Source: Candidatus Omnitrophota bacterium (GTDB lineage Bacteria > Omnitrophota > Gorgyraeia > Gygaellales > Profunditerraquicolaceae). Taken from it: a stretch of DNA of 64,000 nt. The stretch's first letter is position 1. Each line of letters begins with the position of its first letter. The position numbers were made by a program, and so were the translations under genes. The stretch covers positions 557 through 64,556 of the forward strand of contig JAOAET010000014.1 of assembly GCA_026416665.1 (NCBI GenBank). Direction: 5' to 3'. The notes below the pieces were generated by a model, which made no database searches, was not told the DNA's origin, and was given only the letters and a program-made list of their open reading frames with translations. This document shows positions 1-64,000 of the stretch, piece after piece.

Positions 1-4
1 TTTT

Positions 5-1696
5 TTATCCTTCAACATCAAGAGTAACTCGCATTACCTCCTCTGGGGTTGTTAATCCCCCTAAAAGTTTCTGCAATGCTGCTTGCCGCAAGGTTATTAG
101 ACCATCTTTTATGGCCAACTCTCTAATTACATCTGCTGACTCTTTTTTTAAAACCGCCTCTTGAATAGTAGGAGTAACTTTTAATAATTCGTAGATACCT
201 GTTCTCCCCTTATACCCTGTTTGATTACAAACCTTGCAACCTCTTCCTTTCATAAAAGTAACAGGCTTATTAATATAACTATCAAGACCCAAGCTTTTTA
301 ATAATTCTGGTTTAGGCTCATAAGATTCTTTACATTTATCACATACCTTTCGTAATAATCGCTGAGCCAAAACGCCCAAAATTGAGGAAGAAATAAGGAA
401 TGGCTCTACTCCCATATTCATTAACCGTGTAAACGCAGACGGTGAATCATTGGTATGGAGTGTAGAAAAAACCATATGACCAGTCAAAGCTGCTTGTACA
501 GCAATCTCAGCTGTCTCTAAATCGCGTATTTCTCCTACCATAATAATATCCGGATCTTGTCGTAAAAACGACCTTAAAGCTGTAGCAAAAGTAAGCCCGG
601 CAACAGGATTTACTTGCACCTGACGCATTCCAGGGAATTGATATTCTACAGGGTCTTCAACAGTCATGATATTGACATCCTCTTTATTAAGTAACTGTAA
701 AGCAGAGTACAGTGTGGTGGTTTTTCCACTTCCAGTAGGACCAGTTACCAGAAGAATACCATAGGGTGAAGAAATTAATTCTTTAAAAGTAGCTAAAGTC
801 TGCGGAGGAAATCCTAGCGACTCCAGCCCCAGAACAAGTCCACTTTTATCTAGAATTCTTAAAACAATATTTTCTCCGTGCACAGTAGGACAGGTAGAGA
901 CACGAAAGTCTATATCTTTAGAACCAATCTTCATCATGATTCTTCCATCTTGTGGCAGACGTTTTTCCGCAATATCTAACCCCGCCATAATTTTAAAGCG
1001 TGAAGTTATGGCGCTAGCTAAATCTTTAGGAAGCGCGGGTTGTCTATGAAGCATTCCATCTATACGATAACGCACATTAAGGACATTTTCTTCAGGTTCA
1101 ATATGGATATCCGATGCCTTGTTTTGTACAGCTTGAATAATCAAATAATTTACAATTTTTATTATTGGCGCCTCTTCTCCTAATTTATCCGCCTCAACTA
1201 ACTTATTTTTATCAATAGAAGAAACTATCTCTTGTAAACTGCCTGTAGGGCCATAATACTGATCCTGCGCCTTGCGTATTTCAATCTCATCACAAGACAC
1301 CGGTTCAACATTCAGCTTTGTTAACCTTTGAATTTCGTCTATTACATAAACATTTGTAGGGTCAACCATAGCTACCGTAAGAGTGCTCTCTACTATAAAT
1401 ACAGGCATTATTTTATATTTGCGTGCAAAAAATTCGGGTATTAACCGGATTACTTCTGGTTCAATAATATAACTTGAGAGATTAAAAGCGGTAATACCCT
1501 TTTGCATATTAAGACATTTTTCGACAGCCTCTCGACTTGCCCAACCACGGCGCACAATAATCTCCCCAAGTTTTCCCCCTGACATCTTCTGTTCCATTAA
1601 GGCCTCATTAAGTTGTGAGGGGGTAATTAGACCTTTTTCAATAAGAAGCTCTCCTATCTTCTTTGGAATTTCTCCCATTTTTCCCTCATTTATCAA
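5..1696 (-). CDS. GspE/PilB/MshE-family type IV filament assembly ATPase (ATPase 1)
   Basis: Walker A GPTGSGKTT, Asp/His boxes and tetracysteine CDKC...CKVC. N-terminal T2SSE_N domain carries two 24-residue MshEN-like motifs (KIGELLIEKGLITPSQLNEALMEQ and KLGEIIVRRGWASREAVEKCLNMQ) separated by 5 residues. Confidence 0.9.
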   Translation of the reverse strand: MINEGKMGEIPKKIGELLIEKGLITPSQLNEALMEQKMSGGKLGEIIVRRGWASREAVEKCLNMQKGITAFNLSSYIIEPEVIRLIPEFFARKYKIMPVFIVESTLTVAMVDPTNVYVIDEIQRLTKLNVEPVSCDEIEIRKAQDQYYGPTGSLQEIVSSIDKNKLVEADKLGEEAPIIKIVNYLIIQAVQNKASDIHIEPEENVLNVRYRIDGMLHRQPALPKDLASAITSRFKIMAGLDIAEKRLPQDGRIMMKIGSKDIDFRVSTCPTVHGENIVLRILDKSGLVLGLESLGFPPQTLATFKELISSPYGILLVTGPTGSGKTTTLYSALQLLNKEDVNIMTVEDPVEYQFPGMRQVQVNPVAGLTFATALRSFLRQDPDIIMVGEIRDLETAEIAVQAALTGHMVFSTLHTNDSPSAFTRLMNMGVEPFLISSSILGVLAQRLLRKVCDKCKESYEPKPELLKSLGLDSYINKPVTFMKGRGCKVCNQTGYKGRTGIYELLKVTPTIQEAVLKKESADVIRELAIKDGLITLRQAALQKLLGGLTTPEEVMRVTLDVEG

Positions 1697-2839
1697 TTAC
1701 CACAAATTTTCTTTTAACCATTGATCTATCTTTTCCATTCTATCTAACCAAGAACTAACCTCTTCATTTTTTGAACGCCTTTGCCTAGAAGTTTGTATTT
1801 CATTACTGGCTGGTTTCTTTAGCGTTTTTTTATAAACAATTTCCTGTTGTAATTTTCTTTCACTCTTCTTTTGGACTGGTTGTATTATTTCCTTTTCCTG
1901 TTGTTTATTTAGCTTTTGACTTAGTTTATCTTCTTCTCTTTTTTCTTGACCGGTTTGTAGCAATTTAATATCTTTACTTTTTTGTTGTTGAGCAAGACGT
2001 TGTATTTCTTTCTCATATAACTGTTCACGCCTCTGACGAAATAATTCTTCTTCTCTAATCTGCTTTTGCCTTTGTTGCTCTTCTTTCTCCTTTTGTCGTC
2101 TTAATCGTTCTTCCTCTTGTAAACGTTTTTTTCTTTCTTGTTGTTGAATACGGAATTCTGCTTGGGAAGATGTATATTTGACTTTTTCTTCTTCAGGTTT
2201 ACTCACTAATTGTTCTTTTTTTTGCTGTTGAGGTATATTATTTTCAACTTCCTTTATCTTGACTTTTTCTTCTTGCTTATTCTTTGGTTCATATTCTTTT
2301 TTTTGTTCCGTCTTTGTAAGCTGCTTGTATCTCTCATCCTGCTCTAATTTCCTCTTTGCCAACATCTCTTGCCTTTGCGCCTGTCTTTGAGCTTTTAACT
2401 GCTCAATTCTGCCCTCTTTTTCCTGTCTTCTCATAACTAGCTGTTTAAGTTTTTCTTTACGCTGTTGCCTCTGTTGTGCCAATAACTGCTTGCGCCTATT
2501 ATTCTCTTCACGAACCTGCTGTTGCTTCTCTTGCTTTTTTTTATCCACTGCATCTTCTATCTTTAGTTTCTGTTTGGATTTTTCCTGTTTATTTAAAAGC
2601 GCATTCCTACTTTTTCTTTCCTCTATTTGAACTTGTAACTTTTTCCGTTGATTAACTAAATTTTTATAATATTGTTGTAAATCCGAAACCTCCCTTTCCT
2701 GTTGTTGTATTGTTTTTTCTAAGTTCCTGATACGTTCACTCAATTCGTCATATTTAGGTACCTCTGCCAGAGACAAGGAATCTATAAAAAAACAATTCAC
2801 TAGACTAAAAATTCCCATTACTAATAAACGCCTTTTCAT
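1697..2839 (-). CDS. secreted ER/K-rich coiled-coil / single-alpha-helix protein (380 aa)
   Basis: N-terminal signal peptide MKRRLLVMGIFSLVNCFFIDSLSLA. The remaining ~350 residues are almost exclusively K/E/R/Q/L with heptad character. Adjacent to the ATPase with no intergenic gap. Confidence 0.6.
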   Translation of the reverse strand: MKRRLLVMGIFSLVNCFFIDSLSLAEVPKYDELSERIRNLEKTIQQQEREVSDLQQYYKNLVNQRKKLQVQIEERKSRNALLNKQEKSKQKLKIEDAVDKKKQEKQQQVREENNRRKQLLAQQRQQRKEKLKQLVMRRQEKEGRIEQLKAQRQAQRQEMLAKRKLEQDERYKQLTKTEQKKEYEPKNKQEEKVKIKEVENNIPQQQKKEQLVSKPEEEKVKYTSSQAEFRIQQQERKKRLQEEERLRRQKEKEEQQRQKQIREEELFRQRREQLYEKEIQRLAQQQKSKDIKLLQTGQEKREEDKLSQKLNKQQEKEIIQPVQKKSERKLQQEIVYKKTLKKPASNEIQTSRQRRSKNEEVSSWLDRMEKIDQWLKENLW

Positions 2840-2857
2840 TCTTATTCCCTTCTTAAC

Positions 2858-4102
2858 TTAATAAGAAACTGTCCCTTGCAAAACACCTTGATGTTGTTGC
2901 CTTAAGGTTTTTAAAAAACTTTCTTCTGTCTCTAAATTCCTCTCTAAATCTTTCATCTGAATTGCCAGACTTTCTTGTTCTTTAAGTAAATTTTCTGTCT
3001 CGTTCAATATTTTCTCAAACCGTTTATCACACCTTTCTGTAAGCTCTATTTCCATTAGGCGATTACGTTTTTCATTCCAGTCTTTTAACCGCTTCTCTTC
3101 TTTGAGCTGGTTGTATTCTTGCTGTTTTTTTGGTTTTTCGGCCAATTCATATCTTTTTCGTACCTCTCGTATCTGTCTTATCCATGGGCGTTGTTTCAAT
3201 ATTTCTTCTCTTTTCCTCTGACGAATAATTTCCTTTAACTTCTGTTGATGTTCTCTTTTCTTGTAAGTAGTTTCTTCTCTTATTCTTTCAAATTTATTTT
3301 GTCCTTCTTCTTGTTTATTGGCTAACAACTCTTCTCTAAGTTTATCTTCCTCTGTTCTAGTTTGCTTTATTTCCTTGTTCTTACTTTTACTTAAAATATG
3401 TCTTAGCATCTGCCTTTCTCTAATTTTAAGCTTTTTATCAATACGTTTTAACTCTCTTTTTTTTCTTGCTTCTTGCTGCAGTTTATTTTTTCTTTCTTGA
3501 TGTTCCTTTGTCAACAGATTTTTAAGTTTATCTTTTTCTTGTTTTCTTTGGGCCTTCTTTTCCTCTTCAAGTTTTCTCTCAATTTCTCTAGTTATTAAAT
3601 TTTCTTGACGTTGAATTTCCCTTAGAGCTATCTTCTGTGCTTTTTTATCTTTTAACTCTTGGTTATGTTTTAATCTTTCTTCCTTACGTTCTATTGCCAT
3701 TATTTCTTTTCGTTTTCTGACCTCTTCCTTCTTAACACGCTCCTGTTTCCTTCTCTCCTCCTGCTGCTGCCTTAACCTCTCCCTCTCCTGCTTCTTCTTC
3801 TCTATCTCTTGCCTGTATTTGACCTTCTTTTTTTGAAGTTCTTTTTCTTCCTTATCTTTTTTTTCTAATTGCCGCTGCCTTATTTTATTTGTTATTTCCC
3901 TTTCTTTTTCCAGCTGTTCTTTCTTTATTTCTTTGTACCTTGTGCGTAGAAAATTTATTTTTTCTTCTTGTAGTTTTATCTGCTCTTCTAACTGTCTTAC
4001 TGACCTAAGCAATTCTTCTTCGGAATCTGCCCAAGAAGAAAATGAAAGGGTAAAAAAGCCAAGTATAGTGAATATAAATATTAACCATCCTCTATAATTC
4101 AT
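2858..4102 (-). CDS. secreted ER/K-rich coiled-coil / single-alpha-helix protein (414 aa)
   Basis: Signal peptide MNYRGWLIFIFTILGFFTLSFSSWA followed by ~390 residues of an ER/K (KEKE-type) charged helix. Paralogous in composition to the neighbouring genes. Confidence 0.6.
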   Translation of the reverse strand: MNYRGWLIFIFTILGFFTLSFSSWADSEEELLRSVRQLEEQIKLQEEKINFLRTRYKEIKKEQLEKEREITNKIRQRQLEKKDKEEKELQKKKVKYRQEIEKKKQERERLRQQQEERRKQERVKKEEVRKRKEIMAIERKEERLKHNQELKDKKAQKIALREIQRQENLITREIERKLEEEKKAQRKQEKDKLKNLLTKEHQERKNKLQQEARKKRELKRIDKKLKIRERQMLRHILSKSKNKEIKQTRTEEDKLREELLANKQEEGQNKFERIREETTYKKREHQQKLKEIIRQRKREEILKQRPWIRQIREVRKRYELAEKPKKQQEYNQLKEEKRLKDWNEKRNRLMEIELTERCDKRFEKILNETENLLKEQESLAIQMKDLERNLETEESFLKTLRQQHQGVLQGTVSY

Positions 4103-4116
4103 AGGATAATTATTAT

Positions 4117-4803
4117 TTAACCCTTCTTCTCTGTTTCTAATTTTTCCAATATATTATTTAGTTTCTTTATCTTCGCCTCTTCTTTGTTTAACAAGGTTTC
4201 TAGCAAACGTATTTTTCGTTCCAAAGATGTTTTCTTTCTGATAAGAAATTTTAAGGTCTTAGTAGGATTTTCAGTTTGTTCCGCTCTGTTACTAAACAAA
4301 GCCTCTTCGATTACTTTTTGACGAACCGCTACCAAATCTTCAGTTTTCTGGTGGGGTATTGTAGATGGTTTAGATTGTTTACTTCTAATAACTTTTTTTC
4401 TATTCTCTTCGTGTTTCTTCTTTAAAACTTTTGTTGACGTAGGTAGGAATAATTGTTCTTTTTTCACCTCTTTTTCTTTTGTAACTAATTGCTGTCTTGA
4501 TTTAGCAGAAATATCTTTTTCTTTACTGTACTTTTCTTTTTTCTTCTCTTGTTTTGTAAGACATTCGATCTCTTTCTTTTGCTGATTGATAGACAATTCA
4601 AGCTGCTTTCTTTGATAAACGAGATTTTCTAATTTTTTTTGCAGTTGGTTCACATATCTCTGCTGTTGAACAATCTCTTCGGTCAGTTGTTTAATCTTAA
4701 ACTTCAATATTCTGGGATTTTCAGAATTAAAAGCCATGCAATTTACCAAAGCAACCTCAAAAAATAAGCCTATAAATATCAAAATTGTAATATAATTTTT
4801 CAT
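4117..4803 (-). CDS. secreted ER/K-rich coiled-coil protein (228 aa)
   Basis: Signal peptide MKNYITILIFIGLFFEVALVNCMA, then a charged K/E/Q-rich helical sequence. Third member of the tandem triplet. Confidence 0.55.
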   Translation of the reverse strand: MKNYITILIFIGLFFEVALVNCMAFNSENPRILKFKIKQLTEEIVQQQRYVNQLQKKLENLVYQRKQLELSINQQKKEIECLTKQEKKKEKYSKEKDISAKSRQQLVTKEKEVKKEQLFLPTSTKVLKKKHEENRKKVIRSKQSKPSTIPHQKTEDLVAVRQKVIEEALFSNRAEQTENPTKTLKFLIRKKTSLERKIRLLETLLNKEEAKIKKLNNILEKLETEKKG

Positions 4804-4822
4804 TGGTAATTTTTTTTATTTC

Positions 4823-6106
4823 TTAATTAAAACTCTTTTCACCCTTTAGAGTATTTTTCTCTTTTTCTAGCTGTTTGATACGTTCTTCTTCCATATTTAC
4901 AGCTTCTTGTAATTTTTTTGTCTGGTTAATTAATAATTCCTGTTTCTTTAATAGCTCGTTCCACTTAACAGCAAGTTTATTGGCTTTATCCATTTCCTTT
5001 TTCTCTCGTTCAAGTATCCTTATTTCTTCTTCTTCTCTCTCTCTCACAAAATTCCTGCTAATGCCATAGCGTTCTTGCCTAGCTATCTGAGCTATTTTCT
5101 CTTCATTTATAATAGAAGGCGAAACGAAAATAAGTAGTTCAGTTCTTTCTTTAGTATTTAGTTTTGCCTTAAATAAATTACCTAATAAAGGAATATCTCC
5201 CAAAAGAGGAATTTTGGTCTCTGACTTTACATTACGACTGCGCATCAACCCCCCAAGTATCACAGTCTGGTTACTTTTAAGAACCAACTTAGTAGAAGCC
5301 ATTCTTCGGTCAATAATGGGCACAGTATAAGGTATAGATACACCTCCACTGGCAACAGTTAAAGTGTAATCATCTATCTTTTCACTAATTTCAGGATTAA
5401 GCGTCATTAATATATCCCCATTTTCGCTGATAGTTGGCGTTACCTGCAGCATAATACCTACATCTTCAAAATGAATTGTCCAGGTAACTTGAACCGACCC
5501 AGATTCTGAAGTAGTCAGTGTAGGTTCAGCCCAAGGTAACTGCTGAACAATCCTAATTTGTGCTGGACGGTTATTTACTGTTGCTACACGAGGTGCAGAA
5601 AGTACCTCTGTATTATAACTATTGGCTAAAGCATTGATAACAACATTAATATTTTCATCAAAAATAGAAAAGGTAAAAGGTGTTTCCTCTAATGTCCCTC
5701 CTGGCTCGATAGTGTTCTTGTAAGGTATAAGCTGAGTAAGGGATTCAGGAGGAATACCCACTGTACCTGCAGTAGTGCTACCTACTTTAAAATTGCCCAC
5801 TTCTGCTCCCTCAGAATGAAACAACCGCCAATTTACTCCTAATGATTGCTGATCAGTTAACCGCACCTCTACTACCCTTGCCTCAATAAGAACCTGCGCT
5901 GGAGACACATCAATAGCTTCCAGGTACTCACTAATCCTTTTGATATTTTCAGGATAGTCCATTACCACGATAGAATTGGGTTCTTCGCCGTAAAAAACTT
6001 TTCCTTCACTAGAAAGTAAAGCGCGAATATTATTACTTACTTGTTGTGCATAGATATTCACTAATAAAATTGCTGTAATTATAACAATCAAGATGATTTT
6101 TTTCAT
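4823..6106 (-). CDS. short secretin (GspD/PilQ family): one Secretin_N domain plus secretin core, with C-terminal ER/K coiled-coil tail
   Basis: Own signal peptide. N1-like VLIEARVVEV. Secretin core VLSAPRVATVNNRPAQIRIV...IPLLGDIPLLGNLFKAKLNTKERTELLIFVSPSII. Last ~90 aa are an ER/K-rich helix (EREEEEIRILEREKKEMDKANK...). Confidence 0.85.
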   Translation of the reverse strand: MKKIILIVIITAILLVNIYAQQVSNNIRALLSSEGKVFYGEEPNSIVVMDYPENIKRISEYLEAIDVSPAQVLIEARVVEVRLTDQQSLGVNWRLFHSEGAEVGNFKVGSTTAGTVGIPPESLTQLIPYKNTIEPGGTLEETPFTFSIFDENINVVINALANSYNTEVLSAPRVATVNNRPAQIRIVQQLPWAEPTLTTSESGSVQVTWTIHFEDVGIMLQVTPTISENGDILMTLNPEISEKIDDYTLTVASGGVSIPYTVPIIDRRMASTKLVLKSNQTVILGGLMRSRNVKSETKIPLLGDIPLLGNLFKAKLNTKERTELLIFVSPSIINEEKIAQIARQERYGISRNFVREREEEEIRILEREKKEMDKANKLAVKWNELLKKQELLINQTKKLQEAVNMEEERIKQLEKEKNTLKGEKSFN

Positions 6107-6137
6107 TCTTCTACCTCTTTTTAATATTTAATCTTGC

Positions 6138-6992
6138 CTATTTGCTTGAACCACTACTAGCTGTCCCAGTAGTTGTACTAGTAGTAGTCTGCACCTGTGT
6201 TCCCGTTGGAGTAATTACTTCTGTGGTTGTAGTTATCTTTTCGGTAGCGCCTACTACCTCATCCGCCTTAAGATATTTTAGTTTAAATACCCGTGTTTCC
6301 ATTTTATGATCTACTGTCTCTAAATATTGGGCAACGCGTTTTATATTTTCAGGATAATCAATTACCGTCAAAGCATTCTTCTGTGGTACTAACAAAATCT
6401 TTCCTTTTTTGGAGAGTAATGCAAATAAACCAGAAACCTGCTGATTATCTGATGAATCGCTACCTTCTCCTTTATTAGTAGCCGTAGTAGAGACCTCAAA
6501 AAGTTTCTTGGCTTCTATATGCTTTAACACAAAAGTTTGTGTTAATAGGTTTGGCCTTACTCTTAAAAGTGTTCCTTTTTTCTCAAGGATAAGATTACTA
6601 TGTTCGGCAATGGCCTCAAGTGCCTCTTCAAGCGAGATATCCGTAAAACTTGCCGTAATTTTTCCATCTACATCTTCATCTATAAGAATATTCAAATTAT
6701 AATCATGGGCAATAACACGAAACAAATCTCCTAAATTAACATTCCTTAATTCAATAGAATAGCGAGGTGCTTCTGCTTCTAACCGTTTTATTTCCAATAC
6801 CGGTGCATTAGTTAACTCTCTGTTAATCGGTTCTTGGACTTTTTGACCTTGTTGTTGGTTTGGTTGCTGTTGAGTAGGTTGAGATTTATCCTGACCAGCT
6901 GGCTCTTGTGCTTCTATATTTCCGTAATAAAACATACAAAACAAGCATAAAAGATAAATTTTTAATCCCTTATGTCTCTGAAAAACTAACAT
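6138..6992 (-). CDS. separately encoded secretin N0–N1 domain protein with Q-rich N-terminal and T/S-rich C-terminal low-complexity segments
   Basis: Signal peptide. STN/N0-like LGDLFRVIAHDYNLNILIDEDVDGKITASFTDISLEEALEAIAEH. N1-like ALTVIDYPENIKRVAQYLETVD, paralogous to VVMDYPENIKRISEYLEAID of the downstream secretin. Ends TTTTEVITPTGTQVQTTTSTTTGTASSGSSK. Confidence 0.6.
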   Translation of the reverse strand: MLVFQRHKGLKIYLLCLFCMFYYGNIEAQEPAGQDKSQPTQQQPNQQQGQKVQEPINRELTNAPVLEIKRLEAEAPRYSIELRNVNLGDLFRVIAHDYNLNILIDEDVDGKITASFTDISLEEALEAIAEHSNLILEKKGTLLRVRPNLLTQTFVLKHIEAKKLFEVSTTATNKGEGSDSSDNQQVSGLFALLSKKGKILLVPQKNALTVIDYPENIKRVAQYLETVDHKMETRVFKLKYLKADEVVGATEKITTTTEVITPTGTQVQTTTSTTTGTASSGSSK

Positions 6993-7004
6993 CCTATCTC
7001 CTTC

Positions 7005-9017
7005 TTACCGCCGTGTAGATAAAAATACACGTATAACCTCATCAATTAGTCGGATATCCGCTATATCTTGTATCCCAAGAATATCTAGGCTATCATTTGT
7101 TATTTTTAGCGCATAACAACGTTTGTTTGGGAAGCTTAAAAAATCCGCTTGTTGTTTCTTCTCTTCTTTTAATGCCAAACCAAATTTTTGGGAAAGCATT
7201 TTCTTAAATGCCTCAGCATAAGAAACAGCATCGTTGAGTGTTTTCCATTTAATCTGTAACAGAAATAAGCGATTACCGTTATTATGTCTGTATATTGAAA
7301 TTTTATCGTTTTGCCAAGCACCACAGATTTCTTCTGCTTCCTCTTTGGGCAGAATCTGGCGTAAAGTCATTAAAAGGTAAAACTCACCTATACTATCTTC
7401 ATATTCTTTATGCCAGCCTTCCGGAAAAGTTAATACGTTGACCTCTTCCTTCTGTTGGGCAGATTTATCTGCTAAAGACTGTTCAGTAACCGAGCGATAT
7501 GGATGTAACAGTTGCTGTGTGGTAGAAGGCGGTTTGGCAAACAATTTATCCAAATCATTCCATTGTTTATCACTAAGGTAATATTGAATATAATTAGCAC
7601 CATATCCATATAAACTGTATTGCAACTTATCTATTGTCTCTTTATTGTCTTTTAATATCTTATTCTCGATTAAATCAAAGATATCCCCCAAAGATTTGAA
7701 ACTCTTTCCATCCTTACTTAATATATACTCTAGTTGAATAGCTTTTGCCTCGCCTTCTAAAAGCATATTTAAGGCAGTGATATTATCTTGCGAAAGCTTA
7801 TCTTTATTTATTCCAAGTATCTCTGGTGAATAGTAAGTATGTTGATAAGCATGTACGAGTTCATGAACTAAAACCGTTTCTGCTAACTCAGGACTAAGCC
7901 ACTGCCCTAAGAAAATCTTTTTCCTCTGTTTACTATACAAACCAGCAACAGAAGCTATTAAAGAATCAACCAACATCTCACGGTAATTTATTGCCTGCGG
8001 AACTAATCCCAACCATTTCAGAATCTCTTCTTGAATAGCAAAATATTCTGTATTATATTCTTTTTCAAGGTCCTCTAAAACATAAGAACGTAAACTTACT
8101 CTATCTATAAATTCAATCCCAAAATCCTCAAATGGCTTCCATCCACGTAACTGAGTAATCCATTGAATTAAGGTAGGAATCTTCTGTTTTATTTTTTCTC
8201 TCTCACCTAATACCTCTTGTTGAATATCTGAAGGCACATCAAATTTCTCTGTTGGATTTTGTTTCTGATAATGATTAAGTTGTAAAAAATACATCCCATT
8301 GATTTTTCCTTCAATTCGCGCCAAAACTGTAAAAAAATCTGTAGTATCTATCCAGATAGTCTTAGTAAGTTGTCCGCTTATACCTTTTTCTTCTAAGATC
8401 TTTGGGTTAATTGTGTAACGTAAAACATAACACTTCTTTCCAAAACGTTCTTCTATTGCCAGTATTTCTTTAGTAACAGGTTCTGCCTCTTCTTGTTGGA
8501 CATAAAAAAGAGATTGTAAAAACTGATACGTCAATATTTCATTTTTATCTTTATCAGATATTTGCAGCTTTTCTCTTTGCCATTTTCTTTTTTGCGCATC
8601 CCAAACAAAAGAAAGACCGTCGTAATCATACCCTTGCGCCCAGTCAGCAGTAGAGATGCCATAAGGCACAGTTAAAGAAACACTGATTTTGGTATCTGTT
8701 TTTATATTTTCGAGTCTATCTATCAGATCCTTACTATTTACTCTTATATGAAACAACTCATGTCCCAACCAAACATCAGAAATAACTATAAACTTAGGAG
8801 TTTGCAAAAACGCACTGGCTGTTTTATATAAAAGATAGTCTGAATCTATTTGGGTATTTAATGGTAACCATGAAGTATTTTTACCTCTCTGCTGTTGTTG
8901 GGCTATCTCACTTAAATATTGTCTCAGTTGCACCGCCTCCCACCCTAACAAAAAAGGTAAGCATAAGAGTAAGTAGAATTTTCTTTTAATTTTTTCTTTT
9001 ATGGGCTTAACCATCAA
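7005..9017 (-). CDS. secreted HExxH zinc-metallopeptidase-like protein (MA-clan, gluzincin-like), 670 aa
   Basis: N-terminal hydrophobic signal or anchor (FYLLLCLPFLLGW). HELVHAYQH motif followed ~30 aa later by LLEGEAKAI, a candidate third Glu ligand. No recognisable named peptidase family. Confidence 0.45.
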   Translation of the reverse strand: MMVKPIKEKIKRKFYLLLCLPFLLGWEAVQLRQYLSEIAQQQQRGKNTSWLPLNTQIDSDYLLYKTASAFLQTPKFIVISDVWLGHELFHIRVNSKDLIDRLENIKTDTKISVSLTVPYGISTADWAQGYDYDGLSFVWDAQKRKWQREKLQISDKDKNEILTYQFLQSLFYVQQEEAEPVTKEILAIEERFGKKCYVLRYTINPKILEEKGISGQLTKTIWIDTTDFFTVLARIEGKINGMYFLQLNHYQKQNPTEKFDVPSDIQQEVLGEREKIKQKIPTLIQWITQLRGWKPFEDFGIEFIDRVSLRSYVLEDLEKEYNTEYFAIQEEILKWLGLVPQAINYREMLVDSLIASVAGLYSKQRKKIFLGQWLSPELAETVLVHELVHAYQHTYYSPEILGINKDKLSQDNITALNMLLEGEAKAIQLEYILSKDGKSFKSLGDIFDLIENKILKDNKETIDKLQYSLYGYGANYIQYYLSDKQWNDLDKLFAKPPSTTQQLLHPYRSVTEQSLADKSAQQKEEVNVLTFPEGWHKEYEDSIGEFYLLMTLRQILPKEEAEEICGAWQNDKISIYRHNNGNRLFLLQIKWKTLNDAVSYAEAFKKMLSQKFGLALKEEKKQQADFLSFPNKRCYALKITNDSLDILGIQDIADIRLIDEVIRVFLSTRR

Positions 9018-9436
9018 TTCTTATTATTTTCCTCTTGTGACTGAGACTTCAAAATACTGCTTACTTTTATAACGTATTCTCCAACACTATCTTTTAACCT
9101 AATTTCTTCTGGTTTGATATTGGTAATCTCTTTATTATCTACATAATCGCCTATTTTCAATATCCTCCCATTGACAATAACACAGCTTTTTCCAGCATCA
9201 GGCGCATATATAATGGCAGTAATATTAAATCCATCTAAAGGAATAGCCGTTCCTTGTTCCTGAAATAATTTTTCTTCGTCACTGGTAAGAAAAGGATTCT
9301 CTTTACCTTTTAAGATAATAGGCCCTTTCTCCACAGTAACCTCAGTTTGAGTAAAAGAAAAAACCATAAGTAAATTAGAAAAAGTTAAAGTTGTGGTTAC
9401 ACCGATAATCTTTATAAGAAGACTTAATCTAGCCAA
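9014..9436 (-). CDS. PilP/GspC-like small periplasmic protein
   Basis: N-terminal membrane anchor. C-terminal beta-rich segment with VIVNGRILKIGDYV, resembling PilP/GspC secretin-interacting domains. 4-nt overlap with the downstream gene. Confidence 0.35.
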   Translation of the reverse strand: MARLSLLIKIIGVTTTLTFSNLLMVFSFTQTEVTVEKGPIILKGKENPFLTSDEEKLFQEQGTAIPLDGFNITAIIYAPDAGKSCVIVNGRILKIGDYVDNKEITNIKPEEIRLKDSVGEYVIKVSSILKSQSQEENNKN

Positions 9437-9620
9437 GATGCCCCCTCATTATTTCTTTTAGTTTTTTTAAGTCATCCTCAGTGTATTGACGCCAGCGGTT
9501 AATAAGATTTCTTCGTGCTTTAGGAAAAATTCCTTTTTTCTCGTAGCGGAACAGGGTTTGTTTAGAGATTCCAAGTCTCTCAGCTACTTCCTGTGCAGTA
9601 AACATTTTGCTCTCACTCAT
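9429..9620 (-). CDS. small helix-turn-helix DNA-binding protein (MerR/excisionase HTH_17-like)
   Basis: FTAQEVAERLGISKQTLFRYEKKGIFP is a canonical HTH. 63 aa. SD-like AAGGTAGG upstream of the ATG. Confidence 0.6.
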   Translation of the reverse strand: MSESKMFTAQEVAERLGISKQTLFRYEKKGIFPKARRNLINRWRQYTEDDLKKLKEIMRGHLG

Positions 9621-9721
9621 ATAACCTACCTTTCTGAGAAAAATTACTGTTTTATTTTCTTTAAAATAGCATTTTACCAGTATCCCTTATTGTTTAATAT
9701 TCTACTTCTGTTAAAACTGAT

Positions 9722-9747
9722 AATACTTGATAGTATTTGATAGTATT
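9722..9747. repeat. operator-like repeat: inverted repeat AATACT-tgat-AGTATT followed by a tandem direct repeat of TGATAGTATT (x2)
   Basis: Read directly from the sequence in the 185-nt intergenic region upstream of the HTH gene. Confidence 0.5.
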
Positions 9748-9805
9748 GTAAACTACCAGATATAAATTGTCAAGATTTAATTTTTTATAATCCCTTTATT
9801 TTTAT

Positions 9806-10639
9806 TTAGTTAGAAAAAAGACGCACTAATAATTTTCTATCCTCTGCCGTCAGATTATTAATTCGAATCCCTAGCAAATAATTTTTATAGTTTACCATCG
9901 TGCTGCGCAGGATTTCTCCTTTTGCCTCTATTACACAAGTTTCAAACCCACATTTTTCGAACCCATAGAGTGTAAAGGAAACATATATATGAGGTGGTAA
10001 AAATAAAGGCATCTCTGCTCCTAAAGCAGAACAATCCGCCGAAACATTTAAAACTTTTCCTTCAATAACTCTGGGAGCAAACAATTTAACTTCTTCATCA
10101 ACAAGAGTAAGCTGTATTTTACCAGAAACAGGTAATCTATCTGCCTCTCGCCATTGACTAACCCCACTTAAAGGATTATGCTTAATAAGATATCTAGTGA
10201 TTTCAAAATTCTGTTCATCAAGTTTGTAATAGAGATCTATAGCAGCTAAAATTTCGTGAGTAGTAGCAACCACCGGCTCAATCGTTAATCCTGTAATTTT
10301 GGAAACATCGTCAATAAGAGCTGCGTTTAAAGGATTAGCACATGCTAAAAACAAAGTATTGCCTACCTTATATAAGGGAAAAACCTTATTTTGTAAACAA
10401 TAATTTTCTTCTAAAAGATGAAGCACATGTGGCGAAATTGCATAATCAGAAATACGTACAAATGCAAAACCACCCATTTGTGCAAAGAAACAAGCCAGCT
10501 GTTCTTCTGATAAAAACCCTAATTTTACCAGACATATCCAAATAGATTTTTTACTGGTGGTGGCTTCAAGGCGAGCAACATCAAGCTGCCATTGTTCAAT
10601 CCATTTGTTCTCTAATAACTCTTTTTCGAGATCTAACAT
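9806..10639 (-). CDS. T2SSE_N (GspE N-terminal-like) domain fused to a PilZ c-di-GMP-binding domain
   Basis: N-terminal region is T2SSE_N-like (LVKLGFLSEEQLACFFAQ...VFPLYKVGNTLFLACANPLN). C-terminal region has canonical PilZ motifs RxxxR (READR, residues 164–168) and DxSxxG (DCSALG, 202–207). Confidence 0.6.
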   Translation of the reverse strand: MLDLEKELLENKWIEQWQLDVARLEATTSKKSIWICLVKLGFLSEEQLACFFAQMGGFAFVRISDYAISPHVLHLLEENYCLQNKVFPLYKVGNTLFLACANPLNAALIDDVSKITGLTIEPVVATTHEILAAIDLYYKLDEQNFEITRYLIKHNPLSGVSQWREADRLPVSGKIQLTLVDEEVKLFAPRVIEGKVLNVSADCSALGAEMPLFLPPHIYVSFTLYGFEKCGFETCVIEAKGEILRSTMVNYKNYLLGIRINNLTAEDRKLLVRLFSN

Positions 10640-10648
10640 AAATTAAAG

Positions 10649-11875
10649 TTACTTCTTAAATAACTGTATCATATTCCATAATGGTAAAAAAATAGCCAGT
10701 GCCATACCCATTACTACCACCCCCAAAACAGCTGTCATCAAGGGTTCAATTAATGCCGTGAGATTTTTTACCGTAGTTCGCACTTCCAGCCCGAAGTATT
10801 CACATAAAGAATCTAACATCAAAGGTAATTGTCCACTTTTTTCTCCTACCGACACCATATAACCAACTAACCTTGGAAAAAACTTACTGTTAAGGATACC
10901 TCCAGATATACCCTTTCCATCTGCAACTGCTCGTTTAATAATATTAACCTCATTCTCTAACACAACATTACCAATCGTCATTCCTACAATCTCTAACGTC
11001 CTTAGAATAGGTAAACCAGATTGGTATAAAACATTTAACATACTGGCAAACCGTAACATAGTTATTTTAGTATAAAGTTTACCAAAGATAGGGATTTTAA
11101 ACTTTAAGCTATCCCAAAAATTACGCCCAAAAGCAGTTTTAATAAAAACGCGCCATAATAATGAAAATACACCAATACCTGCTATAACCGCATACCAATA
11201 ATGGCGTAAAATGTGTCCAAATAAAATCATTATTTGTGTGGGTAAAGGCAGTTGGGTGTTGGCCTGGGCATAAATTTTGGCAAACTGGGGCATAACAAAT
11301 ACTGTCAATACCACCACCGCCACAATCATAGCAATTACTACCATAATAGGATATCGTAAAGCCGCTGATATATTGGAACGTGTCTCTAAATCTTCTTCTA
11401 ACATCTCTGCCAAACGCATCAGAACCTTATCTAAAATTCCTGCACTCTCCCCCGCTATCACGGTATTTACATAAAGTTCAGAGAATATACCTGGATGCTT
11501 TGCCAATGCCTGAGATAAACTTGTTCCTGCCTCTACATCGCGTAAAATTTCTTGTAGCGCTTTTTTTAATGCAAGATCTTCTGCCTGTTCAGCAAGTACT
11601 CCCAATCCTTCTAAAATAGGCACCGCTGCTTTAATGATAGTGGCAAATTGCCGAGTGAATATCACCAATGTGCGCATATCCACTGTGCCGTGGGTTTTCT
11701 TACCTGCTCCAGAAACACCTTTTTTAATTTGTGTTTTTGCCTTAAAAGTGATACTCACAGGTAAATATCCTTTTTTTGCTAATTCAGTAGTTAAAGCCAT
11801 TTCACTGGTAGCTTCCATTTCCCCTTTCACGTATTTTCCCTGACTATCTACTGCTTTATATATATACCAAGTCAT
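10649..11875 (-). CDS. PilC/GspF inner-membrane platform protein
   Basis: 408 aa. Typical N-terminus (YKAVDSQGKYVKGEMEA), two T2SSF repeats and TM helices. Confidence 0.85.
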   Translation of the reverse strand: MTWYIYKAVDSQGKYVKGEMEATSEMALTTELAKKGYLPVSITFKAKTQIKKGVSGAGKKTHGTVDMRTLVIFTRQFATIIKAAVPILEGLGVLAEQAEDLALKKALQEILRDVEAGTSLSQALAKHPGIFSELYVNTVIAGESAGILDKVLMRLAEMLEEDLETRSNISAALRYPIMVVIAMIVAVVVLTVFVMPQFAKIYAQANTQLPLPTQIMILFGHILRHYWYAVIAGIGVFSLLWRVFIKTAFGRNFWDSLKFKIPIFGKLYTKITMLRFASMLNVLYQSGLPILRTLEIVGMTIGNVVLENEVNIIKRAVADGKGISGGILNSKFFPRLVGYMVSVGEKSGQLPLMLDSLCEYFGLEVRTTVKNLTALIEPLMTAVLGVVVMGMALAIFLPLWNMIQLFKK

Positions 11876-11898
11876 ACCCTCTACCCTTAAATCTTATT

Positions 11899-13716
11899 CT
11901 ACTTTCTATTACTTAACCAATTGGCAATGCGCTTTTCATAAGCAGCTATCTGAGATTCATCCACTTTTACTGGTTGCTGAGATAAAGTACTTGCAGGCGG
12001 AGAAGGAATTGCTGGACCAACAAGAATTTCCTCAGAAGTTGATCGTAAATCAAGATGTTCTTCGCAAACCCTAGCTACTTCTTCCAAAGTGGTTATACCT
12101 TGCAATACCTTTGATAAACCATCTTCACTTAGGAGTTTCATCCCTTTTGCTTGCGATTTTTTACGTAACTGCACAGTAGATGCACCCGCAATAATCATTT
12201 CTCTAATCTCATCATCCACCACCATTAGTTCAAATAATCCGGTTCGTCCGCGATAACCTGTCCCTTTACAATAATCACAACCCTTTCCCCTGTATAAACG
12301 AATATTCTTCTTATGGCTTAATCCCCATTTTTCCAAAACTGCCTTCGTTGGTTCATATGACTCCTTACAATGTTCACAGATAACCCTTACCAACCTTTGT
12401 GCCATAACTCCAATAAGAGAAGCTGAGATTAAAAAGGACTCCACTCCCATATTAACTAAACGCGTTACTGCTGAGGGTGCATCATTGGTGTGCAAAGTAG
12501 AAAAGACTAGATGTCCAGTTAAGGCAGCCTGAATAGCAATAACTGCTGTCTCTAAATCTCTTATCTCTCCGACCATAATTACATCAGGATCTTGACGCAG
12601 AATTGCCCTTAAACCATTTGCGAAGGTAATTCCTGCCTTAACATTTACCTGTATTTGTCGAATCAGTCCGAGACGGTATTCTACAGGGTCTTCAATTGTA
12701 ATGATATTACGGTCAATAGTGTTGATGCGCATAAGGGCTGAATATAAAGTGGTAGTCTTTCCACTACCTGTTGGACCAGTGGAGAGAATAATTCCGTACG
12801 GTCGCGAGATAAGCTCTTCATACCGCTTAAGCATATCTTGGGTAGAAAACCCTAATTTTTCCAGCCCAATCATTACTGAGGCAGTATCCAAAAGCCGAAT
12901 CACCACATTCTCTCCATAAATAGTGGGAATGGTTGAAACACGAAAATCAATAATTTTATCATCTATCTTTGACTGAAAATGGCCATCCTGGGGAATTCTA
13001 CTTTCCGCTATATCCATACCTGCCAACACCTTAATGCGTGAGATAATTGCTCCTTCCCAATCTTTAGGGGGAGGCGGTATTTCATGAAGGATACCGTCAA
13101 TTCTAAAACGAATTCTTAGAATTTCTTGTTCTGGTTCAATATGTATATCCGATGCCCTGTCACGAACCGCTTGTGAGATAATTAAATCTACTAATTTTAT
13201 AATTGAAGCTCCTTCTTGAGCAGATTTGGCAGTGGCAGAGGAAACTGCTACTTGAGCATAGTCAGTCATAAGCTTTTCGTCTTGGGGCCTGCGTTTATAC
13301 ACTTTAATACGCGCCTCTTCTATATCTTCGGGACTGGCCAAATAGGGCTCTACATGAAGACCAGTTTGCATCTTTATTTGGTCAATAGAAAAAATATCCC
13401 CTGGATCCACCATTGCTACGTGAAGCACTCCTTGCTCCAAACGAAATGGTACAGACTGGGTCTCAGTAGCTAAGGATTCAGGCATACGTTCTATCATTTC
13501 TTCGGGTGCTTTAACAACATCTAATTTAACGAAGTTAAATCCAAGTTTTCTGGCAATGGCCTCATAGAGTTTGTGGCGATTGACCAACCCCATCTCTACC
13601 ACTACCTTTACTAGTGGACGTCTCAGTTTCTTAATCTCCTCTTGTGCCTTATCTAAATTTTCCTGACTGATTAATTCCTCCGAGATAAGTAGTTGGGCTA
13701 ACTCCATGTCGTTCAT
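11899..13716 (-). CDS. GspE/PilB-family type IV filament assembly ATPase (ATPase 2)
   Basis: Walker A GPTGSGKTTT and tetracysteine CEHC...CDYC. N-terminal T2SSE_N domain without the MshEN motif. Confidence 0.9.
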   Translation of the reverse strand: MNDMELAQLLISEELISQENLDKAQEEIKKLRRPLVKVVVEMGLVNRHKLYEAIARKLGFNFVKLDVVKAPEEMIERMPESLATETQSVPFRLEQGVLHVAMVDPGDIFSIDQIKMQTGLHVEPYLASPEDIEEARIKVYKRRPQDEKLMTDYAQVAVSSATAKSAQEGASIIKLVDLIISQAVRDRASDIHIEPEQEILRIRFRIDGILHEIPPPPKDWEGAIISRIKVLAGMDIAESRIPQDGHFQSKIDDKIIDFRVSTIPTIYGENVVIRLLDTASVMIGLEKLGFSTQDMLKRYEELISRPYGIILSTGPTGSGKTTTLYSALMRINTIDRNIITIEDPVEYRLGLIRQIQVNVKAGITFANGLRAILRQDPDVIMVGEIRDLETAVIAIQAALTGHLVFSTLHTNDAPSAVTRLVNMGVESFLISASLIGVMAQRLVRVICEHCKESYEPTKAVLEKWGLSHKKNIRLYRGKGCDYCKGTGYRGRTGLFELMVVDDEIREMIIAGASTVQLRKKSQAKGMKLLSEDGLSKVLQGITTLEEVARVCEEHLDLRSTSEEILVGPAIPSPPASTLSQQPVKVDESQIAAYEKRIANWLSNRK

Positions 13717-14357
13717 TTCTTCTGTCCTTCTTGCAATTGTATAATCCAGCTCTTTACTAAATTTGCATCAGGAGCATCGCCAGAGATATTAAGATATTGT
13801 TGGTAGTATTTAATTGCCTTATCTTTGTTACCCAAATAATTTTCATATAAAACAGCCAGATTATAACAGGCATCTTTATCTAAAGGATTTAAATTAAGTA
13901 CGAGTTTAAACGCCTCTTCTGCCTGAATAAACTGCCCTTGGAGTAAGTACTCGATACCCAAATTATAGTAATAGTCAGGGTTTGATGTTTCTTTTTTTAA
14001 TTCTGTAAGATAATAAGTAAGGGCTTTATCCATTCTTTTCTTCTCTTCTTCGGTTGCTTTATGCGAAAAGTCTTTCTGCGTTGTTTCTGACTTAATAGGC
14101 AACTCCGCTGGCATCAATGCTGATAGGCCTTGTATCTCTTGCAGTAAAATTTCTACCCGATTAAACTCAAGATTTGCTGCGGTATAGTTACCCTCTTGAA
14201 TATAAATCTTACCCTTCTCATAATGTTGTTGCGCTTCAGCAAGTTTCTGTTGCTTTAATTGCCAAAAATCTTCTGTAGCAATAACTAACACATTGAAAGA
14301 TAGTAAAAATAATCCAATAATTAAAATTATCCACTTTTTTATTAGCATCTTTTGCAT
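13713..14357 (-). CDS. TPR-repeat protein with N-terminal membrane anchor (PilF/pilotin-like?)
   Basis: Signal/anchor followed by TPR-like repeats (AANLEFNRVEILLQ..., YYYNLGIEYLLQGQFIQAEEAFKLVLNLNP, ACYNLAVLYENYLGNKDKAIKYYQQYL). Confidence 0.5.
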   Translation of the reverse strand: MQKMLIKKWIILIIGLFLLSFNVLVIATEDFWQLKQQKLAEAQQHYEKGKIYIQEGNYTAANLEFNRVEILLQEIQGLSALMPAELPIKSETTQKDFSHKATEEEKKRMDKALTYYLTELKKETSNPDYYYNLGIEYLLQGQFIQAEEAFKLVLNLNPLDKDACYNLAVLYENYLGNKDKAIKYYQQYLNISGDAPDANLVKSWIIQLQEGQKK

Positions 14358-14360
14358 AGA

Positions 14361-15473
14361 CTATCTCTTCTTTTTAGAATCAGGAATTAGCTCTACTTCT
14401 ACCTTAGGTTCACCTTTTTTTGTAGGTAAATGGCCTTGTTGATTTAGCTGGTTATCAGGTGTCTGCAGAACCTCACCAATACGCCCTAAAAGCGTAAGGT
14501 ATTTATCTTGCAAATCTAACATTTGTTGATTTATCTTGTCCAAAGCCATCTGTATGTTGTTTTTTTCTAATTCTACTGCTATATATTTTTCACGTAAGAT
14601 AGCAATTTGTCGGTCTTTGTCCTTGGATTCAGAACGCGCATCAAAAAGTTCGTTTTCCAAGTGCATAATCTTTTCTTGTAAAGAAAATATCTTCTTTGAG
14701 CGGTCTTCCAACTCCTCTCTACTGTTGGCCAATGCCTCCTTGGCTTCTTCATATTGTTTAGCCAATAGTTGTCTTTGGTTTTCTGATTGTTGCAGTTCAT
14801 CTTCCAGTTTCCTAATTTTCTCTTCCAAAGGTTTTGGGTCAAAACGCTTTGTCTGCTCAACTGTGACTTCCTGCAAACTCGCTACAGAAAGAGGGGTATT
14901 CTCTAAAATCTGCAAAAGATAGTTATTAACCGAGGAAAGCTCTTTAGAGACTGTCTCAAGTTGCAGACGTAGTAATTCTTCCTTACCCCTAGAAATTTGC
15001 AGACTTTCTAAAGCTGTTTCCACATGAGCAAGTTTATCTTTAATTGGCTCTATTAAGAGAAACTTCTCTTTTAGTTGAACTATCTGCTTTCTAAGAAATC
15101 TGTTATGTTTTACAAGCACAAGTAACTGCTTCCTAAGGACAGAAAACTGAATTATCTGTTGTTGTAGCTTTTGAAGCTGTAGGGTCAAAAGATGGTTCTG
15201 CCTGAGGGCATCAGTAAGCGTCTGATTAGTTGTTGTAGAGCTACGTTCTACTTCTTCTAACTGTTTTTTTATCTCCTGCTCCTTTTTAACAAACTTATCA
15301 CTTAATTCTTTATAATAGTTGAGCTCTCCTTGTAACTTATCAAGTATTAACTGTTGCTGTTTGTTTTGCATAATACTTTGAGTAAACTCTTTCTGAAGCC
15401 CAGTATAGTAAAACAAAAGCGCACAACTACAACTTATTACAATAACCACAAAAAATGTCCTTTCAGCGAACAT
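14361..15473 (-). CDS. membrane-anchored long coiled-coil protein
   Basis: N-terminal TM helix followed by ~340 aa of heptad-rich Q/E/K/L sequence. Sits between the TPR gene and the secretin. Confidence 0.45.
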   Translation of the reverse strand: MFAERTFFVVIVISCSCALLFYYTGLQKEFTQSIMQNKQQQLILDKLQGELNYYKELSDKFVKKEQEIKKQLEEVERSSTTTNQTLTDALRQNHLLTLQLQKLQQQIIQFSVLRKQLLVLVKHNRFLRKQIVQLKEKFLLIEPIKDKLAHVETALESLQISRGKEELLRLQLETVSKELSSVNNYLLQILENTPLSVASLQEVTVEQTKRFDPKPLEEKIRKLEDELQQSENQRQLLAKQYEEAKEALANSREELEDRSKKIFSLQEKIMHLENELFDARSESKDKDRQIAILREKYIAVELEKNNIQMALDKINQQMLDLQDKYLTLLGRIGEVLQTPDNQLNQQGHLPTKKGEPKVEVELIPDSKKKR

Positions 15474-16872
15474 CTATTATTTTCCTTTTTTCTAACTTAA
15501 ATGGTCTCTGTTGAACAAGAAAATTATTTTCTTTGTCTATCACAGATTTATCGCCATCTTTCAGGATACGTGCAGTAACAAAAATTAATAGGTCTGTCTG
15601 TTCTTCAGGCTCTTCTTTACTTCCTTTTTGTTTATAGGTAAAGATTTTACCTACAAGAGGTAAAGAACTCAAACCCGGTATCCTCGTCTGTGAAGCATAT
15701 TCCTTGGTTTTGACTAATCCTCCTAAAACAATGGTCTGGCCATCTTTAATTTGAACCTCTGTCTCAGCAGTTCGCGTCTGAATTATCGGACGTTGATTGA
15801 CCCCTTCTCCGATATAATCAAATATATTGGAGACTTCTGGTTTTAACTTTATCTTAATATAGCCATCAGGACTAATCTGAGGCGTAACCTCTAAGTTAAT
15901 ACCTATATTCTGTTCCTCCCAACCAGTAATTTCCCAAGCACCCGTTGTCTCATTAAGAGTGTAAGTAGCAATAGGCACAACTTTACCCACATTAATCTTT
16001 GCTTTTTGGTTATTTACTGCTATAACTCTTGGGGCAGCAATTAATTTTGAATCCGTGCGATTTTTTAAGAAATTTAAAATCGCTGTGAATGAAGAAAAGT
16101 CTAGTGTCCCTAATACAAAATCACTGGTAGTTGCATAAGGAAAACTATAAGGACTATCGGCAGGGAAACTAGAACCACTTGAGACAGGAAATAAATTTTT
16201 TGACAGTTCACCTTTTCCTTTTGGGTCAAAAGGAAAGGTTGTCTTGCGAATAGCTCCCTGTAAAGAAACAGTGGTGCTCCAGTTAATTCCTAGATTTTCG
16301 CTGGTTAAAAGAGAAGTCTCAATTAATCGTGCTTCAATAAGTACCTGCCGATTGGTTTCATCTAAAGCGGGTAACATCGCCTCTATTTTGTTAAGGACTG
16401 AAACCGTATCAGTGACCACCAATGAATTAGAACGGCTATCTGCCTCTATAGAACCACTGGGACTGAGAACTTTGGAGAGAGTATCTTTTAGTTGCATAGC
16501 ACTTGCGTAGTTAAGTTTAAAAAGTTTGGTTTGTTTACCCTCTCGTTCTGCCTCTTCAATAGTAGTAACTTTATACACATTATCCTTCTTTGTATAGGCA
16601 AAACCATTAACCGTAATGATAGAATCAAGGGCTTGATCAATAGTCACATTGGAAAGCTGAACAGTCACCAAACCTCTTACATTCTCAGAGAATACGATAT
16701 TTAGGTTATATTGTTTGGCTAATTGTCTTAAAATATCTTTGATATCCACCTCGCGAAACTCTAATATTTCTATAAGCGGAGTAGATACTTCTTTTTGTTG
16801 AGCGAAGCTAAATTTGATAATTACCCCTGCAACAAAGCTAACTACTAACAAACCTAAAATCGTCTTCTTCAT
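15463..16872 (-). CDS. secretin (PilQ/GspD), N0+N1+secretin core
   Basis: STN/N0 VDIKDILRQLAKQYNLNIVF...TIDQALDSI, N1 NRQVLIEARLIE, secretin core AAPRVIAVNNQKAKINVG...IPGLSSLPLVGKIFTYK...DLLIFVTARIL. Confidence 0.9.
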   Translation of the reverse strand: MKKTILGLLVVSFVAGVIIKFSFAQQKEVSTPLIEILEFREVDIKDILRQLAKQYNLNIVFSENVRGLVTVQLSNVTIDQALDSIITVNGFAYTKKDNVYKVTTIEEAEREGKQTKLFKLNYASAMQLKDTLSKVLSPSGSIEADSRSNSLVVTDTVSVLNKIEAMLPALDETNRQVLIEARLIETSLLTSENLGINWSTTVSLQGAIRKTTFPFDPKGKGELSKNLFPVSSGSSFPADSPYSFPYATTSDFVLGTLDFSSFTAILNFLKNRTDSKLIAAPRVIAVNNQKAKINVGKVVPIATYTLNETTGAWEITGWEEQNIGINLEVTPQISPDGYIKIKLKPEVSNIFDYIGEGVNQRPIIQTRTAETEVQIKDGQTIVLGGLVKTKEYASQTRIPGLSSLPLVGKIFTYKQKGSKEEPEEQTDLLIFVTARILKDGDKSVIDKENNFLVQQRPFKLEKRKIIDVR

Positions 16873-16907
16873 AAATATACCCTTTTGCTATCATTTTCTA
16901 TAAAAAC

Positions 16908-17366
16908 CTATTGTTCTGGAAAAGTTAAATAAAAACTCTGACTGCCTTTGCGCAAAAGCACTTTATCAGGTAATATCTCAACAACCTCATAACCACTAAT
17001 TATATCACCCACCTTAACAATCTCGTTACTAACAAAAGCAAATCCTACTTTATCTTTCCGCATTGAAATACCCTGAAGACGTAAGGCGGAAGCTTGTCCT
17101 GCCTTGTATGGGTCAGCAGAAAAAGGGTCCCTTCCCCAAGGTTTTTGGGCATTTTTTCTTTGCTCCTCAAGAACTGCTGCTTCCACCTCTTCAACTTTAT
17201 TATTTGCTTGAAAAAAACTATTTCCTGAAGAAGCTTCTTGCAACTGCGAAACCGTAGCCTGAGTTTTCCTCTTCTTATTTTTAAAAGAAAGGTTATGCCA
17301 AAACAAAAAAAACATCAACGGAATTCCTAAGATAATAATTATTATTTGAATCTTCTGTTTATCCAT
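16908..17366 (-). CDS. PilP/GspC-like protein
   Basis: N-terminal TM. RDPF motif. C-terminal GFAFVSNEIVKVGDIISGYEVVEI beta domain. Confidence 0.6.
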   Translation of the reverse strand: MDKQKIQIIIIILGIPLMFFLFWHNLSFKNKKRKTQATVSQLQEASSGNSFFQANNKVEEVEAAVLEEQRKNAQKPWGRDPFSADPYKAGQASALRLQGISMRKDKVGFAFVSNEIVKVGDIISGYEVVEILPDKVLLRKGSQSFYLTFPEQ

Positions 17367-17372
17367 ATAATC

Positions 17373-17981
17373 TTAGCCAAAAATAGCGCTTAAAAGAATT
17401 GTTGTTTGTAAATTAACCCAACCAACGTTTGTCTCTTTTCCTTTTGATTCTGCTGTAGGTAACTGCTCTATTCTTACAATACTCAATGACTCTACTTGAA
17501 AAGGCACACTAAGAATTTTTAGTTCGTCTAAAAACTTGCCTATTTGCTGATAATTACTTTCAAATACCACTTCAATATAAACCTTTTCTACTCGTTGGGG
17601 TAATGGTCCCTGGTTTATATCTTCTCTGGGTTTAAGCAAAACTAGTTTTAGCTGTTGTTCATTGGCAAGACTATTGATAATCTGCATAAGTTTAGGAATT
17701 TGTTTTTTTACTGAACCTTGAGTTTGAAACTCCGCCACTTTTGCCCGCAAAGAATTGATAGCTTCTTGCGGATTAGGAACAAGTCTCACCAGTTCTTGAG
17801 CCTCTTGCACCAGACGCTGATTTTGTGAGAATTCTCTGCGAACCCGTTGGGAATAACGTTTAATTGGCCTTCCTACCAGAAAATGAACCAATAAAGTCAA
17901 TAGAAGAAATACGCTACTAAAGATTATTAACCCTTGTATTTTTCCAGAAGGAAGTTTCATCTTTAATATATAAGTTGACAA
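17373..17981 (-). CDS. PilO/GspM-like protein
   Basis: Single N-terminal TM plus coiled coil plus C-terminal domain. Position between the PilMN fusion and PilP. Confidence 0.5.
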   Translation of the reverse strand: MSTYILKMKLPSGKIQGLIIFSSVFLLLTLLVHFLVGRPIKRYSQRVRREFSQNQRLVQEAQELVRLVPNPQEAINSLRAKVAEFQTQGSVKKQIPKLMQIINSLANEQQLKLVLLKPREDINQGPLPQRVEKVYIEVVFESNYQQIGKFLDELKILSVPFQVESLSIVRIEQLPTAESKGKETNVGWVNLQTTILLSAIFG

Positions 17982-19756
17982 ATTGCCTTAAATGTCTTTG
18001 CCTCTACCGCTGAATACATATCCTTTTCTCCTGGCAAAATATCCACTTTTTTAAAGTAAGGAGATTCCTCAAGTGCAAGTTGAAACTGAGAAAGCTCCAA
18101 ATCTACCATACTGTACTTTGCAAATATTTTACCATAGAGATGCAATTCTTTTTTACCTTGTTCTGTGACAAAAATTATTTTATCAAGCGTCACATGAGCT
18201 GGAACAATATTGCTTAATTCTTTAAGGAGCCCTAACCAATAAGGCTGCCTTGGCTTAAGACTATCTAAGAACCGCTGTCTTTCTTCAATTTTTGTTTTCA
18301 AAGATAGGTATTCCTTAACCAAAGCTGTGGTTTGTTGTAATTGACTTAATTCTTGTTCCAAATGCTGATTAAAACGTGCATACTTCTTGGCTGTAGCAAA
18401 CAAAAGAAGATAGAAAGAAAAAGTAACAATAAGTAGCAGAGGCATAGCCAAACGAAGCGCCATAGATAACACCAAGGCCTTCTGTTCCACTCTTTCTTTA
18501 ACCGGTAACAGATTGACTCTGCCACCGGTGCCTAAACATACAGAAAATGCTGCTGCCAGATGTGGCATTGCTTGTTCCATCATCAATTCTTGTTTTAAAA
18601 GACCTGCCTCGGTCCAACCTTTAAGTCTACCCAGTATATTTAGAGGTTCTACTTTTTGAATTCCCTCTAAATTAAATAGAAGAAACTTATCTAAATTTTT
18701 CAAACGAGACCCGCCCCCCGTAAGATACAATTCATCGCTTAACTCTGCTCTAAAAGTCTTAGTATAGTAGGAGAATGTCCGATTAAGCTCCATTACAAAA
18801 CGCTCTAATGTTGGACGCAACAATGCACTCAGTTGTTCACCGCGCAGCCGACCTAAGTCAGTCAGATATTCTACCTTTGCTTCATCTTGTAGAGGTAAAC
18901 CACAGTTCCTCTTTATTTTTTCTGCATCCTCAAGGCTAATTGTTAATGTGCCTTCAGGTAAGTTAAGAGTTTTAGATAAAGCGTGAGTGAAGTGGTCTCC
19001 TCCAATAGGAATTTCACGACAAAAGACAAGATTTCTCCCTTTATAAAAATTTAGTAAAGAGGTACCGGCTCCTATCTCAAGAAGTAGCTGTGTCTTTTTT
19101 GAAGGGCTATCAAAACAAAAAGGAATAAGGTTGCCTAAGGCATCTGGCAAAACGCAAATAGCAACAGGCCGAATACCCGCATCCTTTAGTAATTGGATTC
19201 CTTCTTCAACAAGTGCCTTTAATGCAGCCACACAGGTAACTTGCAAGGTAATTCCTTTTTCGTCTTCAGTCTGCCCAGTAATAAAAAAATCAAAAGTTAC
19301 TGCAGAAAGCTCTGTTTGAAAAGGTAGGCGTTTTTTTAATTCAATACCTACTGCCCCCCGTAAATCTTTTTTACTGACATTAGGCACAGTAAGAGAAAAA
19401 ACAAAAACTCCTTTTCCATAAATCACCAGCCTGCCTAAACAGGAGTTGGTGTGGATTTCACTGACGAATTCCTTTACAAATTGTTGTACTAATTTCTTTT
19501 TTTCTTGAGGATTCTCTCTTACTGCCTGAGGAAGAGCGCGAGTAATACATTTATTAATCTGATAACGATGCCTTTTCTTTTGCAGTTGTACAAGTTTAAT
19601 ATACCCTGAACCAATATCAATTCCAATAATATCTTCTGATGAGATAATAAAATTTCCCAAGGCATTAACAAAGGCGTTAAATCTCTCATTAATAATCTCA
19701 AAGCCGGCCCAGCTTTTAGAGTTTTTCTGTTGGTTTTGGCTAGTACTTCCTTCCAT
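17963..19756 (-). CDS. PilM–PilN fusion (GspL-like architecture)
   Basis: N-terminal actin-like PilM (IGIDIGSGYIKLVQL). After ~residue 420, a TM helix plus coiled coil typical of PilN (LLPVKERVEQKALVLSMALRLAMPLLLIVTF...). Confidence 0.7.
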   Translation of the reverse strand: MEGSTSQNQQKNSKSWAGFEIINERFNAFVNALGNFIISSEDIIGIDIGSGYIKLVQLQKKRHRYQINKCITRALPQAVRENPQEKKKLVQQFVKEFVSEIHTNSCLGRLVIYGKGVFVFSLTVPNVSKKDLRGAVGIELKKRLPFQTELSAVTFDFFITGQTEDEKGITLQVTCVAALKALVEEGIQLLKDAGIRPVAICVLPDALGNLIPFCFDSPSKKTQLLLEIGAGTSLLNFYKGRNLVFCREIPIGGDHFTHALSKTLNLPEGTLTISLEDAEKIKRNCGLPLQDEAKVEYLTDLGRLRGEQLSALLRPTLERFVMELNRTFSYYTKTFRAELSDELYLTGGGSRLKNLDKFLLFNLEGIQKVEPLNILGRLKGWTEAGLLKQELMMEQAMPHLAAAFSVCLGTGGRVNLLPVKERVEQKALVLSMALRLAMPLLLIVTFSFYLLLFATAKKYARFNQHLEQELSQLQQTTALVKEYLSLKTKIEERQRFLDSLKPRQPYWLGLLKELSNIVPAHVTLDKIIFVTEQGKKELHLYGKIFAKYSMVDLELSQFQLALEESPYFKKVDILPGEKDMYSAVEAKTFKAICQLIY

Positions 19757-19757
19757 T

Positions 19758-20090
19758 TTATCTATGGCTTGCCCTTACTTTCACAATGGCTAACTCCTCT
19801 AAAATCTTTTTTTGATTTTCTAAAACTTGGTTTATCTTGCTAGTTAGCTCTTTGTTACTTTTTTGAATATTATCACTAATAAGCTCTAATTTTTTCATTA
19901 AAGCAAGGTATTCTGGATTCTGGGAAATAAGTGTTTCCTGACCGGTCTTTTCAGCATAAAGAAAAATACACCAACTAAACACACCAATTAATCCACCAAC
20001 AAGAATATAGATAAAAAAATTTCTTCCCATAATCGCCTCCGGATAATCATTTTTACTGCTCTTGCCAAAAGAGTACCTGGTTACCCTCAT
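19758..20090 (-). CDS. small membrane/coiled-coil protein. True start is probably the internal Met (MGRNFFIYIL...)
   Basis: Hydrophobic helix followed by a coiled coil. The annotated 5' end overlaps the upstream gene by 38 nt. Confidence 0.35.
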   Translation of the reverse strand: MRVTRYSFGKSSKNDYPEAIMGRNFFIYILVGGLIGVFSWCIFLYAEKTGQETLISQNPEYLALMKKLELISDNIQKSNKELTSKINQVLENQKKILEELAIVKVRASHR

Positions 20091-21135
20091 CTCCTGGATT
20101 AGCCCCTGGTAAAACTACAGAGTTGACTGCTGGGTCAAAACGTATTTGAGCATTACCCCCTAATGTCACACTTCCCCCAATAAATTCACCTGTATATTGA
20201 CCATTCCCCGTAATCCTAAGTGTTGCTTGTGGGGCGTAAATTACACCAAAGAATTGACCATTTCCTGCAAGAGTAATTGTGCCACGGTTATTAGCTGTTC
20301 CCCAAAAAACAAGATTTGCTACGTTATTAGGATTACCAATTACTCCGTTTCCACCAATAGTAAGATTTCCGTCAAAATAAAAATGTACTGGCTGGTTATT
20401 CCTAATATTTAAGTTTGCAATGCCCTCTGTAGTAAAAGAATTTGCTCCGGTTAGATAAATATTTGTAGGACCAAAAATATTCAGATTGCTGTTTCCTGCG
20501 ATACTAATAGATGTATATTTGTAATTACCCGCTGCTATAGTTACTGCCTGATTTCCTGTAACAGTTAATGTGCCTAAGTTTGGCAAGTTAAGAGGCGGAT
20601 CTGGCACTACCACTGCAGGTAAAGTATCCGGTGGGGCATTCTGTGTAATATTTCCAACTACAACTACATTATTTCCTATTGTCACTGAACCAGTAGAATA
20701 AATAACTGTTCCAGCACCAAAGGTAAATCCTGGTTGTCCTGAACGAACAGTTACAAATACCTGACGCAAGGCATGGTAGTTATTTCCCGAAGGCACATAT
20801 CCCCAAGAGGTAATATTAACTAGATTACCAGAGGTTTGTCGCCTTACCCTATATTCTCCTGCACCAAATGAACGATTTAACCACTTTGTATCGTTATCAA
20901 AAACTGTATCTCTCACTGCCAAGTGCATTATTGCTTCTTGAATACCTGCTTCGGCAATAAACAACGCCTGCTCTGACTCAATAGCTAATCTATTCATCTC
21001 AAAATTAGCCGAAAAAAGATTAGTCAATGTCCAACCTAAAATTGCAAGTATTAACATAGTAAAAATCACTACGATTAGACTTACTCCTCTTTGGTCAAGA
21101 TACCAATGTCTAAATTTTTTTAAAAGCTCTTTCAT
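20053..21135 (-). CDS. PilX/GspK-like minor pseudopilin with C-terminal beta-helix repeat domain
   Basis: PilX_N-like N-terminus (QRGVSLIVVIFTMLILAILG). C-terminal ~200 aa of G/N/T-rich ~20-residue repeats (TVTGNQAVTIAAGN..., LTIGGNGVIGNPNN..., RITGNGQYTGEFIGGSVTLGGNAQIRF). Confidence 0.6.
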   Translation of the reverse strand: MKELLKKFRHWYLDQRGVSLIVVIFTMLILAILGWTLTNLFSANFEMNRLAIESEQALFIAEAGIQEAIMHLAVRDTVFDNDTKWLNRSFGAGEYRVRRQTSGNLVNITSWGYVPSGNNYHALRQVFVTVRSGQPGFTFGAGTVIYSTGSVTIGNNVVVVGNITQNAPPDTLPAVVVPDPPLNLPNLGTLTVTGNQAVTIAAGNYKYTSISIAGNSNLNIFGPTNIYLTGANSFTTEGIANLNIRNNQPVHFYFDGNLTIGGNGVIGNPNNVANLVFWGTANNRGTITLAGNGQFFGVIYAPQATLRITGNGQYTGEFIGGSVTLGGNAQIRFDPAVNSVVLPGANPGDEGNQVLFWQEQ

Positions 21136-21626
21136 AAATTTCTTCCAAATACTTGGGTACGTAAGTTATAATCCTGATTACCATAACTTAGGTTTATCAT
21201 AATTTCAATACGCCTAATCTGGGTGCGGTTAGTAGCATCAACTGGGGCTGTTAATAACACATTGGTCTGGTTATAATATCGGAAAATAACTAACGCAGGT
21301 ACACTAAGTAAGCTTTGATTATTACGGAAAAGCTGAAAGTTCTGATTAGTGTAATTAATCGTCTCTATATAACTGGTATTAAACACCAACCTTTGGTTTT
21401 CTGCAATAAAGATGTTGCTTCTATTTTGTATCTGTCGAATTTCCCTTATCATTCTTAAAAGCGCAAATCGTGCTTGTACACCAATTTCATTACGAAAAGA
21501 TAAGAAATTCCACAGGTCAATAACTTCTCGTATATAGCCTGTAGCGACTGCCACAATAATGCCTACAGTAGCCATAATAATAACTAATTCAATAAGACTA
21601 AAAGCACGATAGTTAATCCGAATCAT
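21132..21626 (-). CDS. minor pseudopilin (GspJ/PilW-like), type IV prepilin N-terminus
   Basis: MIRINYRAFSLIELVIIMATVGII: prepilin-like leader with A at -1 and E at +5. Confidence 0.6.
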   Translation of the reverse strand: MIRINYRAFSLIELVIIMATVGIIVAVATGYIREVIDLWNFLSFRNEIGVQARFALLRMIREIRQIQNRSNIFIAENQRLVFNTSYIETINYTNQNFQLFRNNQSLLSVPALVIFRYYNQTNVLLTAPVDATNRTQIRRIEIMINLSYGNQDYNLRTQVFGRNL

Positions 21627-22168
21627 TGTCTATATCCAGCAACAATAGTGGTTAAAGTAACATTATCAGCAAAAGGTATGTTCCTGCGCGCAGAAACTGT
21701 GATACGTTTGTAGCAACAACTAGAACATAGAGTGCAATTTGTTATTGTACTTACACAGTTTAACTGTCCGCAACCTGTCCAGTTACCCGTAGAGCTTAAA
21801 TTTACATATTCCACATTAACAGTTCGGCTATAACCATTGGCTGGAGTAAGTATACGAATATCGGTTGTTCCTACAAAATCGTCTATATCGTCGTAGGTTG
21901 AGGCGTTTTCTATTGATTCTGTTGTTTCTCTACCCAATATTGAACTGAAAGGGGGGGTGGCATTCTCATCAAAACGTGTTGCCTTTATTTGCTCCAATAA
22001 CTCTGTCGCATAAAAAAGTGCATCTACCGTTGCCTCAGAACGGACTGATTGCCAAGCTACTGTTGCCCATAAAACTAAAAGGGTAGGTACAGCCAAACCC
22101 GCTACTACTAAAACCACAATTAATTCAACCAAGGTAATTCCATTGTTACAATATTTTTTCTTTTTCAT
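21623..22168 (-). CDS. minor pseudopilin (GspI/PilV-like)
   Basis: MKKKKYCNNGITLVELIVVLVVAGL: class III signal, G at -1 and E at +5. Confidence 0.7.
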   Translation of the reverse strand: MKKKKYCNNGITLVELIVVLVVAGLAVPTLLVLWATVAWQSVRSEATVDALFYATELLEQIKATRFDENATPPFSSILGRETTESIENASTYDDIDDFVGTTDIRILTPANGYSRTVNVEYVNLSSTGNWTGCGQLNCVSTITNCTLCSSCCYKRITVSARRNIPFADNVTLTTIVAGYRQ

Positions 22169-22800
22169 TCTAACTCAACTGTTCCTGTTCCAGATAAAAC
22201 TTTAACTCTTCTCTGATTATCTCTTAAAGCAAGACGCACTATTCCACCGTTAGAAGGACTTCCTTGCCAGTTAAATTGCAACTCTGAAAGCCCTCCGAAA
22301 TTTGCCTCTACAATGTCAATTCCTGCGTATTGAGGGTCGGTCTTATAATTCATTATTAACGGTGCTCGTGTAAAAGGGTCAGAGACCTCTTTCCATATTC
22401 CCGTGGTTTTATTAAGTTGCTCAGCAACATAATAATCCTGGCTAATATTAAAAATAATCCGTGTATTGGTATGCTGCGCTACCGCTAATTGTTGAATATA
22501 GCGAATATCTGCAATTAATTTGTTAGCCCCACCTGCCAGTCGTATCGTATTAAAACTGTCTATTCTGGGAATGGCTAAAGCTGAAAGAATACCAATTATT
22601 ACCATAACCATTATTAACTCAATAATAGTAAAACCTTCTTTTAATACACTCTGCTTTTCTTCTTTATTTTCATCTTTGCTATTCAAATAAACGTGACTTT
22701 GATGGGTAAAATAAGAAATTACCCATTTTTTATAATAAAGTAAGACCCCTTTAGAAATGTCTAATTTTCTGGTAACTTCTACCAAAAGAAAAAGGCCCAT
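22165..22800 (-). CDS. pseudopilin GspH/FimT-like, with an unusually long (55-aa) N-terminal extension before the prepilin motif. Start may be misassigned.
   Basis: KEGFTIIELIMVMVIIGILSALAIP prepilin motif. KLIADIRYIQQLAVAQHTNTRIIF resembles GspH/FimT. Confidence 0.65.
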   Translation of the reverse strand: MGLFLLVEVTRKLDISKGVLLYYKKWVISYFTHQSHVYLNSKDENKEEKQSVLKEGFTIIELIMVMVIIGILSALAIPRIDSFNTIRLAGGANKLIADIRYIQQLAVAQHTNTRIIFNISQDYYVAEQLNKTTGIWKEVSDPFTRAPLIMNYKTDPQYAGIDIVEANFGGLSELQFNWQGSPSNGGIVRLALRDNQRRVKVLSGTGTVELE

Positions 22801-22892
22801 AAAAATCTTCTGATATAACTTAATAATATTTGTATATATTTTAACATTTTTGTATAAGAAAACAAGAAATTTCTTTTCATAAATTATTTTTT
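22801..22892. promoter_or_regulatory. divergent AT-rich promoter region: pseudopilin operon (minus) and ComFB–CheR genes (plus)
   Basis: TATACT -10-like hexamer about 25 nt upstream, and AAGAGGG SD 7 nt upstream, of the ATG at 22893. Exact promoter elements not resolved. Confidence 0.3.
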
Positions 22893-24035
22893 TTGTTATA
22901 CTTTTTAATAAAAGAGGGTATTTTTATGGCTTCAAAATTAAGAAATATAATTGAGGATATTGCAAGAGACTATTTAAATAGTGCCCTTACTTTACGCTAT
23001 GACATCTGCACCTGTCCTGCCTGCAAAAACGATATGTTGGCATATATACTTTCTCGTGTCCCTGCTAAATATGTAACTACTGAAGAAGGAGCTTTACATA
23101 CAGTTATTCAACAAAGTCGTGTTGAGCATCAGGCAGTAATTGGACGGGTAATCATTGAGGCAATTGAGGTCATTAGTAAGAACCCACGCCATAAACTCAA
23201 GGAAGACAAAAATAAAGTTTTTTCGTTACTACTTGAAACTATTAAAGAAAACAGAGGCTTAGACTTTACACATTATCACCAGGAGCTTCTAAAACGCCGT
23301 ATTGCTATTAGGCTACGTGCAAATAGGATGGAAACCTATTCTGAATATCTAAGATATTTAATAAACAATCCTGAAGAATATGACAAACTCTTTGCCACAC
23401 TTTGTATTAATGTCTCAGAGTTTTTCCGTGACCCTGAAGTGTGGAAGAAAATAAGACAGATTTTAAAAAATATAGTGGAAGATAAAATAAAAAGTAGCAA
23501 TCCTTACATTTGCATCTGGTCAGCAGGCTGTGCTGATGGTGAAGAACCGTATTCCATTGCTATTCTACTTAAAGAAATTTTAAAAGACAAAACTTATAAC
23601 CTTCATATAGATATCTCTGGAACAGATGTAGATAAAAAAAGTTTAGCTTTTGCCCAAGAGGCAATCTACGAAAAAAACCTGATAAAAAATGTAGATAAAG
23701 AACTATTAGATAAATATTTTGAGCCACAAGATAACTGTTGGAGAGTAAAAAAAGAAATACGTTCAATGGTTAATTTCTATTATCTTGACTTAACTGGCCA
23801 AGAATATAAAAAAAATGTAGATGTTATATTTTGCAGAAATGTTTTTATCTATTTTGACCGTGGATTACAAGAACAAATTCTGATGAAATTTTATAATGCC
23901 CTTAGAAATGATGGATATTTAGTAATGGGTAAGTCTGAAACCCTTATCTCTGAAGCAAAACATATTTTTAGTGAGGTAGATTTAGATTGTCGAATATTTC
24001 GTAAAAAAGAAGTAAATTCAATTACTTCTCCTTAA
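22893..24035 (+). CDS. ComFB-like domain fused to CheR-type MCP methyltransferase (CheR_N + SAM-MTase)
   Basis: N-terminus RYDICTCPACKNDMLAYILSRVPAKY matches the ComFB Cys motif. CheR_N: LDFTHYHQELLKRRIAIRL...INVSEFFRD. MTase: ICIWSAGCADGEEPYSIAILL. Confidence 0.7.
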   Translation: MLYFLIKEGIFMASKLRNIIEDIARDYLNSALTLRYDICTCPACKNDMLAYILSRVPAKYVTTEEGALHTVIQQSRVEHQAVIGRVIIEAIEVISKNPRHKLKEDKNKVFSLLLETIKENRGLDFTHYHQELLKRRIAIRLRANRMETYSEYLRYLINNPEEYDKLFATLCINVSEFFRDPEVWKKIRQILKNIVEDKIKSSNPYICIWSAGCADGEEPYSIAILLKEILKDKTYNLHIDISGTDVDKKSLAFAQEAIYEKNLIKNVDKELLDKYFEPQDNCWRVKKEIRSMVNFYYLDLTGQEYKKNVDVIFCRNVFIYFDRGLQEQILMKFYNALRNDGYLVMGKSETLISEAKHIFSEVDLDCRIFRKKEVNSITSP

Positions 24036-24049
24036 GCAACAAACAAGAA

Positions 24050-25126
24050 ATGGACAACCAAAGTTTGCTATTAGTAAAAGAAGTAGCAAAAGAAGCCCTC
24101 AACCAATCCTTACAGACGCGTTTCGACATCTGCAGATGTGCTCTCTGTAAAGAAGCAATGCTTAAGCGTATAATGGAAGATTTAGCAAACTTAGCTTATC
24201 CTCTTTCTGAAAAAACAATTCAAGAAGTGCGAAAACTTTATATGGGCGATATTAACCGCGCTATTGTTCACGCTATTGGACAAGTAAGCTTTAAACCTCC
24301 GCATTCCGTTACAGAGAATCTACATCTTTCTTTTAAAAAACTTTTAGAGAAAATTCGCCAAGACCGCGGACTTGACCTACGCCACTATCATGCAGAGTTA
24401 CTAAAACGTAGGATTGCACTTAGACTCCATAAGAATAATCTGTCTTCTTACAAGGAATATATCAAGCTACTTGATAGAAAACCAGAAGAATATAATAAAT
24501 TATTTGAAACCCTCTGCATTAATGTTTCGGAATTTTTTCGCGACCCACCTGTCTGGGTCACCATCCAGTATCTATTTGAAAACCTTCTAAGACTAAAACA
24601 AAATAGTAAGGATAAGAATCTAAAAATATGGTCTTGTGGTTGTGCTTGTGGTGAAGAACCTTACTCATTAGCTATTGTCCTTAAAGAAGCTTTACGTAGT
24701 TATCCGACTAATATTAAAGGACACATTTTAGCTACTGATATAGATAAAGCTTGTTTAGAATGCGCACAAAAAGCTGCTTATCCTAAGGAACAACTCAAAA
24801 ATGTTGAAAATAAAATACTTGCACGATACTTTGAACCAAAAGGAAATCAATACGTTGTAAAAGAAGATACCCGACAGTTGGTAGAATTCCAATATCTAGA
24901 CCTAACTTGTCAGAGTTATCCTGAGCAAATAGATGTAATTGTATGCCGTAATGTATTTATTTACTTTGACCGTGTTCTACAAAATGAAATAATTAATAAG
25001 TTCTATAACTCTGTTAAAACAGGGGGTTATCTTATCTTAGGTAAAACAGAATTCCCTGAGATGAATAAAAGATTTGAAATAGTTGACCCCAATGCGCGGA
25101 TTTTTAGAAAGGTTAATCTTTCTTGA
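24050..25126 (+). CDS. second ComFB-like–CheR methyltransferase paralog
   Basis: RFDICRCALCKEAMLKRIM; LDLRHYHAELLKRRIALRL...INVSEFFRD; KIWSCGCACGEEPYSLAIVL. 14 nt downstream of the first copy. Confidence 0.7.
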   Translation: MDNQSLLLVKEVAKEALNQSLQTRFDICRCALCKEAMLKRIMEDLANLAYPLSEKTIQEVRKLYMGDINRAIVHAIGQVSFKPPHSVTENLHLSFKKLLEKIRQDRGLDLRHYHAELLKRRIALRLHKNNLSSYKEYIKLLDRKPEEYNKLFETLCINVSEFFRDPPVWVTIQYLFENLLRLKQNSKDKNLKIWSCGCACGEEPYSLAIVLKEALRSYPTNIKGHILATDIDKACLECAQKAAYPKEQLKNVENKILARYFEPKGNQYVVKEDTRQLVEFQYLDLTCQSYPEQIDVIVCRNVFIYFDRVLQNEIINKFYNSVKTGGYLILGKTEFPEMNKRFEIVDPNARIFRKVNLS

Positions 25127-26045
25127 TACCTTCTCTGTACGCTTTAGCCACTTCTTGCAAAGATTCATAAACTGAACCTATAGGTTTAACACCTAGTTGT
25201 TGTAATCTACTGGTATCATATACCCTATCCTTAAGAAACAGATTAACCCGCTTGCCAATAAAAGGTAATTTCGCCAACATCTTTGTTGCTGAAGTAGAAA
25301 GCAGAATAGGACAAGGGGCCTTTATACCTTCGGCTAATGCCTTAAAGATTTCTTTTGCAGTTAAGACCTCAAAATCTGCAACAAAAAAAGGCCGGTTTAC
25401 TATTTCTTTATTTTCTAATGTCTTTATTACTGTTTGACAGACGAGCTTAATGTCAACAAGATGCCATTTGTTTTTTCCTTTATTTGGCACAGGTAAGAGT
25501 CTAAATCTTAACAGAAATAATAATAGTTCTAAAAGATGCGGCTCTCCTACTCCATAAACCATCGCTGGTCTTAGAATGACTGTTGACAAACCATTTTGGG
25601 CATAAGACAGGACTATTTTTTCTGCCTCTATTTTAGAATAACCATAATTATTAGTTGCCCAGTAAGGTAATTCTTCTGTCAAAGGAATTTTATTATGTCC
25701 GCTTACTACAGCTACAGAGCTAATATGTAAAAATCGCTTAACATTAGCCTTTACAGCCCACCAACAAATGTTCTCTGTTCCTAAAACATTAGAGAGGTAT
25801 AATTTTTTTTTATCTTCTCCGACATAACCAGCGCTATGAACAATAACCTCGAAAAAATCGGGTAGAGCAAGAAGTGATTTTTTATCTGAAATATCTGCTT
25901 TTATTAGTTGGATTCCCAAGTGAGATAACCGCTGTGCCTTAAGTGGATTACGCACTAAACCATATACCTTATGCCCTTGACTTAATAAAGATTTTGCGAT
26001 TGCTTTTCCAATAAATCCTGTAGCACCTGTAACAAGTATCTTCAC
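25113..26045 (-). CDS. NAD-dependent epimerase/dehydratase (SDR family)
   Basis: MKILVTGATGFIGKAIAKSLL Rossmann motif. Confidence 0.75.
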   Translation of the reverse strand: MKILVTGATGFIGKAIAKSLLSQGHKVYGLVRNPLKAQRLSHLGIQLIKADISDKKSLLALPDFFEVIVHSAGYVGEDKKKLYLSNVLGTENICWWAVKANVKRFLHISSVAVVSGHNKIPLTEELPYWATNNYGYSKIEAEKIVLSYAQNGLSTVILRPAMVYGVGEPHLLELLLFLLRFRLLPVPNKGKNKWHLVDIKLVCQTVIKTLENKEIVNRPFFVADFEVLTAKEIFKALAEGIKAPCPILLSTSATKMLAKLPFIGKRVNLFLKDRVYDTSRLQQLGVKPIGSVYESLQEVAKAYREGIKKD

Positions 26046-26169
26046 TGTCTACTCTCCTAAAGATATAATTTTTTACATTCTTATATAATGTTATTTTATC
26101 TATTTTTCTGCACAGTAACCAGAGAATTTTTAATAAATAAAAAGTTGTCTTATACAAAAATTTAAAAAC

Positions 26170-27921
26170 TTACTTTCGGTAGGTAGGTCGCGCTTTATAT
26201 CGTGTATGTAAAAGCTGGTGTGACTTCTGGCTCAACGGTTTTTCTAAGAATTCCTCATAGAGCCTTTTTATATAGGGATTTTGGTGAGAAAATCTTATTT
26301 GTTTTGAGGCATCGTCTTCGTATAAGGCCTGTGCCCGTTTGATTCTGAGTTCATCAGTAACCATATACGGCTGGCCACCTCCTCCGATACAACCTCCAGG
26401 ACACGCCATAACTTCTATAAAGTGATACGGCAAAGCAAGATTATCTCTTTTTGCCTGTCTTACTTTATTTAAAACAAATTCAACATTACTTAATCCATGA
26501 GCAACTGCTACACGAATTTTTTTAGCACCTATTTCTATCTCAGCCTCTTTTATCCCTTTTAGACCGCGCACTTGGTTAAATTCAACATTTTTTAGGTCTT
26601 TACCACAGATAAAATAGTGGGCTGTTCGTAACGCTGCCTCCATAACCCCACCAGTGGCACCAAAAATAACGCCGGCTCCTGAATATTCACCAAGTATTGA
26701 ATCTGCTTCTTCTTCCGGAAGATTCTCGAAATCAATTCCTGCTTGTTTAATCATCCGTGCAAGCTCCCTTGTACATAGAACGATATCTATATCTTGATAT
26801 CCTGAAGCAAACATTTCTTCACTACGGGATATCTCATATTTCTTTGATGTGCAGGGCATAATGGAAACCATCACAATCTTAGCAGGGTCAATCTTATTTT
26901 TCTGAGCATAATAAGTCTTGGATAACACACCTAAAATTTCATGAGGCGACTTACAGGAAGAGAAATGTTCTATCATATCCGTATGAAACTTCTCCATAAA
27001 GTCTACCCAAGAAGGGCAACAGGTAGTAATAAGCGGTAATGGTTTTTCTGCTTTTAAAAGCCTCTCCTCGAACTCACTTGCCTCTTCCATAATAGTTACA
27101 TCGGCAGCAAAGTTGGTATCAAACACCGCCTTAAAACCCAAACGACGTAAAAGTGCATAAAGCTTCTTGGTAAAATTTCTACCTGTATAACCGAATGCCT
27201 CACCAATAGAGGCACGAACAGCTGGAGCAATTTGAACTACACAATATTTCTCTGTATCCTGCAATGCCTCCCAGACCCGAGCAGTATGATCCTGCTCAAC
27301 AATTGCTCCGGTAGGACAATGTGCAGAACACTGTCCACATTTAACACAAGGTGAATCAGCTAATTGAATATCTCCAGCAGGTGATATCCGCGTATGAATT
27401 CCTCTTTCTAAAAACGATAATGCCCAAACATCCTGTAAATTTTGACAGACATGTACACAACGACCACACAGAATACACTTTTGTGGTTCTAAATCAACTG
27501 CGTTTGTAGAGATATCTTTAGGTATATCTCTTAAAAATTGTGGAAATGATTCAGCATTGATACCAAAATCAGCGGTTAACTTTTGCAATTCACAATTGTT
27601 ATTGCGGGCGCACTTTAAACAATCATTGGGGTGGTTAGAAAGAATCAATTCAATAACAGTGCGTCTTATCTCAACAATCTCTGGATCGTGGGTAATAACC
27701 TCCATTGCCTCCTCTAGAGGAGTACAGCAAGCACGTAACATCTTATTAGAACCTTTTACCTTAACAATACAAATCCCACAAGAAGCAGATGGCTCTAAAT
27801 CAGGATGTTTACATAAGGTAGGTATTTTTATCTGAACCTGTTTTGCTGCCTCAAGAATAGTGGTTCCCTCAGGAACCCTTAACAAAATCCCATTTATCTT
27901 TGCTTTTATTACCTTTGCCAT
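26170..27921 (-). CDS. hydA: [FeFe]-hydrogenase catalytic subunit (HydA/HndD-type, with N-terminal 2Fe-2S and 4Fe-4S domains)
   Basis: H-cluster motifs TTCCPSWV (L1), IMPCTSKKYE (L2), EVMACPGGCIGGGGQP (L3). Ferredoxin Cys clusters CILCGRCVHVC and CVKCGQCSAHCP. Confidence 0.9.
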   Translation of the reverse strand: MAKVIKAKINGILLRVPEGTTILEAAKQVQIKIPTLCKHPDLEPSASCGICIVKVKGSNKMLRACCTPLEEAMEVITHDPEIVEIRRTVIELILSNHPNDCLKCARNNNCELQKLTADFGINAESFPQFLRDIPKDISTNAVDLEPQKCILCGRCVHVCQNLQDVWALSFLERGIHTRISPAGDIQLADSPCVKCGQCSAHCPTGAIVEQDHTARVWEALQDTEKYCVVQIAPAVRASIGEAFGYTGRNFTKKLYALLRRLGFKAVFDTNFAADVTIMEEASEFEERLLKAEKPLPLITTCCPSWVDFMEKFHTDMIEHFSSCKSPHEILGVLSKTYYAQKNKIDPAKIVMVSIMPCTSKKYEISRSEEMFASGYQDIDIVLCTRELARMIKQAGIDFENLPEEEADSILGEYSGAGVIFGATGGVMEAALRTAHYFICGKDLKNVEFNQVRGLKGIKEAEIEIGAKKIRVAVAHGLSNVEFVLNKVRQAKRDNLALPYHFIEVMACPGGCIGGGGQPYMVTDELRIKRAQALYEDDASKQIRFSHQNPYIKRLYEEFLEKPLSQKSHQLLHTRYKARPTYRK

Positions 27922-27925
27922 ATTT

Positions 27926-29668
27926 TTATTTTCGAGCTATTGCCTTGAATTTACAAACCTCAAAACACCGTCCACATTTAATACAAGTATCAACATTAAT
28001 AGAAAAACCTGTCTCTCTACTACCTGCTATAGCTTTGACTGGACACTGATTTACACAGACTGTACACCGTTTACATTTCTCTTGGATAATCGTATAATTT
28101 AAAAGCTCTACACATTTTGCTGCGCGACAGTATCTTTCATCAATATGTTCTTTATATTCGTTTTCAAAATAACGCAGGGTAGAAAGAACGGGATTTGCTG
28201 CTGTTTGTCCTAGTCCACAAAGAGAAGCCTTTTGCATAGCAAAGGCTATACGTTTTAATAGCGATATATCAGCAGATTTACCTTTACCACTAGCAATACG
28301 CTCTAATACTTTAAGCATCTGAAAACCACCGATACGACACGGTGCACATTTACCACAAGATTCATCAACACAAAATCCAAGATAGAACCTAGCAATATCT
28401 ACCATACAGTCATCTTCGTCCATTACAATCATTCCACCTGAACCCATAATAGAACCTAGCTTCTGTAAATTTTCATAGTCAACTGGAGTATCTAAATATT
28501 CTTCAGGAACCACACCTCCAGACGGCCCACCTGTTTGAACAGCCTTTATAGGTTTTCCTGAGATAGTTCCACCCCCAATATCATAGACAATTTCGCGTAG
28601 AGTAATTCCCATCGGAACCTCTACCAACCCAGAATTTTTTACCTTTCCAGTCAAAGCAAAAACTTTTGTTCCTTTAGAAGTAGCTGTTCCAATCTTTGCG
28701 AAATTATCTGCTCCCTCTAAAATAATATAGGGCACATTAGCAAGGGTCTCTACATTATTTATTGCTGTAGGTTTGTCCCAAAGCCCTTTTACTGAAGGAT
28801 AAGGTGGTCTTGGTCGGGGTGTACCTCGTTTACCTTCTATAGAAGCAATAAGCGCTGTTTCTTCTCCACAAACAAAAGCACCAGCTCCCAGACGAATTTC
28901 TATATCAAAATCAAAATCCGTCCCTAAAATACTTTTCCCTAGTAACCCATATTCATATGCCTGACTAATAGCTAAACGAATACGTTCCACCGCTAAAGGA
29001 TATTCCGCCCGAATATAAAAATACCCACGAGAAGCACCTATGGTATAGGCAGCAATTATTAAGCCTTCTACTACTGAATGTGGATCACCTTCTAACACTG
29101 ACCTATCCATATACGCACCAGGGTCTCCTTCATCTGCATTACAGATAACATATTTTTGTTCTGCGGTGACCTGGCGTGTAAATTTCCATTTTAACCAAGT
29201 AGGGTATCCGGCACCACCTCTTCCGCGCAGTCCAGATTTTTTCATCTCCTCAATTACTGCGTCTGGTGTCATCTCCAACAGAACCTTTTTCAAAGCAAGA
29301 TATCCACCTTTAGCAATATAATCCTCTATTGACTCGGGATTTATCCTACCACAATTACGTAAGACAATGCGTAGCTGTTTAGAAGGTTTCTTATAAAGTA
29401 AGTCTTCTATAACTTTTGATTCTTTTATCGTGGTATCAATAATACGTGAAAAATCTTCTTCTTTTACATTGGCATAAAGGACATTGTCAGGAAGGATTTC
29501 TATTACAATACCCTGGTTATAAATGCCGATATCCGCAACACGAACTACCTGCACTTGGTCTTGAAGATTGTGATTACGTATTAGGTCAATAAAAACACTA
29601 TAAACTTGACGAGTTCTTTCTTCAGTGTCGGCACCTGTATCTTTTAAAAAAACTGTTTTGGTGTACAT
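27926..29668 (-). CDS. hydB: NuoF-like NAD(P)H-binding flavoprotein subunit of hydrogenase (HydB/HndC)
   Basis: [16 protein letters not shown]; [10 protein letters not shown]; C-terminal 2x[4Fe-4S] [12 protein letters not shown] / [11 protein letters not shown]. Confidence 0.85.
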
Positions 29669-29670
29669 TG

Positions 29671-30021
29671 TTATTCTACTTGAAAAGTAAAAATATAATC
29701 ATTTACTAACATCTTGGAAACAACGTGTTTTTCCAGTATCTTCAAAGCAACTTCAGGATTCACTTTTCCATAAATAACTGTGGGAACACCCTCTACCTGA
29801 ACCTCCACCAGGGGCTCAGCATAACACATTCCTAAACAACCACATTTTTCCACAGAAACAGGCAACCCACGTTTTGATACTTCTTCTTTTAATACTGAAT
29901 AAACTTGCTGTGCACCAGCAGCAATACCACAGGAAGACATACCCACACGAATTAAATTACCTTGCTGCTGCTTTTTCTGTTTATGTAACTGCTCTAATTT
30001 TTGCGGAGTCAACTTTTCCAT
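29671..30021 (-). CDS. small thioredoxin-like [2Fe-2S] ferredoxin subunit (HndB-like)
   Basis: 116 aa with [10 protein letters not shown]...[13 protein letters not shown]. Confidence 0.6.
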
Positions 30022-30052
30022 TTAACTTATCAAAAACTTAATTTAAAATAAT

Positions 30053-30526
30053 CTACTCTTTGACATAGCTAGAAAGGATATCCATTATATCTTGTTTTCT
30101 TACTTTTCCGTAGACTTTATCATCAATCATCATTACTGGTGCTAAACCACAGCATCCTAAACAGCGCACAACATTAAGTTGAAAATTCCCATCTTTGGTT
30201 GTTTGCCCCTCTTCAATATGCAATATATTTTTTATCTCTTTAATAAGCTCTGGAGCACCCTTAAGATAACAGGCAGTTCCCATACACACACTAATACGAT
30301 GTTTACCCGGTGCGGAAAGTTTAAAATAGTTATAAAAGGTAAGCACTTCATAAATACGTGCTAGAGGGATATCTAAAAGTGCAGAGACATCTAAAGCTAC
30401 CTGACGCGGCACATAGCCGTGGTGATTCTGTATCTCATGGAGAATCATAATAAGATTCCCCTCTTTATCTTTCCATCTCTCTACTAACTGTTTTACCTCA
30501 TCAGTTAATAAGGTATGTCTTTCCAT
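30053..30526 (-). CDS. hydC: NuoE-like [2Fe-2S] subunit of hydrogenase (HydC/HndA)
   Basis: CMGTACYLKGAPEL...CLGCCGLAPVMMID. Confidence 0.8.
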   Translation of the reverse strand: MERHTLLTDEVKQLVERWKDKEGNLIMILHEIQNHHGYVPRQVALDVSALLDIPLARIYEVLTFYNYFKLSAPGKHRISVCMGTACYLKGAPELIKEIKNILHIEEGQTTKDGNFQLNVVRCLGCCGLAPVMMIDDKVYGKVRKQDIMDILSSYVKE

Positions 30527-30756
30527 ATAAATCCTTCTTTAAACAAAAAATTAATGATAAATTATAGAAATATAAATTTAGCATAACTGAGAAAAAAATC
30601 AAGTTTTTTGTTCGCAAGGAAAAATAGATAGGGCTTGTTCTCTTTGCTAATTATAAATGTTTTTTTGTTTTCCTTAGATTTGTCAAGCTGATACTTATAT
30701 CAAAAAAAAGGCGCCTTTTTAAAATAGAAAAGACGCCTCTGTTATAACCAAATACT

Positions 30757-32397
30757 TTAAGATTTTAAAATCCTTTTGGCTACCTTGTCCCCTACCTCAG
30801 TAATAAAAGGTATACCTGTTTCTTTTTCGGTTTCACGGTTACAAGAAGCTATATCTTCTCTTGATATTTCCTTAATAGAGAATTTTCTTGCTCCAGCCAG
30901 CAATTGTTGGACACCCGCAGCTAACTTATCCGCTAATGTCCAGACGGCAATAGCTCCATAAGGAATATTTTTCATTTCGTCCTTACCAACCTTCTTCTGC
31001 ACGTCATAATAACCAGCAAATATCGCTTCGGCAGAGGAACCAAACTCTGCCACAGCAGGAGGCAATTTCTCCCAATTTCCTTTAACTTTTTCTTTTCTTT
31101 CAGGATGAAGTACTCCTTCAATATTTGCTCCCAAAAATCCCGGAATCATTAAAGCTCTACCCATACAGACAAGTTTGGTATAAGGAGCACCTAGGGCAAG
31201 TGCCTTAAAAATATGATCTTCTCTTGCAAAACCACCAGCAAAAGCCATATCCACAGGTTTTTTGTCTTTTTTCGCTAATAAAGAGGCGTATTCATATGCC
31301 TTGGCATGTAAAAAGATAGAAGGCACACCCCAAGTTTGCATCATATTCCACGGTGACATTCCTGTTCCGCCACCCGAACCGTCAATAGTTAGAAGATCAA
31401 GCTTCAAGTCAGTGGCAAATTTTATTGCCATTGCCAAGGCCTCCATACCATAAGAGCCAGTTTTTAATGAGATTCGTTTATATCCAAGTTTACGTAAATA
31501 TTTGACTTGTTTAGAAAGATTTTCATAAACATCTTCCCAAGAAGAACAATTAGTGTAACCCAAGCGGGAGTGTCTGGCAAAAGATTTAATTGCTCCTGAC
31601 TTAAATGCCTCTTGCACTTCAGGTAGCGTTGGATCAGGATCAACCACATAGCCGCGTTTTTTAAGAAATAACGCATACTCTAAGTCCGTAACTTGAATTT
31701 CTCCTCCTATATCTTTTGCACCTTGTCCCCACTTAAGTTCCATAATTACTTTATCAGCGTATTTTTCAATAACATACTCGGCTACACCATTTCTTGTATC
31801 TTCTACATTCATTTGAACGAGGATTGCTCCATAGCCATCAAAATATCGTAAGTAAGTTTGAATCCTACGGTCCAATTCAGGGGCTTTAAGGATTTTACCA
31901 TTTTTTATCTCAGCTTGACGGTCAATGCCCACTACGTTTTCTCCTACCACAATAGGAAACCCTACTAAACTGGCACCAACTGCAAAAGATTCCCAGTATT
32001 TGGCAGCAATAAAAGTTGAACCTAAAGCACCAGTCATTATCGGTACTCTTACTTTTGTCTTAACACTGGCACCAAACTCCGTTTCCAAACTAACATTGGG
32101 AAAAATACAATCATCTTCACAATTGGATAATCCCTTCGGTAATCCCTGGGCACCGTAGAGATAACCATTTATCCTCAAAGAGTTGTATGATACCCCCAAA
32201 TGAACAGTGTTATCTGCTCCTGCAGTAACAAAACCAAAATCCCTTGGGTAAATTAACTTTCGACCACGTAAAGAAGAAAGCCATGTTTCACATTTACCCA
32301 TACAGTCGGCACGGCATAAGGTACAAAGTCCTGATTCTGCGGGATTACCCCGATTAACTGTTCCCAAGACATCATTAGATTTTGGCCATGAAATCAT
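30757..32397 (-). CDS. FMN-binding glutamate-synthase-domain family protein (GltB domain 2-like) with N-terminal Cys cluster
   Basis: DGSGGGTGMSPWNMMQTWGVP; CTLCRADCMGKCETW. Confidence 0.6.
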   Translation of the reverse strand: MISWPKSNDVLGTVNRGNPAESGLCTLCRADCMGKCETWLSSLRGRKLIYPRDFGFVTAGADNTVHLGVSYNSLRINGYLYGAQGLPKGLSNCEDDCIFPNVSLETEFGASVKTKVRVPIMTGALGSTFIAAKYWESFAVGASLVGFPIVVGENVVGIDRQAEIKNGKILKAPELDRRIQTYLRYFDGYGAILVQMNVEDTRNGVAEYVIEKYADKVIMELKWGQGAKDIGGEIQVTDLEYALFLKKRGYVVDPDPTLPEVQEAFKSGAIKSFARHSRLGYTNCSSWEDVYENLSKQVKYLRKLGYKRISLKTGSYGMEALAMAIKFATDLKLDLLTIDGSGGGTGMSPWNMMQTWGVPSIFLHAKAYEYASLLAKKDKKPVDMAFAGGFAREDHIFKALALGAPYTKLVCMGRALMIPGFLGANIEGVLHPERKEKVKGNWEKLPPAVAEFGSSAEAIFAGYYDVQKKVGKDEMKNIPYGAIAVWTLADKLAAGVQQLLAGARKFSIKEISREDIASCNRETEKETGIPFITEVGDKVAKRILKS

Positions 32398-32471
32398 CTC
32401 GCCTCCTTTGTTATCAAGTCCCTAAGACAGATAAAATAAAAAGTTTTACTTTAACCATAATAGTTTGACGC

Positions 32472-32515
32472 TTTTATTTTTTTATTTTTTTATTTTTTAT
32501 TTTCTAATTTTTTAA
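32472..32515. repeat. phased (T5-7A)n tract in intergenic region
   Basis: ttttatttttttatttttttattttttatttt read directly. Likely curved-DNA or UP-element-like promoter context for the gltS-like gene. Confidence 0.5.
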
Positions 32516-32551
32516 ACAATAACATAAAGTTGTAATATGTCAAGTTTTTTG

Positions 32552-33526
32552 TTAATTACTAATTAATTTTCTTATCGCATTTTCCACCTCATCCACAGTA
32601 ATTCGTTGTAAACATTCTTGACTTTGAAAAGGACAAAATGGCTTCTCACAGGGTCTGCATTGCAGTTGACTTTTTACAACTATTGACTGAGCAGACCATG
32701 GCCCATAACGCTGTTCAGAAGTAGGACCAAAGATTGTTACTACAGCAAGGTCAAGATAACTAGCCAGATGAGAAATTGCGCTGTCATTGGTAACTACCAC
32801 CTTACAACGACTTAATAAATAAGCTGTCTGTCTTAAGTTAGTGCAAGCAGTAAGATCAACGAATTCAACACTACTATATTGCTTAACCTGGGCACTTATT
32901 GGAATATCTTGCTGGTCTCCAATTAGAATAATGCGGGCATTATATTTTTTAGTTAATCTTTCTGCTAACTGAGCATAATTATGGCTTGACCAACGTTTTA
33001 AACTACTACGACTTCCACAAGCAAAAGCAATTAATATATCTTTTAATGTATTTTGACATTGACCAAGTAACTTATCAACATACTCTTTGTCATCTTCAGA
33101 GAAAATAGGCATTTTACTTTGCATACTTTCCTGTTCTGTAAAAAACTCCTTTCCTAAAGCAGACAATTTATAGAGATGGCGCTGACTCATATGCATAATA
33201 TTTTTAGGAATCCGTAAAAAAGGTGATGTTTTTTTGGGTGCTTTTATTAACCAACCAAAAAGACTATTCCTTAAATCAACCACAACGTCAAAACGTTTTT
33301 TCTGTAATTGTTGCAATATTTGCATCTGATAGACAAAACCTTTGTGCTTTTCATAAGGTATGATATGCTTTACTTGAGGAATTTCTTTAAACAATTCTGC
33401 AGCTCTATACCCACAAAGTACAGTAAAATTTACTTGATTAAGAACCTGGGATAATCTATTCAATACCGGAAGTGTTAAGATTACATCCCCAACATTAGTA
33501 AGCGTTATAAAAAGAATCTCTTGCAT
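32552..33526 (-). CDS. glycosyltransferase family 9 (LPS heptosyltransferase-like)
   Basis: ILFITLTNVGDVILTLPVLNRL; GPTSEQRYGPW. Confidence 0.75.
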   Translation of the reverse strand: MQEILFITLTNVGDVILTLPVLNRLSQVLNQVNFTVLCGYRAAELFKEIPQVKHIIPYEKHKGFVYQMQILQQLQKKRFDVVVDLRNSLFGWLIKAPKKTSPFLRIPKNIMHMSQRHLYKLSALGKEFFTEQESMQSKMPIFSEDDKEYVDKLLGQCQNTLKDILIAFACGSRSSLKRWSSHNYAQLAERLTKKYNARIILIGDQQDIPISAQVKQYSSVEFVDLTACTNLRQTAYLLSRCKVVVTNDSAISHLASYLDLAVVTIFGPTSEQRYGPWSAQSIVVKSQLQCRPCEKPFCPFQSQECLQRITVDEVENAIRKLISN

Positions 33527-33536
33527 ATTACAGCAT

Positions 33537-34577
33537 TTAGCATTTAGCTAGCAACTTTTGCACTGTCTGCCAAACTTGATCTACGGTAATCGCTTTCATA
33601 CAACGGTAATCTTTACAGGATAGATTATAACAGGGTAAAGAACAACCAATTTTTTTCTGTAAAATTACAACTCTATCTAATGGATAGGGGCCAGTTAAAG
33701 AAGGATCGGTTGGCCCGAATAAGGCAATTATGCGGGGACAACCGCAGGCATTGGCAATATGCAAAGGGCCTGAATCAGCACTAATAAAAAGAGTTGAAAC
33801 CCTTGTTAAAACTCCAAATTGCTTAAGTGAAAGCTTACCACTTGCAATAATAGGGCTACTTGCCATCTTTTGCGCAATTTCCTCTGCCAGGGGTAACTCA
33901 GTGTTACTGCCAGTAATAATTATTTTTGCCTTATAAGTTTTTATTATGCGGTCAGCTAGTTCCGCATAATAACCAATAGGCCAGCGTTTAGGCTGCCAGT
34001 TTCCACCTGGATGGATAGTGACAATTAAATCTTCTTCTCCTAACCCTTGTTTTTTTAAAAATTCCTCTGTCTGCTTTATATCTTCATCTTTACAGTTAAA
34101 TTCTAAGAAACGGTCTATTATGGTAAGACCTGCTTTATGAAAAAGATTTAAATAATAATCGATTCGGTGAGTAGTCAAAATATCAGGAGCAACAAAACGT
34201 TGCGTAAGTAAAAATCCACCTTTTTTAGAGTAGTAACCAATACGGTTAGGTATACCTGCCAGAAAAACTAATAACTTCCTTGTAAAGGAACGATGCAACA
34301 AGAAACAAGTATCAAAATGTTTCTTACGAAGATAACTGACAAAACGTAATTTTCCAATTACGCCTTTATGCTCTTTGTCCTCATCGAAAACAATTATCTC
34401 GTCTATATTGGGATTACACTCCAATACTTGCTTGCAGCGCGGTGGCACTATACAAGCAATAAAACTTTGGGGATAGTTATAACGTAGTGTTCTAAAACAA
34501 GCAGTAGAAAACAAAACGTCACCTATCCAATTGACGTTAAACACTAAAATGCGCTGAGGAAAGTTTTGTCTATCCAT
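33537..34577 (-). CDS. glycosyltransferase family 9 (LPS heptosyltransferase-like)
   Basis: RILVFNVNWIGDVLFSTACFRTL; ISADSGPLHIANACGCPRIIALFGPTDP. Confidence 0.75.
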   Translation of the reverse strand: MDRQNFPQRILVFNVNWIGDVLFSTACFRTLRYNYPQSFIACIVPPRCKQVLECNPNIDEIIVFDEDKEHKGVIGKLRFVSYLRKKHFDTCFLLHRSFTRKLLVFLAGIPNRIGYYSKKGGFLLTQRFVAPDILTTHRIDYYLNLFHKAGLTIIDRFLEFNCKDEDIKQTEEFLKKQGLGEEDLIVTIHPGGNWQPKRWPIGYYAELADRIIKTYKAKIIITGSNTELPLAEEIAQKMASSPIIASGKLSLKQFGVLTRVSTLFISADSGPLHIANACGCPRIIALFGPTDPSLTGPYPLDRVVILQKKIGCSLPCYNLSCKDYRCMKAITVDQVWQTVQKLLAKC

Positions 34578-35364
34578 TTTTCCCAGTCTGTAGACTCCTA
34601 AACATGTTATAGTAACCGCTTGTTTTGAACCAAAATAAAAAGAGATTAGATGCTGTCTCAGAAATACGTATTCTTCTTAACGCAAAAAAATCATAAGGGC
34701 AGTAATATCTGGTGGGCTTGGAAGCCACAGCCAAAAGATACCCTTTTTCCTGAACCATTTTTTTTATCTTCTGATTAAACCTACCAAAAGGATAAGCAAA
34801 AGCAATCACAGGCTTACCTAAGATATCTTCAAGTTGATTCTTGGAATCACATATTTCCTGCATAATTTTTTCTTCGTCGTTTAATTCAGTTAAATACGGA
34901 TGGCTTAAAGTATGACTACCAAAGCTTACCAGCCCTGAATCCTGCATCTGACGTATCTGCTCTTCTGTTAAAAAACCAGGTTTTCCTATGGCATCTACAA
35001 TTAAGAAGACAGTTACCGGTATCTGATATTTTTTAATGATTGGAAACGCATAGATGAAATTATCTTCATGTCCATCGTCAAACGTAATTGCTACTGTTTT
35101 TAAAGGCAACCTTTTTTTATTCCTTAAATAATCAACAACTTCTTCTAAAGTAAGTACCCTATAATTATTCCGAACCAAGAATGACATTTGACGCTCAAAA
35201 CTTGCTACAGAGACAGAAATTCTATCGTGTCTTTCTACTTCCGGCTTTATGGAGTGATACATAAGAATAGGTATAACATATTGGCTGCGCAAGAATACAA
35301 TGGTAGAAAGTATAATTACTAAAAATAAGCCTAAAAAGAAAAATTTCTTTTTTTCTCTAAACAT
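34570..35364 (-). CDS. polysaccharide deacetylase (NodB-homology)
   Basis: AITFDDGHEDNFIYAFPIIKKYQIPVTVFL; SHTLSHPYL. Confidence 0.75.
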   Translation of the reverse strand: MFREKKKFFFLGLFLVIILSTIVFLRSQYVIPILMYHSIKPEVERHDRISVSVASFERQMSFLVRNNYRVLTLEEVVDYLRNKKRLPLKTVAITFDDGHEDNFIYAFPIIKKYQIPVTVFLIVDAIGKPGFLTEEQIRQMQDSGLVSFGSHTLSHPYLTELNDEEKIMQEICDSKNQLEDILGKPVIAFAYPFGRFNQKIKKMVQEKGYLLAVASKPTRYYCPYDFFALRRIRISETASNLFLFWFKTSGYYNMFRSLQTGKNG

Positions 35365-36449
35365 AATCTGTATACCTTTTCTGTTTCTTCCACCATCTTG
35401 TCTGTGGAAAAATTGTCTGTTATAAACTTTTGTGCATTTCTTCCCATAATTGCTGCCTCAACCGGATGTGTAAGAATATATTGTAACGCCTCTGCCAGCG
35501 CTTGACTATTTTGCGGCTGAACCAATAAGCCGTTTTCTTTATTTTTTATAAGATTACGAATTCCTCCAACATCTGAACCGATTACCGGTTTTGCCCAAGC
35601 CATTGCCTCCATAAGGCTTAAACCTAACCCCTCTTTAAGTGAGGGCATAACAAATACATCTATACAATAAAAGACCTTCCAGATATCTCTTATATTTCCT
35701 AAAAATTTTACTCTGGTAGACAGCCCTAGTGTTTCTACCTTTTGTTCTAATAAGGGTCTGATTCGTCCCTCTCCCACAATTAAAAGCTGAGCTTCGGGGA
35801 ATTCTTTTTGTATTTGCCCAAAGGCCTCCAATAAGTAGATATGGCCTTTTACCTCAGAAAGACGTCCGATAATCCCTATAACTGGCCCTTCCATTAGTCC
35901 AAGTTGCTTTTTTGCCTTACACTGGGAAACGTTTTCTTTTAGACGAATACGTTCCATATCAATGGCATTATAGATTAGGTAGACTCTATCCTCAGATGCA
36001 GACATTTCTTTAATCAGATGTTTTTTCACTGCTTCGCTGACAGCTATGACAGCATCAGGCCAACAAGGAAATAAACGCCGACCAAGACGATTCTTAAAAA
36101 ACCCATGCCAAGTACTTACATGGGCAACCTTAAATCTTTTAGATAATAAATACCCTAAAACTTGAGTAACTCGTGTATTGGAGTGAATAACTTCTATATT
36201 GTACTGCCTGATAAAACGCCTTAATATCCAAAAGCTTCTTCCTAATTTTAACAAGTTTACTTCGCACTTTGTGTTTATAGGAATAGGAATAAAAATTGCC
36301 CCTTGCTCTGTAAAAGAAATAGCTCCTTCACCGAAATTAGCCGCAATATAAACTGAATGTCGCCTTAGCTTTAAACCTTTAATAATGGTCAAAAGATAGC
36401 TTGTAATGCCACCAATATTTAGGTGATTAGTAAGAAAAAGTATGTTCAT
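35331..36449 (-). CDS. glycosyltransferase family 4 (GT-B, group 1)
   Basis: N-terminal GGITSYLLTI and C-terminal EGLGLSLMEAMAWAKPVIGSDVGG. Confidence 0.75.
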   Translation of the reverse strand: MNILFLTNHLNIGGITSYLLTIIKGLKLRRHSVYIAANFGEGAISFTEQGAIFIPIPINTKCEVNLLKLGRSFWILRRFIRQYNIEVIHSNTRVTQVLGYLLSKRFKVAHVSTWHGFFKNRLGRRLFPCWPDAVIAVSEAVKKHLIKEMSASEDRVYLIYNAIDMERIRLKENVSQCKAKKQLGLMEGPVIGIIGRLSEVKGHIYLLEAFGQIQKEFPEAQLLIVGEGRIRPLLEQKVETLGLSTRVKFLGNIRDIWKVFYCIDVFVMPSLKEGLGLSLMEAMAWAKPVIGSDVGGIRNLIKNKENGLLVQPQNSQALAEALQYILTHPVEAAIMGRNAQKFITDNFSTDKMVEETEKVYRLCLEKKRNFSF

Positions 36450-36455
36450 AATATT

Positions 36456-38564
36456 CTATGATTTCTTAGGTTGATTTATCTTAAGCAAATCCTCTATAGC
36501 AGAAATAACTTCCTCGGGAGTAATTGAATGCATACATACACACTTCTTACATTTTGACCGGTAACAAGGAGCACAGGCAATCTTTTTGTTTAGAATAATA
36601 CAGTCTTTTACTGATGGCATATGGCGTAATGGATCAGTTGGACCGAATAACGCTATTATAGGCACACCTACACTAACCGCCACATGTAACGGAGCAGAAT
36701 CCCCGCTAATGTAAACACTACACCTTTTAATAAGACAGGCAAGCTGATTTATAGAGAATTTTCCGCACGCATCGATTATTTTGGCGCTACTTGTAATCTT
36801 AAGTAACTGTTGAACCCGTTTCTTATCTGTATCTGAGCCTGTGACCACAACACGAATATCTCGTTGGGCTAATTCCCGACATAGACGTGCAAGATGTGAT
36901 AAAGGCCATAGTTTTGTCTGCCAACGCTTACTTGCTCCAATGTTGATTCCCACTAATTTCTGTGACCCCAACCACTGCTGATTCAAGAAATTATCTACAT
37001 ACTGTTGATCCTCCTTTTGCGGAAAAAGCTCAAGTGAAAGAGTATCGGACTTAACCCCCAGCTGCTCTAAGAGACGAAATTGATGCTGGACAGGATTACA
37101 AGGATCTTTTTTATCCTTTATTCGGTGATTTAAAAGAAAAGAAAATTTTTTATTGTCATAACCGTATCGTTCAAATGCGCCAGATAACCAAGCAAGTAGA
37201 TGACTTCTACGATTATTTTGAAGGTCAATAACGATATCAAATCCTTTTGCACGTAATTTGTTTGCCAGTCTTAAAAATCCAAATAGACCTTTGTCTCTCC
37301 CTTTAAAGTCACATACAAATAACTCATCAATATGTGGATTACGCGCAAGGATTTCCTGGTAATCTGCGGATACCAAGACACTAATCTTGGCTGGTGGTTT
37401 AAATCTCTGACGGACAGCACGTATAGCCGCAGTAGCAAGAATTATATCACCCAAAGAACTCATCTTGATTATCAATACCTGTGGAGAAGACAATACTTCG
37501 TGGTATACTGCGACAGTCTTATCTACCATACTCTCCAGACTGTATCGTTCTTTTACCTTCCTGTAGGCATTGACTGCAATTTTCTTAGCAAGGGCTTTAT
37601 CCTCCATTAACCGCTTTAAAGCTTCACACATACTGGCTATGTCTTTGGCAGGTACAAGTAACCCTGTTTTGCCATCCTCAATAATGTCTACTACACCTCC
37701 TACCCTAGTTGCTACTACCGGCACACCACTTGCCTGTGCCTCGATAATTACTCGTCCAAATGCCTCTTGAGTTATAGTAGCCATTACCAAAACATCTAAC
37801 TGAGAAAGCACTGCAGGAATATCTTTCTGGTTACCTAAAAACTCTGTAATTCTTTCAAGACCAAGTCTCTTTACTAAAGTGCGTAAATACTGTTTATAAG
37901 CATCGTAAGAACCTGCTGTATCACCAACAATCCAAATCTTAATATTTTGATTATAGATATAAAGTTGAGCCATTGCCCTAAGAAAATATTCATGCCCCTT
38001 GATAGGACTAAGACGCCCAATAATACCTACATCAAAGATATTATCTAGTTTCTGTTCAGGCTCAGTAAAGCAAAATCGTTCTAAATCCACACTGCGAGGA
38101 ATAAGTCTGATCCGTTCATAGGGGACACTGAAATCTTCTATCATATGTTTAGCAATAACATTTGAGATAACAATAACTCTTTTACCCCAGCCCATTACTG
38201 AACTGAAAGGATGTTTACTATAATAACCGTGGCAGGTGGTAACAAATGGCCTTCTTGTCTTACGACAGGCAAAATACGCGCTCCAGGCAGGCGCTCGTGA
38301 ACGGGCATGCACAATATCTATTTTCTCTTTCTCTATAATTTCACAGAGTGGCTTTATCATCTGTAGTATACACCAAGGAGATTTTCTATGTACAGGTAGC
38401 TGATAATGAACTGCTCCTGATAACTCTAGTTCAGAAACTAATAACCCGCCGTTTGAAACAACTACTACTTTGTGACCACGTTTAACTAATTGTCGGGATA
38501 AATCTATTGTCCCCCGTTCTACTCCACCAATATTTAATTCTGGCACTACCTGTAAGATATTCAT
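36456..38564 (-). CDS. bifunctional GT4 (N-terminal) – GT9 heptosyltransferase-like (C-terminal) fusion, 702 aa
   Basis: N-terminal GGVERGTIDLSRQL...EAFGRVIIEAQASGVPVVATRVGG. C-terminal VLIIKMSSLGDIILATAAIRAV...ISGDSAPLHVAVSVGVPIIALFGPTDP. Confidence 0.7.
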   Translation of the reverse strand: MNILQVVPELNIGGVERGTIDLSRQLVKRGHKVVVVSNGGLLVSELELSGAVHYQLPVHRKSPWCILQMIKPLCEIIEKEKIDIVHARSRAPAWSAYFACRKTRRPFVTTCHGYYSKHPFSSVMGWGKRVIVISNVIAKHMIEDFSVPYERIRLIPRSVDLERFCFTEPEQKLDNIFDVGIIGRLSPIKGHEYFLRAMAQLYIYNQNIKIWIVGDTAGSYDAYKQYLRTLVKRLGLERITEFLGNQKDIPAVLSQLDVLVMATITQEAFGRVIIEAQASGVPVVATRVGGVVDIIEDGKTGLLVPAKDIASMCEALKRLMEDKALAKKIAVNAYRKVKERYSLESMVDKTVAVYHEVLSSPQVLIIKMSSLGDIILATAAIRAVRQRFKPPAKISVLVSADYQEILARNPHIDELFVCDFKGRDKGLFGFLRLANKLRAKGFDIVIDLQNNRRSHLLAWLSGAFERYGYDNKKFSFLLNHRIKDKKDPCNPVQHQFRLLEQLGVKSDTLSLELFPQKEDQQYVDNFLNQQWLGSQKLVGINIGASKRWQTKLWPLSHLARLCRELAQRDIRVVVTGSDTDKKRVQQLLKITSSAKIIDACGKFSINQLACLIKRCSVYISGDSAPLHVAVSVGVPIIALFGPTDPLRHMPSVKDCIILNKKIACAPCYRSKCKKCVCMHSITPEEVISAIEDLLKINQPKKS

Positions 38565-38573
38565 AACTGAAAC

Positions 38574-40529
38574 CTACTTAAGTAATTTTTTTAGTGCTAA
38601 AATAATGGTACTGTTGTCGTCTAATCTTTTAGGCTCTTTTTTATCTTGAATAACTTCTTCAATAACTTGTTTACACTCTTCTAATAAACCGAGTCTCAAA
38701 TATCCTTCTTTGGCCAAGGTATCTAAAAATCTCCGGTGTCTTCCTCTAATGGCTCTATTATCAAGTACCACTACTTTCTTTCCGCTTGTACATGCCTCTG
38801 AGACCATTGAGATACTTTCTGCAGTAACTACTACGACGTTACTTAAAGCAAGTATGCCTCCTACAGTAAACGGATAATTCTTCTTACTTGCGATAACCAC
38901 AAACAAAGCACGTTTGTAAGATTGCAGATGTTCTTCAATTACTTCTTCTACATCTTGAGAAGTCCTACGAGAAGTGGTGGCCATAATCCCAAAATTGTGT
39001 TTATCCGCTACTTCTTTAAGAGAATTTATCAAAAGAAGTGCTTCCTTTACGCCAAAATTATATTTCTTGCTCTTACCACCTAGTAATAAACCAATAAAAC
39101 CTGAAAAGCAAAAGCTTTCTTCTCCAAGAAAATTCCGTAGCCTATGAGCTTGTTCGGACAAATAATCTTCATCTATTAAATTAAGCGCTCCTTTGGTTAT
39201 TACCACATTTTTTCTTTTAGGGGGACGATCATGTTGAGGCATAACAACTAAATTAAATCGTCTAAAGGAAAGGAAAGATGGACGCATTGCTACCACAGAG
39301 AATGCCTGGTTTTCCCTGCTTAGAAGGTAATTCACTATGGCAACTGCTGAACCGCAGGAAACAATAATATCTGGCTTTATTTTTAAAAGTCTATCTCTAC
39401 TGTCAGCAAGCAGAAACTTACGCATGCATAAAAGACATCCTTGGCAGATATATTTACCACTCAAAATTCCTGATAAACTTAACAATCGAGCTCTATATCC
39501 TTTGTGGAAAACTACTTCTTCCACAACTTCTGATACCTTATACCCTTGCTCTCTTAAAACTGAAGTTATAAGCTTTGCTAAACTTTGGGCTTGCCGAAGA
39601 TGACCTACTTTACCATCAGAAAGAACAAGTATTGTCTTGTCCTTTGAATACTTCCACACTTTATAGGTCCACAGATATTCATAAGGATACTTTCTGATTT
39701 GTTCTTCAAAAATATTTACTAGCTTCTCCAATGTATTCTGAATATCTTGCTCGATATTTGAGGTAGCTTTTATTTCAATGGGTTCTAAGGCAATAAATTT
39801 TACATAAGGCCCTTTTAATCTAACCGGCATAACTGGCACCAGCATACAACCAAGTTCTAAGGCAAGGCGAACAGCACCTGTAGCCATAGAAGCGCTTTTA
39901 CCAAAAAAAGAAACAAGCCTTCCTTTCTTTCCACCTTGATCAATGGTCATTACCACGGCTTCATTTTTCTTTAATACCCGTATGATATCCCGTATCTGAC
40001 CACGCTTGATAACAGGTCTTATTGCGGCTTTTTTACGATAGGTATCTAAAAGTCTATTGACACAAGGTAATTTTTGCTGGCGAACAAACATATGTAAAGG
40101 AATTCCCAGAAAAGACGCAACGATATTTGCTAATTCCCAACTGCCTGCATGCACTGCTACAAAAATAACTCCTTTTTTCTTACTAAATGCCTGTTGTACA
40201 TATTCTTGCCCTTCGGTTTTCACATATTTACTAAAATAACTTTGATTAAACCGAGGGATAAGAAATATCTCAATAATATTCTGTCCGAAGGCTTGAAAGA
40301 ACTTTCTGGTAGTCTTACGTAATTGCACAACGTCCATAGTATTACAAAAGGCTGTGCGAATATTTGCGTAAGCAATTAAGCGGTGTTTTAAATCTACCAG
40401 ATAAAACAAATCTCCCAATCGTCTTCCTAACCAATAACAAAGTTCTGTTGGTAACAAACAAAAAAGAGGCGCCGATATTTTACAGATTATATAAAGAAAG
40501 AAGTCGATTAAATAATTTCTGCTTTCCAT
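38574..40529 (-). CDS. LpxL/HtrB-family lipid A acyltransferase fused to ELM1-like (PF06258-type) domain
   Basis: N-terminal half is LpxL-like (membrane anchor, HAGSWELANI). C-terminal half starts ILVLSDGKVGHLRQAQSLAKLI, typical of the bacterial ELM1 family. Confidence 0.55.
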   Translation of the reverse strand: MESRNYLIDFFLYIICKISAPLFCLLPTELCYWLGRRLGDLFYLVDLKHRLIAYANIRTAFCNTMDVVQLRKTTRKFFQAFGQNIIEIFLIPRFNQSYFSKYVKTEGQEYVQQAFSKKKGVIFVAVHAGSWELANIVASFLGIPLHMFVRQQKLPCVNRLLDTYRKKAAIRPVIKRGQIRDIIRVLKKNEAVVMTIDQGGKKGRLVSFFGKSASMATGAVRLALELGCMLVPVMPVRLKGPYVKFIALEPIEIKATSNIEQDIQNTLEKLVNIFEEQIRKYPYEYLWTYKVWKYSKDKTILVLSDGKVGHLRQAQSLAKLITSVLREQGYKVSEVVEEVVFHKGYRARLLSLSGILSGKYICQGCLLCMRKFLLADSRDRLLKIKPDIIVSCGSAVAIVNYLLSRENQAFSVVAMRPSFLSFRRFNLVVMPQHDRPPKRKNVVITKGALNLIDEDYLSEQAHRLRNFLGEESFCFSGFIGLLLGGKSKKYNFGVKEALLLINSLKEVADKHNFGIMATTSRRTSQDVEEVIEEHLQSYKRALFVVIASKKNYPFTVGGILALSNVVVVTAESISMVSEACTSGKKVVVLDNRAIRGRHRRFLDTLAKEGYLRLGLLEECKQVIEEVIQDKKEPKRLDDNSTIILALKKLLK

Positions 40530-41562
40530 CTTTTAATTCCAAAGTTATAGCTAAAAAGAAAATATTCATCCCGTATTGAGAAACAACCTCAATTGGCAGA
40601 CGAACCACATCTTTCTGCGTAGTAACAAGTAAAATTTCTTTTTTATTGCCTATTTCTTCATACATCTTCTCAATATCCTGTTTGCAATAAGGGTAATGAT
40701 CTTCAAACTCAAACCAACCTACAATAGAAACACCACAGGAAAAAAGACTACGTTTAAAAGAATAAGGATTCCCTATTCCACAAAAAGCAATCACTTGTCT
40801 ATCCCTTAAATAATCTAATGCGATTTGTTCTTTGGGTTTACCGACACAATACCAAGCAACTGGCTTGTGTTCTGCTTCAATAATTAACGCCTGAGGTGCA
40901 AGTTGTCTCAACTGAGAAACCAATACATTATCTTTAAAAGATAAAGATTGATCAGTAAGGATAAATACGTCAACCTTTTTTAAAGTAGAGATTGGTTGAC
41001 GTAAAATCCCTCTGGGTAGAAGCCGCCTATTACCAAAAGGATTACTTGCATCTAAACAGACTATTTCTAAGTCCTTATAGAGCGCCCACTGTTGAAAACC
41101 ATCATCTAAAATAAGCGTATCAAGCTTATACTTTTCAAGTGCCAACTTTACTGCACGGATTCGATTACTATCTACAATTACGGGGATGTTTTTCCCTAAA
41201 TTATCCGTTAACATAGCTGGTTCATCCCCTAAAAGTAGATATTTTGAATCATAATTTCTATTGACTTTTCTTGGCTTACGAAAACCGCGTGATATAATGC
41301 CTACTTTTTTGCCCTCTGCTGTTAAAAAATGAGCTATTTCCTGTACGAGTGTAGTTTTTCCGGTGCCACCTAAAGTGATATTCCCTATGCTAATAATTAC
41401 GCAATTAAACTTTTTACGTCTAATTAAGTTTAAATTACGTATTAGCCACACTATTACTCCATAAAGTAACGAGAGGATAAATAAACAACCCTTAATTATC
41501 TTGGATACTACTGAGTTTTCTTTATCCAGGGCACAATGATACAGATATTGTTTAATCCTCAT
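40480..41562 (-). CDS. lpxK: tetraacyldisaccharide 4'-kinase
   Basis: ISIGNITLGGTGKTTLVQEIAHFL P-loop in LpxK context; 360 aa. Confidence 0.8.
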   Translation of the reverse strand: MRIKQYLYHCALDKENSVVSKIIKGCLFILSLLYGVIVWLIRNLNLIRRKKFNCVIISIGNITLGGTGKTTLVQEIAHFLTAEGKKVGIISRGFRKPRKVNRNYDSKYLLLGDEPAMLTDNLGKNIPVIVDSNRIRAVKLALEKYKLDTLILDDGFQQWALYKDLEIVCLDASNPFGNRRLLPRGILRQPISTLKKVDVFILTDQSLSFKDNVLVSQLRQLAPQALIIEAEHKPVAWYCVGKPKEQIALDYLRDRQVIAFCGIGNPYSFKRSLFSCGVSIVGWFEFEDHYPYCKQDIEKMYEEIGNKKEILLVTTQKDVVRLPIEVVSQYGMNIFFLAITLELKDGKQKLFNRLLSLYNL

Positions 41563-41650
41563 AGATATCCCTTAGTTTATTGACTAGTTAGGTAACTATT
41601 ATACAATGTAACTAACTCAGGACAAAATAGTTTTGTTTATAAATAAAATA

Positions 41651-44278
41651 CTAAGCTAATTCAATACGGATAGTGTTTTGGGTTTTATTAAGTAATTCGG
41701 TAGGAATCAAACAATCGTGTCTAAAGGAAGATAAGTCTATGCGGTTACAAGTAACTTTTTTTAATGCTAGACACTGGTTGATCCGAGAGTTTTTCTTTTT
41801 AAATAAATAGATAATTCTTAGTGGATAAGCACCTATTTTTAATTCAACCACAATAGACTTTTTAACGAATTGACCACTAACCAACTTTGGTCCAACAAAA
41901 AGTCTGCCAAAAGAAAACTTTACTCCCAGCACTTCTTCAAGTAAGGTGTAAATATACCAACTGGCTGAACCAGTAAGAAAAAGATATTTTCCTCTACCCT
42001 GGCTATCAAAATATTCTGGTAAGCAAGGACCAATTGCAGCGTATTGACTAGTAGCCATTCTGTAAAGGGAATTAAAAACAGTCCACCCTTCTGTTACGAA
42101 ACCTCTTCTATAAAGGGCATTTGCAAACATCACATTCATGTGGCTGAAGAAAGCCCCGTTTTCCTTATCGCCATACACAAAACCAAATGCCCTTCCTAAA
42201 TCCATATATAAAGGACCAACATAGGTATTCAACCGGAATCCGCCTAACTGCTGGTCATAAAGATATTTGTTAATATTCTGCCAAATCTTTCTTATTTGAT
42301 TTGTTTGAGCAATTCCACTCATAATGGGAAAGACTTGTGAAGCAAGCATAAGACGCATACCATATTTATTTCTTCCCTCGAAACGTTTTCCTTTGTTATC
42401 ATAGTAACCATTAAAAACCCCTTCAGGTAACCATTGATGTTTTTGTATCCAGCTTACCATATGGTTATACTTATCTCTTAAATCCTCAATAAGATTATCA
42501 ATTGGAACTTTAATTTTTTCTCCAGATAAATTTCTAATTAGCGAAAAATACTTATCAAGTACTTGTTGCTTATTATAATAATTATCATAATCAATAGGTT
42601 TACCCGAGACTCTGTCCAGTAAAATTTTTAATTCTTTGGCTAACTCTACCGTCTTAGTTTTTGTTCTCAAAGCAGAAAGGAGTTCACAAAGCCCTTTTAA
42701 GTTATGTGCATACATACAGCTAAAGGCAACACTTTCACCTTTTTTAGCTGCCATATCTAAACCATCATTCCAATCGGCATTTTCCAATCGAATAATATTA
42801 TGTTTCCCAACATTAAAAAACTGAACAAGCTGTTGGACCAACAGATGCTCTAAAATTGTGCCAAAATAAATTTTCCCTTTAATTGTTCTTTGCAAAAAAT
42901 CCTGCTGGCTAAAATCTGTATCTATCTGTTGTGCCCTGCTTAGCTGGTGGTCACGAAAATAAGTGGTTTTGAAAAGTAAAAAATCAACATCACCTGTCCG
43001 GTCAATATAAAGACGAGTAGTAAGATATGGCCATATACCGTGATCCATCCATACACGATTAATCCGGTTACGGTCAGCAATAAATCCACCATCGGATGTG
43101 ATTATAGTAGCATTTGACCCATCCAAACGCACACCACGAAAACTCTTGGTAATAATTTCCTTTGCTTTATCAGGCTCTGTTAATAAAAGTGTAAGGGCAT
43201 CCTGCCATAAATCCCGCCAGCCACGACCACCTTTTCCATAATCAAAGTGTGGTAAAAATGAACAACCAAATAATCGTCTTAGCGTTGGCTGAAGACAAAC
43301 CCACGTTAACCAACCATTAAAATTCTTATCGCCAAAATTAAAACGTATTGAGGAGTAATACCCTTGCCAGAATGAGCGCGTTTTATTGAATCTGTCTTGT
43401 ACTTTGCCTGGTGTGTTTAAAAGCCTAAACCTCTTTTCTATAGTTTCCATACTGTCCTCAATTCCCATTAAAAGAACATATTCTGTTGAGAACTTAGGCC
43501 TAATCTCTATCTTTGGAAATCTTAATGCTGCGCATACCTCTTTGCCTTGAAAACTTGCTTGTATTCTAGTTACTGGTGTAATATCTCTGTAAATTGCCTC
43601 TGGTTGCTCAATATTACCGCTACCATAAAAATAGTCTAATGTAGGGAACTGTCCTAATGGTGGCCGTTTTATTCCTTGATAACCTAATACATAGTAACAA
43701 ACAAAATTTTCTTTATGACCCCGTTCGTCGAAAACCATTGTCGGTTTTAAGATAATACCATACTTTTTTAGAATTATTCTATTAAGCAGAGAACTTACAT
43801 GCCGATGATCCCGAATGTTTTTCTCAGAACGGCCAAATAAAGGAATAAAAGAAGTAGCAAAAATCTCTTTTTTTCTATTGCTTATATTCTTTATACGAAT
43901 ACGCATAACTTCGGCAGGGATATCAAAAGGAACAAAATTAAGGATCTCAATTTCTAAGCCAGCAATTCTTTTTTTTAGTCGCTGAAAGAATAAGCCTGCT
44001 TCTAGGATGTCGTTTTTATTTGGGCTAGATAAACGAAATACTTTACTATTACAATGAAGAAAGAACTCTCTACGAGATAAAAGATTACTTCGCAAGTCCT
44101 CAATACTTGTAGGAAGGGTTAAGAAATGGTCATTATCCCTTTTAATATCGCCTGCCAAAGAAGGACTGATAGCAGATAAAAGTTTTCCCTGAGCATCAGT
44201 TAAAGGCAAATAAAGATTATACTGATGAGGATTTTTTATTTTAAAGGTGCCGTACTGATCAATAAAACGATATATCAC
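41651..44278 (-). CDS. large (875 aa) glycoside hydrolase/phosphorylase-like protein (alpha/alpha-toroid, GH94/GH65-like?)
   Basis: ENADWNDGLD motif and overall size. Family assignment uncertain. Confidence 0.35.
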   Translation of the reverse strand: MIYRFIDQYGTFKIKNPHQYNLYLPLTDAQGKLLSAISPSLAGDIKRDNDHFLTLPTSIEDLRSNLLSRREFFLHCNSKVFRLSSPNKNDILEAGLFFQRLKKRIAGLEIEILNFVPFDIPAEVMRIRIKNISNRKKEIFATSFIPLFGRSEKNIRDHRHVSSLLNRIILKKYGIILKPTMVFDERGHKENFVCYYVLGYQGIKRPPLGQFPTLDYFYGSGNIEQPEAIYRDITPVTRIQASFQGKEVCAALRFPKIEIRPKFSTEYVLLMGIEDSMETIEKRFRLLNTPGKVQDRFNKTRSFWQGYYSSIRFNFGDKNFNGWLTWVCLQPTLRRLFGCSFLPHFDYGKGGRGWRDLWQDALTLLLTEPDKAKEIITKSFRGVRLDGSNATIITSDGGFIADRNRINRVWMDHGIWPYLTTRLYIDRTGDVDFLLFKTTYFRDHQLSRAQQIDTDFSQQDFLQRTIKGKIYFGTILEHLLVQQLVQFFNVGKHNIIRLENADWNDGLDMAAKKGESVAFSCMYAHNLKGLCELLSALRTKTKTVELAKELKILLDRVSGKPIDYDNYYNKQQVLDKYFSLIRNLSGEKIKVPIDNLIEDLRDKYNHMVSWIQKHQWLPEGVFNGYYDNKGKRFEGRNKYGMRLMLASQVFPIMSGIAQTNQIRKIWQNINKYLYDQQLGGFRLNTYVGPLYMDLGRAFGFVYGDKENGAFFSHMNVMFANALYRRGFVTEGWTVFNSLYRMATSQYAAIGPCLPEYFDSQGRGKYLFLTGSASWYIYTLLEEVLGVKFSFGRLFVGPKLVSGQFVKKSIVVELKIGAYPLRIIYLFKKKNSRINQCLALKKVTCNRIDLSSFRHDCLIPTELLNKTQNTIRIELA

Positions 44279-44304
44279 TGCTTAAACCTCTGATTAAGAC
44301 CAAT

Positions 44305-44337
44305 AACCCCGCCTCAGCAATAAGAAGAGACGGGGTT
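44305..44337 (-). terminator. candidate stem-loop terminator downstream of the 44365..45063 gene
   Basis: AACCCCG...CGGGGTT 7-bp GC-rich inverted repeat with inner CUC/GAG pairs. Weak U-tract. Confidence 0.3.
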
Positions 44338-44364
44338 ACTTGTTTCTCACTATTACATAGTAAG

Positions 44365-45063
44365 CTACTTCTTTGTTTTTAATTTCTCTATAAGATTAAC
44401 AAGAAACTCTCTAGCCTGCTCCTGACAACCAAACCCAAAGGCAATTGCAAACGCAAGCCCTAGAGAACCCAAAACAATACCTACCACTAACTCAATAATT
44501 CTAGGAGCAATTCCTAATTGCTCAAGGGCAATCATTACTGTGAAAACAACTATGCATACCTCTACAATCTTTGCCAACAATTTTGCTTCATTTATTCCTG
44601 CGTTGGTGGCAGCAGTCTGAACAATGTTACGTAAAAGCGTTGCTATAAACATCCCGAAAATGAGAATAAACACCGCTGCTATAATATTAGGTATGTAGAG
44701 AATAACTCGGCTAAGCAAATCTGCAGCTACCGTTAACCCCACTGCATTTATTGCTACTACAATAGTCACCAACAATGTCAGCCAATAAAATACAATTCCC
44801 ATTAGCTCCGAGAAAGTATATGGAATACCACCTTTAGCTAGAACATCGTCTAAATCAATACGTTCGGAAAGTTCATCTACTTTGCAGGTTTTAAGTAATT
44901 TTGTTACTAAACTTTTAATTACTTTAGCAATTATCCAACCAACCAGAAGAATTATAATAGCCCAGAGAATCAAAATAAAAAATTGCCCAATCTGAAGGGC
45001 CAATGTCTTTGCAGGCTCTACCACACTTAGCTGAAAATTTGTTCCTAATTCTCCCATTGCCAC
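44365..45063 (-). CDS. multi-pass membrane protein (MscS-like TM-helix repeat?)
   Basis: 232 aa, about five hydrophobic helices with repeated I/L/V-rich segments. Confidence 0.35.
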   Translation of the reverse strand: MAMGELGTNFQLSVVEPAKTLALQIGQFFILILWAIIILLVGWIIAKVIKSLVTKLLKTCKVDELSERIDLDDVLAKGGIPYTFSELMGIVFYWLTLLVTIVVAINAVGLTVAADLLSRVILYIPNIIAAVFILIFGMFIATLLRNIVQTAATNAGINEAKLLAKIVEVCIVVFTVMIALEQLGIAPRIIELVVGIVLGSLGLAFAIAFGFGCQEQAREFLVNLIEKLKTKK

Positions 45064-45167
45064 CTCCTTTTTATTTTTTTTAATTTAACACAAGAGAAAT
45101 ATCCTGTCAAGCAACTCAGAACTGTTAATCATAACGGCATAAATATAGTTACGGCTTGCCCTAAATT

Positions 45168-46376
45168 CTAGTATGTGAAAAACTGTGAATCCGAGGCTCT
45201 GCCTGAAGCGGTGGTAGATATCCCTAATAAGAATGCCGGATACAAAGTCCATTCTCCAAAACGTGTATTTACCCTATCTATTGCAGCAAGTAGACGGCGT
45301 TGTCTCTGGTCTACCGGAAGTAATGGCTCAACTGTTTCCGGCAGAAACCCTTTAGCTACTATTCCCAAAGCACGAATACACAGTGGTCTCGGTGAAAGCA
45401 TTTGATAAATATAGCGAGCACGCTGGTAAAGAACAGCTGTATCATTGGTGGGAACATGAAAGTTTTTTTGTCGTAGGATATCTTCTTCGTAATTACTTAA
45501 CCATAAACAGCAGGTAGAACTTTCTAATTTGTGCTGGCGCATACGATGTCCTACCATCTCACTTAATAATAGTAACCACTGAAAAACGTGGGTATTACTG
45601 CGTAAGGGATTTTCTAGGGTATAAGAGTGCCCTATGGATTTAGGAGGTTTGTCTGGTGCATCCCAGTAATCAACTTCTTCCTCATCTATCCCCTGGCTAA
45701 TCTGCCACAACCAAATACCAATCTTACCAAAGTGCTGAATCAGAAATTCTAAACCTACCTGTGCAAGGTCTGCACCGGTAGTAATAGAAAGTAAATTTAA
45801 CCTCTTTGTTAACTTTGGCCCTATCCCTGGTATCCTATCCACAGGTAAATTATGAATAAAATCTTCTAGCTCCTGATGACTTACACATAACAGGCCATCT
45901 GGTTTAGAAAGTTTTGCCGCTATTTTTGCAAAAATTTTGCCTGGTGCAATACCAATAGAAGCACATAAAGAGAATTTTTCTCTTATCTGTCTCTTTATTT
46001 GCTTTGCTAACAGGACTGCCTCATCCAACTTAAGAAAACTCACATCTAGATAGAATTCATCAATAGAGGCCTGTTGTATCTTTTTAGAGAAATTCTTTAG
46101 TAGGTCAAAAATCTGTTCAGAACATAATAGGTACTTCGCAGAATCTGCCGAAACAAACTCTGCCTCAGGACAAAGCCGAAACGCCTGTTGGGTTGGCATA
46201 CCCGAACATACTCCGTATGCCTTTGCTTCATAGGAACAACTAGCTACTACTGTTCGGTACTTATTACCACGCGAACCAACAATAAGAGGTTTCCCTTTCA
46301 AAAACGGATAAGCTGCCTGCTCTATAGAAGCAAAAAAGGCATCCATATCAATATGCAGGATAATCCGTTGACTCAT
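45168..46376 (-). CDS. dinB: Y-family DNA polymerase IV
   Basis: ILHIDMDAFFASIEQ and SIDEFYLDVS catalytic motifs. Confidence 0.85.
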   Translation of the reverse strand: MSQRIILHIDMDAFFASIEQAAYPFLKGKPLIVGSRGNKYRTVVASCSYEAKAYGVCSGMPTQQAFRLCPEAEFVSADSAKYLLCSEQIFDLLKNFSKKIQQASIDEFYLDVSFLKLDEAVLLAKQIKRQIREKFSLCASIGIAPGKIFAKIAAKLSKPDGLLCVSHQELEDFIHNLPVDRIPGIGPKLTKRLNLLSITTGADLAQVGLEFLIQHFGKIGIWLWQISQGIDEEEVDYWDAPDKPPKSIGHSYTLENPLRSNTHVFQWLLLLSEMVGHRMRQHKLESSTCCLWLSNYEEDILRQKNFHVPTNDTAVLYQRARYIYQMLSPRPLCIRALGIVAKGFLPETVEPLLPVDQRQRRLLAAIDRVNTRFGEWTLYPAFLLGISTTASGRASDSQFFTY

Positions 46377-46435
46377 AGGGAAAAATAGTAAAATTGCTTT
46401 TTAATTATTTACTGTAGGGTTTTAATAAAAATACG

Positions 46436-46723
46436 CTATGGGCTGTTTAATATCTTAACATACCAACGTTGGTCCATTGTGTCCCAGAGAAGACAAAAGA
46501 ATTCTCCTGCGCAAGAGACATTAAAATAAAATAGTTCTCTTAAACCTTGGCGTTTCTTCCAACTGTAATAAATACGATCTATTTTCATACGTTTTTGCTG
46601 TAGAGAAAACGCAAGTGGCACAATCTTACCATAACTAAATTTTATTAATACTTCAATCGGTTCTCCTTTATATAGCTTATTGCTGGGTAAAACCCTATCC
46701 CAACGTGCTTGATAGTTAAACAT
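46436..46723 (-). CDS. hypothetical small protein encoded between lexA and dinB
   Basis: 95 aa, no recognisable motif. Start overlaps the lexA stop, so it is likely co-transcribed with the SOS operon. Confidence 0.4.
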   Translation of the reverse strand: MFNYQARWDRVLPSNKLYKGEPIEVLIKFSYGKIVPLAFSLQQKRMKIDRIYYSWKKRQGLRELFYFNVSCAGEFFCLLWDTMDQRWYVKILNSP

Positions 46724-47327
46724 ATCGCCTCACCACCCCAATGACCTGTCCAATAATCTCGGTATTATCGGTATAAGGAATAGGTTTAAATTTCTTATTA
46801 CAAGGCATAAGCCAAAGTTTCCCTTTTTTTCTTTGAAACATCTTTACTGTTGCTTCTCCTTCTACTAAAGCAACCACAATGCTACCTAAAGAACATTCTT
46901 TTTTCTTCTGCACTATCACAATATCTTTGTCCATAATACCCATCCCAGACATACTCTCACCCTTAACTCGTAGGGCAAATATATCCTGCCTCACTGGAAA
47001 AATATCCTGTGGTTCTAAAATTTCTTCTATATTCTCCTGGGTTTCTAAAGGCTGCCCGGCTGGTACTGTTCCTAATAATGGAATACCTCTGGCTTGCCCT
47101 AAAAGTTCAATAGAACGGGCATACCGACCAATACGTCGGATATAACCTTTGACAACCAAAACACCTAGATAATCACGCACTGTTCCAGTAGAGGAAAAAC
47201 CGAAATTTGCCGCAATCTCACGGATTGTAGGAGGGAATCCTCTTCTAGTGATAGTTTCTTTAATAAAAGAAAGTATCTGTCTTTGTTTGTCGGTAAGTAA
47301 CTGGTTCATTATTTTATTTATTACCAC
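46716..47327 (-). CDS. lexA: LexA repressor (S24 peptidase). The more likely start is the ATG at 47309 rather than the GTG at 47327.
   Basis: N-terminal wHTH (LTDKQRQILSFIKETI...GFPPTIREIA). C-terminal VKGESMSGMGIMDKDIVIVQKK S24 Ser/Lys dyad region. Confidence 0.9.
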   Translation of the reverse strand: MVINKIMNQLLTDKQRQILSFIKETITRRGFPPTIREIAANFGFSSTGTVRDYLGVLVVKGYIRRIGRYARSIELLGQARGIPLLGTVPAGQPLETQENIEEILEPQDIFPVRQDIFALRVKGESMSGMGIMDKDIVIVQKKKECSLGSIVVALVEGEATVKMFQRKKGKLWLMPCNKKFKPIPYTDNTEIIGQVIGVVRRYV

Positions 47328-47341
47328 ACATTTGTGTGGTA
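47322..47341. promoter_or_regulatory. candidate LexA operator (SOS box): 9-bp inverted repeat TACCACACA-TT-TGTGTGGTA
   Basis: Perfect palindrome read from the sequence, immediately upstream of or overlapping the lexA start. Confidence 0.4.
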
Positions 47342-47356
47342 GTCAAGTAAAATAAT

Positions 47357-47387
47357 AACCGCTACTTATCGTAGCGGTTGTTTTAAG
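47357..47387 (-). terminator. rho-independent terminator for the 47403..47756 gene
   Basis: AACCGCTAC-ttatc-GTAGCGGTT perfect 9-bp stem with 5-nt loop. U-rich 3' flank on the minus strand (AUUAUUUUACUU). Confidence 0.6.
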
Positions 47388-47402
47388 AAGTAATAGATAA
47401 TT

Positions 47403-47756
47403 TTAACTCATCCCCGGTTGCTGATGAATTTGCCTCTTTTTCTCTTCTATTTCTTTTAATAACCTAGTTACAAGCTCATCTATCTCTGCCTGGCTTAGTT
47501 TACGTTCTCCATAAGGATCCCTAAAGGTAACACAACTGTGGGAATTTGTATCAGATATCGGTGCTTCAAACTGAATAATATGAATTGGCTCATCAGCAGA
47601 GATACTATATAACTGTTCAGAGGAGGCATTAGTTTTACCTATAATCACTACCGGCACCTTGGAAACAGGTTTACCTATGATACTGGCAGGTGTAGGTCCA
47701 CAGAATACGCACAAACATTGCTGTTCAACAGAGAAGCCTATATCTCCAATGTCCAC
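47403..47756 (-). CDS. hypothetical protein
   Basis: 117 aa (GTG start per ORF track). Cys-containing N-terminus and charged helical C-terminus. No family recognised. Confidence 0.35.
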   Translation of the reverse strand: MDIGDIGFSVEQQCLCVFCGPTPASIIGKPVSKVPVVIIGKTNASSEQLYSISADEPIHIIQFEAPISDTNSHSCVTFRDPYGERKLSQAEIDELVTRLLKEIEEKKRQIHQQPGMS

Positions 47757-47965
47757 CTGTCTTGTCTCAAACTCACCTGTGGGCTCTATCCCTGGAAAAG
47801 AAAGAGAAATCTCACCACCCCAACGTGAAACTGTTGAATCGTAGGGAAGGCGACTATATACCCTTTGTGCAGTAAGGGTGTTATTTAAATCTGCATAAAA
47901 AGTTACTGTTTTGGTCTGAAATTGTATCCTTATTTCTCACCCCTTCTTAACATAGTTATTCTTTT

Positions 47966-48259
47966 TTAAAAAACTCCAAAAGTCTTAAGCCGATCTTTTA
48001 ATTCTTGTATCTTTGAATCTTTCTCCTGTATCTTCTTTTGACAATCCTGTAACTGACTTTTTAGTGCTTGTATAATTTCTTCTTTTTTAGCCAACTCTGC
48101 CGAAAAATTATCCATCCGTGTTTGATTTCCCTGAAGAACCTGTTCTTTTTTAGAGGAAAAACGACCTGCCACTGATATACAGCTACTTAACAGAACAGAA
48201 AGCAAAGCAATAAATAACGCTATGGGCATGTGTTGTCTCATCTTGAGAATTTTTGCCAA
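47966..48259 (-). CDS. small lipoprotein with coiled coil. True start is likely an internal Met.
   Basis: LLSVLLSSC lipobox-like signal plus K/E/Q-rich helix. The annotated 5' end overlaps the nitroreductase gene. Confidence 0.4.
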   Translation of the reverse strand: MAKILKMRQHMPIALFIALLSVLLSSCISVAGRFSSKKEQVLQGNQTRMDNFSAELAKKEEIIQALKSQLQDCQKKIQEKDSKIQELKDRLKTFGVF

Positions 48260-48744
48260 TGTAATACTTCTTCTAACGGACGCTTAGGCATCTGATAAAA
48301 AACCTTTTTAGTCAGAGGATAACCTAAGGCAATTAAACTAACTACTTTATATTTAGGAGGTATACCCAAAAGTTCTTTTATCTTCTCGCAGTAAGGTTTC
48401 TTATCTGCGGCTATCCAACAAGACCCCACTTTAAAAGTTACCGCTGCTAATAATATATTCTGGGTAGCTGCCGAGCAGTCTTCAAGGTAATATTTCGTAT
48501 CAGTAGATACCACACAAATACAAGCAGCTGCCCGAGCTAAAAATTTTCCGTGGTCAGTAATCTCAGCCAAATTTTTAAGGCTTTGTTTATCTGTTACTAC
48601 AATAAACTCCCAAGGTTGAATATTCCGTGCAGTTGGTGCAAAACGACCAGCATCTACAATGGCTTCAAGCACCTCTTGTGGAATAGGTTTATCAATAAAT
48701 TCTCGAACACTTCTTCGTCTCTTTATTACACTAAGGCAATCCAA
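48238..48744 (-). CDS. nitroreductase family protein
   Basis: IKRRRSVREFIDKPIPQEVLEAIVDAGRFAPTARNIQPWEFIVV. Confidence 0.8.
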   Translation of the reverse strand: MDCLSVIKRRRSVREFIDKPIPQEVLEAIVDAGRFAPTARNIQPWEFIVVTDKQSLKNLAEITDHGKFLARAAACICVVSTDTKYYLEDCSAATQNILLAAVTFKVGSCWIAADKKPYCEKIKELLGIPPKYKVVSLIALGYPLTKKVFYQMPKRPLEEVLHWQKFSR

Positions 48745-48891
48745 CTGTTTTTCCTTGTTTAGTAATTATTTCTTCTATACCAACAATTATCGATAATCAA
48801 CACCCTTTTCATTAATCCTTTTTTATTATAAGTGCCCATTATAGAAAGGTCAAGAGAACATATTCTCTATACTATTTTTATTACACTGCAT

Positions 48892-51285
48892 TTACAGATG
48901 CGGCTTTTTATATCTTCGCATAGATAAAGAATTGGCTACCACTGAAAAAGAACTAAAAGCCATTGCCGCAGCTGCCACCATGGGATTAAGCAAGAAGCCA
49001 TTAACCGAATATAAAACACCCGCAGCTATAGGTATGGCAACCAGATTATAAAAAAATGCCCAGAAAAGATTCTGTTTAATCTTTCTGATGGTATATCGTG
49101 ATAAATCAATGGCAGTAACTATCTGCCGTAAATCGTCTCTTAACAGAACAATATCTCCTGCTTCCATAGCTATATCAGTGCCTGAGCCTAAGGCAATACC
49201 TACATCTGCCTCGGCTAAAGCTGGTGCATCATTAATTCCATCTCCTATCATCGCAACTTTCTCATTTTTCTCTCGTAAAGAACGAATGACCTCTTCTTTA
49301 TGCTGAGGTAAAACCTCTGCCCGCACTTCATCTAAAGAAAGAGAATGCGCAATTGCCTCTGCGGTATTTTTATTATCTCCAGTCAAAAGTATTAATCTCT
49401 TACCCATCTTTTTTAAATATCTAATCGTCTGCTCGACAAAGGGTTTAAGCATATCCCCTACAGCAATAAGCCCTACTGCTTTGTCATTTACTACTACGAC
49501 CATTACGGTCTTACCTTCCTTTTCCCATTGCTCAGCATCAATCAAAATTTCTGGTGACAGATTAATGTTTTTCTTCTCAGCAAAACGGCGATTAGTAATA
49601 AGCAAGCGTTGACTGCCTATATTTCCCATTACTCCTTTTCCTGGTAAAGCAATAAAGTTGTCTACCTTCTCCAGAGGTAAAGATTTTTCTGTTGCCGCCT
49701 CAAATATTGCCTGACCAATAGGATGCTCTGAATATTTTTCTACTGAAGCAGCCAAACGCAATATCTCCTCAGCAGACCTCTGGTGATATCCTCGGTAATC
49801 CATAAGGATAGGTTTACCTCGAGTAATTGTGCCCGTCTTATCAAAGACTATTACTGTTACCTTATATGCTATTTCTAAAACTGAGGGGTTGCGTATAAGA
49901 ATACCATTCTCTGCAGCTACACCCATACTGACTACTAAAGCTGTAGGAGTAGCAAGACCTAAGGCACAGGGACAAGCAACAATCAACATAGAGACAAAGG
50001 TAGTAAAAGCAAATAAAAAATCTTCTCCAACAGCTAACCATACACTAAACACTGCAATAGCTGCTAAAAAGATTGTAGGCACAAATATACTGGCTATTTT
50101 ATCTGCTACTTCTTGAATAGGAACTTTATGTGCTAGTGCCTCTTTTACTAAGTTAATAATTTGAAAAAGTAAAGTATCTTGCCCTACACGAATAGCCTCA
50201 AATTTAAAGGTACCTGTTTTATTTACGGTACCACAGAAAACTTCTTTACCAGGAGTTTTATCTTGAGGTATACTCTCACCAGTTATCATAGATTCATCTA
50301 CACTTGAAAAACCCTCTATAACAATTCCATCAGCAGGAATCCGTTCGCCAGGTTTAATAATTACAATATCGCCTATCTGTAACTGATCAATAGGAATTAA
50401 CTCTTCCTTTCCTTGGCGAACTACTAAAGCGGTATTAGGACGTAAATAAAATAGCTTCTTAATAGCCGCTGATGTCTTTCCCCGAGCACTTAACTCTAAG
50501 TATTGACCTAAAAGAATAAAGGTAACTATTACCGCAGCTGTTTCAAAATAAAGATGAAGATTAGATAGTTGACTTCGTGTCTTAAAATACGCCCATGCCA
50601 CAAAGACACTGTACAGATAAGCAGATGCTACACCCACAGAAACCAACGTATACATATTTGCTTTTCGACTATGTAAAAGATCAATCCATCCTTTCTGAAA
50701 AAAGGATAGGCTACAAATTATTACTAAGGTAGCAAGAATTAATTGAATAAAAATGTTATGTTTAGCCAATAATGTCGGCAAAGGCATATTTGTAGCTGAA
50801 GCAGTTGACAGAATTACCAAAGGCAGGCTTAATAGAAAAGAGAGCCAAAATCGCAAGCGTAAAGATTTAATATCTGCCTTAAGCAGATTTTCAGTAGAAA
50901 CAACTGTCTCTTTCTCAGTGTTTGGTATACGGTAACCTAAGTTGCGAATAATCTTCTCTAACTGTTCCTTCTTAACTTTCTTTGGATTGTAACGTACAGA
51001 TACTTGACCTAATGTAAGATTTCCATTTACCTCTAACACCCCAGCTTTGGCTTTTAATGCAGATTCTATAGTAAGTACACATGTTGCACAGTGCATTCCT
51101 CCAACAGGAATGACTATATGTTTCTCTGGGACAAAATACGTTTGTGATATTTCCTCTTGGCTCTCAGCTTGCTTGAATTTCTCTAAGCAATGCCGACTGC
51201 AGAAGTAATAATTTATGCCACGATGATGAAGACACAGCTGTTCTGTTTCTTCTATTTGCCGGCCACAAATAGGATCAATTGCCAT
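48892..51285 (-). CDS. copA: copper-translocating P1B-type ATPase with N-terminal TRASH/YHS-like Cys domain and one HMA domain
   Basis: DPICGRQI...YYFCSRHC; GMHCATCV; ACPCALGLATP (CPC); DKTGTIT; GDGINDAP. Confidence 0.9.
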   Translation of the reverse strand: MAIDPICGRQIEETEQLCLHHRGINYYFCSRHCLEKFKQAESQEEISQTYFVPEKHIVIPVGGMHCATCVLTIESALKAKAGVLEVNGNLTLGQVSVRYNPKKVKKEQLEKIIRNLGYRIPNTEKETVVSTENLLKADIKSLRLRFWLSFLLSLPLVILSTASATNMPLPTLLAKHNIFIQLILATLVIICSLSFFQKGWIDLLHSRKANMYTLVSVGVASAYLYSVFVAWAYFKTRSQLSNLHLYFETAAVIVTFILLGQYLELSARGKTSAAIKKLFYLRPNTALVVRQGKEELIPIDQLQIGDIVIIKPGERIPADGIVIEGFSSVDESMITGESIPQDKTPGKEVFCGTVNKTGTFKFEAIRVGQDTLLFQIINLVKEALAHKVPIQEVADKIASIFVPTIFLAAIAVFSVWLAVGEDFLFAFTTFVSMLIVACPCALGLATPTALVVSMGVAAENGILIRNPSVLEIAYKVTVIVFDKTGTITRGKPILMDYRGYHQRSAEEILRLAASVEKYSEHPIGQAIFEAATEKSLPLEKVDNFIALPGKGVMGNIGSQRLLITNRRFAEKKNINLSPEILIDAEQWEKEGKTVMVVVVNDKAVGLIAVGDMLKPFVEQTIRYLKKMGKRLILLTGDNKNTAEAIAHSLSLDEVRAEVLPQHKEEVIRSLREKNEKVAMIGDGINDAPALAEADVGIALGSGTDIAMEAGDIVLLRDDLRQIVTAIDLSRYTIRKIKQNLFWAFFYNLVAIPIAAGVLYSVNGFLLNPMVAAAAMAFSSFSVVANSLSMRRYKKPHL

Positions 51286-51304
51286 AAAAAGTAACTTTTT
51301 TTTC

Positions 51305-52180
51305 TTATTCCTGTTTTTCTTTCTTTACAATAGGTATAACCCCGGCCATCTCTCCAATAACATTGACTAAATCCGCATTATTGGGTAGGACTATCTTTGC
51401 GTTATTAGCAAGTGCTCGCTCAAGTGCTTCTATTCTTCTTAATAACTGAGCATTTCCTACAAAATATTGGTTTGCTGCCTCGTTTACAAGTTTAATTGCC
51501 TGAGCCTGTCCTTCTGCCTCTAGAATTTTTGCTTGCTTTATTCCTTCTGCTTTTTTAATCTCTGCTCTACGCGCACCATCTGCCATTGTCTCAGTAGCAG
51601 TAGCAAAATCAATAGCAGCGATTTTCTCGTTTTCTGCTTTCACTACCTTATTCATTGTCTCCTGCACATCCTTAGGTGGGTCTATCTCTTTTAATTCTGT
51701 GCGCACAATCTCAATACCCCAGGCAGCGGTTTCTTGTTTAAGTGTCTTCTGTAACTCCTCATTGATTTTACCACGTTCGCTGTTGGCAGATTTAAGGGTC
51801 ATTGTTCCAATAATATTTCGTAAGGTAGTGCGCGCTAAATTTACTATTTGATACTGGTAGTTATTGACATTATACTGAGATGCCTTTACACTTTCTTCAT
51901 CAGATTTTACTTTAAAGTATACCTGCGCATCAACACGGGCATTAAGATTATCAAAAGTAATTATTTCCTGTGGTTCTGCATCTACCATCACCTCCGTTAT
52001 ATTCACCAGATATAATTCCTCAATAAAGGGAATAATCCAGTGAAATCCTGGGGTAGCAAAACGATGGTATCTGCCTAATCTTTCAATAAGTCCGCGGTGA
52101 GTAGGTCGTACGATACGAATACCCATAAGAAAAAAAATAACTACAAACACTACTACTGCCCAGATTATAAGATGTCCCAT
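51305..52180 (-). CDS. SPFH/band-7 (stomatin/prohibitin-like) membrane protein
   Basis: N-terminal TM plus SPFH core plus A/E-rich coiled-coil C-terminus. 19 nt upstream of copA. Confidence 0.7.
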   Translation of the reverse strand: MGHLIIWAVVVFVVIFFLMGIRIVRPTHRGLIERLGRYHRFATPGFHWIIPFIEELYLVNITEVMVDAEPQEIITFDNLNARVDAQVYFKVKSDEESVKASQYNVNNYQYQIVNLARTTLRNIIGTMTLKSANSERGKINEELQKTLKQETAAWGIEIVRTELKEIDPPKDVQETMNKVVKAENEKIAAIDFATATETMADGARRAEIKKAEGIKQAKILEAEGQAQAIKLVNEAANQYFVGNAQLLRRIEALERALANNAKIVLPNNADLVNVIGEMAGVIPIVKKEKQE

Positions 52181-52292
52181 GTAAACCTCCTTTATGCTAA
52201 TTATAGAACCTTAGCCTCAGTATTGTCTGATATAATTTTACTTTTTCCGTAAACTTTTTATCTAGGAAATATTTTTAGAAACAGACACGTCT

Positions 52293-52631
52293 TTATTCAA
52301 CCACAATTGTTTTTGTGATACTGCCTATTCGCGAACAAAATGCAGAAATCTCAATCTCATCTGCTGGTTTCAGCCCCGATATTTCAAAAGATGCTGTCTG
52401 AGTATCATTAGATTCCTGAGAACTAAATTCCTTTTTGCCCACTTCTTCTTGATTGACTTTAATTAAGATAAGTTTTACATAATGATTAGAAGGGTTTGCT
52501 ACAGAGTGCTCTACCACTACATCGACGGTGCCTTCATTTACTGTAGCTGAAATTGAACTAGGCGAATGAGCAAACGAAATATTAAGTATCCCTACAACAA
52601 ATAAACTTGTCAAAAAAGATAATTTGATCAT
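52293..52631 (-). CDS. small secreted beta-rich protein (function unknown)
   Basis: Signal peptide MIKLSFLTSLFVVGILNISFA; 112 aa. Confidence 0.4.
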   Translation of the reverse strand: MIKLSFLTSLFVVGILNISFAHSPSSISATVNEGTVDVVVEHSVANPSNHYVKLILIKVNQEEVGKKEFSSQESNDTQTASFEISGLKPADEIEISAFCSRIGSITKTIVVE

Positions 52632-52735
52632 CAGACTGCCTCCTTTGTTATTTAGTTTTGTTAATAATTATTGTAACATCCTTTTTTCTATTTTACCTAG
52701 TCAAAATTAAATTTCTTATAAAAATACTATCGTTA

Positions 52736-52915
52736 CTACTTTTTTCTTCTTTGATAAAGTATAGTTCCAACATGCAAGAGAACAAACATAACTGTGATTA
52801 TCCCAAATAACTTATGTAAAATAAAATTTACTCCTGTAAGACCAAGAAAAGCAGTAAATATCAACACGCATAGACTAATTGTTCCAAAAATTAAAATAAG
52901 CTGATAGACGGTCAT
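52736..52915 (-). CDS. unannotated small (59 aa) two-helix membrane protein
   Basis: Hand translation MTVYQLILIFGTISLCVLIFTAFLGLTGVNFILHKLFGIITVMFVLLHVGTILYQRRKK, ATG to TAG. Below the 60-aa cutoff of the supplied ORF track. Confidence 0.3.
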   Translation of the reverse strand: MTVYQLILIFGTISLCVLIFTAFLGLTGVNFILHKLFGIITVMFVLLHVGTILYQRRKK

Positions 52916-52936
52916 CTTATTATTTTTTAGCGTAAC

Positions 52937-53605
52937 CTAGCAACTTCGCTCAATAATTGGTGGTATATCTTCTATTCTTTCCACAATCTTATCTGCTTCA
53001 GAAAGATATTGACGGGGAAGACTTGTGGTTAAACCAATACAGAATATACCCGCGCGCTTAGCGGATTTAATACCAAAAGGAGCATTCTCTATAACCACCG
53101 CTTCTTTCGGTAATAAAGCGAGTTTGTGAATAGCCATAAGATATGGCTCAGGGTGTGGCTTCCCTTTTTTTACGTGATCCCCTGCCACAATTACATCAAA
53201 CATTTTACGTAACCTTTTGGGCAGTATGCGGGTTAACTCCTGGGTAGGAGTTCCTGTGACTAATCCTAAACGATATCCCTTTTTCTTAAGGCAATAAATA
53301 AACTGCTTTACGTTCTCAAATAAATAACGTTTAAAATAACGTCTAAAGATTCTCTTTCTACGTAAAAATATTTTCCTTAAAATATCTGGGGTAGGCTTAA
53401 TACCTTCTCTTCGTAAAAGAGCAGTTAATGTCTTTTCCCAACGTTCTCCTTCTTTGGCAAAGACCTCAAAACAGCTTACCCTTATCCCATAAGGTCTTAG
53501 TGCTTCATACCAAGCCAAGTAATGATAAGGCATAGAATCTACCAGAACACCATCCATATCAAAAATAACCGCCTTAATTTTGTTTACTCTTTCTTCCCTC
53601 ATCAA
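52937..53605 (-). CDS. HAD-superfamily hydrolase (beta-phosphoglucomutase-like subfamily)
   Basis: IKAVIFDMDGVLVDS motif I; downstream K and DD motifs. Confidence 0.75.
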   Translation of the reverse strand: MMREERVNKIKAVIFDMDGVLVDSMPYHYLAWYEALRPYGIRVSCFEVFAKEGERWEKTLTALLRREGIKPTPDILRKIFLRRKRIFRRYFKRYLFENVKQFIYCLKKKGYRLGLVTGTPTQELTRILPKRLRKMFDVIVAGDHVKKGKPHPEPYLMAIHKLALLPKEAVVIENAPFGIKSAKRAGIFCIGLTTSLPRQYLSEADKIVERIEDIPPIIERSC

Positions 53606-53611
53606 GTATTT

Positions 53612-54334
53612 TTAGTAATCAGGCAAATTACTTAAAGGAAGGTTGCGTTCTACAAATTGAATAATCTTCTCCTGAATGTGGGGATCAATACGATAAAACT
53701 CTAACCCCATACCCGGATAAATCTGCGGCTGAAGATGTTTTTCTACTAACCAAACTACCCTGGCTTCAAGAAATAACTGCCCTGGTTGAGGTTTTAAGGT
53801 TAATTTTAGGTCTAATACCTCTCCAACGGGATAGGTTTTCTGAGAGAAAATCATTACCCCAATCCCACTTAGATTCAATGCTTTCCCTTGATGATAATCT
53901 TCCTCATATTTTGCTTTATAATACACATCTATATCTAAAGGAAGCCTCTTAAATCTACGGCGTAATTGTTTTCTTTTTATCTGGGTAATTACCTCTTCGG
54001 CCTCAAAACTGTCCAAAGCACTCTCTAAATCCTTACAAATCTCAAATACCCGGTCAAGACAAACCAAACTGAAGAGTTTCTGAATGTGGGCGGGCACAGC
54101 TACAAATTTTAACTTGCCTTGATGATTAAGTACATGCTTAAACGCAAGCGCAAGACAGGACATACCTGCATAGTCCACCAACTCTACATTTTCAAAATCA
54201 CAGATAAGCTGACGATAACCATTAGATAAAGCCCAACCCACCTTCTCTACTAGATTAGCAGAGTTAATGTCTATTGAACCAGAAAGATGTAATACAGCCG
54301 CACCTTTTATTTTCTTAAAAGTTATCTCTAACAT
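53612..54334 (-). CDS. STAS (anti-sigma-factor antagonist-like) domain fused to PilZ domain
   Basis: N-terminal STAS (AVLHLSGSIDINSANLVEKV...). C-terminal RxxxR (RRFKR) and (D/N)xSxxG (NLSGIG) spaced ~30 aa apart. Confidence 0.55.
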   Translation of the reverse strand: MLEITFKKIKGAAVLHLSGSIDINSANLVEKVGWALSNGYRQLICDFENVELVDYAGMSCLALAFKHVLNHQGKLKFVAVPAHIQKLFSLVCLDRVFEICKDLESALDSFEAEEVITQIKRKQLRRRFKRLPLDIDVYYKAKYEEDYHQGKALNLSGIGVMIFSQKTYPVGEVLDLKLTLKPQPGQLFLEARVVWLVEKHLQPQIYPGMGLEFYRIDPHIQEKIIQFVERNLPLSNLPDY

Positions 54335-54350
54335 AACATAAGCGGTATCT

Positions 54351-55676
54351 TTATTTTTCTATTTTAGCACTATTTTTGTTTTCTAAAAGTGCTAATATAC
54401 AATTAAGACTAAGCAGGGTTGCACCTTGATTTTCTTGAATAAGCAAACGCGCTTGACTACCTAACTGTCTTGCCAATGCCTGGTTGTTTATAAGATTCTC
54501 CAAAACCTGATAAATTTCTTGTTTGTCTTTTACCTGTATAGCAGCATTTTGTTTTATAAAAAGCTCTGCTATGCTACGGAAATTAAACATATAATTACCA
54601 AAAACAATTGGTTTGGCTAAAGAAGCTGGCTCAAGAATATTGTGTCCACCAATAGGTACAAGACTTCCTCCAACAAATACTATATCTGCAATCTGATAAA
54701 ACTGCATAAGTTGTCCAACTGTATCAATTATAAAGACAATATTATCTTCTTTTTCTTTTCTTTCTAAGCCTATTGTTTTGCTTTTATCTTTAAATTGGGA
54801 AATAAGCTGGACTTGTAATTTCGTATTTTCCTTAATCCATTTCACCAAATAAGTAACTCTTTGGGGATGTCGCGGAGCAATTATTAATCTACAAGAAGGA
54901 TATTTTTTTATTAATTTCTCATAGACGGATACCAGTATCTTTTCTTCACCCCGATGGGTACTTGCAGCAATAATTACTTTTTCTGTCTTTTTGATCCCTA
55001 ATTCTGTGCGTAATAACAGATTTTCCTTCTCTATAACATCCTTACTAACAAGATTAATGTCAAATTTCATATTGCCTGTTACTTTAATCTTTGGTTCTGC
55101 TACACCTAAACTAAGCAAACGATTCTTTTCTTCAACGGACTGCACACAGAAACAACTTATCTTTTCCAATACACTCTTCACAAACGGGCGTAACAATCTG
55201 TATCTTGGTAATGAACGGTCAGAAATACGACCGTTAACAACTACAAGCGGAATTTTTTCTCTAGCAAGACAATTAATAAATATAGGCCACAGCTCTGTCT
55301 CAACTAATACTACTATAGACGGTTTAATTCGACGAATAACAGAACACATAATAAACCTTAAATCAAGTGGAAGGTAAATGACTACATCACGATTTCTTGC
55401 CAAGGAACGCGCCACACTATTACCTGTGGCAGTCACTGTAGAAAGAACTAACTGTTTATGGGGCAGGTGTTCTCTTATTTTATCTATAAGTGCCCTTACT
55501 GATAATATCTCTCCGACACTGACTGCGTGAATCCAAATAGGATTATAAAAATCATTTTTCGGTGGTAAAAATCCTAAACGCATTAAAATTCCTCGGTGAA
55601 GCTGAGCGCGCAATAATAAAATCAATACATAGAATGTAAATCCCACCAGATATATAAACTCATAGAGAATTTCCAT
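54351..55676 (-). CDS. waaA: 3-deoxy-D-manno-octulosonic acid (Kdo) transferase
   Basis: PIWIHAVSVGEILSVRALI and overall GT30 architecture. Confidence 0.8.
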   Translation of the reverse strand: MEILYEFIYLVGFTFYVLILLLRAQLHRGILMRLGFLPPKNDFYNPIWIHAVSVGEILSVRALIDKIREHLPHKQLVLSTVTATGNSVARSLARNRDVVIYLPLDLRFIMCSVIRRIKPSIVVLVETELWPIFINCLAREKIPLVVVNGRISDRSLPRYRLLRPFVKSVLEKISCFCVQSVEEKNRLLSLGVAEPKIKVTGNMKFDINLVSKDVIEKENLLLRTELGIKKTEKVIIAASTHRGEEKILVSVYEKLIKKYPSCRLIIAPRHPQRVTYLVKWIKENTKLQVQLISQFKDKSKTIGLERKEKEDNIVFIIDTVGQLMQFYQIADIVFVGGSLVPIGGHNILEPASLAKPIVFGNYMFNFRSIAELFIKQNAAIQVKDKQEIYQVLENLINNQALARQLGSQARLLIQENQGATLLSLNCILALLENKNSAKIEK

Positions 55677-55708
55677 AATTGATCAACTTTTACCGATTAA
55701 AATGTTCT

Positions 55709-56569
55709 TCATGCACGAGGATGAGCATGGTCGTAAATATTCTTTAGCTTCTCTGTGGTAAGGTGAGTATAAATCTGAGTTGTCGATAGATTCGCATGGC
55801 CTAAAAGTTCCTGCACAGTGCGTAAATCTGCGCCTCGGTTAAGCAAATGGGTAGCAAAACTGTGGCGCAAGGTATGTGCAGATACTCCTTTTTGAATGCC
55901 CACTATTCTAATATACTTGGCCACAATATTACGAACCCCTCGGTCCGTAAGACGCCTGCCTGCGCGATTTAAAAAAAGAGCAGACGACTGTTTTTTACGA
56001 TTTGTAAGATAGTTTCTGATTGCTTCTAGTGCCTTGTCTCCAATAGGCACAATACGCTCTTTTTTACCTTTACCTTTTACTTTAATAATACCCCCTATAG
56101 CATCTACATCCTCAACATCTAAACCTACTAGCTCACTAATGCGAATACCTGAGGAGTAAAAGGTCTCTAGAATAGCTCTGTCACGTAAACCTTGCTCATC
56201 TTTAGGAATAATTGCTTCAAGCAGACGAAACATCTCCTCCTCTGTCAGAAACTTAGGTAAACGCCGTTCTATCTTAGGACTTGCCACACTAGCAATAGGA
56301 TTACTCGCTAGTAGCCCTTCGCGAACAAGGAACTTAAAAAATGACCTCAGACAAGACAAATGTCTACAAATAGTGCGATTAGAGGCATTTTTTGCTTTCA
56401 GAGCTGCTAAATAACGCCGAATGGTTAAGTAATCAACACTACTGAGTGGTTGATTGGCCAAAAATTTAAAAAAGTCTTCTAAATCTAGTGAGTAATTAAC
56501 AATGGTGTGTTTTGAATAGTTGCGCTCAATCTCAAGATATCTTAAAAATTTTTCAACTAACCTGTCCAT
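55709..56569 (-). CDS. xerC: tyrosine recombinase XerC/XerD family
   Basis: R...HTLRHSFATHLLNRGADLRTVQELLGH...Y catalytic motif. Confidence 0.8.
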   Translation of the reverse strand: MDRLVEKFLRYLEIERNYSKHTIVNYSLDLEDFFKFLANQPLSSVDYLTIRRYLAALKAKNASNRTICRHLSCLRSFFKFLVREGLLASNPIASVASPKIERRLPKFLTEEEMFRLLEAIIPKDEQGLRDRAILETFYSSGIRISELVGLDVEDVDAIGGIIKVKGKGKKERIVPIGDKALEAIRNYLTNRKKQSSALFLNRAGRRLTDRGVRNIVAKYIRIVGIQKGVSAHTLRHSFATHLLNRGADLRTVQELLGHANLSTTQIYTHLTTEKLKNIYDHAHPRA

Positions 56570-58547
56570 CTTTCGTCGCCAAATCTGGATTTTCCTCAGG
56601 TAAATTTTTAGTTATATAAGTACATTTTGGATACTGGGAACAGCCATAAAAGTAACCTTTTGGTGACCTACGCTGAACTAACTGTCCATTACAGCCTGGT
56701 TGTGGACATTTTATCCCCGTAGAAATGGATTTAGAAAATTTACATTCTGGAAAGCCCGAACAACTTAAAAATTTACCCTTTTTACCCCATTTTATGACTA
56801 GGGGTCTGCCGCATTTCTCACAAATCTGCTGGGTAAGAACTACTTCTTTTTGCATATTTTGTGCAGCAAAATCAAAACTTGCTTTAAAAGGTGCATAAAA
56901 ATCATTTAGGACTTTTAGACGATCGAGTGTCCCTTCCTCAATGGCATCTAATTCCTCTTCCATTGCCGCGGTGAATTTAACATCCATAATCTCAGGGAAA
57001 AAGTGAATAAGCATTTCCGTTACTTTCATCCCTAGTTCGGTGGGGTGGAGGTAGCCTTTTACACGGTGGACATATCCACGCTGAATAAGTGTAGAGATAA
57101 TTGGGGCATAAGTTGAAGGCCGCCCTATGCCCTCTTCTTCTAAAACTTTTACTAAAGAACTATCCGAAAAACGTGCAGGTGGTTTAGTAAAATGTTCTGA
57201 AGGTAAAAGCTCTAACAATTGCAAGACTTCTCCTTCTTCTAACAAAGGCAAAGGAGGACGTTTGTTTGTATCTTCGCTTTGAGGATAAATTCTTAAAAAG
57301 CCGTCAAAGATAAGTTCGCTTGCTGTGCCATAAAAAAGATAATCTCCTGCCTTTATTTCTACCGATGTCTGTTTAAAACGTGCTGGTCTCATCTGGCTGG
57401 CCATAAATCTTCGGTAAATAAGTTCATATAACCTATATTGGTCATCATTAAGGTATTTACGGACTTTATCTGGAGTTAGAGTTGGTCTGGTGGGTCTTAT
57501 TGCCTCATGTGCTTCTTGAGCAAATTTCTTATTTTTATATACTGGTGGTTCTTCGGGTAGATAATTAATGCCGTAATTATCTAAAATAAACTTCCGTGCC
57601 TCTTCTACTGCTTCAGGTGCAAGATTAGTTGAGTCTGTGCGCATATAGGTAATAAGCCCAATAGGAGTTTCTTCTGCTATATCAATGCCTTCGTAAAGCT
57701 GTTGGGCAATAAGCATAGTCTTTACTGCATTAAACCGTAGTTTATTAAATGCCTCCTGCTGTAAAGTACTAGTGGTAAAAGGTGGCTCAGGATAGCGGTT
57801 CTTTTCTTGGTATTTTACTTCCTGAACAATAAACTGGCATTTTTCTAATTCTTCACAAATAGCCAATGCCTGATCCTTTGTTTTTATCTCTAACTTCTCG
57901 GAATTTTTCTTTTCAAGTTTGGCTATAAAATCTTTTTCATCTGTTTCCTTTTTTTTTAATCTTGCCTCAATTTGCCAATATTGTTGTGGAATAAATGCCT
58001 GAATTAACTTCTCGCGTTCTACAATAAGACGTAAAGCCACAGACTGGACTCTACCTGCACTTAAACCCCTAGCAACCTTTTTCCATAACAAAGGGCTCAG
58101 GTAATAACCCACAATACGATCCAGAATCCGACGAGCAATTTGAGCCTCTACCATCTTAGAATCAAAATCCCGCGGATGAGTAAAAGCCTCTCTCACTGCC
58201 TCGGAAGTAATCTGATGGAAAGTAACTCGTTTGACATCTTTGTCTTTTAGAATCTCTTCTTTGATGTGCCAACCAATCGCTTCTCCTTCGCGGTCAGGAT
58301 CAGTAGCAATATAAACTTTTTCTACATCACTTGCGCTCTTTTTTAACTGATTTAGAATCTTCTTTTTCCCTGGAAGGACATTGTAGGAAGGAATAAAACC
58401 TCTTGGTATATCTACTCCTAACGTCTTTTCAGGCAAATCTATTACGTGCCCCATAGAGGCTAAAACCTGATAGTTTTTACCTAAGATTCTACTTATGGTT
58501 TTTGCCTTCGTAGGTGACTCAACAATCACAAGACTTTTTTCTGCCAC
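56553..58547 (-). CDS. topA: DNA topoisomerase I
   Basis: LVIVESPTKAKTI Toprim and C-terminal Cys4 zinc ribbons. Confidence 0.9.
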   Translation of the reverse strand: MAEKSLVIVESPTKAKTISRILGKNYQVLASMGHVIDLPEKTLGVDIPRGFIPSYNVLPGKKKILNQLKKSASDVEKVYIATDPDREGEAIGWHIKEEILKDKDVKRVTFHQITSEAVREAFTHPRDFDSKMVEAQIARRILDRIVGYYLSPLLWKKVARGLSAGRVQSVALRLIVEREKLIQAFIPQQYWQIEARLKKKETDEKDFIAKLEKKNSEKLEIKTKDQALAICEELEKCQFIVQEVKYQEKNRYPEPPFTTSTLQQEAFNKLRFNAVKTMLIAQQLYEGIDIAEETPIGLITYMRTDSTNLAPEAVEEARKFILDNYGINYLPEEPPVYKNKKFAQEAHEAIRPTRPTLTPDKVRKYLNDDQYRLYELIYRRFMASQMRPARFKQTSVEIKAGDYLFYGTASELIFDGFLRIYPQSEDTNKRPPLPLLEEGEVLQLLELLPSEHFTKPPARFSDSSLVKVLEEEGIGRPSTYAPIISTLIQRGYVHRVKGYLHPTELGMKVTEMLIHFFPEIMDVKFTAAMEEELDAIEEGTLDRLKVLNDFYAPFKASFDFAAQNMQKEVVLTQQICEKCGRPLVIKWGKKGKFLSCSGFPECKFSKSISTGIKCPQPGCNGQLVQRRSPKGYFYGCSQYPKCTYITKNLPEENPDLATKDGQVS

Positions 58548-59640
58548 TTTCTCTCCTGTAAACTAAACCCTTTTCAGAGGTAGAAATTAATCCTTTTAGC
58601 TCTAACTGGAATAGAACACTACAAATCTCTGGAACAGTTTTACCAGTAGAAGCTACTAATTCATCAATAGTTGTAGGTTTGGCAGATATTATATTATATA
58701 AATGGAGCTGAAAGCAAGATAATCCTTTGTTTGCTTCCTCATCGGTTATTTTATTTAACTGTGTTACTTGTTTAAGGGAAGGCAGTTCTTCAAGAATATC
58801 TTGGACACAAATCACCAATTTTGCCCCTTGCTGAATAAGCAAATTGCAACCAAGGTAATGGGCTTGGTCAATATTACCAGGTAATACAAATACCTCTCTT
58901 GCTTGCTCTAAGGCATAATCTGCGGTAATTAATGCCCCGCTATTTCTTGCTGCCTCAACTATCAATACCCCTAAAGATAACCCACTTATTATTCTGTTTC
59001 TTCTAGGAAAATTATTTTTAAACGGCGGACAATTAAGTGGAAATTCTGAAATAACTGCTCCAGATTCTGCAATACGTGCGGCTAAAGCTATATTTTCTTT
59101 TGGATAGATGTTAGCTAGACCACTTCCCAAAACTCCAACGGTCCTACCCTTTACTTTTAAGGCAGCAATATGGCTGGCGGTATCAATCCCCCGTGCAAGA
59201 CCAGAGATAATAGTAATCTGCATTTGGGCCAATTCTGCAGCAAACTCATTGGCATAGCGCAAACCTAACAAACTGGCATTGCGGCAGCCTACTATGGCAA
59301 TACTACGTATATCACTATCTAATATTGCACCTTTCATATATAAAACTACAGGTGCATCTTCAATAAAATGCAAATTAGTAGGGTATTCTGGTTCATTATA
59401 AGTAATAATCTTAATATCTCTTTTTTTAGCTAAAGATAGCTCCAGAGAAACTTCTTGTTCCTTAAGGGTAGCAAGTTTTTCTGCTAAATGTAAATCTATC
59501 TTGGCCAGCTGTTCTGGATTTTTCCGACAAGCAAATAAAATCTCCTTTGCTGAACCAAATACCTCCAATAATGGCTTTAGACGACTGACAGTAATTAGTC
59601 CAGTCAAATTAAGCGCAACCAAAGCCTCTTTTTCTTCCAT
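58519..59640 (-). CDS. dprA: DNA processing protein A (Smf)
   Basis: ISGLARGIDTASH Rossmann-like DprA core. Located upstream of topA. Confidence 0.8.
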   Translation of the reverse strand: MEEKEALVALNLTGLITVSRLKPLLEVFGSAKEILFACRKNPEQLAKIDLHLAEKLATLKEQEVSLELSLAKKRDIKIITYNEPEYPTNLHFIEDAPVVLYMKGAILDSDIRSIAIVGCRNASLLGLRYANEFAAELAQMQITIISGLARGIDTASHIAALKVKGRTVGVLGSGLANIYPKENIALAARIAESGAVISEFPLNCPPFKNNFPRRNRIISGLSLGVLIVEAARNSGALITADYALEQAREVFVLPGNIDQAHYLGCNLLIQQGAKLVICVQDILEELPSLKQVTQLNKITDEEANKGLSCFQLHLYNIISAKPTTIDELVASTGKTVPEICSVLFQLELKGLISTSEKGLVYRRESGRKKSCDC

Positions 59641-59725
59641 CTCGATAATCCTTTCTATAAATTAAAAGACGTTTGTCTGGCAATAATCTCACTATATCCG
59701 AACAATACTTTAATCTTTAGATAAC

Positions 59726-60226
59726 CTATAGATTCAACTTCCGTAGGATTTGACAAGCTACCTCATAAGGAGTAATATCAGAGGTATCTATAGATAAATC
59801 TGCCTGTGCATAAAAAGGTTGGCGTTGTTGAAGTAATTGTCTTATTTTCTCCTCTGGGTTATCCACTAGTAACAAAGGACGATGCCCAAGTCCTCTTGTG
59901 CGTTCTAGGATCACTGGAATACGCGCAGTTAAACAAACCATTATTCCAGTTTTTTTCATTAAGGCAATGTTTTCAGGGTCAAGAACAATGCCTCCACCAC
60001 AAGAGATAATCTGATTTTTTTGCTGAGCAACTTCTTTAAGTATTTGTTTTTCTATTTTTCGAAAATACGGTTCTCCTTTTTCTTTAAATATCTCAACAAT
60101 AAGCTTGCCCTCTCTTTGCTCAATAAGCTGGTCTAAATCAAGAGGAGGCCATTGCTTAAGCTGGGCAAGCTGGCGGGCAACCACGCTCTTGCCTGTTCCC
60201 ATAAACCCAGTTAGATAGATATTCAT
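59726..60226 (-). CDS. aroK: shikimate kinase
   Basis: NIYLTGFMGTGKSVVARQLA P-loop; 166 aa. Confidence 0.85.
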   Translation of the reverse strand: MNIYLTGFMGTGKSVVARQLAQLKQWPPLDLDQLIEQREGKLIVEIFKEKGEPYFRKIEKQILKEVAQQKNQIISCGGGIVLDPENIALMKKTGIMVCLTARIPVILERTRGLGHRPLLLVDNPEEKIRQLLQQRQPFYAQADLSIDTSDITPYEVACQILRKLNL

Positions 60227-60322
60227 ACCACTAACAAAGCAGTTGTCTTGCTGGCGTCATTACTAATTGCTACACCAGCAAAAAACAACTGATTAAAAAC
60301 TCTGGCCTTGATTAATCCCTGC

Positions 60323-60589
60323 TTACTGCTGATAAGCCTCCAACACCACTTCCTGTAATAACTTCTGCGCTTCTTTAGTTGCGGCAAAAAAACTGTTATA
60401 CCACTTGCCATCTTTTGCTTTCTCTTGAGGCATAGACAGAAACAGTCCGTTTTTACCCTCTAAAATCTTCAATCCCTTAACAATAAAATCTCCTATTGCA
60501 ATATCCACAAAGGCCTTGATTTTAGAGCCACCATCAATACGATACAGTCTTACTACCTGAATACTACATACTTCGTTCATCTTTATCAC
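60323..60589 (-). CDS. spoVG: SpoVG-family protein
   Basis: VRLYRIDGGSKIKAFVDIAIGDFIVKGLKILEGKNGLFLSMPQEK closely matches the SpoVG core. GTG start. Confidence 0.8.
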   Translation of the reverse strand: MIKMNEVCSIQVVRLYRIDGGSKIKAFVDIAIGDFIVKGLKILEGKNGLFLSMPQEKAKDGKWYNSFFAATKEAQKLLQEVVLEAYQQ

Positions 60590-60625
60590 CTCCTTTACTT
60601 ATATAGACGTAAAGGAGACAACAAT
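60590..60625 (-). promoter_or_regulatory. stem-loop sequestering the spoVG Shine-Dalgarno (coordinates approximate, +/-3)
   Basis: Minus-strand RNA CUCCUUUAC-gucuauauaa-GUAAAGGAG immediately 5' of gugauaaag-AUG. The 3' arm contains the AAGGAGG SD. Confidence 0.4.
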
Positions 60626-60660
60626 CTAACTTTTTTTAAAGTCTTTATCAAAAAAAATCC

Positions 60661-61716
60661 CTATCGAATTCTACGTAAGTAAAACTGGTATGCTTTTTTT
60701 ATATCAGAAAGAACATCTGCACCAAACTTTTCTAGCAAGGCATCCGCTAACACGAATGCAACTACAGACTCTGCCACCACACCAGCAGATTGAACCGCAC
60801 AGACATCTGAACGCTCAGTAGCTGCTTTAGCAGGCTTGTTGGTGGATACATTCACCGAATTTAGGGGATTCATTAAGGTGGCTATTGGTTTCATACAACA
60901 AGACAGATGTATATCTTCACCATTAGAGATACCTCCTTCAATGCCACCGGCATTATTGGTCAAACGGAAATATCCTTTCTTTTTGTTATAGTAAATAGCA
61001 TCGTGTACCTGGGAGCCAAAACGCTTGGCATAACCAAAACCTAAACCAATTTCTACTGCTTTAATTCCGGGTATAGCCATCAATGCCCCAGCAAGTCGAC
61101 CATCAAGCCTTCGGTCAGGATGTACATAACTACCTAATCCCGCTGGTACATTATGACAACATATCTGAAAAGTCCCCCCCACTGTATCATTACGTTGCAT
61201 AGCTTGTTTAATTTTCTCAATACGTTCTTTCAAACTGGTAGCTCCTCCAATAGAAGTGACTGTGCTGTTTATAGAAATATTAAATTCTTTAAGTAAAAGT
61301 TTACATACCGCACCTATTGCTACAGTGGCAGCTGTGCTACGGGCAGAAGCTCGTTCAAGACATTCCCGTATATCACTAAAACCATACTTAAGATAACCTG
61401 CAAGGTCCGCATGCCCTGGTCTGGGACAGAACACAGGATGTAAGGTTTCAATACTAAAGTCTTTATTATGAATTATCATTGCAATAGGACTGGCTAAAGT
61501 CTTTTGTGCCTTAAGCCCTGAAAATATCTCTGCTGTATCATGTTCAATCTTCATTCGAGCTCCTCTTCCAAATCCCATTTGTCTGCGCCTAAGTTCTGCG
61601 TTGATAAAATCTACATCAATGCGCAACCCCGCAGGTAAACCCTCTAAAATTGCAATTAAGCCTTTTCCATGCGACTCCCCAGCAGTAAGGTATCTTAACA
61701 TACTTACCTCCTCCAT
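60661..61716 (-). CDS. aroC: chorismate synthase
   Basis: MLRYLTAGESHGKGLIAILEGLPAGL and GRSSARETA-like motifs. Confidence 0.9.
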   Translation of the reverse strand: MEEVSMLRYLTAGESHGKGLIAILEGLPAGLRIDVDFINAELRRRQMGFGRGARMKIEHDTAEIFSGLKAQKTLASPIAMIIHNKDFSIETLHPVFCPRPGHADLAGYLKYGFSDIRECLERASARSTAATVAIGAVCKLLLKEFNISINSTVTSIGGATSLKERIEKIKQAMQRNDTVGGTFQICCHNVPAGLGSYVHPDRRLDGRLAGALMAIPGIKAVEIGLGFGYAKRFGSQVHDAIYYNKKKGYFRLTNNAGGIEGGISNGEDIHLSCCMKPIATLMNPLNSVNVSTNKPAKAATERSDVCAVQSAGVVAESVVAFVLADALLEKFGADVLSDIKKAYQFYLRRIR

Positions 61717-61810
61717 ATTTATCTTCTGAATTTTAGAAAAAATCTTTGGTTTATTTCCACAGCCACAGCTAATGTTATAGACGTTATCTTTAAAACAGTT
61801 TTATCTCTAC

Positions 61811-62401
61811 TTATTCTTCAGCCCATAGTCCTCGTTTACTTTCCCGTGCCTCTTTATATAATTGTCTAAATAAATCAACATACTTTACGTTCGGCGGATA
61901 GGTTAATAGATTAGCATAGCCTTGCTTGATTATTTCGGCATTTACAAATGTCCCGTCAGGCAAAAAGACATAGGCCAAAAGACGACCATAACGGTCTGTT
62001 TTTTCGATATCAAACTCAAGGCGCACGCGTTTTCCTTCAACTAACTGGCGAGTAAAAGCAAAGGACTTTTGACCAAGCTGCTTAATAGTCCTTATATCTT
62101 TCCCTGAACGCTGACTGTCTTTATATAATTTAGTTGATTCGTGAATTTCTGGTGTATCAATTCCAATTAAGCGTAATCTCTGCCCGTTTTCTAAAACTAA
62201 AGTGTCACCATCAACTACTCGTATGACCAGAATATTATCATAGGAATAACTTTTGCCCCAAGGAATACCTATTTTTGCTTCGCCTCTTCCACCTACTTCA
62301 CCTGAACAACCGCAAAAAGTCAAACTTATCACTAAGCATATAATAAAAAGTTTATTTGTCAGTTTATATCTTTCTATGCTTCTATCAGCCTTTTTTTTCA
62401 T
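61811..62401 (-). CDS. thermonuclease (staphylococcal nuclease-like) with signal/lipoprotein N-terminus
   Basis: VIRVVDGDTLVLENGQRLRLIGIDTPE...RYGRLLAYVF SNase fold motifs. Confidence 0.8.
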   Translation of the reverse strand: MKKKADRSIERYKLTNKLFIICLVISLTFCGCSGEVGGRGEAKIGIPWGKSYSYDNILVIRVVDGDTLVLENGQRLRLIGIDTPEIHESTKLYKDSQRSGKDIRTIKQLGQKSFAFTRQLVEGKRVRLEFDIEKTDRYGRLLAYVFLPDGTFVNAEIIKQGYANLLTYPPNVKYVDLFRQLYKEARESKRGLWAEE

Positions 62402-62422
62402 AAGAAACTATTTTTGTAAAAA

Positions 62423-62983
62423 TTAAATCTTTTGTGCAATAAAACCAGCCAAAACCGCAATATCCTCAGTACAGAAAACTTGGGAAATATTTTGGTCAAA
62501 AAGCATATTTACCTCAGCAGGCAATTCCTCATCTTCACCCCAAATCTCTATTAAAACAGGTACCTCTGGAAACACCTCTAACCTAATGGCTGCATCCGCT
62601 TGTTTGACTTTTTCACCAGGCAAGTGCTTTAAACAGTTATATAGGTCAAGCGGATTATGTCCAAACTTGTCAATTAGAGAAAGTAACACCCGCCTTCGAA
62701 AAGCGGGGTAGTAACTGTCGCCACCTGGTAACTCACGAAATGATATCCACTGCCCCGTTATCTTAGGTAATCCCGCTATTTTCCTTAAAAGGTAATGAAT
62801 TATTAGAAGTGACAACCACTGTTTGGCTACTTCTCTACCATTACACACTAACTCTAAGTTAGGTTTAACCCAATATTTCTCTCCGAGGAAAATCACCACA
62901 AACTCTTTAGTACTTTGCTGTCTCTTCTTAAGTAAATCAATAAGAGTATTCCAGGAATTCTTAAGCGCTATTTCATACCCCAT
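62423..62983 (-). CDS. hypothetical protein
   Basis: 186 aa, no confident family. Confidence 0.4.
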   Translation of the reverse strand: MGYEIALKNSWNTLIDLLKKRQQSTKEFVVIFLGEKYWVKPNLELVCNGREVAKQWLSLLIIHYLLRKIAGLPKITGQWISFRELPGGDSYYPAFRRRVLLSLIDKFGHNPLDLYNCLKHLPGEKVKQADAAIRLEVFPEVPVLIEIWGEDEELPAEVNMLFDQNISQVFCTEDIAVLAGFIAQKI

Positions 62984-63130
62984 AAAATTATTCTACTCTT
63001 TTTATTAGATAAATCAACGGTTTTACATTATAATAGTGAAAGATTAAAAGCAAGAACACTTAATTAAGTGTTATGAACAGAATGCTTATCTTCGTTTTAA
63101 ATATCTGCGAGTAACAGAACGACAAAGACT

Positions 63131-64000
63131 ATGCTCTACGACAAATTTCAGCAAGAAGCAATTAATGCCATTAATAATGGTTTATCCGTATTAGTATCTG
63201 CTCCTACCGGCGCAGGAAAAACAGCTATTGCTGAACATGTCATTCAAAATTGTCTCGATAAAGGGGTAGGTTGTATCTACACCGCGCCCATTAAAGCACT
63301 TTCTAACCAAAAGTTCAGAGACTTTCAACAGCAATATCACGATAATATCGGCATACTTACAGGAGATGTTTGTCTCAATTCTAATGCACCAGTATTAATT
63401 ATGACCACTGAGATTTTTCGCAATAAAATATTGGATGAACCAGAAAGCCTTAAACCATATCATTGGATTATCTTTGATGAAATTCACTATATTGACAATT
63501 ACGAACGAGGCACTGTCTGGGAAGAGGCGCTAATGTTTTTACCAAAACATATGAACTTTTTGGGGTTATCTGCCACTATCCCAAATTGTAAAGAGTTAGC
63601 TAATTGGCTGGAGACTATTCATCAAAGACCTGTTGCAGTAATTATTGAAAATAAACGACCAGTGCCATTGCATTTCTTCTTTCAATATAACAACCAGATT
63701 GTAGATAAAATAAATCTTTTGCGACGCACACATCTAGTTAAACCTAATCGGCTACACACACTTATTGAATACATCCGGAATAAACAAGGGTTACCTTGCA
63801 TTTATTTTGTCTTTGGCAGACGCCGAACCGAAGAACTTGCCTGTGAACTGTCAACTTACAATTTCTTGAATAAAGAAGAGCAAGAGAGTATTGAAAAGAT
63901 GTTCTTTGAACTTTGTCAAAAGTTTGAGTTAACTTATGAAAAAAGTACCCAATTATTGTATCCTCTAATTAAACGCGGTATTGCCTATCATCATGCAGGG
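63131..64000 (+). CDS. DExH-box (Ski2/Lhr-like) helicase, 5' partial: runs off the window end
   Basis: Hand translation: Q-motif FQQEAI, Walker A APTGAGKT, DEIH box, SAT motif. No stop before position 64000. Not in the ORF track because it is open-ended. Confidence 0.75.
   Translation, partial: MLYDKFQQEAINAINNGLSVLVSAPTGAGKTAIAEHVIQNCLDKGVGCIYTAPIKALSNQKFRDFQQQYHDNIGILTGDVCLNSNAPVLIMTTEIFRNKILDEPESLKPYHWIIFDEIHYIDNYERGTVWEEALMFLPKHMNFLGLSATIPNCKELANWLETIHQRPVAVIIENKRPVPLHFFFQYNNQIVDKINLLRRTHLVKPNRLHTLIEYIRNKQGLPCIYFVFGRRRTEELACELSTYNFLNKEEQESIEKMFFELCQKFELTYEKSTQLLYPLIKRGIAYHHAG

Follow-up and report, generated by a model that had tools for sequence, protein, structure and literature searches.

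ATPase 1, a PilB/GspE-family assembly ATPase encoded at one edge of the 64-kb window (the whole stretch of DNA analysed here), is probably the motor for extension in a type IV pilus-like machine, with an N-terminal MshEN domain that serves as a ligand-competent c-di-GMP receptor. The protein passes the available sequence and fold tests for such a domain. The observations comprise the motif and its register, the score against a curated model, the fold, conservation across the clade, intact ATPase motifs and gene context. A paralogue in the same gene array, ATPase 2, fails the sequence tests for a ligand-competent MshEN domain. The elements of ATPase 1 are as follows.

5..1678, minus strand: ATPase 1 (557 aa), a type IV pilus assembly ATPase of the PilB/GspE family (Pfam T2SSE 4.6e-142, plus MshEN).
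1589..1660, minus strand: MshEN motif I, residues 7–30, KIGELLIEKGLITPSQLNEALMEQ; 10/11 key positions of the strict consensus, with I at position 2.
1574..1588, minus strand: five-residue spacer KMSGG, residues 31–35, of the same length as in MshE (KNTGR).
1502..1573, minus strand: MshEN motif II, residues 36–59, KLGEIIVRRGWASREAVEKCLNMQ; 8/11 strict positions (W11, A12 and V17 deviate); 13/24 residues in common with PilF GSPII-B motif I.
1238..1501, minus strand: MshEN_C α/β subdomain, residues 60–147 (Pfam PF05157 at residues 62–147).
29..1177, minus strand: ATPase core (N2 and C-terminal domain), residues 168–550, covered by Pfam T2SSE at 168–550.

The probable start codon of ATPase 1 is the ATG at 1678: GAGGGA lies 5 nt upstream, the NCBI protein has 557 residues, and the orthologues begin there. 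The motif therefore spans residues 7–59. A preliminary description of this DNA had counted residues 14–66 from a TTG at 1696 and placed the block at 1499..1657, an interval that is one codon off and reads IGELL...NMQK; the correct interval is 1502..1660 on the minus strand. The NCBI protein, from a Candidatus Omnitrophica MAG, is 100% identical to ATPase 1, and the best PDB matches are PilF (6f8l) and PilB (5zfr/5tsg). The catalytic motifs are intact, with Walker A (GPTGSGKT) at 313, DPDIIMVGEIRD at 375 and the His box at 399. CxxC pairs lie at 446 and 481, and together these sites account for the Walker A, Asp box/Walker B, His box and tetracysteine motifs expected of a T2SSE core. ATPase 1 scores 657.3 bits against the PilB model TIGR02538, just below the equivalog cut-off of 675.65, and 618.6 bits against the GspE model, below the cut-off of 630.25. 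Because both cut-offs are missed, the protein is filed as a member of the PilB/GspE family with PilB as its best match, and not as an equivalog.

Residues 7–59, KIGELLIEKGLITPSQLNEALMEQ-KMSGG-KLGEIIVRRGWASREAVEKCLNMQ, contain two 24-residue repeats and a 5-residue spacer exactly as originally quoted. NF053729 (‘c-di-GMP_motif’), a curated NCBIfam model of 53 positions with a cut-off of 38 bits, aligns to these residues over model positions 1–53 of 53 and scores 65.4 bits (E 2.9e-18), which confirms the near-canonical double motif and rules out a chance resemblance. Both motifs also satisfy the relaxed search motif of Wang et al. at 11/11 positions each. The fit to the strict consensus had been slightly overstated, given the Ile at position 2 of motif I and the Trp-Ala at positions 11–12 and Val at position 17 of motif II. 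Position 3 is Gly in both motifs (G9, G38), position 24 is Gln (Q30, Q59), and position 1 is Lys (K7, K36). The two hydrophobic triads each combine position 2 from one motif with positions 17 and 21 from its partner; the prototype has Leu throughout. Triad 1 of ATPase 1 is canonical (L37, L23, L27), and triad 2 (I8, V52, L56) is hydrophobic with only one Leu.

The closest structural reference is the N-domain of Vibrio cholerae MshE (MshEN; PDB 5HTL; PMC5013675). In this T2SSE-family pilus ATPase, too, a pair of 24-residue motifs separated by a 5-residue spacer occupies the extreme N-terminus, and a four-helix subdomain is combined with an α/β subdomain. The alignment that had been proposed with this protein gives an identity of 10/24 in motif I and 6/24 in motif II, with G3, G10, L21 and Q24 common to both motifs. 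ATPase 1 differs from MshE in having Lys, not Arg, at both first positions, I8 and V52 in place of two Leu residues of the guanine-2 triad, and Trp-Ala at positions 11–12 of motif II. Its host also differs, being an uncultured Omnitrophota bacterium, and its pilus system is not of the MSHA type.

The Lys-for-Arg exchange at position 1 is indeed present in both copies, and the concern that it might spoil the pocket is answered by Thermus thermophilus PilF. PilF's GSPII-B domain (PDB 8PDK) has Lys167 at position 1 of motif I, has no Arg for ligand stacking, and binds c-di-GMP at 6 nM. Its K167R-E170D double mutant binds more weakly, at about 92 nM, and the single mutant is similar. CtPilB (53 nM) and DgPilB2 (13.5 nM) likewise have Lys at this position, and the MshEN consensus has been extended to (R/K/L)LG..., which ATPase 1 fits (PMC11731258). 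GSPII-B also resembles ATPase 1 in the sequence ‘KGW.SREA’ after the first helix, and its motif I has 14/24 residues in common with motif I of ATPase 1. In contrast to the single domain of ATPase 1, PilF contains three tandem GSPII domains, and motif II of GSPII-B begins with Leu and is one residue shorter.

The remaining deviations also have counterparts in characterized domains. GSPII-B motif I also has Trp at position 11, a GSPII-C motif has A12 and V17, and a reconstruction of GSPII-A accepted Ile at positions 17 and 21 (PMC12002112). The two non-Leu residues I8 and V52 both fall in the guanine-2 triad, for which the equivalent MshE mutation, L10A, lowers affinity 36-fold (PMC5013675). At position 3, where the backbone amide bonds guanine, substitution of G11 or G40 in MshE abolishes binding (PMC5013675); both Gly residues are kept in ATPase 1.

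The AF2 model of the ATPase 1 N-domain has a pLDDT of 85.2, rising to 92–95 over residues 71–140, and consists of a four-helix MshEN_N subdomain followed by an α/β MshEN_C subdomain. In Foldseek it matches c-di-GMP-bound MshE (5HTL) best (E 1.5e-10, TM 0.65–0.70), followed by PilF GSPII-B, likewise in a c-di-GMP-bound form. The modelled helices span residues 8–14, 20–33, 37–44 and 49–59. Helices 1 and 3 thus start at motif position 2, an arrangement that would leave the amides of the first helical turn free. Only six residues, including Pro5, precede the motif.

These features of the model bear on whether the full-length protein binds at all. A perfect motif is insufficient for binding: PilF GSPII-A did not bind c-di-GMP even after its consensus had been restored, and binding required removal of an N-cap-stabilized extension of helix 1 together with inter-subdomain contacts (PMC12002112). 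The motif of ATPase 1 could likewise be conserved in a non-binding protein, its N-domain having no role beyond docking to platform or partner proteins. MshEN-like N-domains can bind proteins, and the Xanthomonas PilB(N)–PilZ complex 7lkm is among the structural matches of ATPase 1. We consider this explanation improbable. The six-residue tail with Pro5, together with a helix 1 that starts at motif position 2 in the model, argues against the extended, blocking helix of GSPII-A. Furthermore, the ligand contacts that are dispensable for the fold (K/R at position 1, G3 and Q24) hardly vary within the ATPase 1 clade, and the ATPase 2 clade has lost them.

Conservation in the ATPase 1 clade was assessed in two ways. 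NF053729 matches all 45 of the Omnitrophota orthologues scanned, with E <= 1e-10. Among 95 register-aligned orthologues, a set chosen in such a way that G3 and G10 are fixed in it, position 1 is K or R in 93/95 (motif I) and 92/95 (motif II), L21 is retained in 91/95 in both motifs, and Q24 in 92/95 and 93/95, respectively.

ATPase 2 had been described as lacking the motif, and by the curated model it does. The refinement is that a degenerate copy lies in the same register.

11899..13716, minus strand: ATPase 2 (605 aa), a PilB/GspE-family paralogue of ATPase 1 with 48% identity to it.
13546..13704, minus strand: degenerate MshEN block of ATPase 2, residues 5–57, ELAQLLISEELISQENLDKAQEEI-KKLRR-PLVKVVVEMGLVNRHKLYEAIARK; NF053729 32.9 bits, below the cut-off of 38.

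The 24+5+24 spacing of this block is unchanged and the hydrophobic core positions 6, 7, 11, 12 and 17 are kept. Position 1 is E/P, G3 is replaced by A/V, and Q24 by I/K. The positions lost are exactly the ligand-contact positions 1, 3 and 24, and this holds across 113 orthologues, none of which has G3 in both motifs. In 109 of the 113, motif II contains ‘PLE’. Conservation this strong suggests that the degenerate block is not decaying but has kept a function, albeit a different one. The combination of fold-forming hydrophobic positions with losses of ligand residues resembles the non-binding domains of Xanthomonas XpsE and PilF GSPII-A. In ATPase 2, neither motif has G3 or Q24, and motif I does not begin with R/K; changes of these types are reported to eliminate binding by XpsE (G11V, R38G, G40L, Q61V; PMC5013675) and GSPII-A (S39, A41, H33, R62; PMC12002112). 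It differs from these examples in that its degenerate version is itself strongly conserved. ATPase 2 would thus not itself be a c-di-GMP sensor.

Taken together, the motif score, the fold, the conservation and the precedent for Lys make ATPase 1 very probably a direct c-di-GMP receptor; c-di-GMP binding by this protein, its affinity and every step after binding are what we infer from them. If binding resembles that of MshE and PilF GSPII-B, each monomer would take one c-di-GMP across its four-helix subdomain. The amides at positions 2–4 of each motif (I8-G9-E10 and L37-G38-E39) would hydrogen-bond the phosphates and the Hoogsteen edges of the guanines, and Gln30 and Gln59 would bind ribose and phosphate. 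Each guanine is expected to be held between a Lys side chain (K7 or K36) and a hydrophobic triad (L37/L23/L27 or I8/V52/L56). With Lys at both first positions, the predicted affinity is at least MshE-like (0.5 µM) and possibly in the tens of nM. A rise in c-di-GMP would then favour pilus extension or surface attachment by the ATPase 1 machine. In the model systems, pilus production and biofilm formation are lost when the MshE motif is mutated (PMC5013675), and PilF whose GSPII-B domain does not bind c-di-GMP shows reduced twitching and adhesion (PMC11731258).

The preliminary description had gone further and called ATPase 1 a c-di-GMP-gated assembly ATPase. The motif and fold bear out the receptor part of that phrase, but ‘gated’ is unjustified. 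The ATPase activity of MshE changes by <10% with c-di-GMP in vitro (PMC5013675) and ATP hydrolysis by Clostridium perfringens PilB2 is unaltered (PMC11656802); motor gating is thus not the mechanism demonstrated even for these model proteins. These measurements leave some room for a possible, though less favoured, account in which the ATPase 1 domain binds c-di-GMP without gating the motor, acting instead through stabilization, recruitment to the platform, or signalling to an output such as exopolysaccharide (EPS) production. In Myxococcus xanthus, the main effect of motif mutations is a drop in the amount of PilB protein, and the domain becomes more thermally stable with c-di-GMP (PMC11656802); two papers describe PilB as an EPS signalling protein, with c-di-GMP and ADP as mutual allosteric effectors (PMC5544727, PMC6957770). 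Loss of binding nevertheless lowers pilus-dependent phenotypes in V. cholerae and T. thermophilus, which makes some degree of assembly control the usual outcome. The window contains no pointer to an EPS output.

The gene context of ATPase 1 was read from orthologous loci and GTDB representatives, the nearest of which is 84% identical. The genes between the two ATPases include the following.

10649..11875, minus strand: PilC/GspF platform protein of the ATPase 2 module (Pfam T2SSF 6.2e-56; TIGR02120 2.8e-103).
9806..10639, minus strand: 277-aa fusion protein that joins a degenerate MshEN domain (Pfam MshEN 6.7e-20) to a PilZ domain (21.2 bits against a cut-off of 22.5).
9745..9773, minus strand: promoter-like site, TTGACA-17-TACAAT (11/12), within the 185-bp gap that lies upstream of the HTH gene.
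9429..9620, minus strand: MerR-type HTH protein, 63 aa, encoded by the leading gene of the module whose last gene is that of ATPase 1; orthologues have MerR/HTH_17 matches at that position.
4823..6992, minus strand: secretin 1, split between two genes, one for an N0/STN/Secretin_N protein (6138..6992) and one for the secretin core (4823..6106).

The promoter-like site is a consensus match only, with three such sites found in the region and 2.6 expected. Secretin 1 lies upstream of ATPase 1 within the window, and its division into two genes recurs in the four orthologous loci L001–L004. Directly downstream of the ATPase 1 orthologue, loci L002–L004 encode pilins, PilC, PilMN and PilO, a stretch that lies outside the window, past position 1. 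The window thus covers only half of the machine that ATPase 1 serves.

Signs of c-di-GMP use by this organism include a canonical STAS-PilZ protein within the window and a receiver-GGDEF gene 8.5 kb from the ATPase 1 orthologue in L003. A Pfam search covering every ORF of 100 aa or more in the 64-kb window, together with the 63-aa HTH region, detected no GGDEF, EAL or HD-GYP domain. The ligand might instead be another cyclic dinucleotide such as 3'3'-cGAMP, which MshEN binds weakly (KD 3.3e-4 M; PMC5013675). This is very unlikely: that affinity is about 600-fold below the one for c-di-GMP, the guanine-specific Gly backbone geometry is kept in both half-sites of ATPase 1, and the PilZ domains in the window point to c-di-GMP.

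The fusion protein is encoded 9 nt downstream of the PilC gene of ATPase 2, and its presence there means that the proposed freedom of the second machine from c-di-GMP control does not follow. Its RxxxR element is READR, which is conserved in the family. In the aligned register, its D/NxSxxG element is NVSADC, Cys replacing the Gly of its relatives (DLSADG, NISADG); DCSALG, considered as a canonical DxSxxG, lies out of register in that alignment. NF053729 does not match the protein. A word-indexed search recovers six relatives, and an exhaustive search of representatives was needed to reveal the family. The MshEN part is 34% identical (73.9 bits) to the ATPase 1 N-domain and 24% identical (51.2 bits) to that of ATPase 2. 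The gene lies directly upstream of the HTH/secretin-1 module in every locus, with synteny conserved in L001–L004, where stand-alone PilZ and receiver genes have been added at the same spot. This position and the greater similarity of the MshEN part to ATPase 1 weaken a firm assignment to the ATPase 2 machine, for which the 9-nt spacing from PilC was the basis. The fusion protein is a candidate indirect c-di-GMP adaptor. A precedent is the Xanthomonas citri PilB–PilZ–FimX complex (PDB 7LKM; PMC8389850), in which a PilZ-fold adaptor encoded nearby provides indirect c-di-GMP input to a ligand-blind pilus ATPase. In contrast to that system, the PilZ domain here is fused to its own degenerate MshEN domain and RxxxR is kept; no FimX-like protein was seen in the window.

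MshEN motifs on PilB, MshE and GspE ATPases have been documented in >10,000 proteins (PMC5013675). ATPase 1 is an ordinary new example of this known regulatory device and ATPase 2 a conserved broken copy; with Lys at the first position already explained structurally, the gain for the c-di-GMP field is small. The more unusual element of the locus is the fusion of a degenerate MshEN domain with PilZ. A more elaborate arrangement is doubtful but conceivable, in which Omnitrophota keep two tandem type IV pilus-like machines that are wired differently to c-di-GMP: ATPase 1 would respond directly, through its Lys/Lys site of predicted nanomolar affinity, and ATPase 2 would retain a conserved ligand-blind N-domain, with MshEN/PilZ adaptors mimicking or competing with the motor N-domain at the platform in a c-di-GMP-dependent manner. 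If so, a single messenger would yield two thresholds or opposite responses. Within one gene array, the intact and degenerate paralogues form a natural control pair for separating the fold of MshEN from its ligand residues, and ATPase 1 provides a concrete predicted target for c-di-GMP in Omnitrophota, an uncultured phylum.

ATPase 1 is encoded by a minus-strand ORF that runs from 1696 (TTG) or 1678 (ATG) down to 5 and specifies a PilB/GspE-type ATPase. Translation likely begins at the ATG at 1678, since GAGGGA lies 5 nt upstream of it, the identical protein at NCBI has 557 aa and the orthologues share the same start position. In this numbering, residues 7–59 (window 1502..1660) consist of two 24-residue motifs joined by a 5-residue spacer: KIGELLIEKGLITPSQLNEALMEQ - KMSGG - KLGEIIVRRGWASREAVEKCLNMQ. 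The preliminary description quoted this sequence exactly, but its coordinates (1499..1657) were one codon off, and its residue numbers (14–66) were a product of the TTG start and the same slip. The block aligns end to end with NF053729 (‘c-di-GMP_motif’, NCBIfam, MshE-related), a curated 53-position model with a cut-off of 38 bits, residues 7–59 falling on model positions 1–53 (65.4 bits, E 2.9e-18).

Compared with the strict consensus, RLGxx(L/V/I)(L/V/I)xxG(L/V/I)(L/V/I)xxxxLxxxLxxQ (PMC5013675), and with R, K or L all accepted as the first residue (PMC11731258), motif I agrees at 10/11 key positions (I replaces L at position 2) and motif II at 8/11 (exceptions W11, A12 and V17), so that an initial reading of matches at L11/L12 and L17 was slightly generous for motif II. 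Both motifs fit the relaxed database-search pattern of Wang et al. at 11/11 positions. W11 is also found in motif I of PilF GSPII-B, a PilF GSPII-C motif has A12 and V17, and a GSPII-A reconstruction tolerated Ile at positions 17 and 21 (PMC12002112). Judged by sequence, every departure of ATPase 1 from the consensus has a precedent in a binding domain.

Lysine in place of arginine at position 1 had been named as a feature that might abolish the binding pocket, a concern already answered by published experiments on PilF GSPII-B. The first positions of that domain are Lys167 and Leu196, and it binds c-di-GMP with a KD of 6 nM; replacement of Lys167 by Arg substantially weakens binding (KD 92 nM for K167R-E170D, with the single mutant similar), and K167L binds at 2 nM (PMC11731258). 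Lysine also occupies position 1 in CtPilB (53 nM) and DgPilB2 (13.5 nM), and the consensus has been widened to (R/K/L)LG..., with a more hydrophobic first residue proposed to predict very high affinity (PMC11731258). Within the ATPase 1 clade, position 1 is K in 75/95 sequences for motif I and 81/95 for motif II, with R making up most of the remainder.

An AlphaFold2 model of ATPase 1 residues 1–150, built on 45 sequences (mean pLDDT 85.2 for the N-domain), contains helices at 8–14, 20–33, 37–44 and 49–59, followed by an alpha/beta unit. Helices 1 and 3 begin at motif position 2, which in the model would leave the first-turn backbone amides free; in MshE and GSPII-B, these amides are the ligand-binding groups. 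The top Foldseek match in the PDB is MshE with c-di-GMP (5HTL; E 1.5e-10, TM 0.65–0.70), followed by several c-di-GMP-bound PilF GSPII-B structures, and a PDB sequence search agrees. A perfect motif can nevertheless be silent: in GSPII-A, an N-cap-stabilised helix extension and inter-subdomain contacts keep it from binding (PMC12002112). The short tail of ATPase 1, with Pro5, argues against a GSPII-A-like extension.

ATPase 1 is 100% identical to a protein from a Candidatus Omnitrophica MAG, and the genomes nearest by this protein are all Omnitrophota. NF053729 is matched at E <= 1e-10 by 45/45 ATPase 1 orthologues tested (53–77% identity over the N-domain). The paralogue, ATPase 2 (11899..13716), is 48% identical to ATPase 1 overall and retains the 24+5+24 register in its own block (window 13546..13704, minus strand), ELAQLLISEELISQENLDKAQEEI-KKLRR-PLVKVVVEMGLVNRHKLYEAIARK. 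Its substitutions lie at position 1 (E/P), G3 (A/V) and Q24 (I/K), and its NF053729 score of 32.9 bits is below the 38-bit cut-off, bearing out the initial view that ATPase 2 lacks the motif. Glycine occupies position 3 in both motifs in 0/113 ATPase 2 orthologues; 109/113 begin motif II with ‘PLE’ (‘RPLE’ with the preceding residue), and 104/113 carry an acidic residue at position 1 of motif I. Such conservation suggests a different function for this block rather than decay. Hydrophobic core positions are kept in both paralogues and ligand-contact positions only in ATPase 1; of the computational arguments that the ATPase 1 motif is maintained for ligand binding, not folding, this contrast is the strongest.

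Between 22800 and 5, every gene is on the minus strand, and their order is as follows.

Minor pilins
PilMN and PilO
CdsD_C-like protein
15463..16872, minus: secretin 2, one gene
Coiled-coil protein
TPR protein
11899..13716, minus: ATPase 2
PilC
9806..10639, minus: MshEN/PilZ protein, 277 aa
185-bp gap with a promoter-like TTGACA-17-TACAAT
63-aa MerR-type HTH protein
Second CdsD_C-like protein
7005..9017, minus: 670-aa protein with an HExxH motif (HELVHAYQH)
6138..6992, minus: secretin 1, N0/STN/Secretin_N protein
4823..6106, minus: secretin 1, secretin core
1697..4803, minus: three consecutive signal-peptide proteins (380, 414 and 228 aa)
5..1678, minus: ATPase 1

The ATPase 1 stop codon is 4 nt from the window end. 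In the orthologous loci L002–L004, genes for PilW_C pilins, minor pilins, a second PilC, PilMN and PilO lie downstream, so only half of the machine powered by this ATPase is visible in the window. The two-gene split of secretin 1 is present in 4/4 orthologous loci examined. The 380-, 414- and 228-aa proteins each have an N-terminal hydrophobic segment and then a long region with 36–48% Glu+Lys+Arg, and have no Pfam match; their slot between secretin 1 and ATPase 1 is variable, being filled by a single 1059-aa protein in L001 and by two proteins in L003, and empty in L002 and L004. The 670-aa HExxH protein, inside the secretin-1 module, has weak matches to DUF6782, Peptidase_M91 and the Hvo_1808 surface-protein family, with DUF8575 in orthologues, and could be a cargo or a processing protease.

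The MshEN/PilZ gene starts 9 nt past the PilC gene of ATPase 2, and its position between ATPase 2–PilC and the HTH/secretin-1 module is kept in four orthologous loci. The protein belongs to a small family: of 1.84 billion cluster representatives, ~25–30 are full-length members. Both of its MshEN motifs are degenerate, and its MshEN part is more similar to the ATPase 1 N-domain than to the ATPase 2 N-domain. The PilZ domain has a conserved RxxxR; c-di-GMP binding by this protein itself is uncertain because the second PilZ motif is NVSADC (DLSADG or NISADG in close relatives) and the Pfam PilZ score is slightly under threshold. ATPase 2 itself very probably does not bind the ligand. In the Xanthomonas PilB(N)–PilZ–FimX complex, a ligand-blind PilB N-domain can take c-di-GMP input via a PilZ partner (PMC8389850). 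With this precedent and a PilZ-domain fusion so close to the ATPase 2 genes, the proposal that the second machine escapes c-di-GMP control is not supported.

A Pfam search of the ORFs of at least 100 aa in the 64-kb window, plus the 63-aa HTH region, found no GGDEF, EAL or HD-GYP genes; in L003, the ATPase 1 orthologue has a receiver–GGDEF gene 8.5 kb away. In L001, L003 and L004, insertions beside the MshEN/PilZ gene comprise stand-alone PilZ and receiver genes. A STAS-PilZ protein (53612..54334, minus strand; PilZ score 54 bits) with canonical RxxxR (RRRFKR) and NxSxxG (NLSGIG) motifs is independent evidence for c-di-GMP use by this organism. A ComFB–CheR fusion (22893..24035, plus strand) adjoins a second CheR gene (24050..25126) and diverges in transcription from the upstream pilus module's pilin genes; the ComFB domain was recently described as a c-di-NMP receptor, and this architecture is already known for Omnitrophota (PMC12448109). 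Separately, an operon at 26170..30526 (minus strand) resembles one for an electron-bifurcating [FeFe] hydrogenase, which fits an anaerobic fermentative lifestyle; its products are a HydA-like large subunit, a Nuo51-like flavoprotein and two [2Fe-2S] proteins of thioredoxin-like type.

By analogy, the binding mode of MshE and GSPII-B can be transferred to ATPase 1 with fair confidence; the effect of binding cannot. MshE ATPase activity shifts by <10% with c-di-GMP in vitro (PMC5013675), ATP hydrolysis by PilB2 is unchanged, and motif mutants in M. xanthus mostly affect PilB protein levels (PMC11656802). Of the preliminary description of ATPase 1 as c-di-GMP-gated, the predicted direct receptor is retained, on motif, fold and conservation, and ‘gated’ is not, given the MshE and PilB2 results. 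Sequence and model together indicate that ATPase 1 is likely a direct c-di-GMP receptor and that ATPase 2 is not, and either machine may, by analogy, be under indirect c-di-GMP control. ATPase 1 belongs to a well-described class and is itself uncharacterised.

Follow-up and report, generated by a model that had tools for sequence, protein, structure and literature searches.

Secretins form the outer-membrane gates of type II and type III secretion systems, type IV pili and filamentous phage, and their anchoring, stabilization and coupling to the envelope differ by lineage and are only partly understood. The Omnitrophota are abundant, uncultured, ultra-small bacteria whose presumed lifestyle, host-attached or predatory, is attributed to type IV pili. 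Belts of small accessory proteins assemble on the C-terminal S-domains of secretins (PMC6532946; PMC10828601), and it has been proposed that Omnitrophota attach to hosts by T4aP (PMC10066038). In this work we analyzed a 64,000-nt stretch of DNA from a Candidatus Omnitrophota bacterium (the window), in which three genes for charged, K/E/R/Q-rich proteins (KE proteins A, B, and C) are found between a secretin and an assembly ATPase (Table 1). The KE proteins are members of a previously undescribed modular Omnitrophota family: A, B, and C each carry an N-module together with a C1 or C2 module and are encoded in the slot between a tail-bearing secretin and its ATPase.

An earlier note on this DNA had placed three consecutive genes of 380, 414, and 228 aa at 1697-4803; the coordinates, count, and lengths proved exact (minus strand), and so did the neighbors it named, a secretin and a GspE-family ATPase. 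The 4823-6106 product contains a Secretin domain (PF00263, E 2.5e-44, 151 bits) and the ATPase matches T2SSE (PF00437, E 4.8e-142, 473 bits). The secretin is split into two genes, as is also seen in relatives. Its C-terminal part, identical to N2606_00855 at NCBI (Candidatus Omnitrophica MAG), scores 222 bits for GspD, 195 for PilQ, and 186 for MshL, each under the curated equivalog cut-off, while the N-terminal part matches PF03958 (E 4.3e-10) and, more weakly, STN and N0. The ATPase falls narrowly below the cut-offs for both PilB (TIGR02538, 657 bits vs. 676) and GspE (619 vs. 630) and has an N-terminal c-di-GMP-binding MshEN motif (PF05157, 67 bits; NF053729, 65 bits with a cut-off of 38). 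Gaps in the secretin/A/B/C/ATPase run are 19, 14, 18, and 0 nt, and the minus strand showed no terminator-like site along this run. Judging from the promoter-like site, an operon MerR-P140-DUF8575-secretinN-secretinC-A-B-C-ATPase probably starts there; the same MerR-to-ATPase gene order is found in loci L001-L005. No PilM/N/O genes belong to this second secretin set, and a ComFB-domain protein is encoded nearby. A, B, and C are real genes, with orthologues carrying conserved end-modules in the same slot of many Omnitrophota genomes. They are currently without annotation in the public record, where protein A begins at Met23 and thereby loses its signal peptide.

TABLE 1 Features of the secretin-to-ATPase locus in the window (nt positions, or aa positions for protein parts).
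Feature	Position	Strand	Remarks
PilB/GspE/MshE-type assembly ATPase (second)	5..1696	minus	directly downstream of KE protein C
KE protein C	1697..2839	minus	ORF, 380 aa
KE protein B	2858..4102	minus	ORF, 414 aa
KE protein A	4117..4803	minus	ORF, 228 aa
Secretin, C-terminal part	4823..6106	minus	own signal peptide, N3-like domain, Secretin domain (PF00263), tail
Secretin C-terminal coiled-coil tail	4826..5116	minus	aa 331-427 of 427-aa protein; C1-like module
Secretin, N-terminal part	6138..6992	minus	separate gene; own signal peptide, N0/STN and Secretin_N domains
T2SSB/CdsD_C-like small protein	9014-9436		in the same probable operon as A, B, C
Promoter-like site TTGACA-17-TACAAT	9745..9773	minus	11/12, upstream of MerR gene; consensus match only
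Parts of A	aa 1-~25; 32-77; ~117-153; 180-227		signal-peptide-like; N-module; low-confidence P/S/T/K linker; C1
Parts of B	aa 1-25; 28-74; 237-248; 363-405		signal peptide; N-module; hinge in charged helical spacer; C1
Parts of C	aa 1-~26; 30-76; 356-380		signal peptide; N-module; C2 (spacer with five prolines)

K, E, R, and Q together make up 0.44 of A, 0.57 of B, and 0.58 of C, compared with 0.245 ± 0.041 (maximum 0.378) in the other 48 long ORFs of the window, an excess of +4.7 to +8 SD. The K/E/R/Q richness reported earlier is therefore a genuine outlier (44-58%), but "almost entirely" was an overstatement, since the fraction in 30-residue windows varies between 0.38 and 0.87 and the linker of A is P/S/T-rich. 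Net charges are +24, +37, and +33. Such basic helices might act as a periplasmic polycation that captures DNA or anionic polymers entering via a competence-type pilus secretin, in a ComEA-like manner; the secretin scores on models of the DNA-uptake porin HofQ, the ATPase is PilB/ComGA-like, and the ComFB-domain protein would fit. We consider this role extremely improbable: the HofQ score is 121 against a cut-off of 554, some orthologues are as low as net 0 to +5, DNA-binding domains such as HhH or OB are absent, and the N/C1/C2 grammar described below would be left unexplained.

Signal peptides were judged by a rule of thumb for Sec (SPase I) substrates: a basic n-region, a 7-15-residue hydrophobic h-region, and small residues at -3/-1. 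A, B, and C all start with one to three K/R followed by a 13-21-residue uncharged hydrophobic stretch and a small-residue (-3,-1) site, namely MK + ITILIFIGLFF...CMA↓F in A (site by eye), MNYR + GWLIFIFTILGFFTL...SWA↓D in B, and MKRR + LLVMGIFSLVNCFFI...SLA↓E in C (site by eye), so that the signal peptides described in the earlier note stand on this rule. The n-/h-region pattern, n-region K/R included, is present in 30 of 30 relatives and the (-3,-1) site in 27 of them (for example SWA↓D, VFA↓E, ALA↓E, and xYA↓Q). The lipobox [LVI][ASTVI][GAS]C is absent: A and C show ...LVNC... with N at -1, and the signal peptide of B has no Cys, nor do most orthologues there. This argues against Lol-dependent pilotins. 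A, B, and C thus probably carry cleavable Sec signal peptides and reside in the periplasm. If the signal anchor stayed uncleaved, the KE proteins could be TolA/PilN/GspL-like bitopic tethers that couple the inner-membrane platform to the pore, with the charged helix spanning the periplasm and the C-terminal module bound to the tail. The TolA-like architecture, uncharged N-terminal runs averaging 19.7 residues, the missing PilM/N/O genes, and a predicted helix in B (27-236, ~31 nm) of periplasm scale are all in line with such connectors. The n-h-c organization with its (-3,-1) sites in 27/30 members, a spacer ranging from ~0 to >1000 residues (incompatible with a fixed span), and the lack of similarity to TolA, PilN/O, or GspL/M make them quite improbable.

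Four parts make up each KE protein: the signal peptide, then a conserved N-module of six heptads, a charged helical spacer that evolves fast, and finally a C-terminal module of type C1 or C2. The N2 HMM gives 42.6 bits in A, 32.7 in B, and 48.5 in C, the C1 HMM 40.4 bits in A and 52.9 in B, and the C2 HMM 43.9 bits in C, where the best decoys for N, C1, and C2 reach 9.0, 14.6, and 7.3 bits. The C2 hallmark is [LIVF]W-COOH, and protein C terminates in ...DQWLKENLW-COOH. Among 28 aligned members the N-module shows an a/d run of L-I-L-I-(Q)-V-L-Y-I-(K)-L-I with 4-3 spacing over ~41 residues. Both N-module and C1 are canonical heptad coiled coils (hydrophobic a/d, continuous 3-4 spacing, at least four heptads), with an a/d-minus-other hydrophobic excess of 0.5-0.9 vs. 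0.05-0.35 in the spacer; outside the ~45 mature residues at either end, the heptad signal is no longer strong. Between these ends the chains are charged, with a patchy ER/K-like i/i+4 pattern broken by prolines. A single alpha helix (SAH) is expected to have a long >~70-75% E/K/R stretch with i→i+4 E-K/R pairs, no hydrophobic seam, and a monomeric helix; a charged fraction ≥ 0.67 with a positive i/i+4 score was observed only in patches (B 99-140, C 239-266), and the fraction elsewhere is 0.4-0.6, with Q and prolines. The heptad/ER-K character claimed for the whole length therefore holds for the heptads at both ends, for ER/K-like patches in the middle, and for helicity by AF2.

AF2 predicted helices at 30-116, 154-176, and 180-227 in A and at 27-236 and 249-412 in B (pTM 0.25 for B), with pLDDT of about 85-98 for the N-module and C1 of both proteins. 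The longest unbroken predicted helix spans ~210 residues (~31 nm, in B), so the ~390-residue helix forming a 55-nm rod that had been suggested gives way to a modular structure. Single-sequence AF2 of A reached a pTM of 0.55 and its top structural matches were antiparallel hairpins (not significant); N and C1 might thus pair inside one chain. The N-module is acidic and then strongly basic (LRKKYExILKRKK), and the tail/C1 is basic and then acidic (KKQ...LExxIxxEExxLxxLE). From these patterns the two are predicted to be complementary in a parallel in-register pairing, and an N:N homodimer to be unfavorable.

The secretin itself ends in a coiled-coil tail that is conserved in 31 homologues. An HMM built solely from these 31 secretins matches KE-protein C-termini at 16-45 bits (16 bits in B) with the best reversed decoy at 8.5 bits, and the C1 HMM in turn matches secretin tails at 17-27 bits. 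Profile matches in both directions thus show C1 and the secretin tail to be homologous. Full tails, defined as HMM ≥ 30 bits, extend 85-103 residues past the conserved LLIFVSP motif that closes the secretin domain. In sister lineages (L033, L038, and L045) a TPR array takes the exact position of the coiled-coil tail and slot genes are missing, as if one accessory solution could stand in for the other; from this positional replacement, the TPR and coiled-coil tails may be functionally equivalent.

Next, we surveyed 35 loci with a complete secretin-to-ATPase slot. The slot holds zero to four KE-type genes, and 20 of the 35 loci have one to four with signal peptide and N-module. In about 0.8 Mb of loci, HMMs trained on part of the loci they were run against gave 40 (N), 27 (C1), and 15 (C2) matches, all in the slot directly downstream of the secretin or in its tail, which ties the KE proteins to the secretin. 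A search started from the N-module found a tail-bearing secretin directly upstream in 3 of 3 metagenome loci. A slot gene accompanies all 19 full-tail secretins but just one of the 16 whose tail is short, divergent, or of the TPR type (exceptions: L020, a weak-tail secretin without slot gene, and L019, a KE protein after a divergent tail), a co-occurrence that rests on roughly 2-4 gain or loss transitions in a rough NJ tree. In 34 of 35 loci there are as many N-modules as C1-like modules when the tail is counted, and the window locus has three of each. N+C1 proteins always come ahead of a single N+C2 protein, and in every locus C2 is confined to the gene that immediately precedes the ATPase. 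Modular anatomy, C1/tail homology, strict synteny, the joint presence of slot genes and tail, and the module-count rule are shown by these data. The module-count rule follows too from an N-module in every slot protein and C1 in all but the last, and other architectures, homotypic bundles for example, also fit it.

The simplest relatives (L009, L015, L025, L034, and L040) have the tail and one protein of 100-176 aa, mostly a signal peptide plus N-module, and the smallest members have about 75 mature residues. Such systems, a tail with a near-bare N-module protein, point to a direct tail:N relationship. At the other end, repeat expansions give KE proteins of up to 1221 aa, and the spacer between the conserved end modules varies from almost nothing (100-110-aa proteins) to >1000 residues. 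Since the KE gene is also missing in some lineages, the periplasm-spanning spacer of the earlier note is unlikely in the sense of a fixed-length ruler.

Identity to the closest orthologues is 22-39% for KE proteins, 60% for the secretin, and 84% for the ATPase. Fast evolution of this kind, together with the signal peptides, the variable copy number and length, the positive net charge (+9 to +41), and the proposed T4aP host attachment (PMC10066038), would suit a secreted or surface fibrous cargo or adhesin, exported by Sec and then passed through the secretin as a T2SS-type substrate or displayed on the surface, where basic repetitive helices bind host or prey of these presumed epibiotic bacteria. 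This alternative, raised in the earlier note as secreted cargo, has little probability: the KE proteins have a module in common with the periplasmic secretin tail and strictly depend on that tail, their end modules are conserved and the spacer is variable, adhesin and enzyme domains are absent, and the minimal members have only about 75 mature residues.

We propose that A, B, and C are periplasmic accessory subunits that dock on the secretin tail and are chained head-to-tail via N:C1 coiled coils, a reading we put at roughly 45%. They would serve, probably in a structural role, the second secretin of a type IV pilus/T2SS-like machine. The tail would emerge at the GspD-type S-domain position under the outer membrane, where the N-module of A would join it in a parallel, heteromeric coiled coil; C1 of A would then pair with the N-module of B and C1 of B with that of C, and protein C would close the chain with C2 as a short amphipathic cap. 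The subunits would thus assemble in the order of their genes. The N:C1 pairing is proposed from the tail homology and charge patterns. Each of the 12-15 secretin subunits would thereby bear one charged, flexible helical tether, and jointly these could build a skirt, cage, or spoke scaffold that stabilizes or anchors the secretin or links other envelope parts. A fully extended chain would measure ~100 nm, far above periplasm width, which counts against the chain. A more far-reaching form, which we hold to be doubtful, is that tail·N(A)–C1(A)·N(B)–C1(B)·N(C)–C2 cap constitutes a genetically encoded, self-limiting head-to-tail coiled-coil polymer in which gene order sets assembly order. Its reach might be tuned in evolution by gain or loss of N–C1 units or by expansion of the charged spacer, giving up to ~100-nm charged spokes or a cage around the 12-15 subunits.

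C1 and the secretin tails could, on the other hand, be bundled in one collar with the N-modules bundled together and no head-to-tail chain, the KE proteins being pilotin- or stabilizer-like factors for secretin multimerization, with a function like that of S-domain partners or TPR pilotins. In favor of this, co-oligomerization is frequent among homologous coiled coils such as C1 and the tail, sister lineages have a TPR extension at the tail position without a slot gene, and pilotins and belts are precedents (PMC6532946; PMC10828601). Yet minimal one-gene systems have an N-module without C1 and still need the tail, and the strongly basic half of the N-module disfavors parallel N:N homodimers; we therefore rate homotypic bundling as unlikely.

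What is new here is an unannotated protein family, a conserved secretin coiled-coil tail, and a module-count rule, which lead to a testable model of an accessory structure. If the head-to-tail chain is true, it would be a natural example of programmable coiled-coil concatenation and a previously unknown way to build a periplasmic superstructure on a secretin, and in these ultra-small cells the polymer could hold the pilus machine in place or connect it with the envelope or the second secretin. If it is wrong, the tail/gene co-occurrence still marks the KE proteins as secretin partners worth testing.

Finally, A, B, and C were compared with known families. None of them matched Pfam, NCBIfam, or PDB families, TolA and Skp included (Pfam even at E ≤ 10), and no profile of the core T2SS/T4P components GspC/L/M, PilN/O/P, TsaP, and FimV was matched; B and C had zero families, and the lone sub-threshold match of A (19 bits vs. 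293) is spurious. The opinion that these are no standard T2SS/T4P components is borne out. Pilotin and TPR families (PulS, AspS, PilF/PilW/Tgl) had no Pfam/NCBIfam match at E ≤ 0.01 and none in Pfam at E ≤ 10. Skp/OmpH is a ~160-aa trimeric "jellyfish" with coiled-coil arms; PF03938 had no match even at E ≤ 10, and the 228-414-aa lengths and modular anatomy differ. KE proteins resemble TolA domain II in their N-terminal hydrophobic segment, long charged predicted helix, and small C-terminal module, and some orthologues have AAEKKA-type repeats, but the KE N-terminus looks cleavable and neither C-terminal module is related to TolA domain III. TolA was rejected with no Pfam or NCBIfam profile match even at E ≤ 10 and no tolQ-tolR-tolA-tolB-pal context, the neighbors being a secretin and a PilB-type ATPase. 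ER/K SAH domains are known from myosin VI/X and caldesmon, for example. KE proteins share with them patches of E/K/R with i/i+4 opposite charges and low hydrophobicity (B ~99-140, C ~239-266) and long isolated helices in AF2, but have canonical heptad coiled coils at their ends, abundant Q, and prolines and hinges that break the helix, so that a KE protein is probably not an SAH over its full length. The top Foldseek matches, EnvC/SMC-type antiparallel hairpins, were not significant (E ≥ 0.09, TM ≤ 0.34); EnvC is likewise a periplasmic protein with signal peptide and long coiled-coil helices, whereas KE proteins lack LytM or any other globular domain.

The pilotins PulS/OutS and AspS/GspSβ-GspD (PMC6532946) are also helical accessory proteins encoded with the machine, and they bind the C-terminal extension right after the secretin domain, one copy per subunit, in a belt under the outer membrane; a similar pairing is proposed for KE proteins. 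Pilotins are lipoproteins of the Lol pathway with a globular helical fold and a short S-domain helix as partner, whereas KE proteins have no lipobox and no sequence match, face an 85-103-residue coiled-coil secretin extension, and are long, modular, multi-copy proteins with a module in common with that tail. The TPR pilotins PilF/PilW/Tgl, like the TPR-tailed Omnitrophota secretins, represent accessory interaction modules on PilQ-type secretins; their fold is TPR rather than coiled coil or charged helix, and PilF/PilW/Tgl are lipoproteins. Lineage-specific subunits also surround or anchor secretins in the GspP belt of D. radiodurans (PMC10828601) and in GspB/OutB (PMC9239104). GspP is an Ig-like lipoprotein and GspB a bitopic inner-membrane protein that touches secretin N0 (PMC9239104); neither forms a coiled-coil chain or has sequence in common with A, B, and C. 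By analogy with these systems, the KE system would best be read as a variant of the secretin accessory (S-domain partner) theme.

In the first 23 kb of the window every gene lies on the minus strand, and two secretin gene sets are separated there by a 185-bp gap with a near-consensus promoter-like site. In transcription order, set one consists of pseudopilins, a PilM-type protein (597 aa), PilO, a small T2SSB-like protein and secretin #1, followed by a TM and coiled-coil protein, a TPR protein, ATPase #1, PilC/GspF and an MshEN-PilZ protein. Set two starts with a MerR regulator, a second small T2SSB/CdsD_C-like protein and a 670-aa DUF8575/Hvo_1808-like protein, continues with secretin #2 encoded in two genes, and ends with genes A, B and C and ATPase #2. 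The lengths, coordinates and flanks that the earlier note had given for A, B and C were matched exactly. The spacing is 14-19 nt among these genes and to the secretin, and 0 nt to ATPase #2; we refer to the interval between the secretin C-terminal part and ATPase #2 as the slot. NCBI protein N2606_00855, encoded in a Candidatus Omnitrophica metagenome-assembled genome, matches the secretin C-terminal part at 100% identity. No terminator-like site was found on the A/B/C strand in the region, and Rfam, tRNA and tandem-repeat scans of it returned nothing relevant; DNA-level tandem repeats are absent from A, B and C of the window and present in some orthologues. Two ORFs run antisense to K/E-rich stretches of gene B and of the secretin tail; they were rejected as genes, being mirror-image low-complexity artefacts.

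Table. Coordinates of features in the window and in related loci (L numbers); N, C1 and C2 are conserved end modules, KE denotes K/E-rich
Feature	Coordinates (strand)	Remarks
ATPase #2	5-1696 (-)	MshE-type c-di-GMP-binding motif (NF053729, 65 bits vs cut-off 38)
C, 380 aa	1697-2839 (-)	N+C2
B, 414 aa	2858-4102 (-)	N+C1
A, 228 aa	4117-4803 (-)	N+C1
Start of A omitted in public record	4738-4803 (-)	
Secretin #2, C-terminal part	4823-6106 (-)	N3, Secretin domain, tail; signal peptide
Secretin #2, N-terminal part	6138-6992 (-)	N0/STN, Secretin_N; signal peptide
DUF8575/Hvo_1808-like protein	7005-9017 (-)	HELVH (HExxH) motif; weak metallopeptidase-family matches
Small protein, set two	9014-9436 (-)	Weak T2SSB/CdsD_C-like C-terminal domain
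MshEN-PilZ protein	9806-10639 (-)	Stand-alone, after PilC
TM and coiled-coil protein	14361-15473 (-)	370 aa; N-terminal TM helix
Small protein, set one	16908-17366 (-)	Weak T2SSB/CdsD_C-like C-terminal domain
ComFB-CheR fusion	22893-24035 (+)	Divergent from pilin genes
Second CheR methyltransferase	24050-25126 (+)	Divergent from pilin genes
Heptosyltransferase, lipid A acyltransferase and [FeFe]-hydrogenase genes (joint entry)	36456-40529 (-), 26170-29668 (-)	Hydrogenase with NuoF-like subunit
Antisense ORF opposite B	3318-3500 (+)	S/L/F-rich
Antisense ORF opposite secretin tail	4875-5069 (+)	S/L/F-rich
TPR-extended secretin	L033:8285-10576	No KE gene before ATPase
TPR-extended secretin	L038:8361-10385	No KE gene before ATPase
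TPR-extended secretin	L045:54-1574	No KE gene before ATPase
Giant gene	L005:1-7758	>4100 aa; DUF2341/Laminin_G_3 repeats

The K+E+R+Q fraction is 0.44 in A, 0.57 in B and 0.58 in C, against a mean of 0.245 ± 0.041 and a maximum of 0.378 in the window's 48 other long ORFs, and the net charges are +24, +37 and +33, respectively. The enrichment is thus real, but the description of these proteins as composed almost entirely of K/E/R/Q was overstated, and so was a heptad/ER-K character throughout: the heptad signal is limited to ~45 residues at each mature end, and the middle is charged and follows the i/i+4 ER/K pattern in patches only, broken by prolines and a hinge. In the single-sequence AF2 model of A (pTM 0.55), helices 30-116, 154-176 and 180-227 are predicted with a low-confidence linker at 117-153, and in that of B (pTM 0.25) helices 27-236 and 249-412. 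Judged from these boundaries, the longest unbroken predicted helix is ~210 residues (~31 nm), which does not bear out the proposed ~390-residue single helix. The N-termini of all three proteins carry K/R, an uncharged hydrophobic run of 13-21 residues and a small-residue (-3,-1) site, and the K/R plus hydrophobic run is likewise found in 30 relatives, 27 of which also have the (-3,-1) site. The public record of A (P0124, 206 aa) begins at Met23 and has therefore lost the signal peptide; since a signal peptide is present in all orthologues, the upstream ATG is to be preferred as start codon despite its poor Shine-Dalgarno sequence. A recurrent LVNC was considered as a lipoprotein signal and dismissed, since a lipobox does not allow N at -1 and conservation of the motif is lacking. 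Having no lipobox, A, B and C are not lipoproteins of the pilotin type.

Alignment of the family revealed a common layout of signal peptide, N-module, variable charged spacer and one of two C-terminal modules. The N-module (~47 residues, consensus ELExxIxxLxxxIxxQExxVxxLRKKYExILKRKKxLQxxIxxEK) keeps an unbroken 4-3 spacing through six heptads, in which some core positions are taken by conserved polar residues (Q and K). The consensus of C1 is Y..xL..LI.KQ..L......LE.....EE..L..L.E, and that of C2 is ...MDKIEK.D.W.K.NLW, ending in [LIVF]W at the C-terminus. Secretin #2 and its tail-bearing homologues terminate in a conserved coiled coil of 85-103 residues, the tail, which starts directly after the LLIFVSP closing the secretin domain. 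An HMM built from 31 secretin tails only matched the slot-protein C-termini at 16-45 bits (best reversed-sequence decoy 8.5 bits), and a C1 HMM built from slot proteins only matched the secretin tails at 17-27 bits (best decoys 15.2, then 7.8 bits). By these reciprocal profile matches, C1 is homologous to the secretin's own tail.

Homologues of secretin #2 number in the thousands, nearly all labelled Omnitrophica/Omnitrophota; most are ~425-435 aa long, so the secretin split is conserved, and a few in Omnitrophota are fused (~670-700 aa). Three homologue contexts have the order MerR, (small protein), DUF8575, secretin N, secretin C, two to four Pfam-less genes with products resembling A, B and C, ATPase and pilins. 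Scanning one genome per GTDB species yielded 48 loci. The slot is complete in 35 loci, where it contains 0, 1, 2, 3 or 4 genes. Where a slot protein has an N-module, it always lies directly behind the signal peptide. C1 is found on all slot proteins but the last, which carries C2 or, in minimal forms of 100-176 aa, nothing more; L019, a locus with a divergent tail, is excepted. It is also the single exception to the rule that the number of N-modules equals that of C1-like modules, tail included (34 of the 35 loci). At least one slot gene accompanies each of the 19 secretins whose tail is full (HMM ≥ 30 bits), compared with 1 (L019) of the 16 whose tail is short (48-70 aa), divergent or of another kind. 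These counts represent only ~2-4 independent gain/loss transitions on an approximate NJ tree built from the secretin core, and were made with N, C1, C2 and tail HMMs trained partly on the same loci. In one locus (L020) the tail, 98 aa long, is weak and a slot gene is missing. In three tail-less sister lineages, the secretin C-terminus is extended by 320-430 residues of TPR repeats. Neither in the loci nor in the 64-kb window did the N, C1 or C2 profiles match anything outside the slot and tail. Among metagenome contigs searched from the N-module side (closer alignment subset), all three loci found have a tail-bearing secretin immediately upstream, and one, L056, keeps to the same module grammar with proteins of 288 aa (N+C1), 180 aa (N+C1) and 666 aa (N+C2). 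The family is thus specific to the slot, shares a module with the tail and is present only alongside it, the tail of L019 being divergent.

The spacer is extremely plastic. Alignment with L007, the closest relative, gives 22-39% identity for A, B and C, mainly at their ends, against 60% for the secretin and 84% for the ATPase. In the three largest single-gene versions (1065-1221 aa), expanded EEKRLAAEKQ-type repeats lie between a single N and a single C2, and the L019 protein (878 aa) combines one N with a C-terminus resembling C1. Fusion of N-C1 units as the origin of these giants (878-1221 aa) was rejected, since each has one N and one C-terminal module.

Searches of Pfam and NCBIfam assigned no family to B or C and gave one spurious sub-threshold match for A; Pfam at E ≤ 10 had no match for any of the three, and phmmer against all PDB chains had none for B and C at E ≤ 1. 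Foldseek with the AF2 model of A against PDB found nothing significant, the best non-significant hits being EnvC, SMC and p85-iSH2 hairpins. The clear homology to TolA domain II or Skp that would have counted against the earlier note is thus not there. On these searches TolA, Skp, pilotins and the core parts of T2SS/T4P were rejected, in agreement with the earlier view that no standard T2SS/T4P component is involved. A word-indexed homologue search with B returned 8000 low-complexity candidates and none at E ≤ 1e-3; with a 28-sequence N-terminal profile it returned two proteins only. When 1.84 billion representative proteins were searched exhaustively with HMMER, a five-sequence profile (N-termini of A, B and C plus the matched records P0121 and P0122) gave 32 matches. 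About 20 were judged by eye to belong to the family, and in each of these the module is N-terminal and the protein ends in C1 or C2; the others are generic coiled coils, e.g. tape-measure and S/T-repeat proteins. The family is thus small, or too divergent for a five-sequence profile.

A, B and C are probably Sec-exported and periplasmic and would act at the secretin. In GspD-type secretins, pilotins dock onto the S-domain beneath the outer membrane (PMC6532946), and the tail would emerge at the equivalent position. Physical attachment of A, B and C to the tail is the reading we favour (probability about 0.6). The C1-like module may pair heterotypically with the N-module of the next protein, as suggested by the count rule and by minimal systems of a tail and N-only proteins. 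The N-module is acidic, then strongly basic, and the tail/C1 is the reverse; these charges are complementary in a parallel in-register arrangement and unfavourable for N:N homodimers, which fits such pairing. A head-to-tail chain from secretin tail to A, B and C, capped by C2, could result, and we regard this specific chain as tentative and somewhat doubtful. It accounts for the module grammar and the N-only minimal systems better than homotypic collars or an assembly factor would. The same two observations are also explained less well if the proteins are uncleaved tethers anchored in the inner membrane, secreted basic adhesins, or periplasmic polycations that bind DNA. Each of these four alternatives retains some probability. 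Attached to the tail, A, B and C might form a stabilising or anchoring skirt, a cage or a set of spokes. Such a structural role is supported by the TPR array that replaces tail and genes in the sister lineages, and also by known belts around secretins that are particular to certain lineages (PMC10828601, PMC9239104).

Other genes of the two sets were also recorded. The paralogous small proteins, one per secretin set, may be GspB/PilP-like partners of the secretin N-domains. In L001 and L003/L004 the DUF8575/Hvo_1808-like gene is kept next to the split secretin, on its upstream side; it is missing in L005. Secretin #1, with a non-coiled tail of 38 aa, is also trailed by a coiled-coil protein; this lacks N, C1 and C2 modules and has a conserved 373-aa counterpart in L003/L004. 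The MshEN-PilZ protein and the ATPase #2 motif suggest that the machine may be under c-di-GMP control. ComFB, found fused to CheR in the window, is a c-di-NMP receptor domain. The heptosyltransferase and lipid A acyltransferase genes fit an outer membrane with LPS. Two publications on Omnitrophota report type-4a pilus clusters as well as T2SS-like loci in the neighbourhood of giant genes (PMC10066038; bioRxiv 10.1101/2023.11.21.568195), in agreement with the giant gene directly upstream of the MerR-secretin set in L005; these two papers do not mention A/B/C-type proteins or the secretin tail.

The earlier interpretation was thus partly right, and the feature itself is real. We concluded that A, B and C constitute a lineage-specific secretin accessory family, not described before and with an unusual modular logic. 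Compared with known secretin accessory proteins and S-domain partners, their presumed function would make them a variant on that theme.

What the first reader, a model, noticed from the sequence alone, without database searches (positions are those of the whole stretch)
4826..5089. Secretin 1 carries a C-terminal ER/K coiled-coil tail resembling its three downstream neighbours
Secretins normally end with a short S-domain that binds a pilotin. Here the last ~90 residues (EREEEEIRILEREKKEMDKANKLAVKWNELLKKQELLINQTKKLQEAVNMEEERIKQLEKEKNTLKGEKSFN) are a charged helix of the same composition as the adjacent secreted ER/K proteins. This suggests a coiled-coil docking interaction between the secretin and those proteins. 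It would be a pilotin-independent or accessory-protein recruitment mode.
Basis: partly seen in the sequence, partly recalled or inferred. Interest (0 to 1): 0.6.

Follow-up and report, generated by a model that had tools for sequence, protein, structure and literature searches.

The report
Secretin tail shares module with neighbours
An outer-membrane pore protein (secretin) of an uncultivated Omnitrophota bacterium ends in a long conserved helix that is evolutionarily related to the ends of the charged proteins encoded next to it, which suggests, but does not prove, that these unannotated proteins dock onto the pore.

Summary
Secretin 1 (4823..6106, minus strand, 427 aa) has 94 residues after its Pfam Secretin domain. 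This tail is 52% E/K/R/Q, against 19% for the rest of the protein. AlphaFold2 predicts a short helix, a turn and one 76-residue helix at pLDDT 90-97.

The tail is a family trait of Omnitrophota secretins and aligns without gaps across more than 100 homologues. It has two parts:
- Residues 334-366 align with the start of the GspD S-domain.
- The distal ~70 residues are a lineage-specific heptad helix.

Reciprocal HMM searches show that the distal helix is homologous to the C-terminal ~70 residues of the adjacent "type A" ER/K proteins. Reversed-sequence decoys gave no hits.

All the ER/K neighbours share a signal peptide and a conserved N-terminal module. Across 56 informative loci, a full-length tail and an adjacent N-module gene co-occur (32/4/1/19). 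Genes are always ordered secretin, 0-2 type A, then one terminal protein.

The best reading is a coiled-coil docking site for these proteins, confidence about 0.45. No binding is shown, pilotin independence cannot be judged, and four loci keep the tail without a linked partner gene. I rate it a new variant of a known kind.

The parts
4823..6106 (-). Secretin 1 (427 aa): signal peptide, N-domain, secretin beta-barrel and C-terminal tail
   Evidence: Pfam Secretin 2.5e-44 at residues 159-333 and weak Secretin_N at 15-71. Foldseek matches PilQ, GspD and InvG at E down to 4e-14. 100% identical to NCBI hypothetical protein N2606_00855, Candidatus Omnitrophica.
5009..5107 (-). Proximal tail, residues 334-366: the part that aligns with the start of the GspD S-domain (helix, YG turn, start of the long helix)
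   Evidence: Gap-free phmmer alignment to the S-domain start of ETEC and V. cholerae GspD, with QERY matching QRKY. PilQ chains stop aligning at residues 333-340. The first ~36 tail-HMM positions are found in every family member, including short-tailed ones.
4826..5044 (-). Distal tail module, residues 355-427: lineage-specific heptad helix with a conserved seam at L385, L392, L399 and L413. It overlaps the proximal segment at residues 355-366.
   Evidence: AF2 predicts one helix 351-426 at pLDDT 90-97. An HMM of type A C-modules from other loci hits residues 355-420 at E 5e-5. Columns E368, L385, L392 and L413 are nearly invariant across tails and type A modules.
4117..4803 (-). ER/K protein 1 (228 aa), type A: signal peptide, N-module (residues 29-84, nt 4552..4719), disordered linker, C-module (about residues 160-228, nt 4120..4326)
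   Evidence: N-module HMM 5.9e-15. The C-module is weak against the tail HMM (E 0.06, high bias) but aligns by eye. AF2: helix 6-93, disordered 94-128, helices 129-151 and 156-203 of the mature protein.
2858..4102 (-). ER/K protein 2 (414 aa), type A: signal peptide, N-module (nt 3848..4024), ER/K spacer, C-module (residues 345-411, nt 2870..3070)
   Evidence: Tail HMM hits residues 345-409 at E 1.3e-4. Type A C-module HMM 4e-4 and N-module HMM 1.3e-8. No Pfam family.
1697..2839 (-). ER/K protein 3 (380 aa), type B: signal peptide, N-module (nt 2588..2755), ER/K spacer, Trp-rich C-end ...VSSWLDRMEKIDQWLKENLW (nt 1700..1786)
   Evidence: N-module HMM 3.2e-15 and type B C-end HMM 4.9e-14. No Pfam family.
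6138..6992 (-). Separate N0/N1 piece of the secretin (284 aa, own signal peptide, Thr/Ser-rich C-end)
   Evidence: Pfam Secretin_N 4e-10 and weak STN/GspD_N0. NCBIfam matches the N-terminal parts of PilQ and GspD. Fused ~700-aa versions exist in homologues.
5..1696 (-). PilB/GspE-type assembly ATPase that closes the secretin-ER/K-ATPase block
   Evidence: NCBIfam PilB 2e-197 and GspE 7e-186, with an MshEN c-di-GMP motif. It holds the same position in the related loci.

Best explanation
The tail is a two-part C-terminal extension of a secretin from an Omnitrophota type IV pilus / type II secretion-like machine.

Anatomy:
- Residues 334-366 correspond to the first helices of the GspD-type S-domain. 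In solved secretins these pack on the outside of the neighbouring subunit's barrel, just under the outer membrane.
- The short pilotin-binding alpha-12 helix is absent. Instead the second helix continues for about 60 more residues as a conserved heptad helix, the "tail module".
- The genes between the secretin and the assembly ATPase encode a modular protein family. Each member has a cleavable signal peptide, a conserved ~55-residue N-module and a low-hydrophobicity ER/K spacer of very variable length. The C-terminus is one of three kinds: a paralogue of the tail module (type A), a short Trp-rich end (type B), or nothing (short form, type S).

Proposed mechanism (inferred, not shown): the tail module projects from each secretin subunit into the periplasm and is the docking helix for the N-module of these proteins, forming an antiparallel coiled coil. 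Because type A proteins repeat the tail module at their own C-terminus, they could pass the docking site on. That would give the chain secretin tail, type A, type A, type B, in the same order as the genes. The result would be a ring of long charged tethers or spacers around the pore.

What is shown: the anatomy, the conservation, the homology between the tail and the type A C-module, the co-occurrence and the gene order.

What is inferred: physical binding, orientation, periplasmic location and any chain.
For: - Conservation: the tail aligns gap-free across 20 and 106 homologues, with M341, L385, L399 and E400 nearly invariant.
- Homology: the tail-only HMM hits the C-termini of downstream proteins in L006 (2e-12), L002 (3e-11), L001 (5e-10 and 5e-8) and the window's 414-aa protein (1.3e-4). 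The best reversed decoy scored 0.13.
- Reciprocal test: an HMM of five type A C-modules hits 17 secretin tails at 1e-10 to 4e-3, with no decoy hits.
- Ancient paralogy rather than recent copying: the window tail is 19-21% identical to its own neighbours' modules but 19-44% (mostly about 30%) identical to other secretins' tails.
- Specificity: a profile of the module searched against 1.84 billion representatives gave only 28 hits. 26 of them are secretin C-termini or proteins with signal peptide, N-module, ER/K spacer and C-module, and the match is always at the extreme C-terminus.
- Co-occurrence in 56 informative non-redundant loci: full tail with N-module gene 32, full tail without 4, short tail with 1, short tail without 19. 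Fisher p = 4e-10, not corrected for phylogeny. A rough NJ tree shows about three separate joint losses.
- In loci scored as having only type B or type S genes (11 and 12 of the 34 loci with ER/K genes), the N-module is the only module shared with the A-containing loci, yet the secretin still keeps the full tail.
- Gene order is always secretin, 0-2 type A, then one terminal type B or S gene, and never B before A.
- Cis versions exist: L103 (144-aa ER/K-rich tail) and L014 (196-aa tail) have no separate ER/K gene.
- AF2 of the 228-aa type A protein gives two confident helical arms (pLDDT 95-98, pTM 0.59). Its nearest PDB shapes are antiparallel coiled-coil hairpins such as PcsB, EnvC, the SMC arm and p85 iSH2.
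Against: - No interaction was computed or measured. Only single-chain AF2 was available, and model coordinates could not be inspected.
- The hairpin reading rests on non-significant Foldseek hits (E >= 1).
- Four loci keep a full-length tail with no N-module gene in the fetched locus (up to 10 kb each side): L009, L107, L112 and L113. The tail therefore must have, or can have, a role without a linked partner.
- The co-occurrence is phylogenetically clustered, with one large clade lacking both, so the Fisher p overstates independence.
- The window's own 228-aa protein matches the module only weakly (E 0.06).
- N-module versus tail-module homology is not established (hhalign probability 26%).
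- Signal-peptide cleavage and periplasmic location are read by eye only.
- ER/K spacers up to about 1,100 aa (L007) are far longer than a periplasm if fully helical.
Confidence: 0.45

Rival explanations
1. The tail works within the secretin ring only. It would be an elongated S-domain that staples neighbouring subunits, aids multimer assembly or membrane targeting, or sets the position of the pore. The ER/K genes would have arisen by duplication of the secretin 3' end and would do something else. The shared module would then reflect common descent, not binding.
For: - The proximal tail is homologous to the GspD S-domain. That domain contacts the neighbouring monomer and matters for assembly (PMC6532946, read).
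- L009, L107, L112 and L113 keep the full tail without a linked ER/K gene.
- Short-tailed relatives still keep 48-74 residues of charged helix.
- Other phyla attach unrelated extensions to secretin C-termini.
Against: - It does not explain why the distal third of the tail is lost or diverges in step with loss of the adjacent genes in about three lineages.
- It does not explain why both paralogous modules stay conserved at the extreme C-terminus.
- It does not explain the fixed order of type A before type B or S.
Confidence: 0.27
2. The ER/K proteins are cargo or surface components exported through this secretin. The shared C-terminal module would be a recognition or hand-over element.
For: - All carry N-terminal signal-peptide-like sequences with AXA-type sites.
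- From general knowledge, substrates are sometimes encoded inside T2SS clusters.
- The very long ER/K spacers (up to 1,221 aa) fit an extracellular fibre better than a periplasmic strut.
Against: - In all solved secretins the C-terminus lies on the outside of the barrel, away from the lumen through which cargo passes (structures matched; geometry from PMC6532946).
- No enzyme or adhesin domain was found, even in the long members.
- The strict modular order and one-to-one module counts look structural.
Confidence: 0.13
3. The resemblance is only low-complexity composition in an AT-rich genome, with no specific function.
For: - The genome is 33-40% G+C across the window, about 36-37% on average, and E, K and N are common.
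- HMMER bias terms are high for these sequences.
Against: - The alignments are gap-free and position-specifically conserved across about 100 sequences.
- Reciprocal HMM hits occur with no reversed-decoy hit below E 0.1.
- Only 28 hits were found in 1.84 billion proteins, despite the abundance of coiled coils.
- ER/K-rich windows are confined to these four genes in the window.
Confidence: 0.03

Closest known systems
GspD-type S-domain and pilotin binding (PulD-PulS, GspD-AspS, EpsD-EpsS) of type II secretion secretins
   Same: It is a C-terminal helical extension directly after the last barrel strand. Residues 334-366 align gap-free with the GspD S-domain start. In both cases an accessory protein is recruited, or proposed to be recruited, at the secretin C-terminus.
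   Different: There is no short alpha-12 helix with the Ala-Phe signature. About 60 residues of conserved heptad helix take its place. The candidate partners are signal-peptide ER/K proteins with a coiled-coil N-module, not small lipoproteins. The module is also present on the partners themselves.
Secretin-associated scaffolds and belts: GspB/OutB (PMC9239104), TsaP on PilQ (PDB 6ve2), the DR_1364 belt on the Deinococcus secretin (PMC10828601)
   Same: These are accessory proteins that decorate or anchor the periphery of a secretin ring and are encoded near it.
   Different: They use globular domains (HR, LysM or beta-rich) that bind N-domains or the barrel. Here the proposed contact is helix to helix on the C-terminal tail. 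No peptidoglycan-binding or other Pfam domain is present.
Long charged or coiled periplasmic helices: TolA domain II, Braun lipoprotein Lpp, EnvC/PcsB coiled-coil hairpins; eukaryotic ER/K single alpha-helices
   Same: Highly charged helical segments are used as spacers or reach-across elements. The AF2 model of the type A protein most resembles antiparallel hairpins such as EnvC and PcsB, although those hits are non-significant.
   Different: No sequence homology was detected. The secretin tail has a conserved leucine seam, so it is not an ER/K single helix. Helicity of the long spacers was not tested: the short linker in the 228-aa protein is predicted disordered.
Omnitrophota type-4a pilus gene clusters (Seymour et al. 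2023, PMC10066038)
   Same: It is the same kind of locus: PilB-type ATPases, GspF/PilC, a PilM-like protein, pilins and secretins. That paper reports such clusters in nearly all Omnitrophota and links them to attachment to host cells.
   Different: The paper does not contain the words "secretin" or "coiled". The tail module and the ER/K family are annotated only as hypothetical proteins.

Membership tests
Secretin superfamily (Pfam PF00263) | Secretin domain above the gathering score, and a secretin barrel fold | tested here: met
   151.3 bits against a cutoff of 27.5. Foldseek matches PilQ, GspD and InvG at E 4e-14 to 1e-8.
T2SS secretin GspD (NCBIfam TIGR02517, equivalog) | Whole-protein score at or above the curated cutoff of 351 | tested here: not met
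   222 bits. The N0/N1 part is also on a separate polypeptide.
T4P secretin PilQ (NCBIfam TIGR02515) | Whole-protein score at or above the curated cutoff of 284 | tested here: not met
   195 bits. PilQ chains in the PDB end where this protein's tail begins.
GspD-type S-domain | Helix-turn-helix immediately after the barrel, alignable with GspD | tested here: met
   Query residues 334-366 align with the S-domain start of ETEC, EPEC and V. cholerae GspD, E 3e-10 to 5e-8 for the C-terminal 130 aa. AF2 shows helix 335-347, a turn, then a helix.
GspD-type S-domain | Short solvent-exposed alpha-12 with a conserved Ala-Phe, the pilotin-binding site (PMC6532946) | tested here: not met
   There is no Ala-Phe in residues 334-427 (sequence). 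The region is one continuous 76-residue helix.
GspD-type S-domain | Binds a small outer-membrane lipoprotein (pilotin) | not testable with these tools
   No binding assay or multimer model was available. The nearby 140-aa GspB/PilP-like ORF lacks a lipobox Cys in this window, though its orthologues have one.
ER/K single alpha-helix (SAH) domain | High E/K/R content with i to i+4 E-K/R pairs | tested here: met
   The tail is 46% E+K+R with 0.13 E-to-K/R (i+3 or i+4) pairs per residue. The neighbours are 36-48%.
ER/K single alpha-helix (SAH) domain | No hydrophobic seam, so the helix is stable as a monomer | tested here: not met
   Conserved leucines at 385, 392, 399 and 413, spaced in heptads, are nearly invariant across tails and type A modules.
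Coiled-coil docking pair (tail module with N-module) | Physical hetero-oligomerisation of the two helices | not testable with these tools
   Support is indirect only: co-occurrence 32/4/1/19, gene order, cis-extended tails, and a hairpin-like AF2 model of a type A protein.
Shared tail / type A C-terminal module (defined here) | Reciprocal profile hits between secretin tails and the C-termini of adjacent ER/K proteins, absent from decoys | tested here: met
   The window tail scores 5e-5, the window 414-aa protein 1.3e-4 and 4e-4, and the window 228-aa protein is only marginal (0.06).

The most novel reading that the evidence does not exclude
Each subunit of the secretin ring nucleates a head-to-tail coiled-coil chain. 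The secretin tail binds the N-module of a type A protein. That protein's own tail-like C-module binds the next N-module. The chain ends with a type B protein whose Trp-rich C-end anchors or caps it. This would be a previously undescribed, genetically colinear ER/K superstructure around the pilus or secretion pore of ultra-small, possibly host-attached bacteria. It could act as a spacer, cage or tether of tunable length.
Probability: 0.15. Interest if true: 0.75.

Novelty: new variant of a known kind. Interest (0 to 1): 0.52.

Why it matters
Secretins are the outer-membrane gates of type II and III secretion, type IV pili and filamentous phage export. How they are targeted, stabilised and coupled to the rest of the machine differs between systems and is only partly understood.

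This work defines three things:
- A conserved C-terminal module on the secretins of a whole uncultivated phylum.
- An unannotated family of adjacent signal-peptide ER/K proteins.
- An evolutionary and genomic link between the two.

Published work holds type IV pili to be nearly universal in Omnitrophota and links them to attachment to hosts (PMC10066038). A lineage-specific structural add-on to that machine is therefore a concrete target for AF-Multimer, cryo-ET and proteomics.

It also gives a clean example of a coiled-coil module shared between an outer-membrane channel and its neighbours, with gene order that may mirror assembly order.

Tried and rejected
- Pfam and NCBIfam on the three ER/K proteins and on nine long relatives gave nothing beyond generic coiled-coil noise.
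- Four literature searches (Omnitrophota plus secretin; pili or T2SS; S-domain plus pilotin plus coiled-coil; Omnitrophota plus pili plus predatory) found no description of this tail or family.
- An N-module profile searched with the search for homologous proteins returned only three short unannotated proteins, so it said nothing about fusions or wider distribution.
- Profile-profile comparison of the N-module with the tail module gave 26% probability. Homology between them is not claimed.
- Foldseek of the type A model against the PDB gave no significant hit. It was used only as a description of shape.
- Recent duplication or gene conversion between the tail and the neighbours is rejected. 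The window tail is 19-21% identical to its own neighbours' modules, against mostly about 30% and up to 44% for orthologous tails.
- A pure composition artefact is rejected.
- The idea that the partner of the tail is the type A C-module (a like-with-like pairing) is set aside as the general rule. 23 of the 34 loci with ER/K genes were scored as having no type A gene, yet they keep the full tail.
- A multimer prediction could not be run. A read-through translation of the secretin plus the next gene is not possible, because the two ORFs are in different frames.

Full report
**1. What is at the coordinates**

The stretch 4826..5089 (minus strand) is the last 88 codons of ORF 4823..6106, a 427-aa protein.
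- Pfam places a Secretin domain at residues 159-333 (2.5e-44) and a weak Secretin_N at 15-71.
- An AlphaFold2 model built on 106 homologues has the secretin barrel fold. Foldseek matches PilQ, GspD and InvG at E down to 4e-14.
- The protein is identical to an NCBI "hypothetical protein" from a Candidatus Omnitrophica MAG.

After the last barrel strand there are 94 more residues.
- They are 46% E+K+R and 52% E+K+R+Q, against 19% EKRQ for residues 1-333 and 26% for all large ORFs in the window.
- 94-residue windows this charged occur only in this tail and in the three ORFs immediately downstream.
- AF2 predicts helix 335-347, a turn at YGIS, and a single helix 351-426 at pLDDT 90-97.

**2. The tail is a family trait with two parts**

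The 120 best database relatives, all from Omnitrophota or unnamed metagenomes, cover 84-100% of the query, mostly 91-99%. Twenty and then 106 of them align through the tail without gaps. M341, L385, L399 and E400 are nearly invariant.

The two parts are:
- **Proximal part.** Against solved structures, T2SS GspD chains align with the query up to residues 349-366. That covers the start of their S-domain, with QERY matching QRKY. PilQ chains end at query residues 333-340. Residues 334-366 are therefore the counterpart of the first S-domain helices.
- **Distal part.** The pilotin-binding alpha-12 helix with its Ala-Phe signature (PMC6532946) is absent. In its place the helix runs on for about 60 residues with a conserved leucine seam at 385, 392, 399 and 413. 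This is a heptad helix, not an ER/K single alpha-helix.

**3. The neighbours**

The three downstream ORFs (228, 414 and 380 aa) have no Pfam family. Comparison with 39 related loci from species-representative genomes and 61 from metagenomes shows that they belong to one modular family.

Every member has:
- a signal-peptide-like N-terminus with an AXA-type site;
- a conserved ~55-residue N-module (consensus roughly ELE..I..LE..I..QE..V..LR.RYE.ILKRK..LQ.FI..EK.KIE);
- a low-hydrophobicity ER/K spacer that ranges from almost nothing to about 1,100 residues.

The C-terminus comes in three forms:
- **Type A:** a ~70-residue module.
- **Type B:** a short Trp-rich end (V..WLDK.EK.D.W.....LW).
- **Type S:** nothing further (short form).

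In the window the order is type A (228 aa), type A (414 aa), type B (380 aa), followed by a PilB/GspE ATPase.

**4. The resemblance is homology**

- An HMM built only from 78 secretin tails hits the C-termini of downstream proteins in other loci at 2e-12, 3e-11, 5e-10 and 5e-8.
- The same HMM hits the window's 414-aa protein at 1.3e-4 (residues 345-409). The best hit in a reversed-sequence copy of the same database is 0.13.
- Conversely, an HMM of five type A C-modules from other loci hits 17 secretin tails (1e-10 to 4e-3). These include the window's tail (5e-5, residues 355-420). There were no decoy hits.
- The window's 228-aa protein is only marginal by HMM (0.06) but aligns by eye.
- The window tail is 19-21% identical to its own neighbours' modules and mostly about 30% (up to 44%) identical to other secretins' tails. 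The two lineages of the module are therefore old paralogues, each conserved.
- A profile of the module searched against 1.84 billion representative proteins found only 28 hits. 26 are secretin C-termini or type A proteins, and the match always lies at the extreme C-terminus. All carry no name or "hypothetical protein".

**5. Co-variation and gene order**

Synteny is conserved in this order:
1. a 670-aa HExxH protein and/or a ~140-aa GspB/PilP-like protein;
2. a separate N0/N1 secretin piece;
3. the secretin with its tail;
4. 0-3 ER/K genes;
5. the ATPase;
6. pilins.

Co-occurrence in 56 informative non-redundant loci:

| | N-module gene directly downstream | No N-module gene |
|---|---|---|
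| Full tail module | 32 | 4 |
| Truncated or divergent tail | 1 | 19 |

- Fisher p is 4e-10. This is not corrected for relatedness.
- A rough NJ tree of the barrel shows one large clade plus about two smaller lineages that lack both.
- The four exceptions with a full tail and no partner gene in the fetched locus are L009, L107, L112 and L113. L113 has only 1.5 kb of downstream sequence.
- Gene order is always 0-2 type A genes followed by exactly one type B or S gene. B never precedes A. The counts as scored are S 12, B 11, AB 5, AAB 3, the window itself scored SAB (AAB if its weak 228-aa C-module is accepted), and A alone twice on cut contigs. At least three of the S calls (L083, L087, L128) are type B variants by eye.
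- Some secretins with no separate ER/K gene carry long charged extensions in cis. L103 has 144 aa (ER/K-rich) and L014 has 196 aa.

**6. Most likely mechanism**

In loci scored as having only type B or S genes, the N-module is the only module shared with the A-containing loci, yet the secretin still keeps the full tail. The simplest reading is therefore that the tail module is the docking helix for the N-module.

AF2 of the window's 228-aa type A protein gives two confident helical arms separated by a disordered linker (pLDDT 95-98, pTM 0.59). Its closest PDB shapes are antiparallel coiled-coil hairpins (PcsB, EnvC, SMC arm, p85 iSH2), but all at non-significant E-values, and I could not inspect contacts. 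If the N-module packs on the type A C-module in cis, it could pack on the homologous secretin tail in trans. Type A proteins could then relay the site, giving a chain colinear with gene order.

By analogy with solved secretins, the C-terminus lies outside the barrel beneath the outer membrane (PMC6532946). Such a structure would therefore be peripheral and periplasmic.

All of this is inference. I put about 0.45 on the general docking idea and about 0.15 on the chain.

**7. Rivals**

- **(a) An elongated S-domain acting only within the ring.** The ER/K genes would be descendants of a 3'-end duplication. The four exceptions and the known S-domain role favour this. The joint losses and fixed gene order argue against it (0.27).
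- **(b) The ER/K proteins are exported cargo or surface fibres.** The signal peptides and very long spacers favour this. The tail's position outside the lumen and the absence of any functional domain argue against it (0.13).
- **(c) Composition artefact.** Rejected (0.03).

**8. Comparison and novelty**

The closest known arrangement is the GspD S-domain with its pilotin.
- Membership of the S-domain is met for the proximal helices. It is not met for alpha-12.
- GspD and PilQ equivalog cutoffs are not reached (222 against 351, and 195 against 284).
- Long C-terminal extensions are not unique to this lineage. Planctomycetota secretins carry ~113-120-aa TPR-like tails, and one Nitrospirota secretin has a 233-aa tail with TPR-like and ER/K stretches.
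- What is specific here is the module shared between the pore and a family of adjacent proteins, and its co-variation with them.
- The Omnitrophota survey that describes these pilus clusters does not mention it.

I rate it a new variant of a known kind, of moderate interest. Pilotin independence cannot be assessed with these tools.

Noticed in passing
window 6138..6992 (-) and 4823..6106 (-): The secretin is split into two genes, each with its own signal peptide. One encodes an N0/N1 piece ending in a Thr/Ser-rich stretch. The other encodes the N-domain, barrel and tail. Most related Omnitrophota loci share the split. A minority encode a single ~700-aa fused protein (P0037, P0038, P0066, P0071, L012, L031).
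   Followed up: partly
window 7005..9017 (-): A 670-aa signal-peptide protein with an HELVH (HExxH) motif and weak DUF6782/Peptidase_M91 hits. It is conserved just upstream of the N0/N1 piece in several loci (L004, L006, L007, L019, L025). It could be a protease or cargo of the system.
   Followed up: no
window 9014..9436 (-): A 140-aa protein with T2SSB/CdsD_C (GspB/PilP HR-like) hits. Its orthologues in other loci have lipoboxes (FSGC, FAGC, LSGC), but the window copy has no cysteine.
   Followed up: no
window 5..19756 (-): One supercluster holds two secretins (the second, 15463..16872, has only a 32-aa tail) and two PilB/GspE ATPases with MshEN c-di-GMP motifs. It also holds one GspF, a PilM-like 597-aa protein, GspM- and GspC-like proteins, a TPR protein (13713..14357) and a TM plus coiled-coil 370-aa protein (14361..15473). 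A stand-alone MshEN-domain protein lies at 9806..10639.
   Followed up: partly
L014 3957..5534; L103 34..1353; also L028, L030, L125: Omnitrophota secretins with no separate ER/K gene but long charged or coiled tails in cis (196 aa in L014, 144 aa and ER/K-rich in L103). They look like covalent versions of tail plus partner.
   Followed up: partly
P0130 / P0148 (436 aa, metagenome): A protein that joins the secretin N0/N1 piece directly to a type A ER/K protein (part of the N-module, spacer and C-module), with the barrel missing. It could be a deletion product or an assembly chimera.
   Followed up: no
L058, L060, L065, L068, L072, L077 (Planctomycetota); L050 (Nitrospirota): Distant secretins in other phyla carry their own long C-terminal extensions. 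Planctomycetota have ~113-120-aa TPR-like tails. One Nitrospirota secretin has a 233-aa tail with TPR-like and ER/K stretches. The diversity of secretin C-termini in uncultivated phyla seems under-described.
   Followed up: no
window 1700..1786 (-) and type B orthologues: Type B proteins end in a conserved Trp-rich amphipathic segment that finishes with L/F/V-W at the C-terminus (V..WLDK.EK.D.W.....LW). Its target, whether a membrane surface or a peptide-binding domain such as the nearby TPR protein, is unknown.
   Followed up: no
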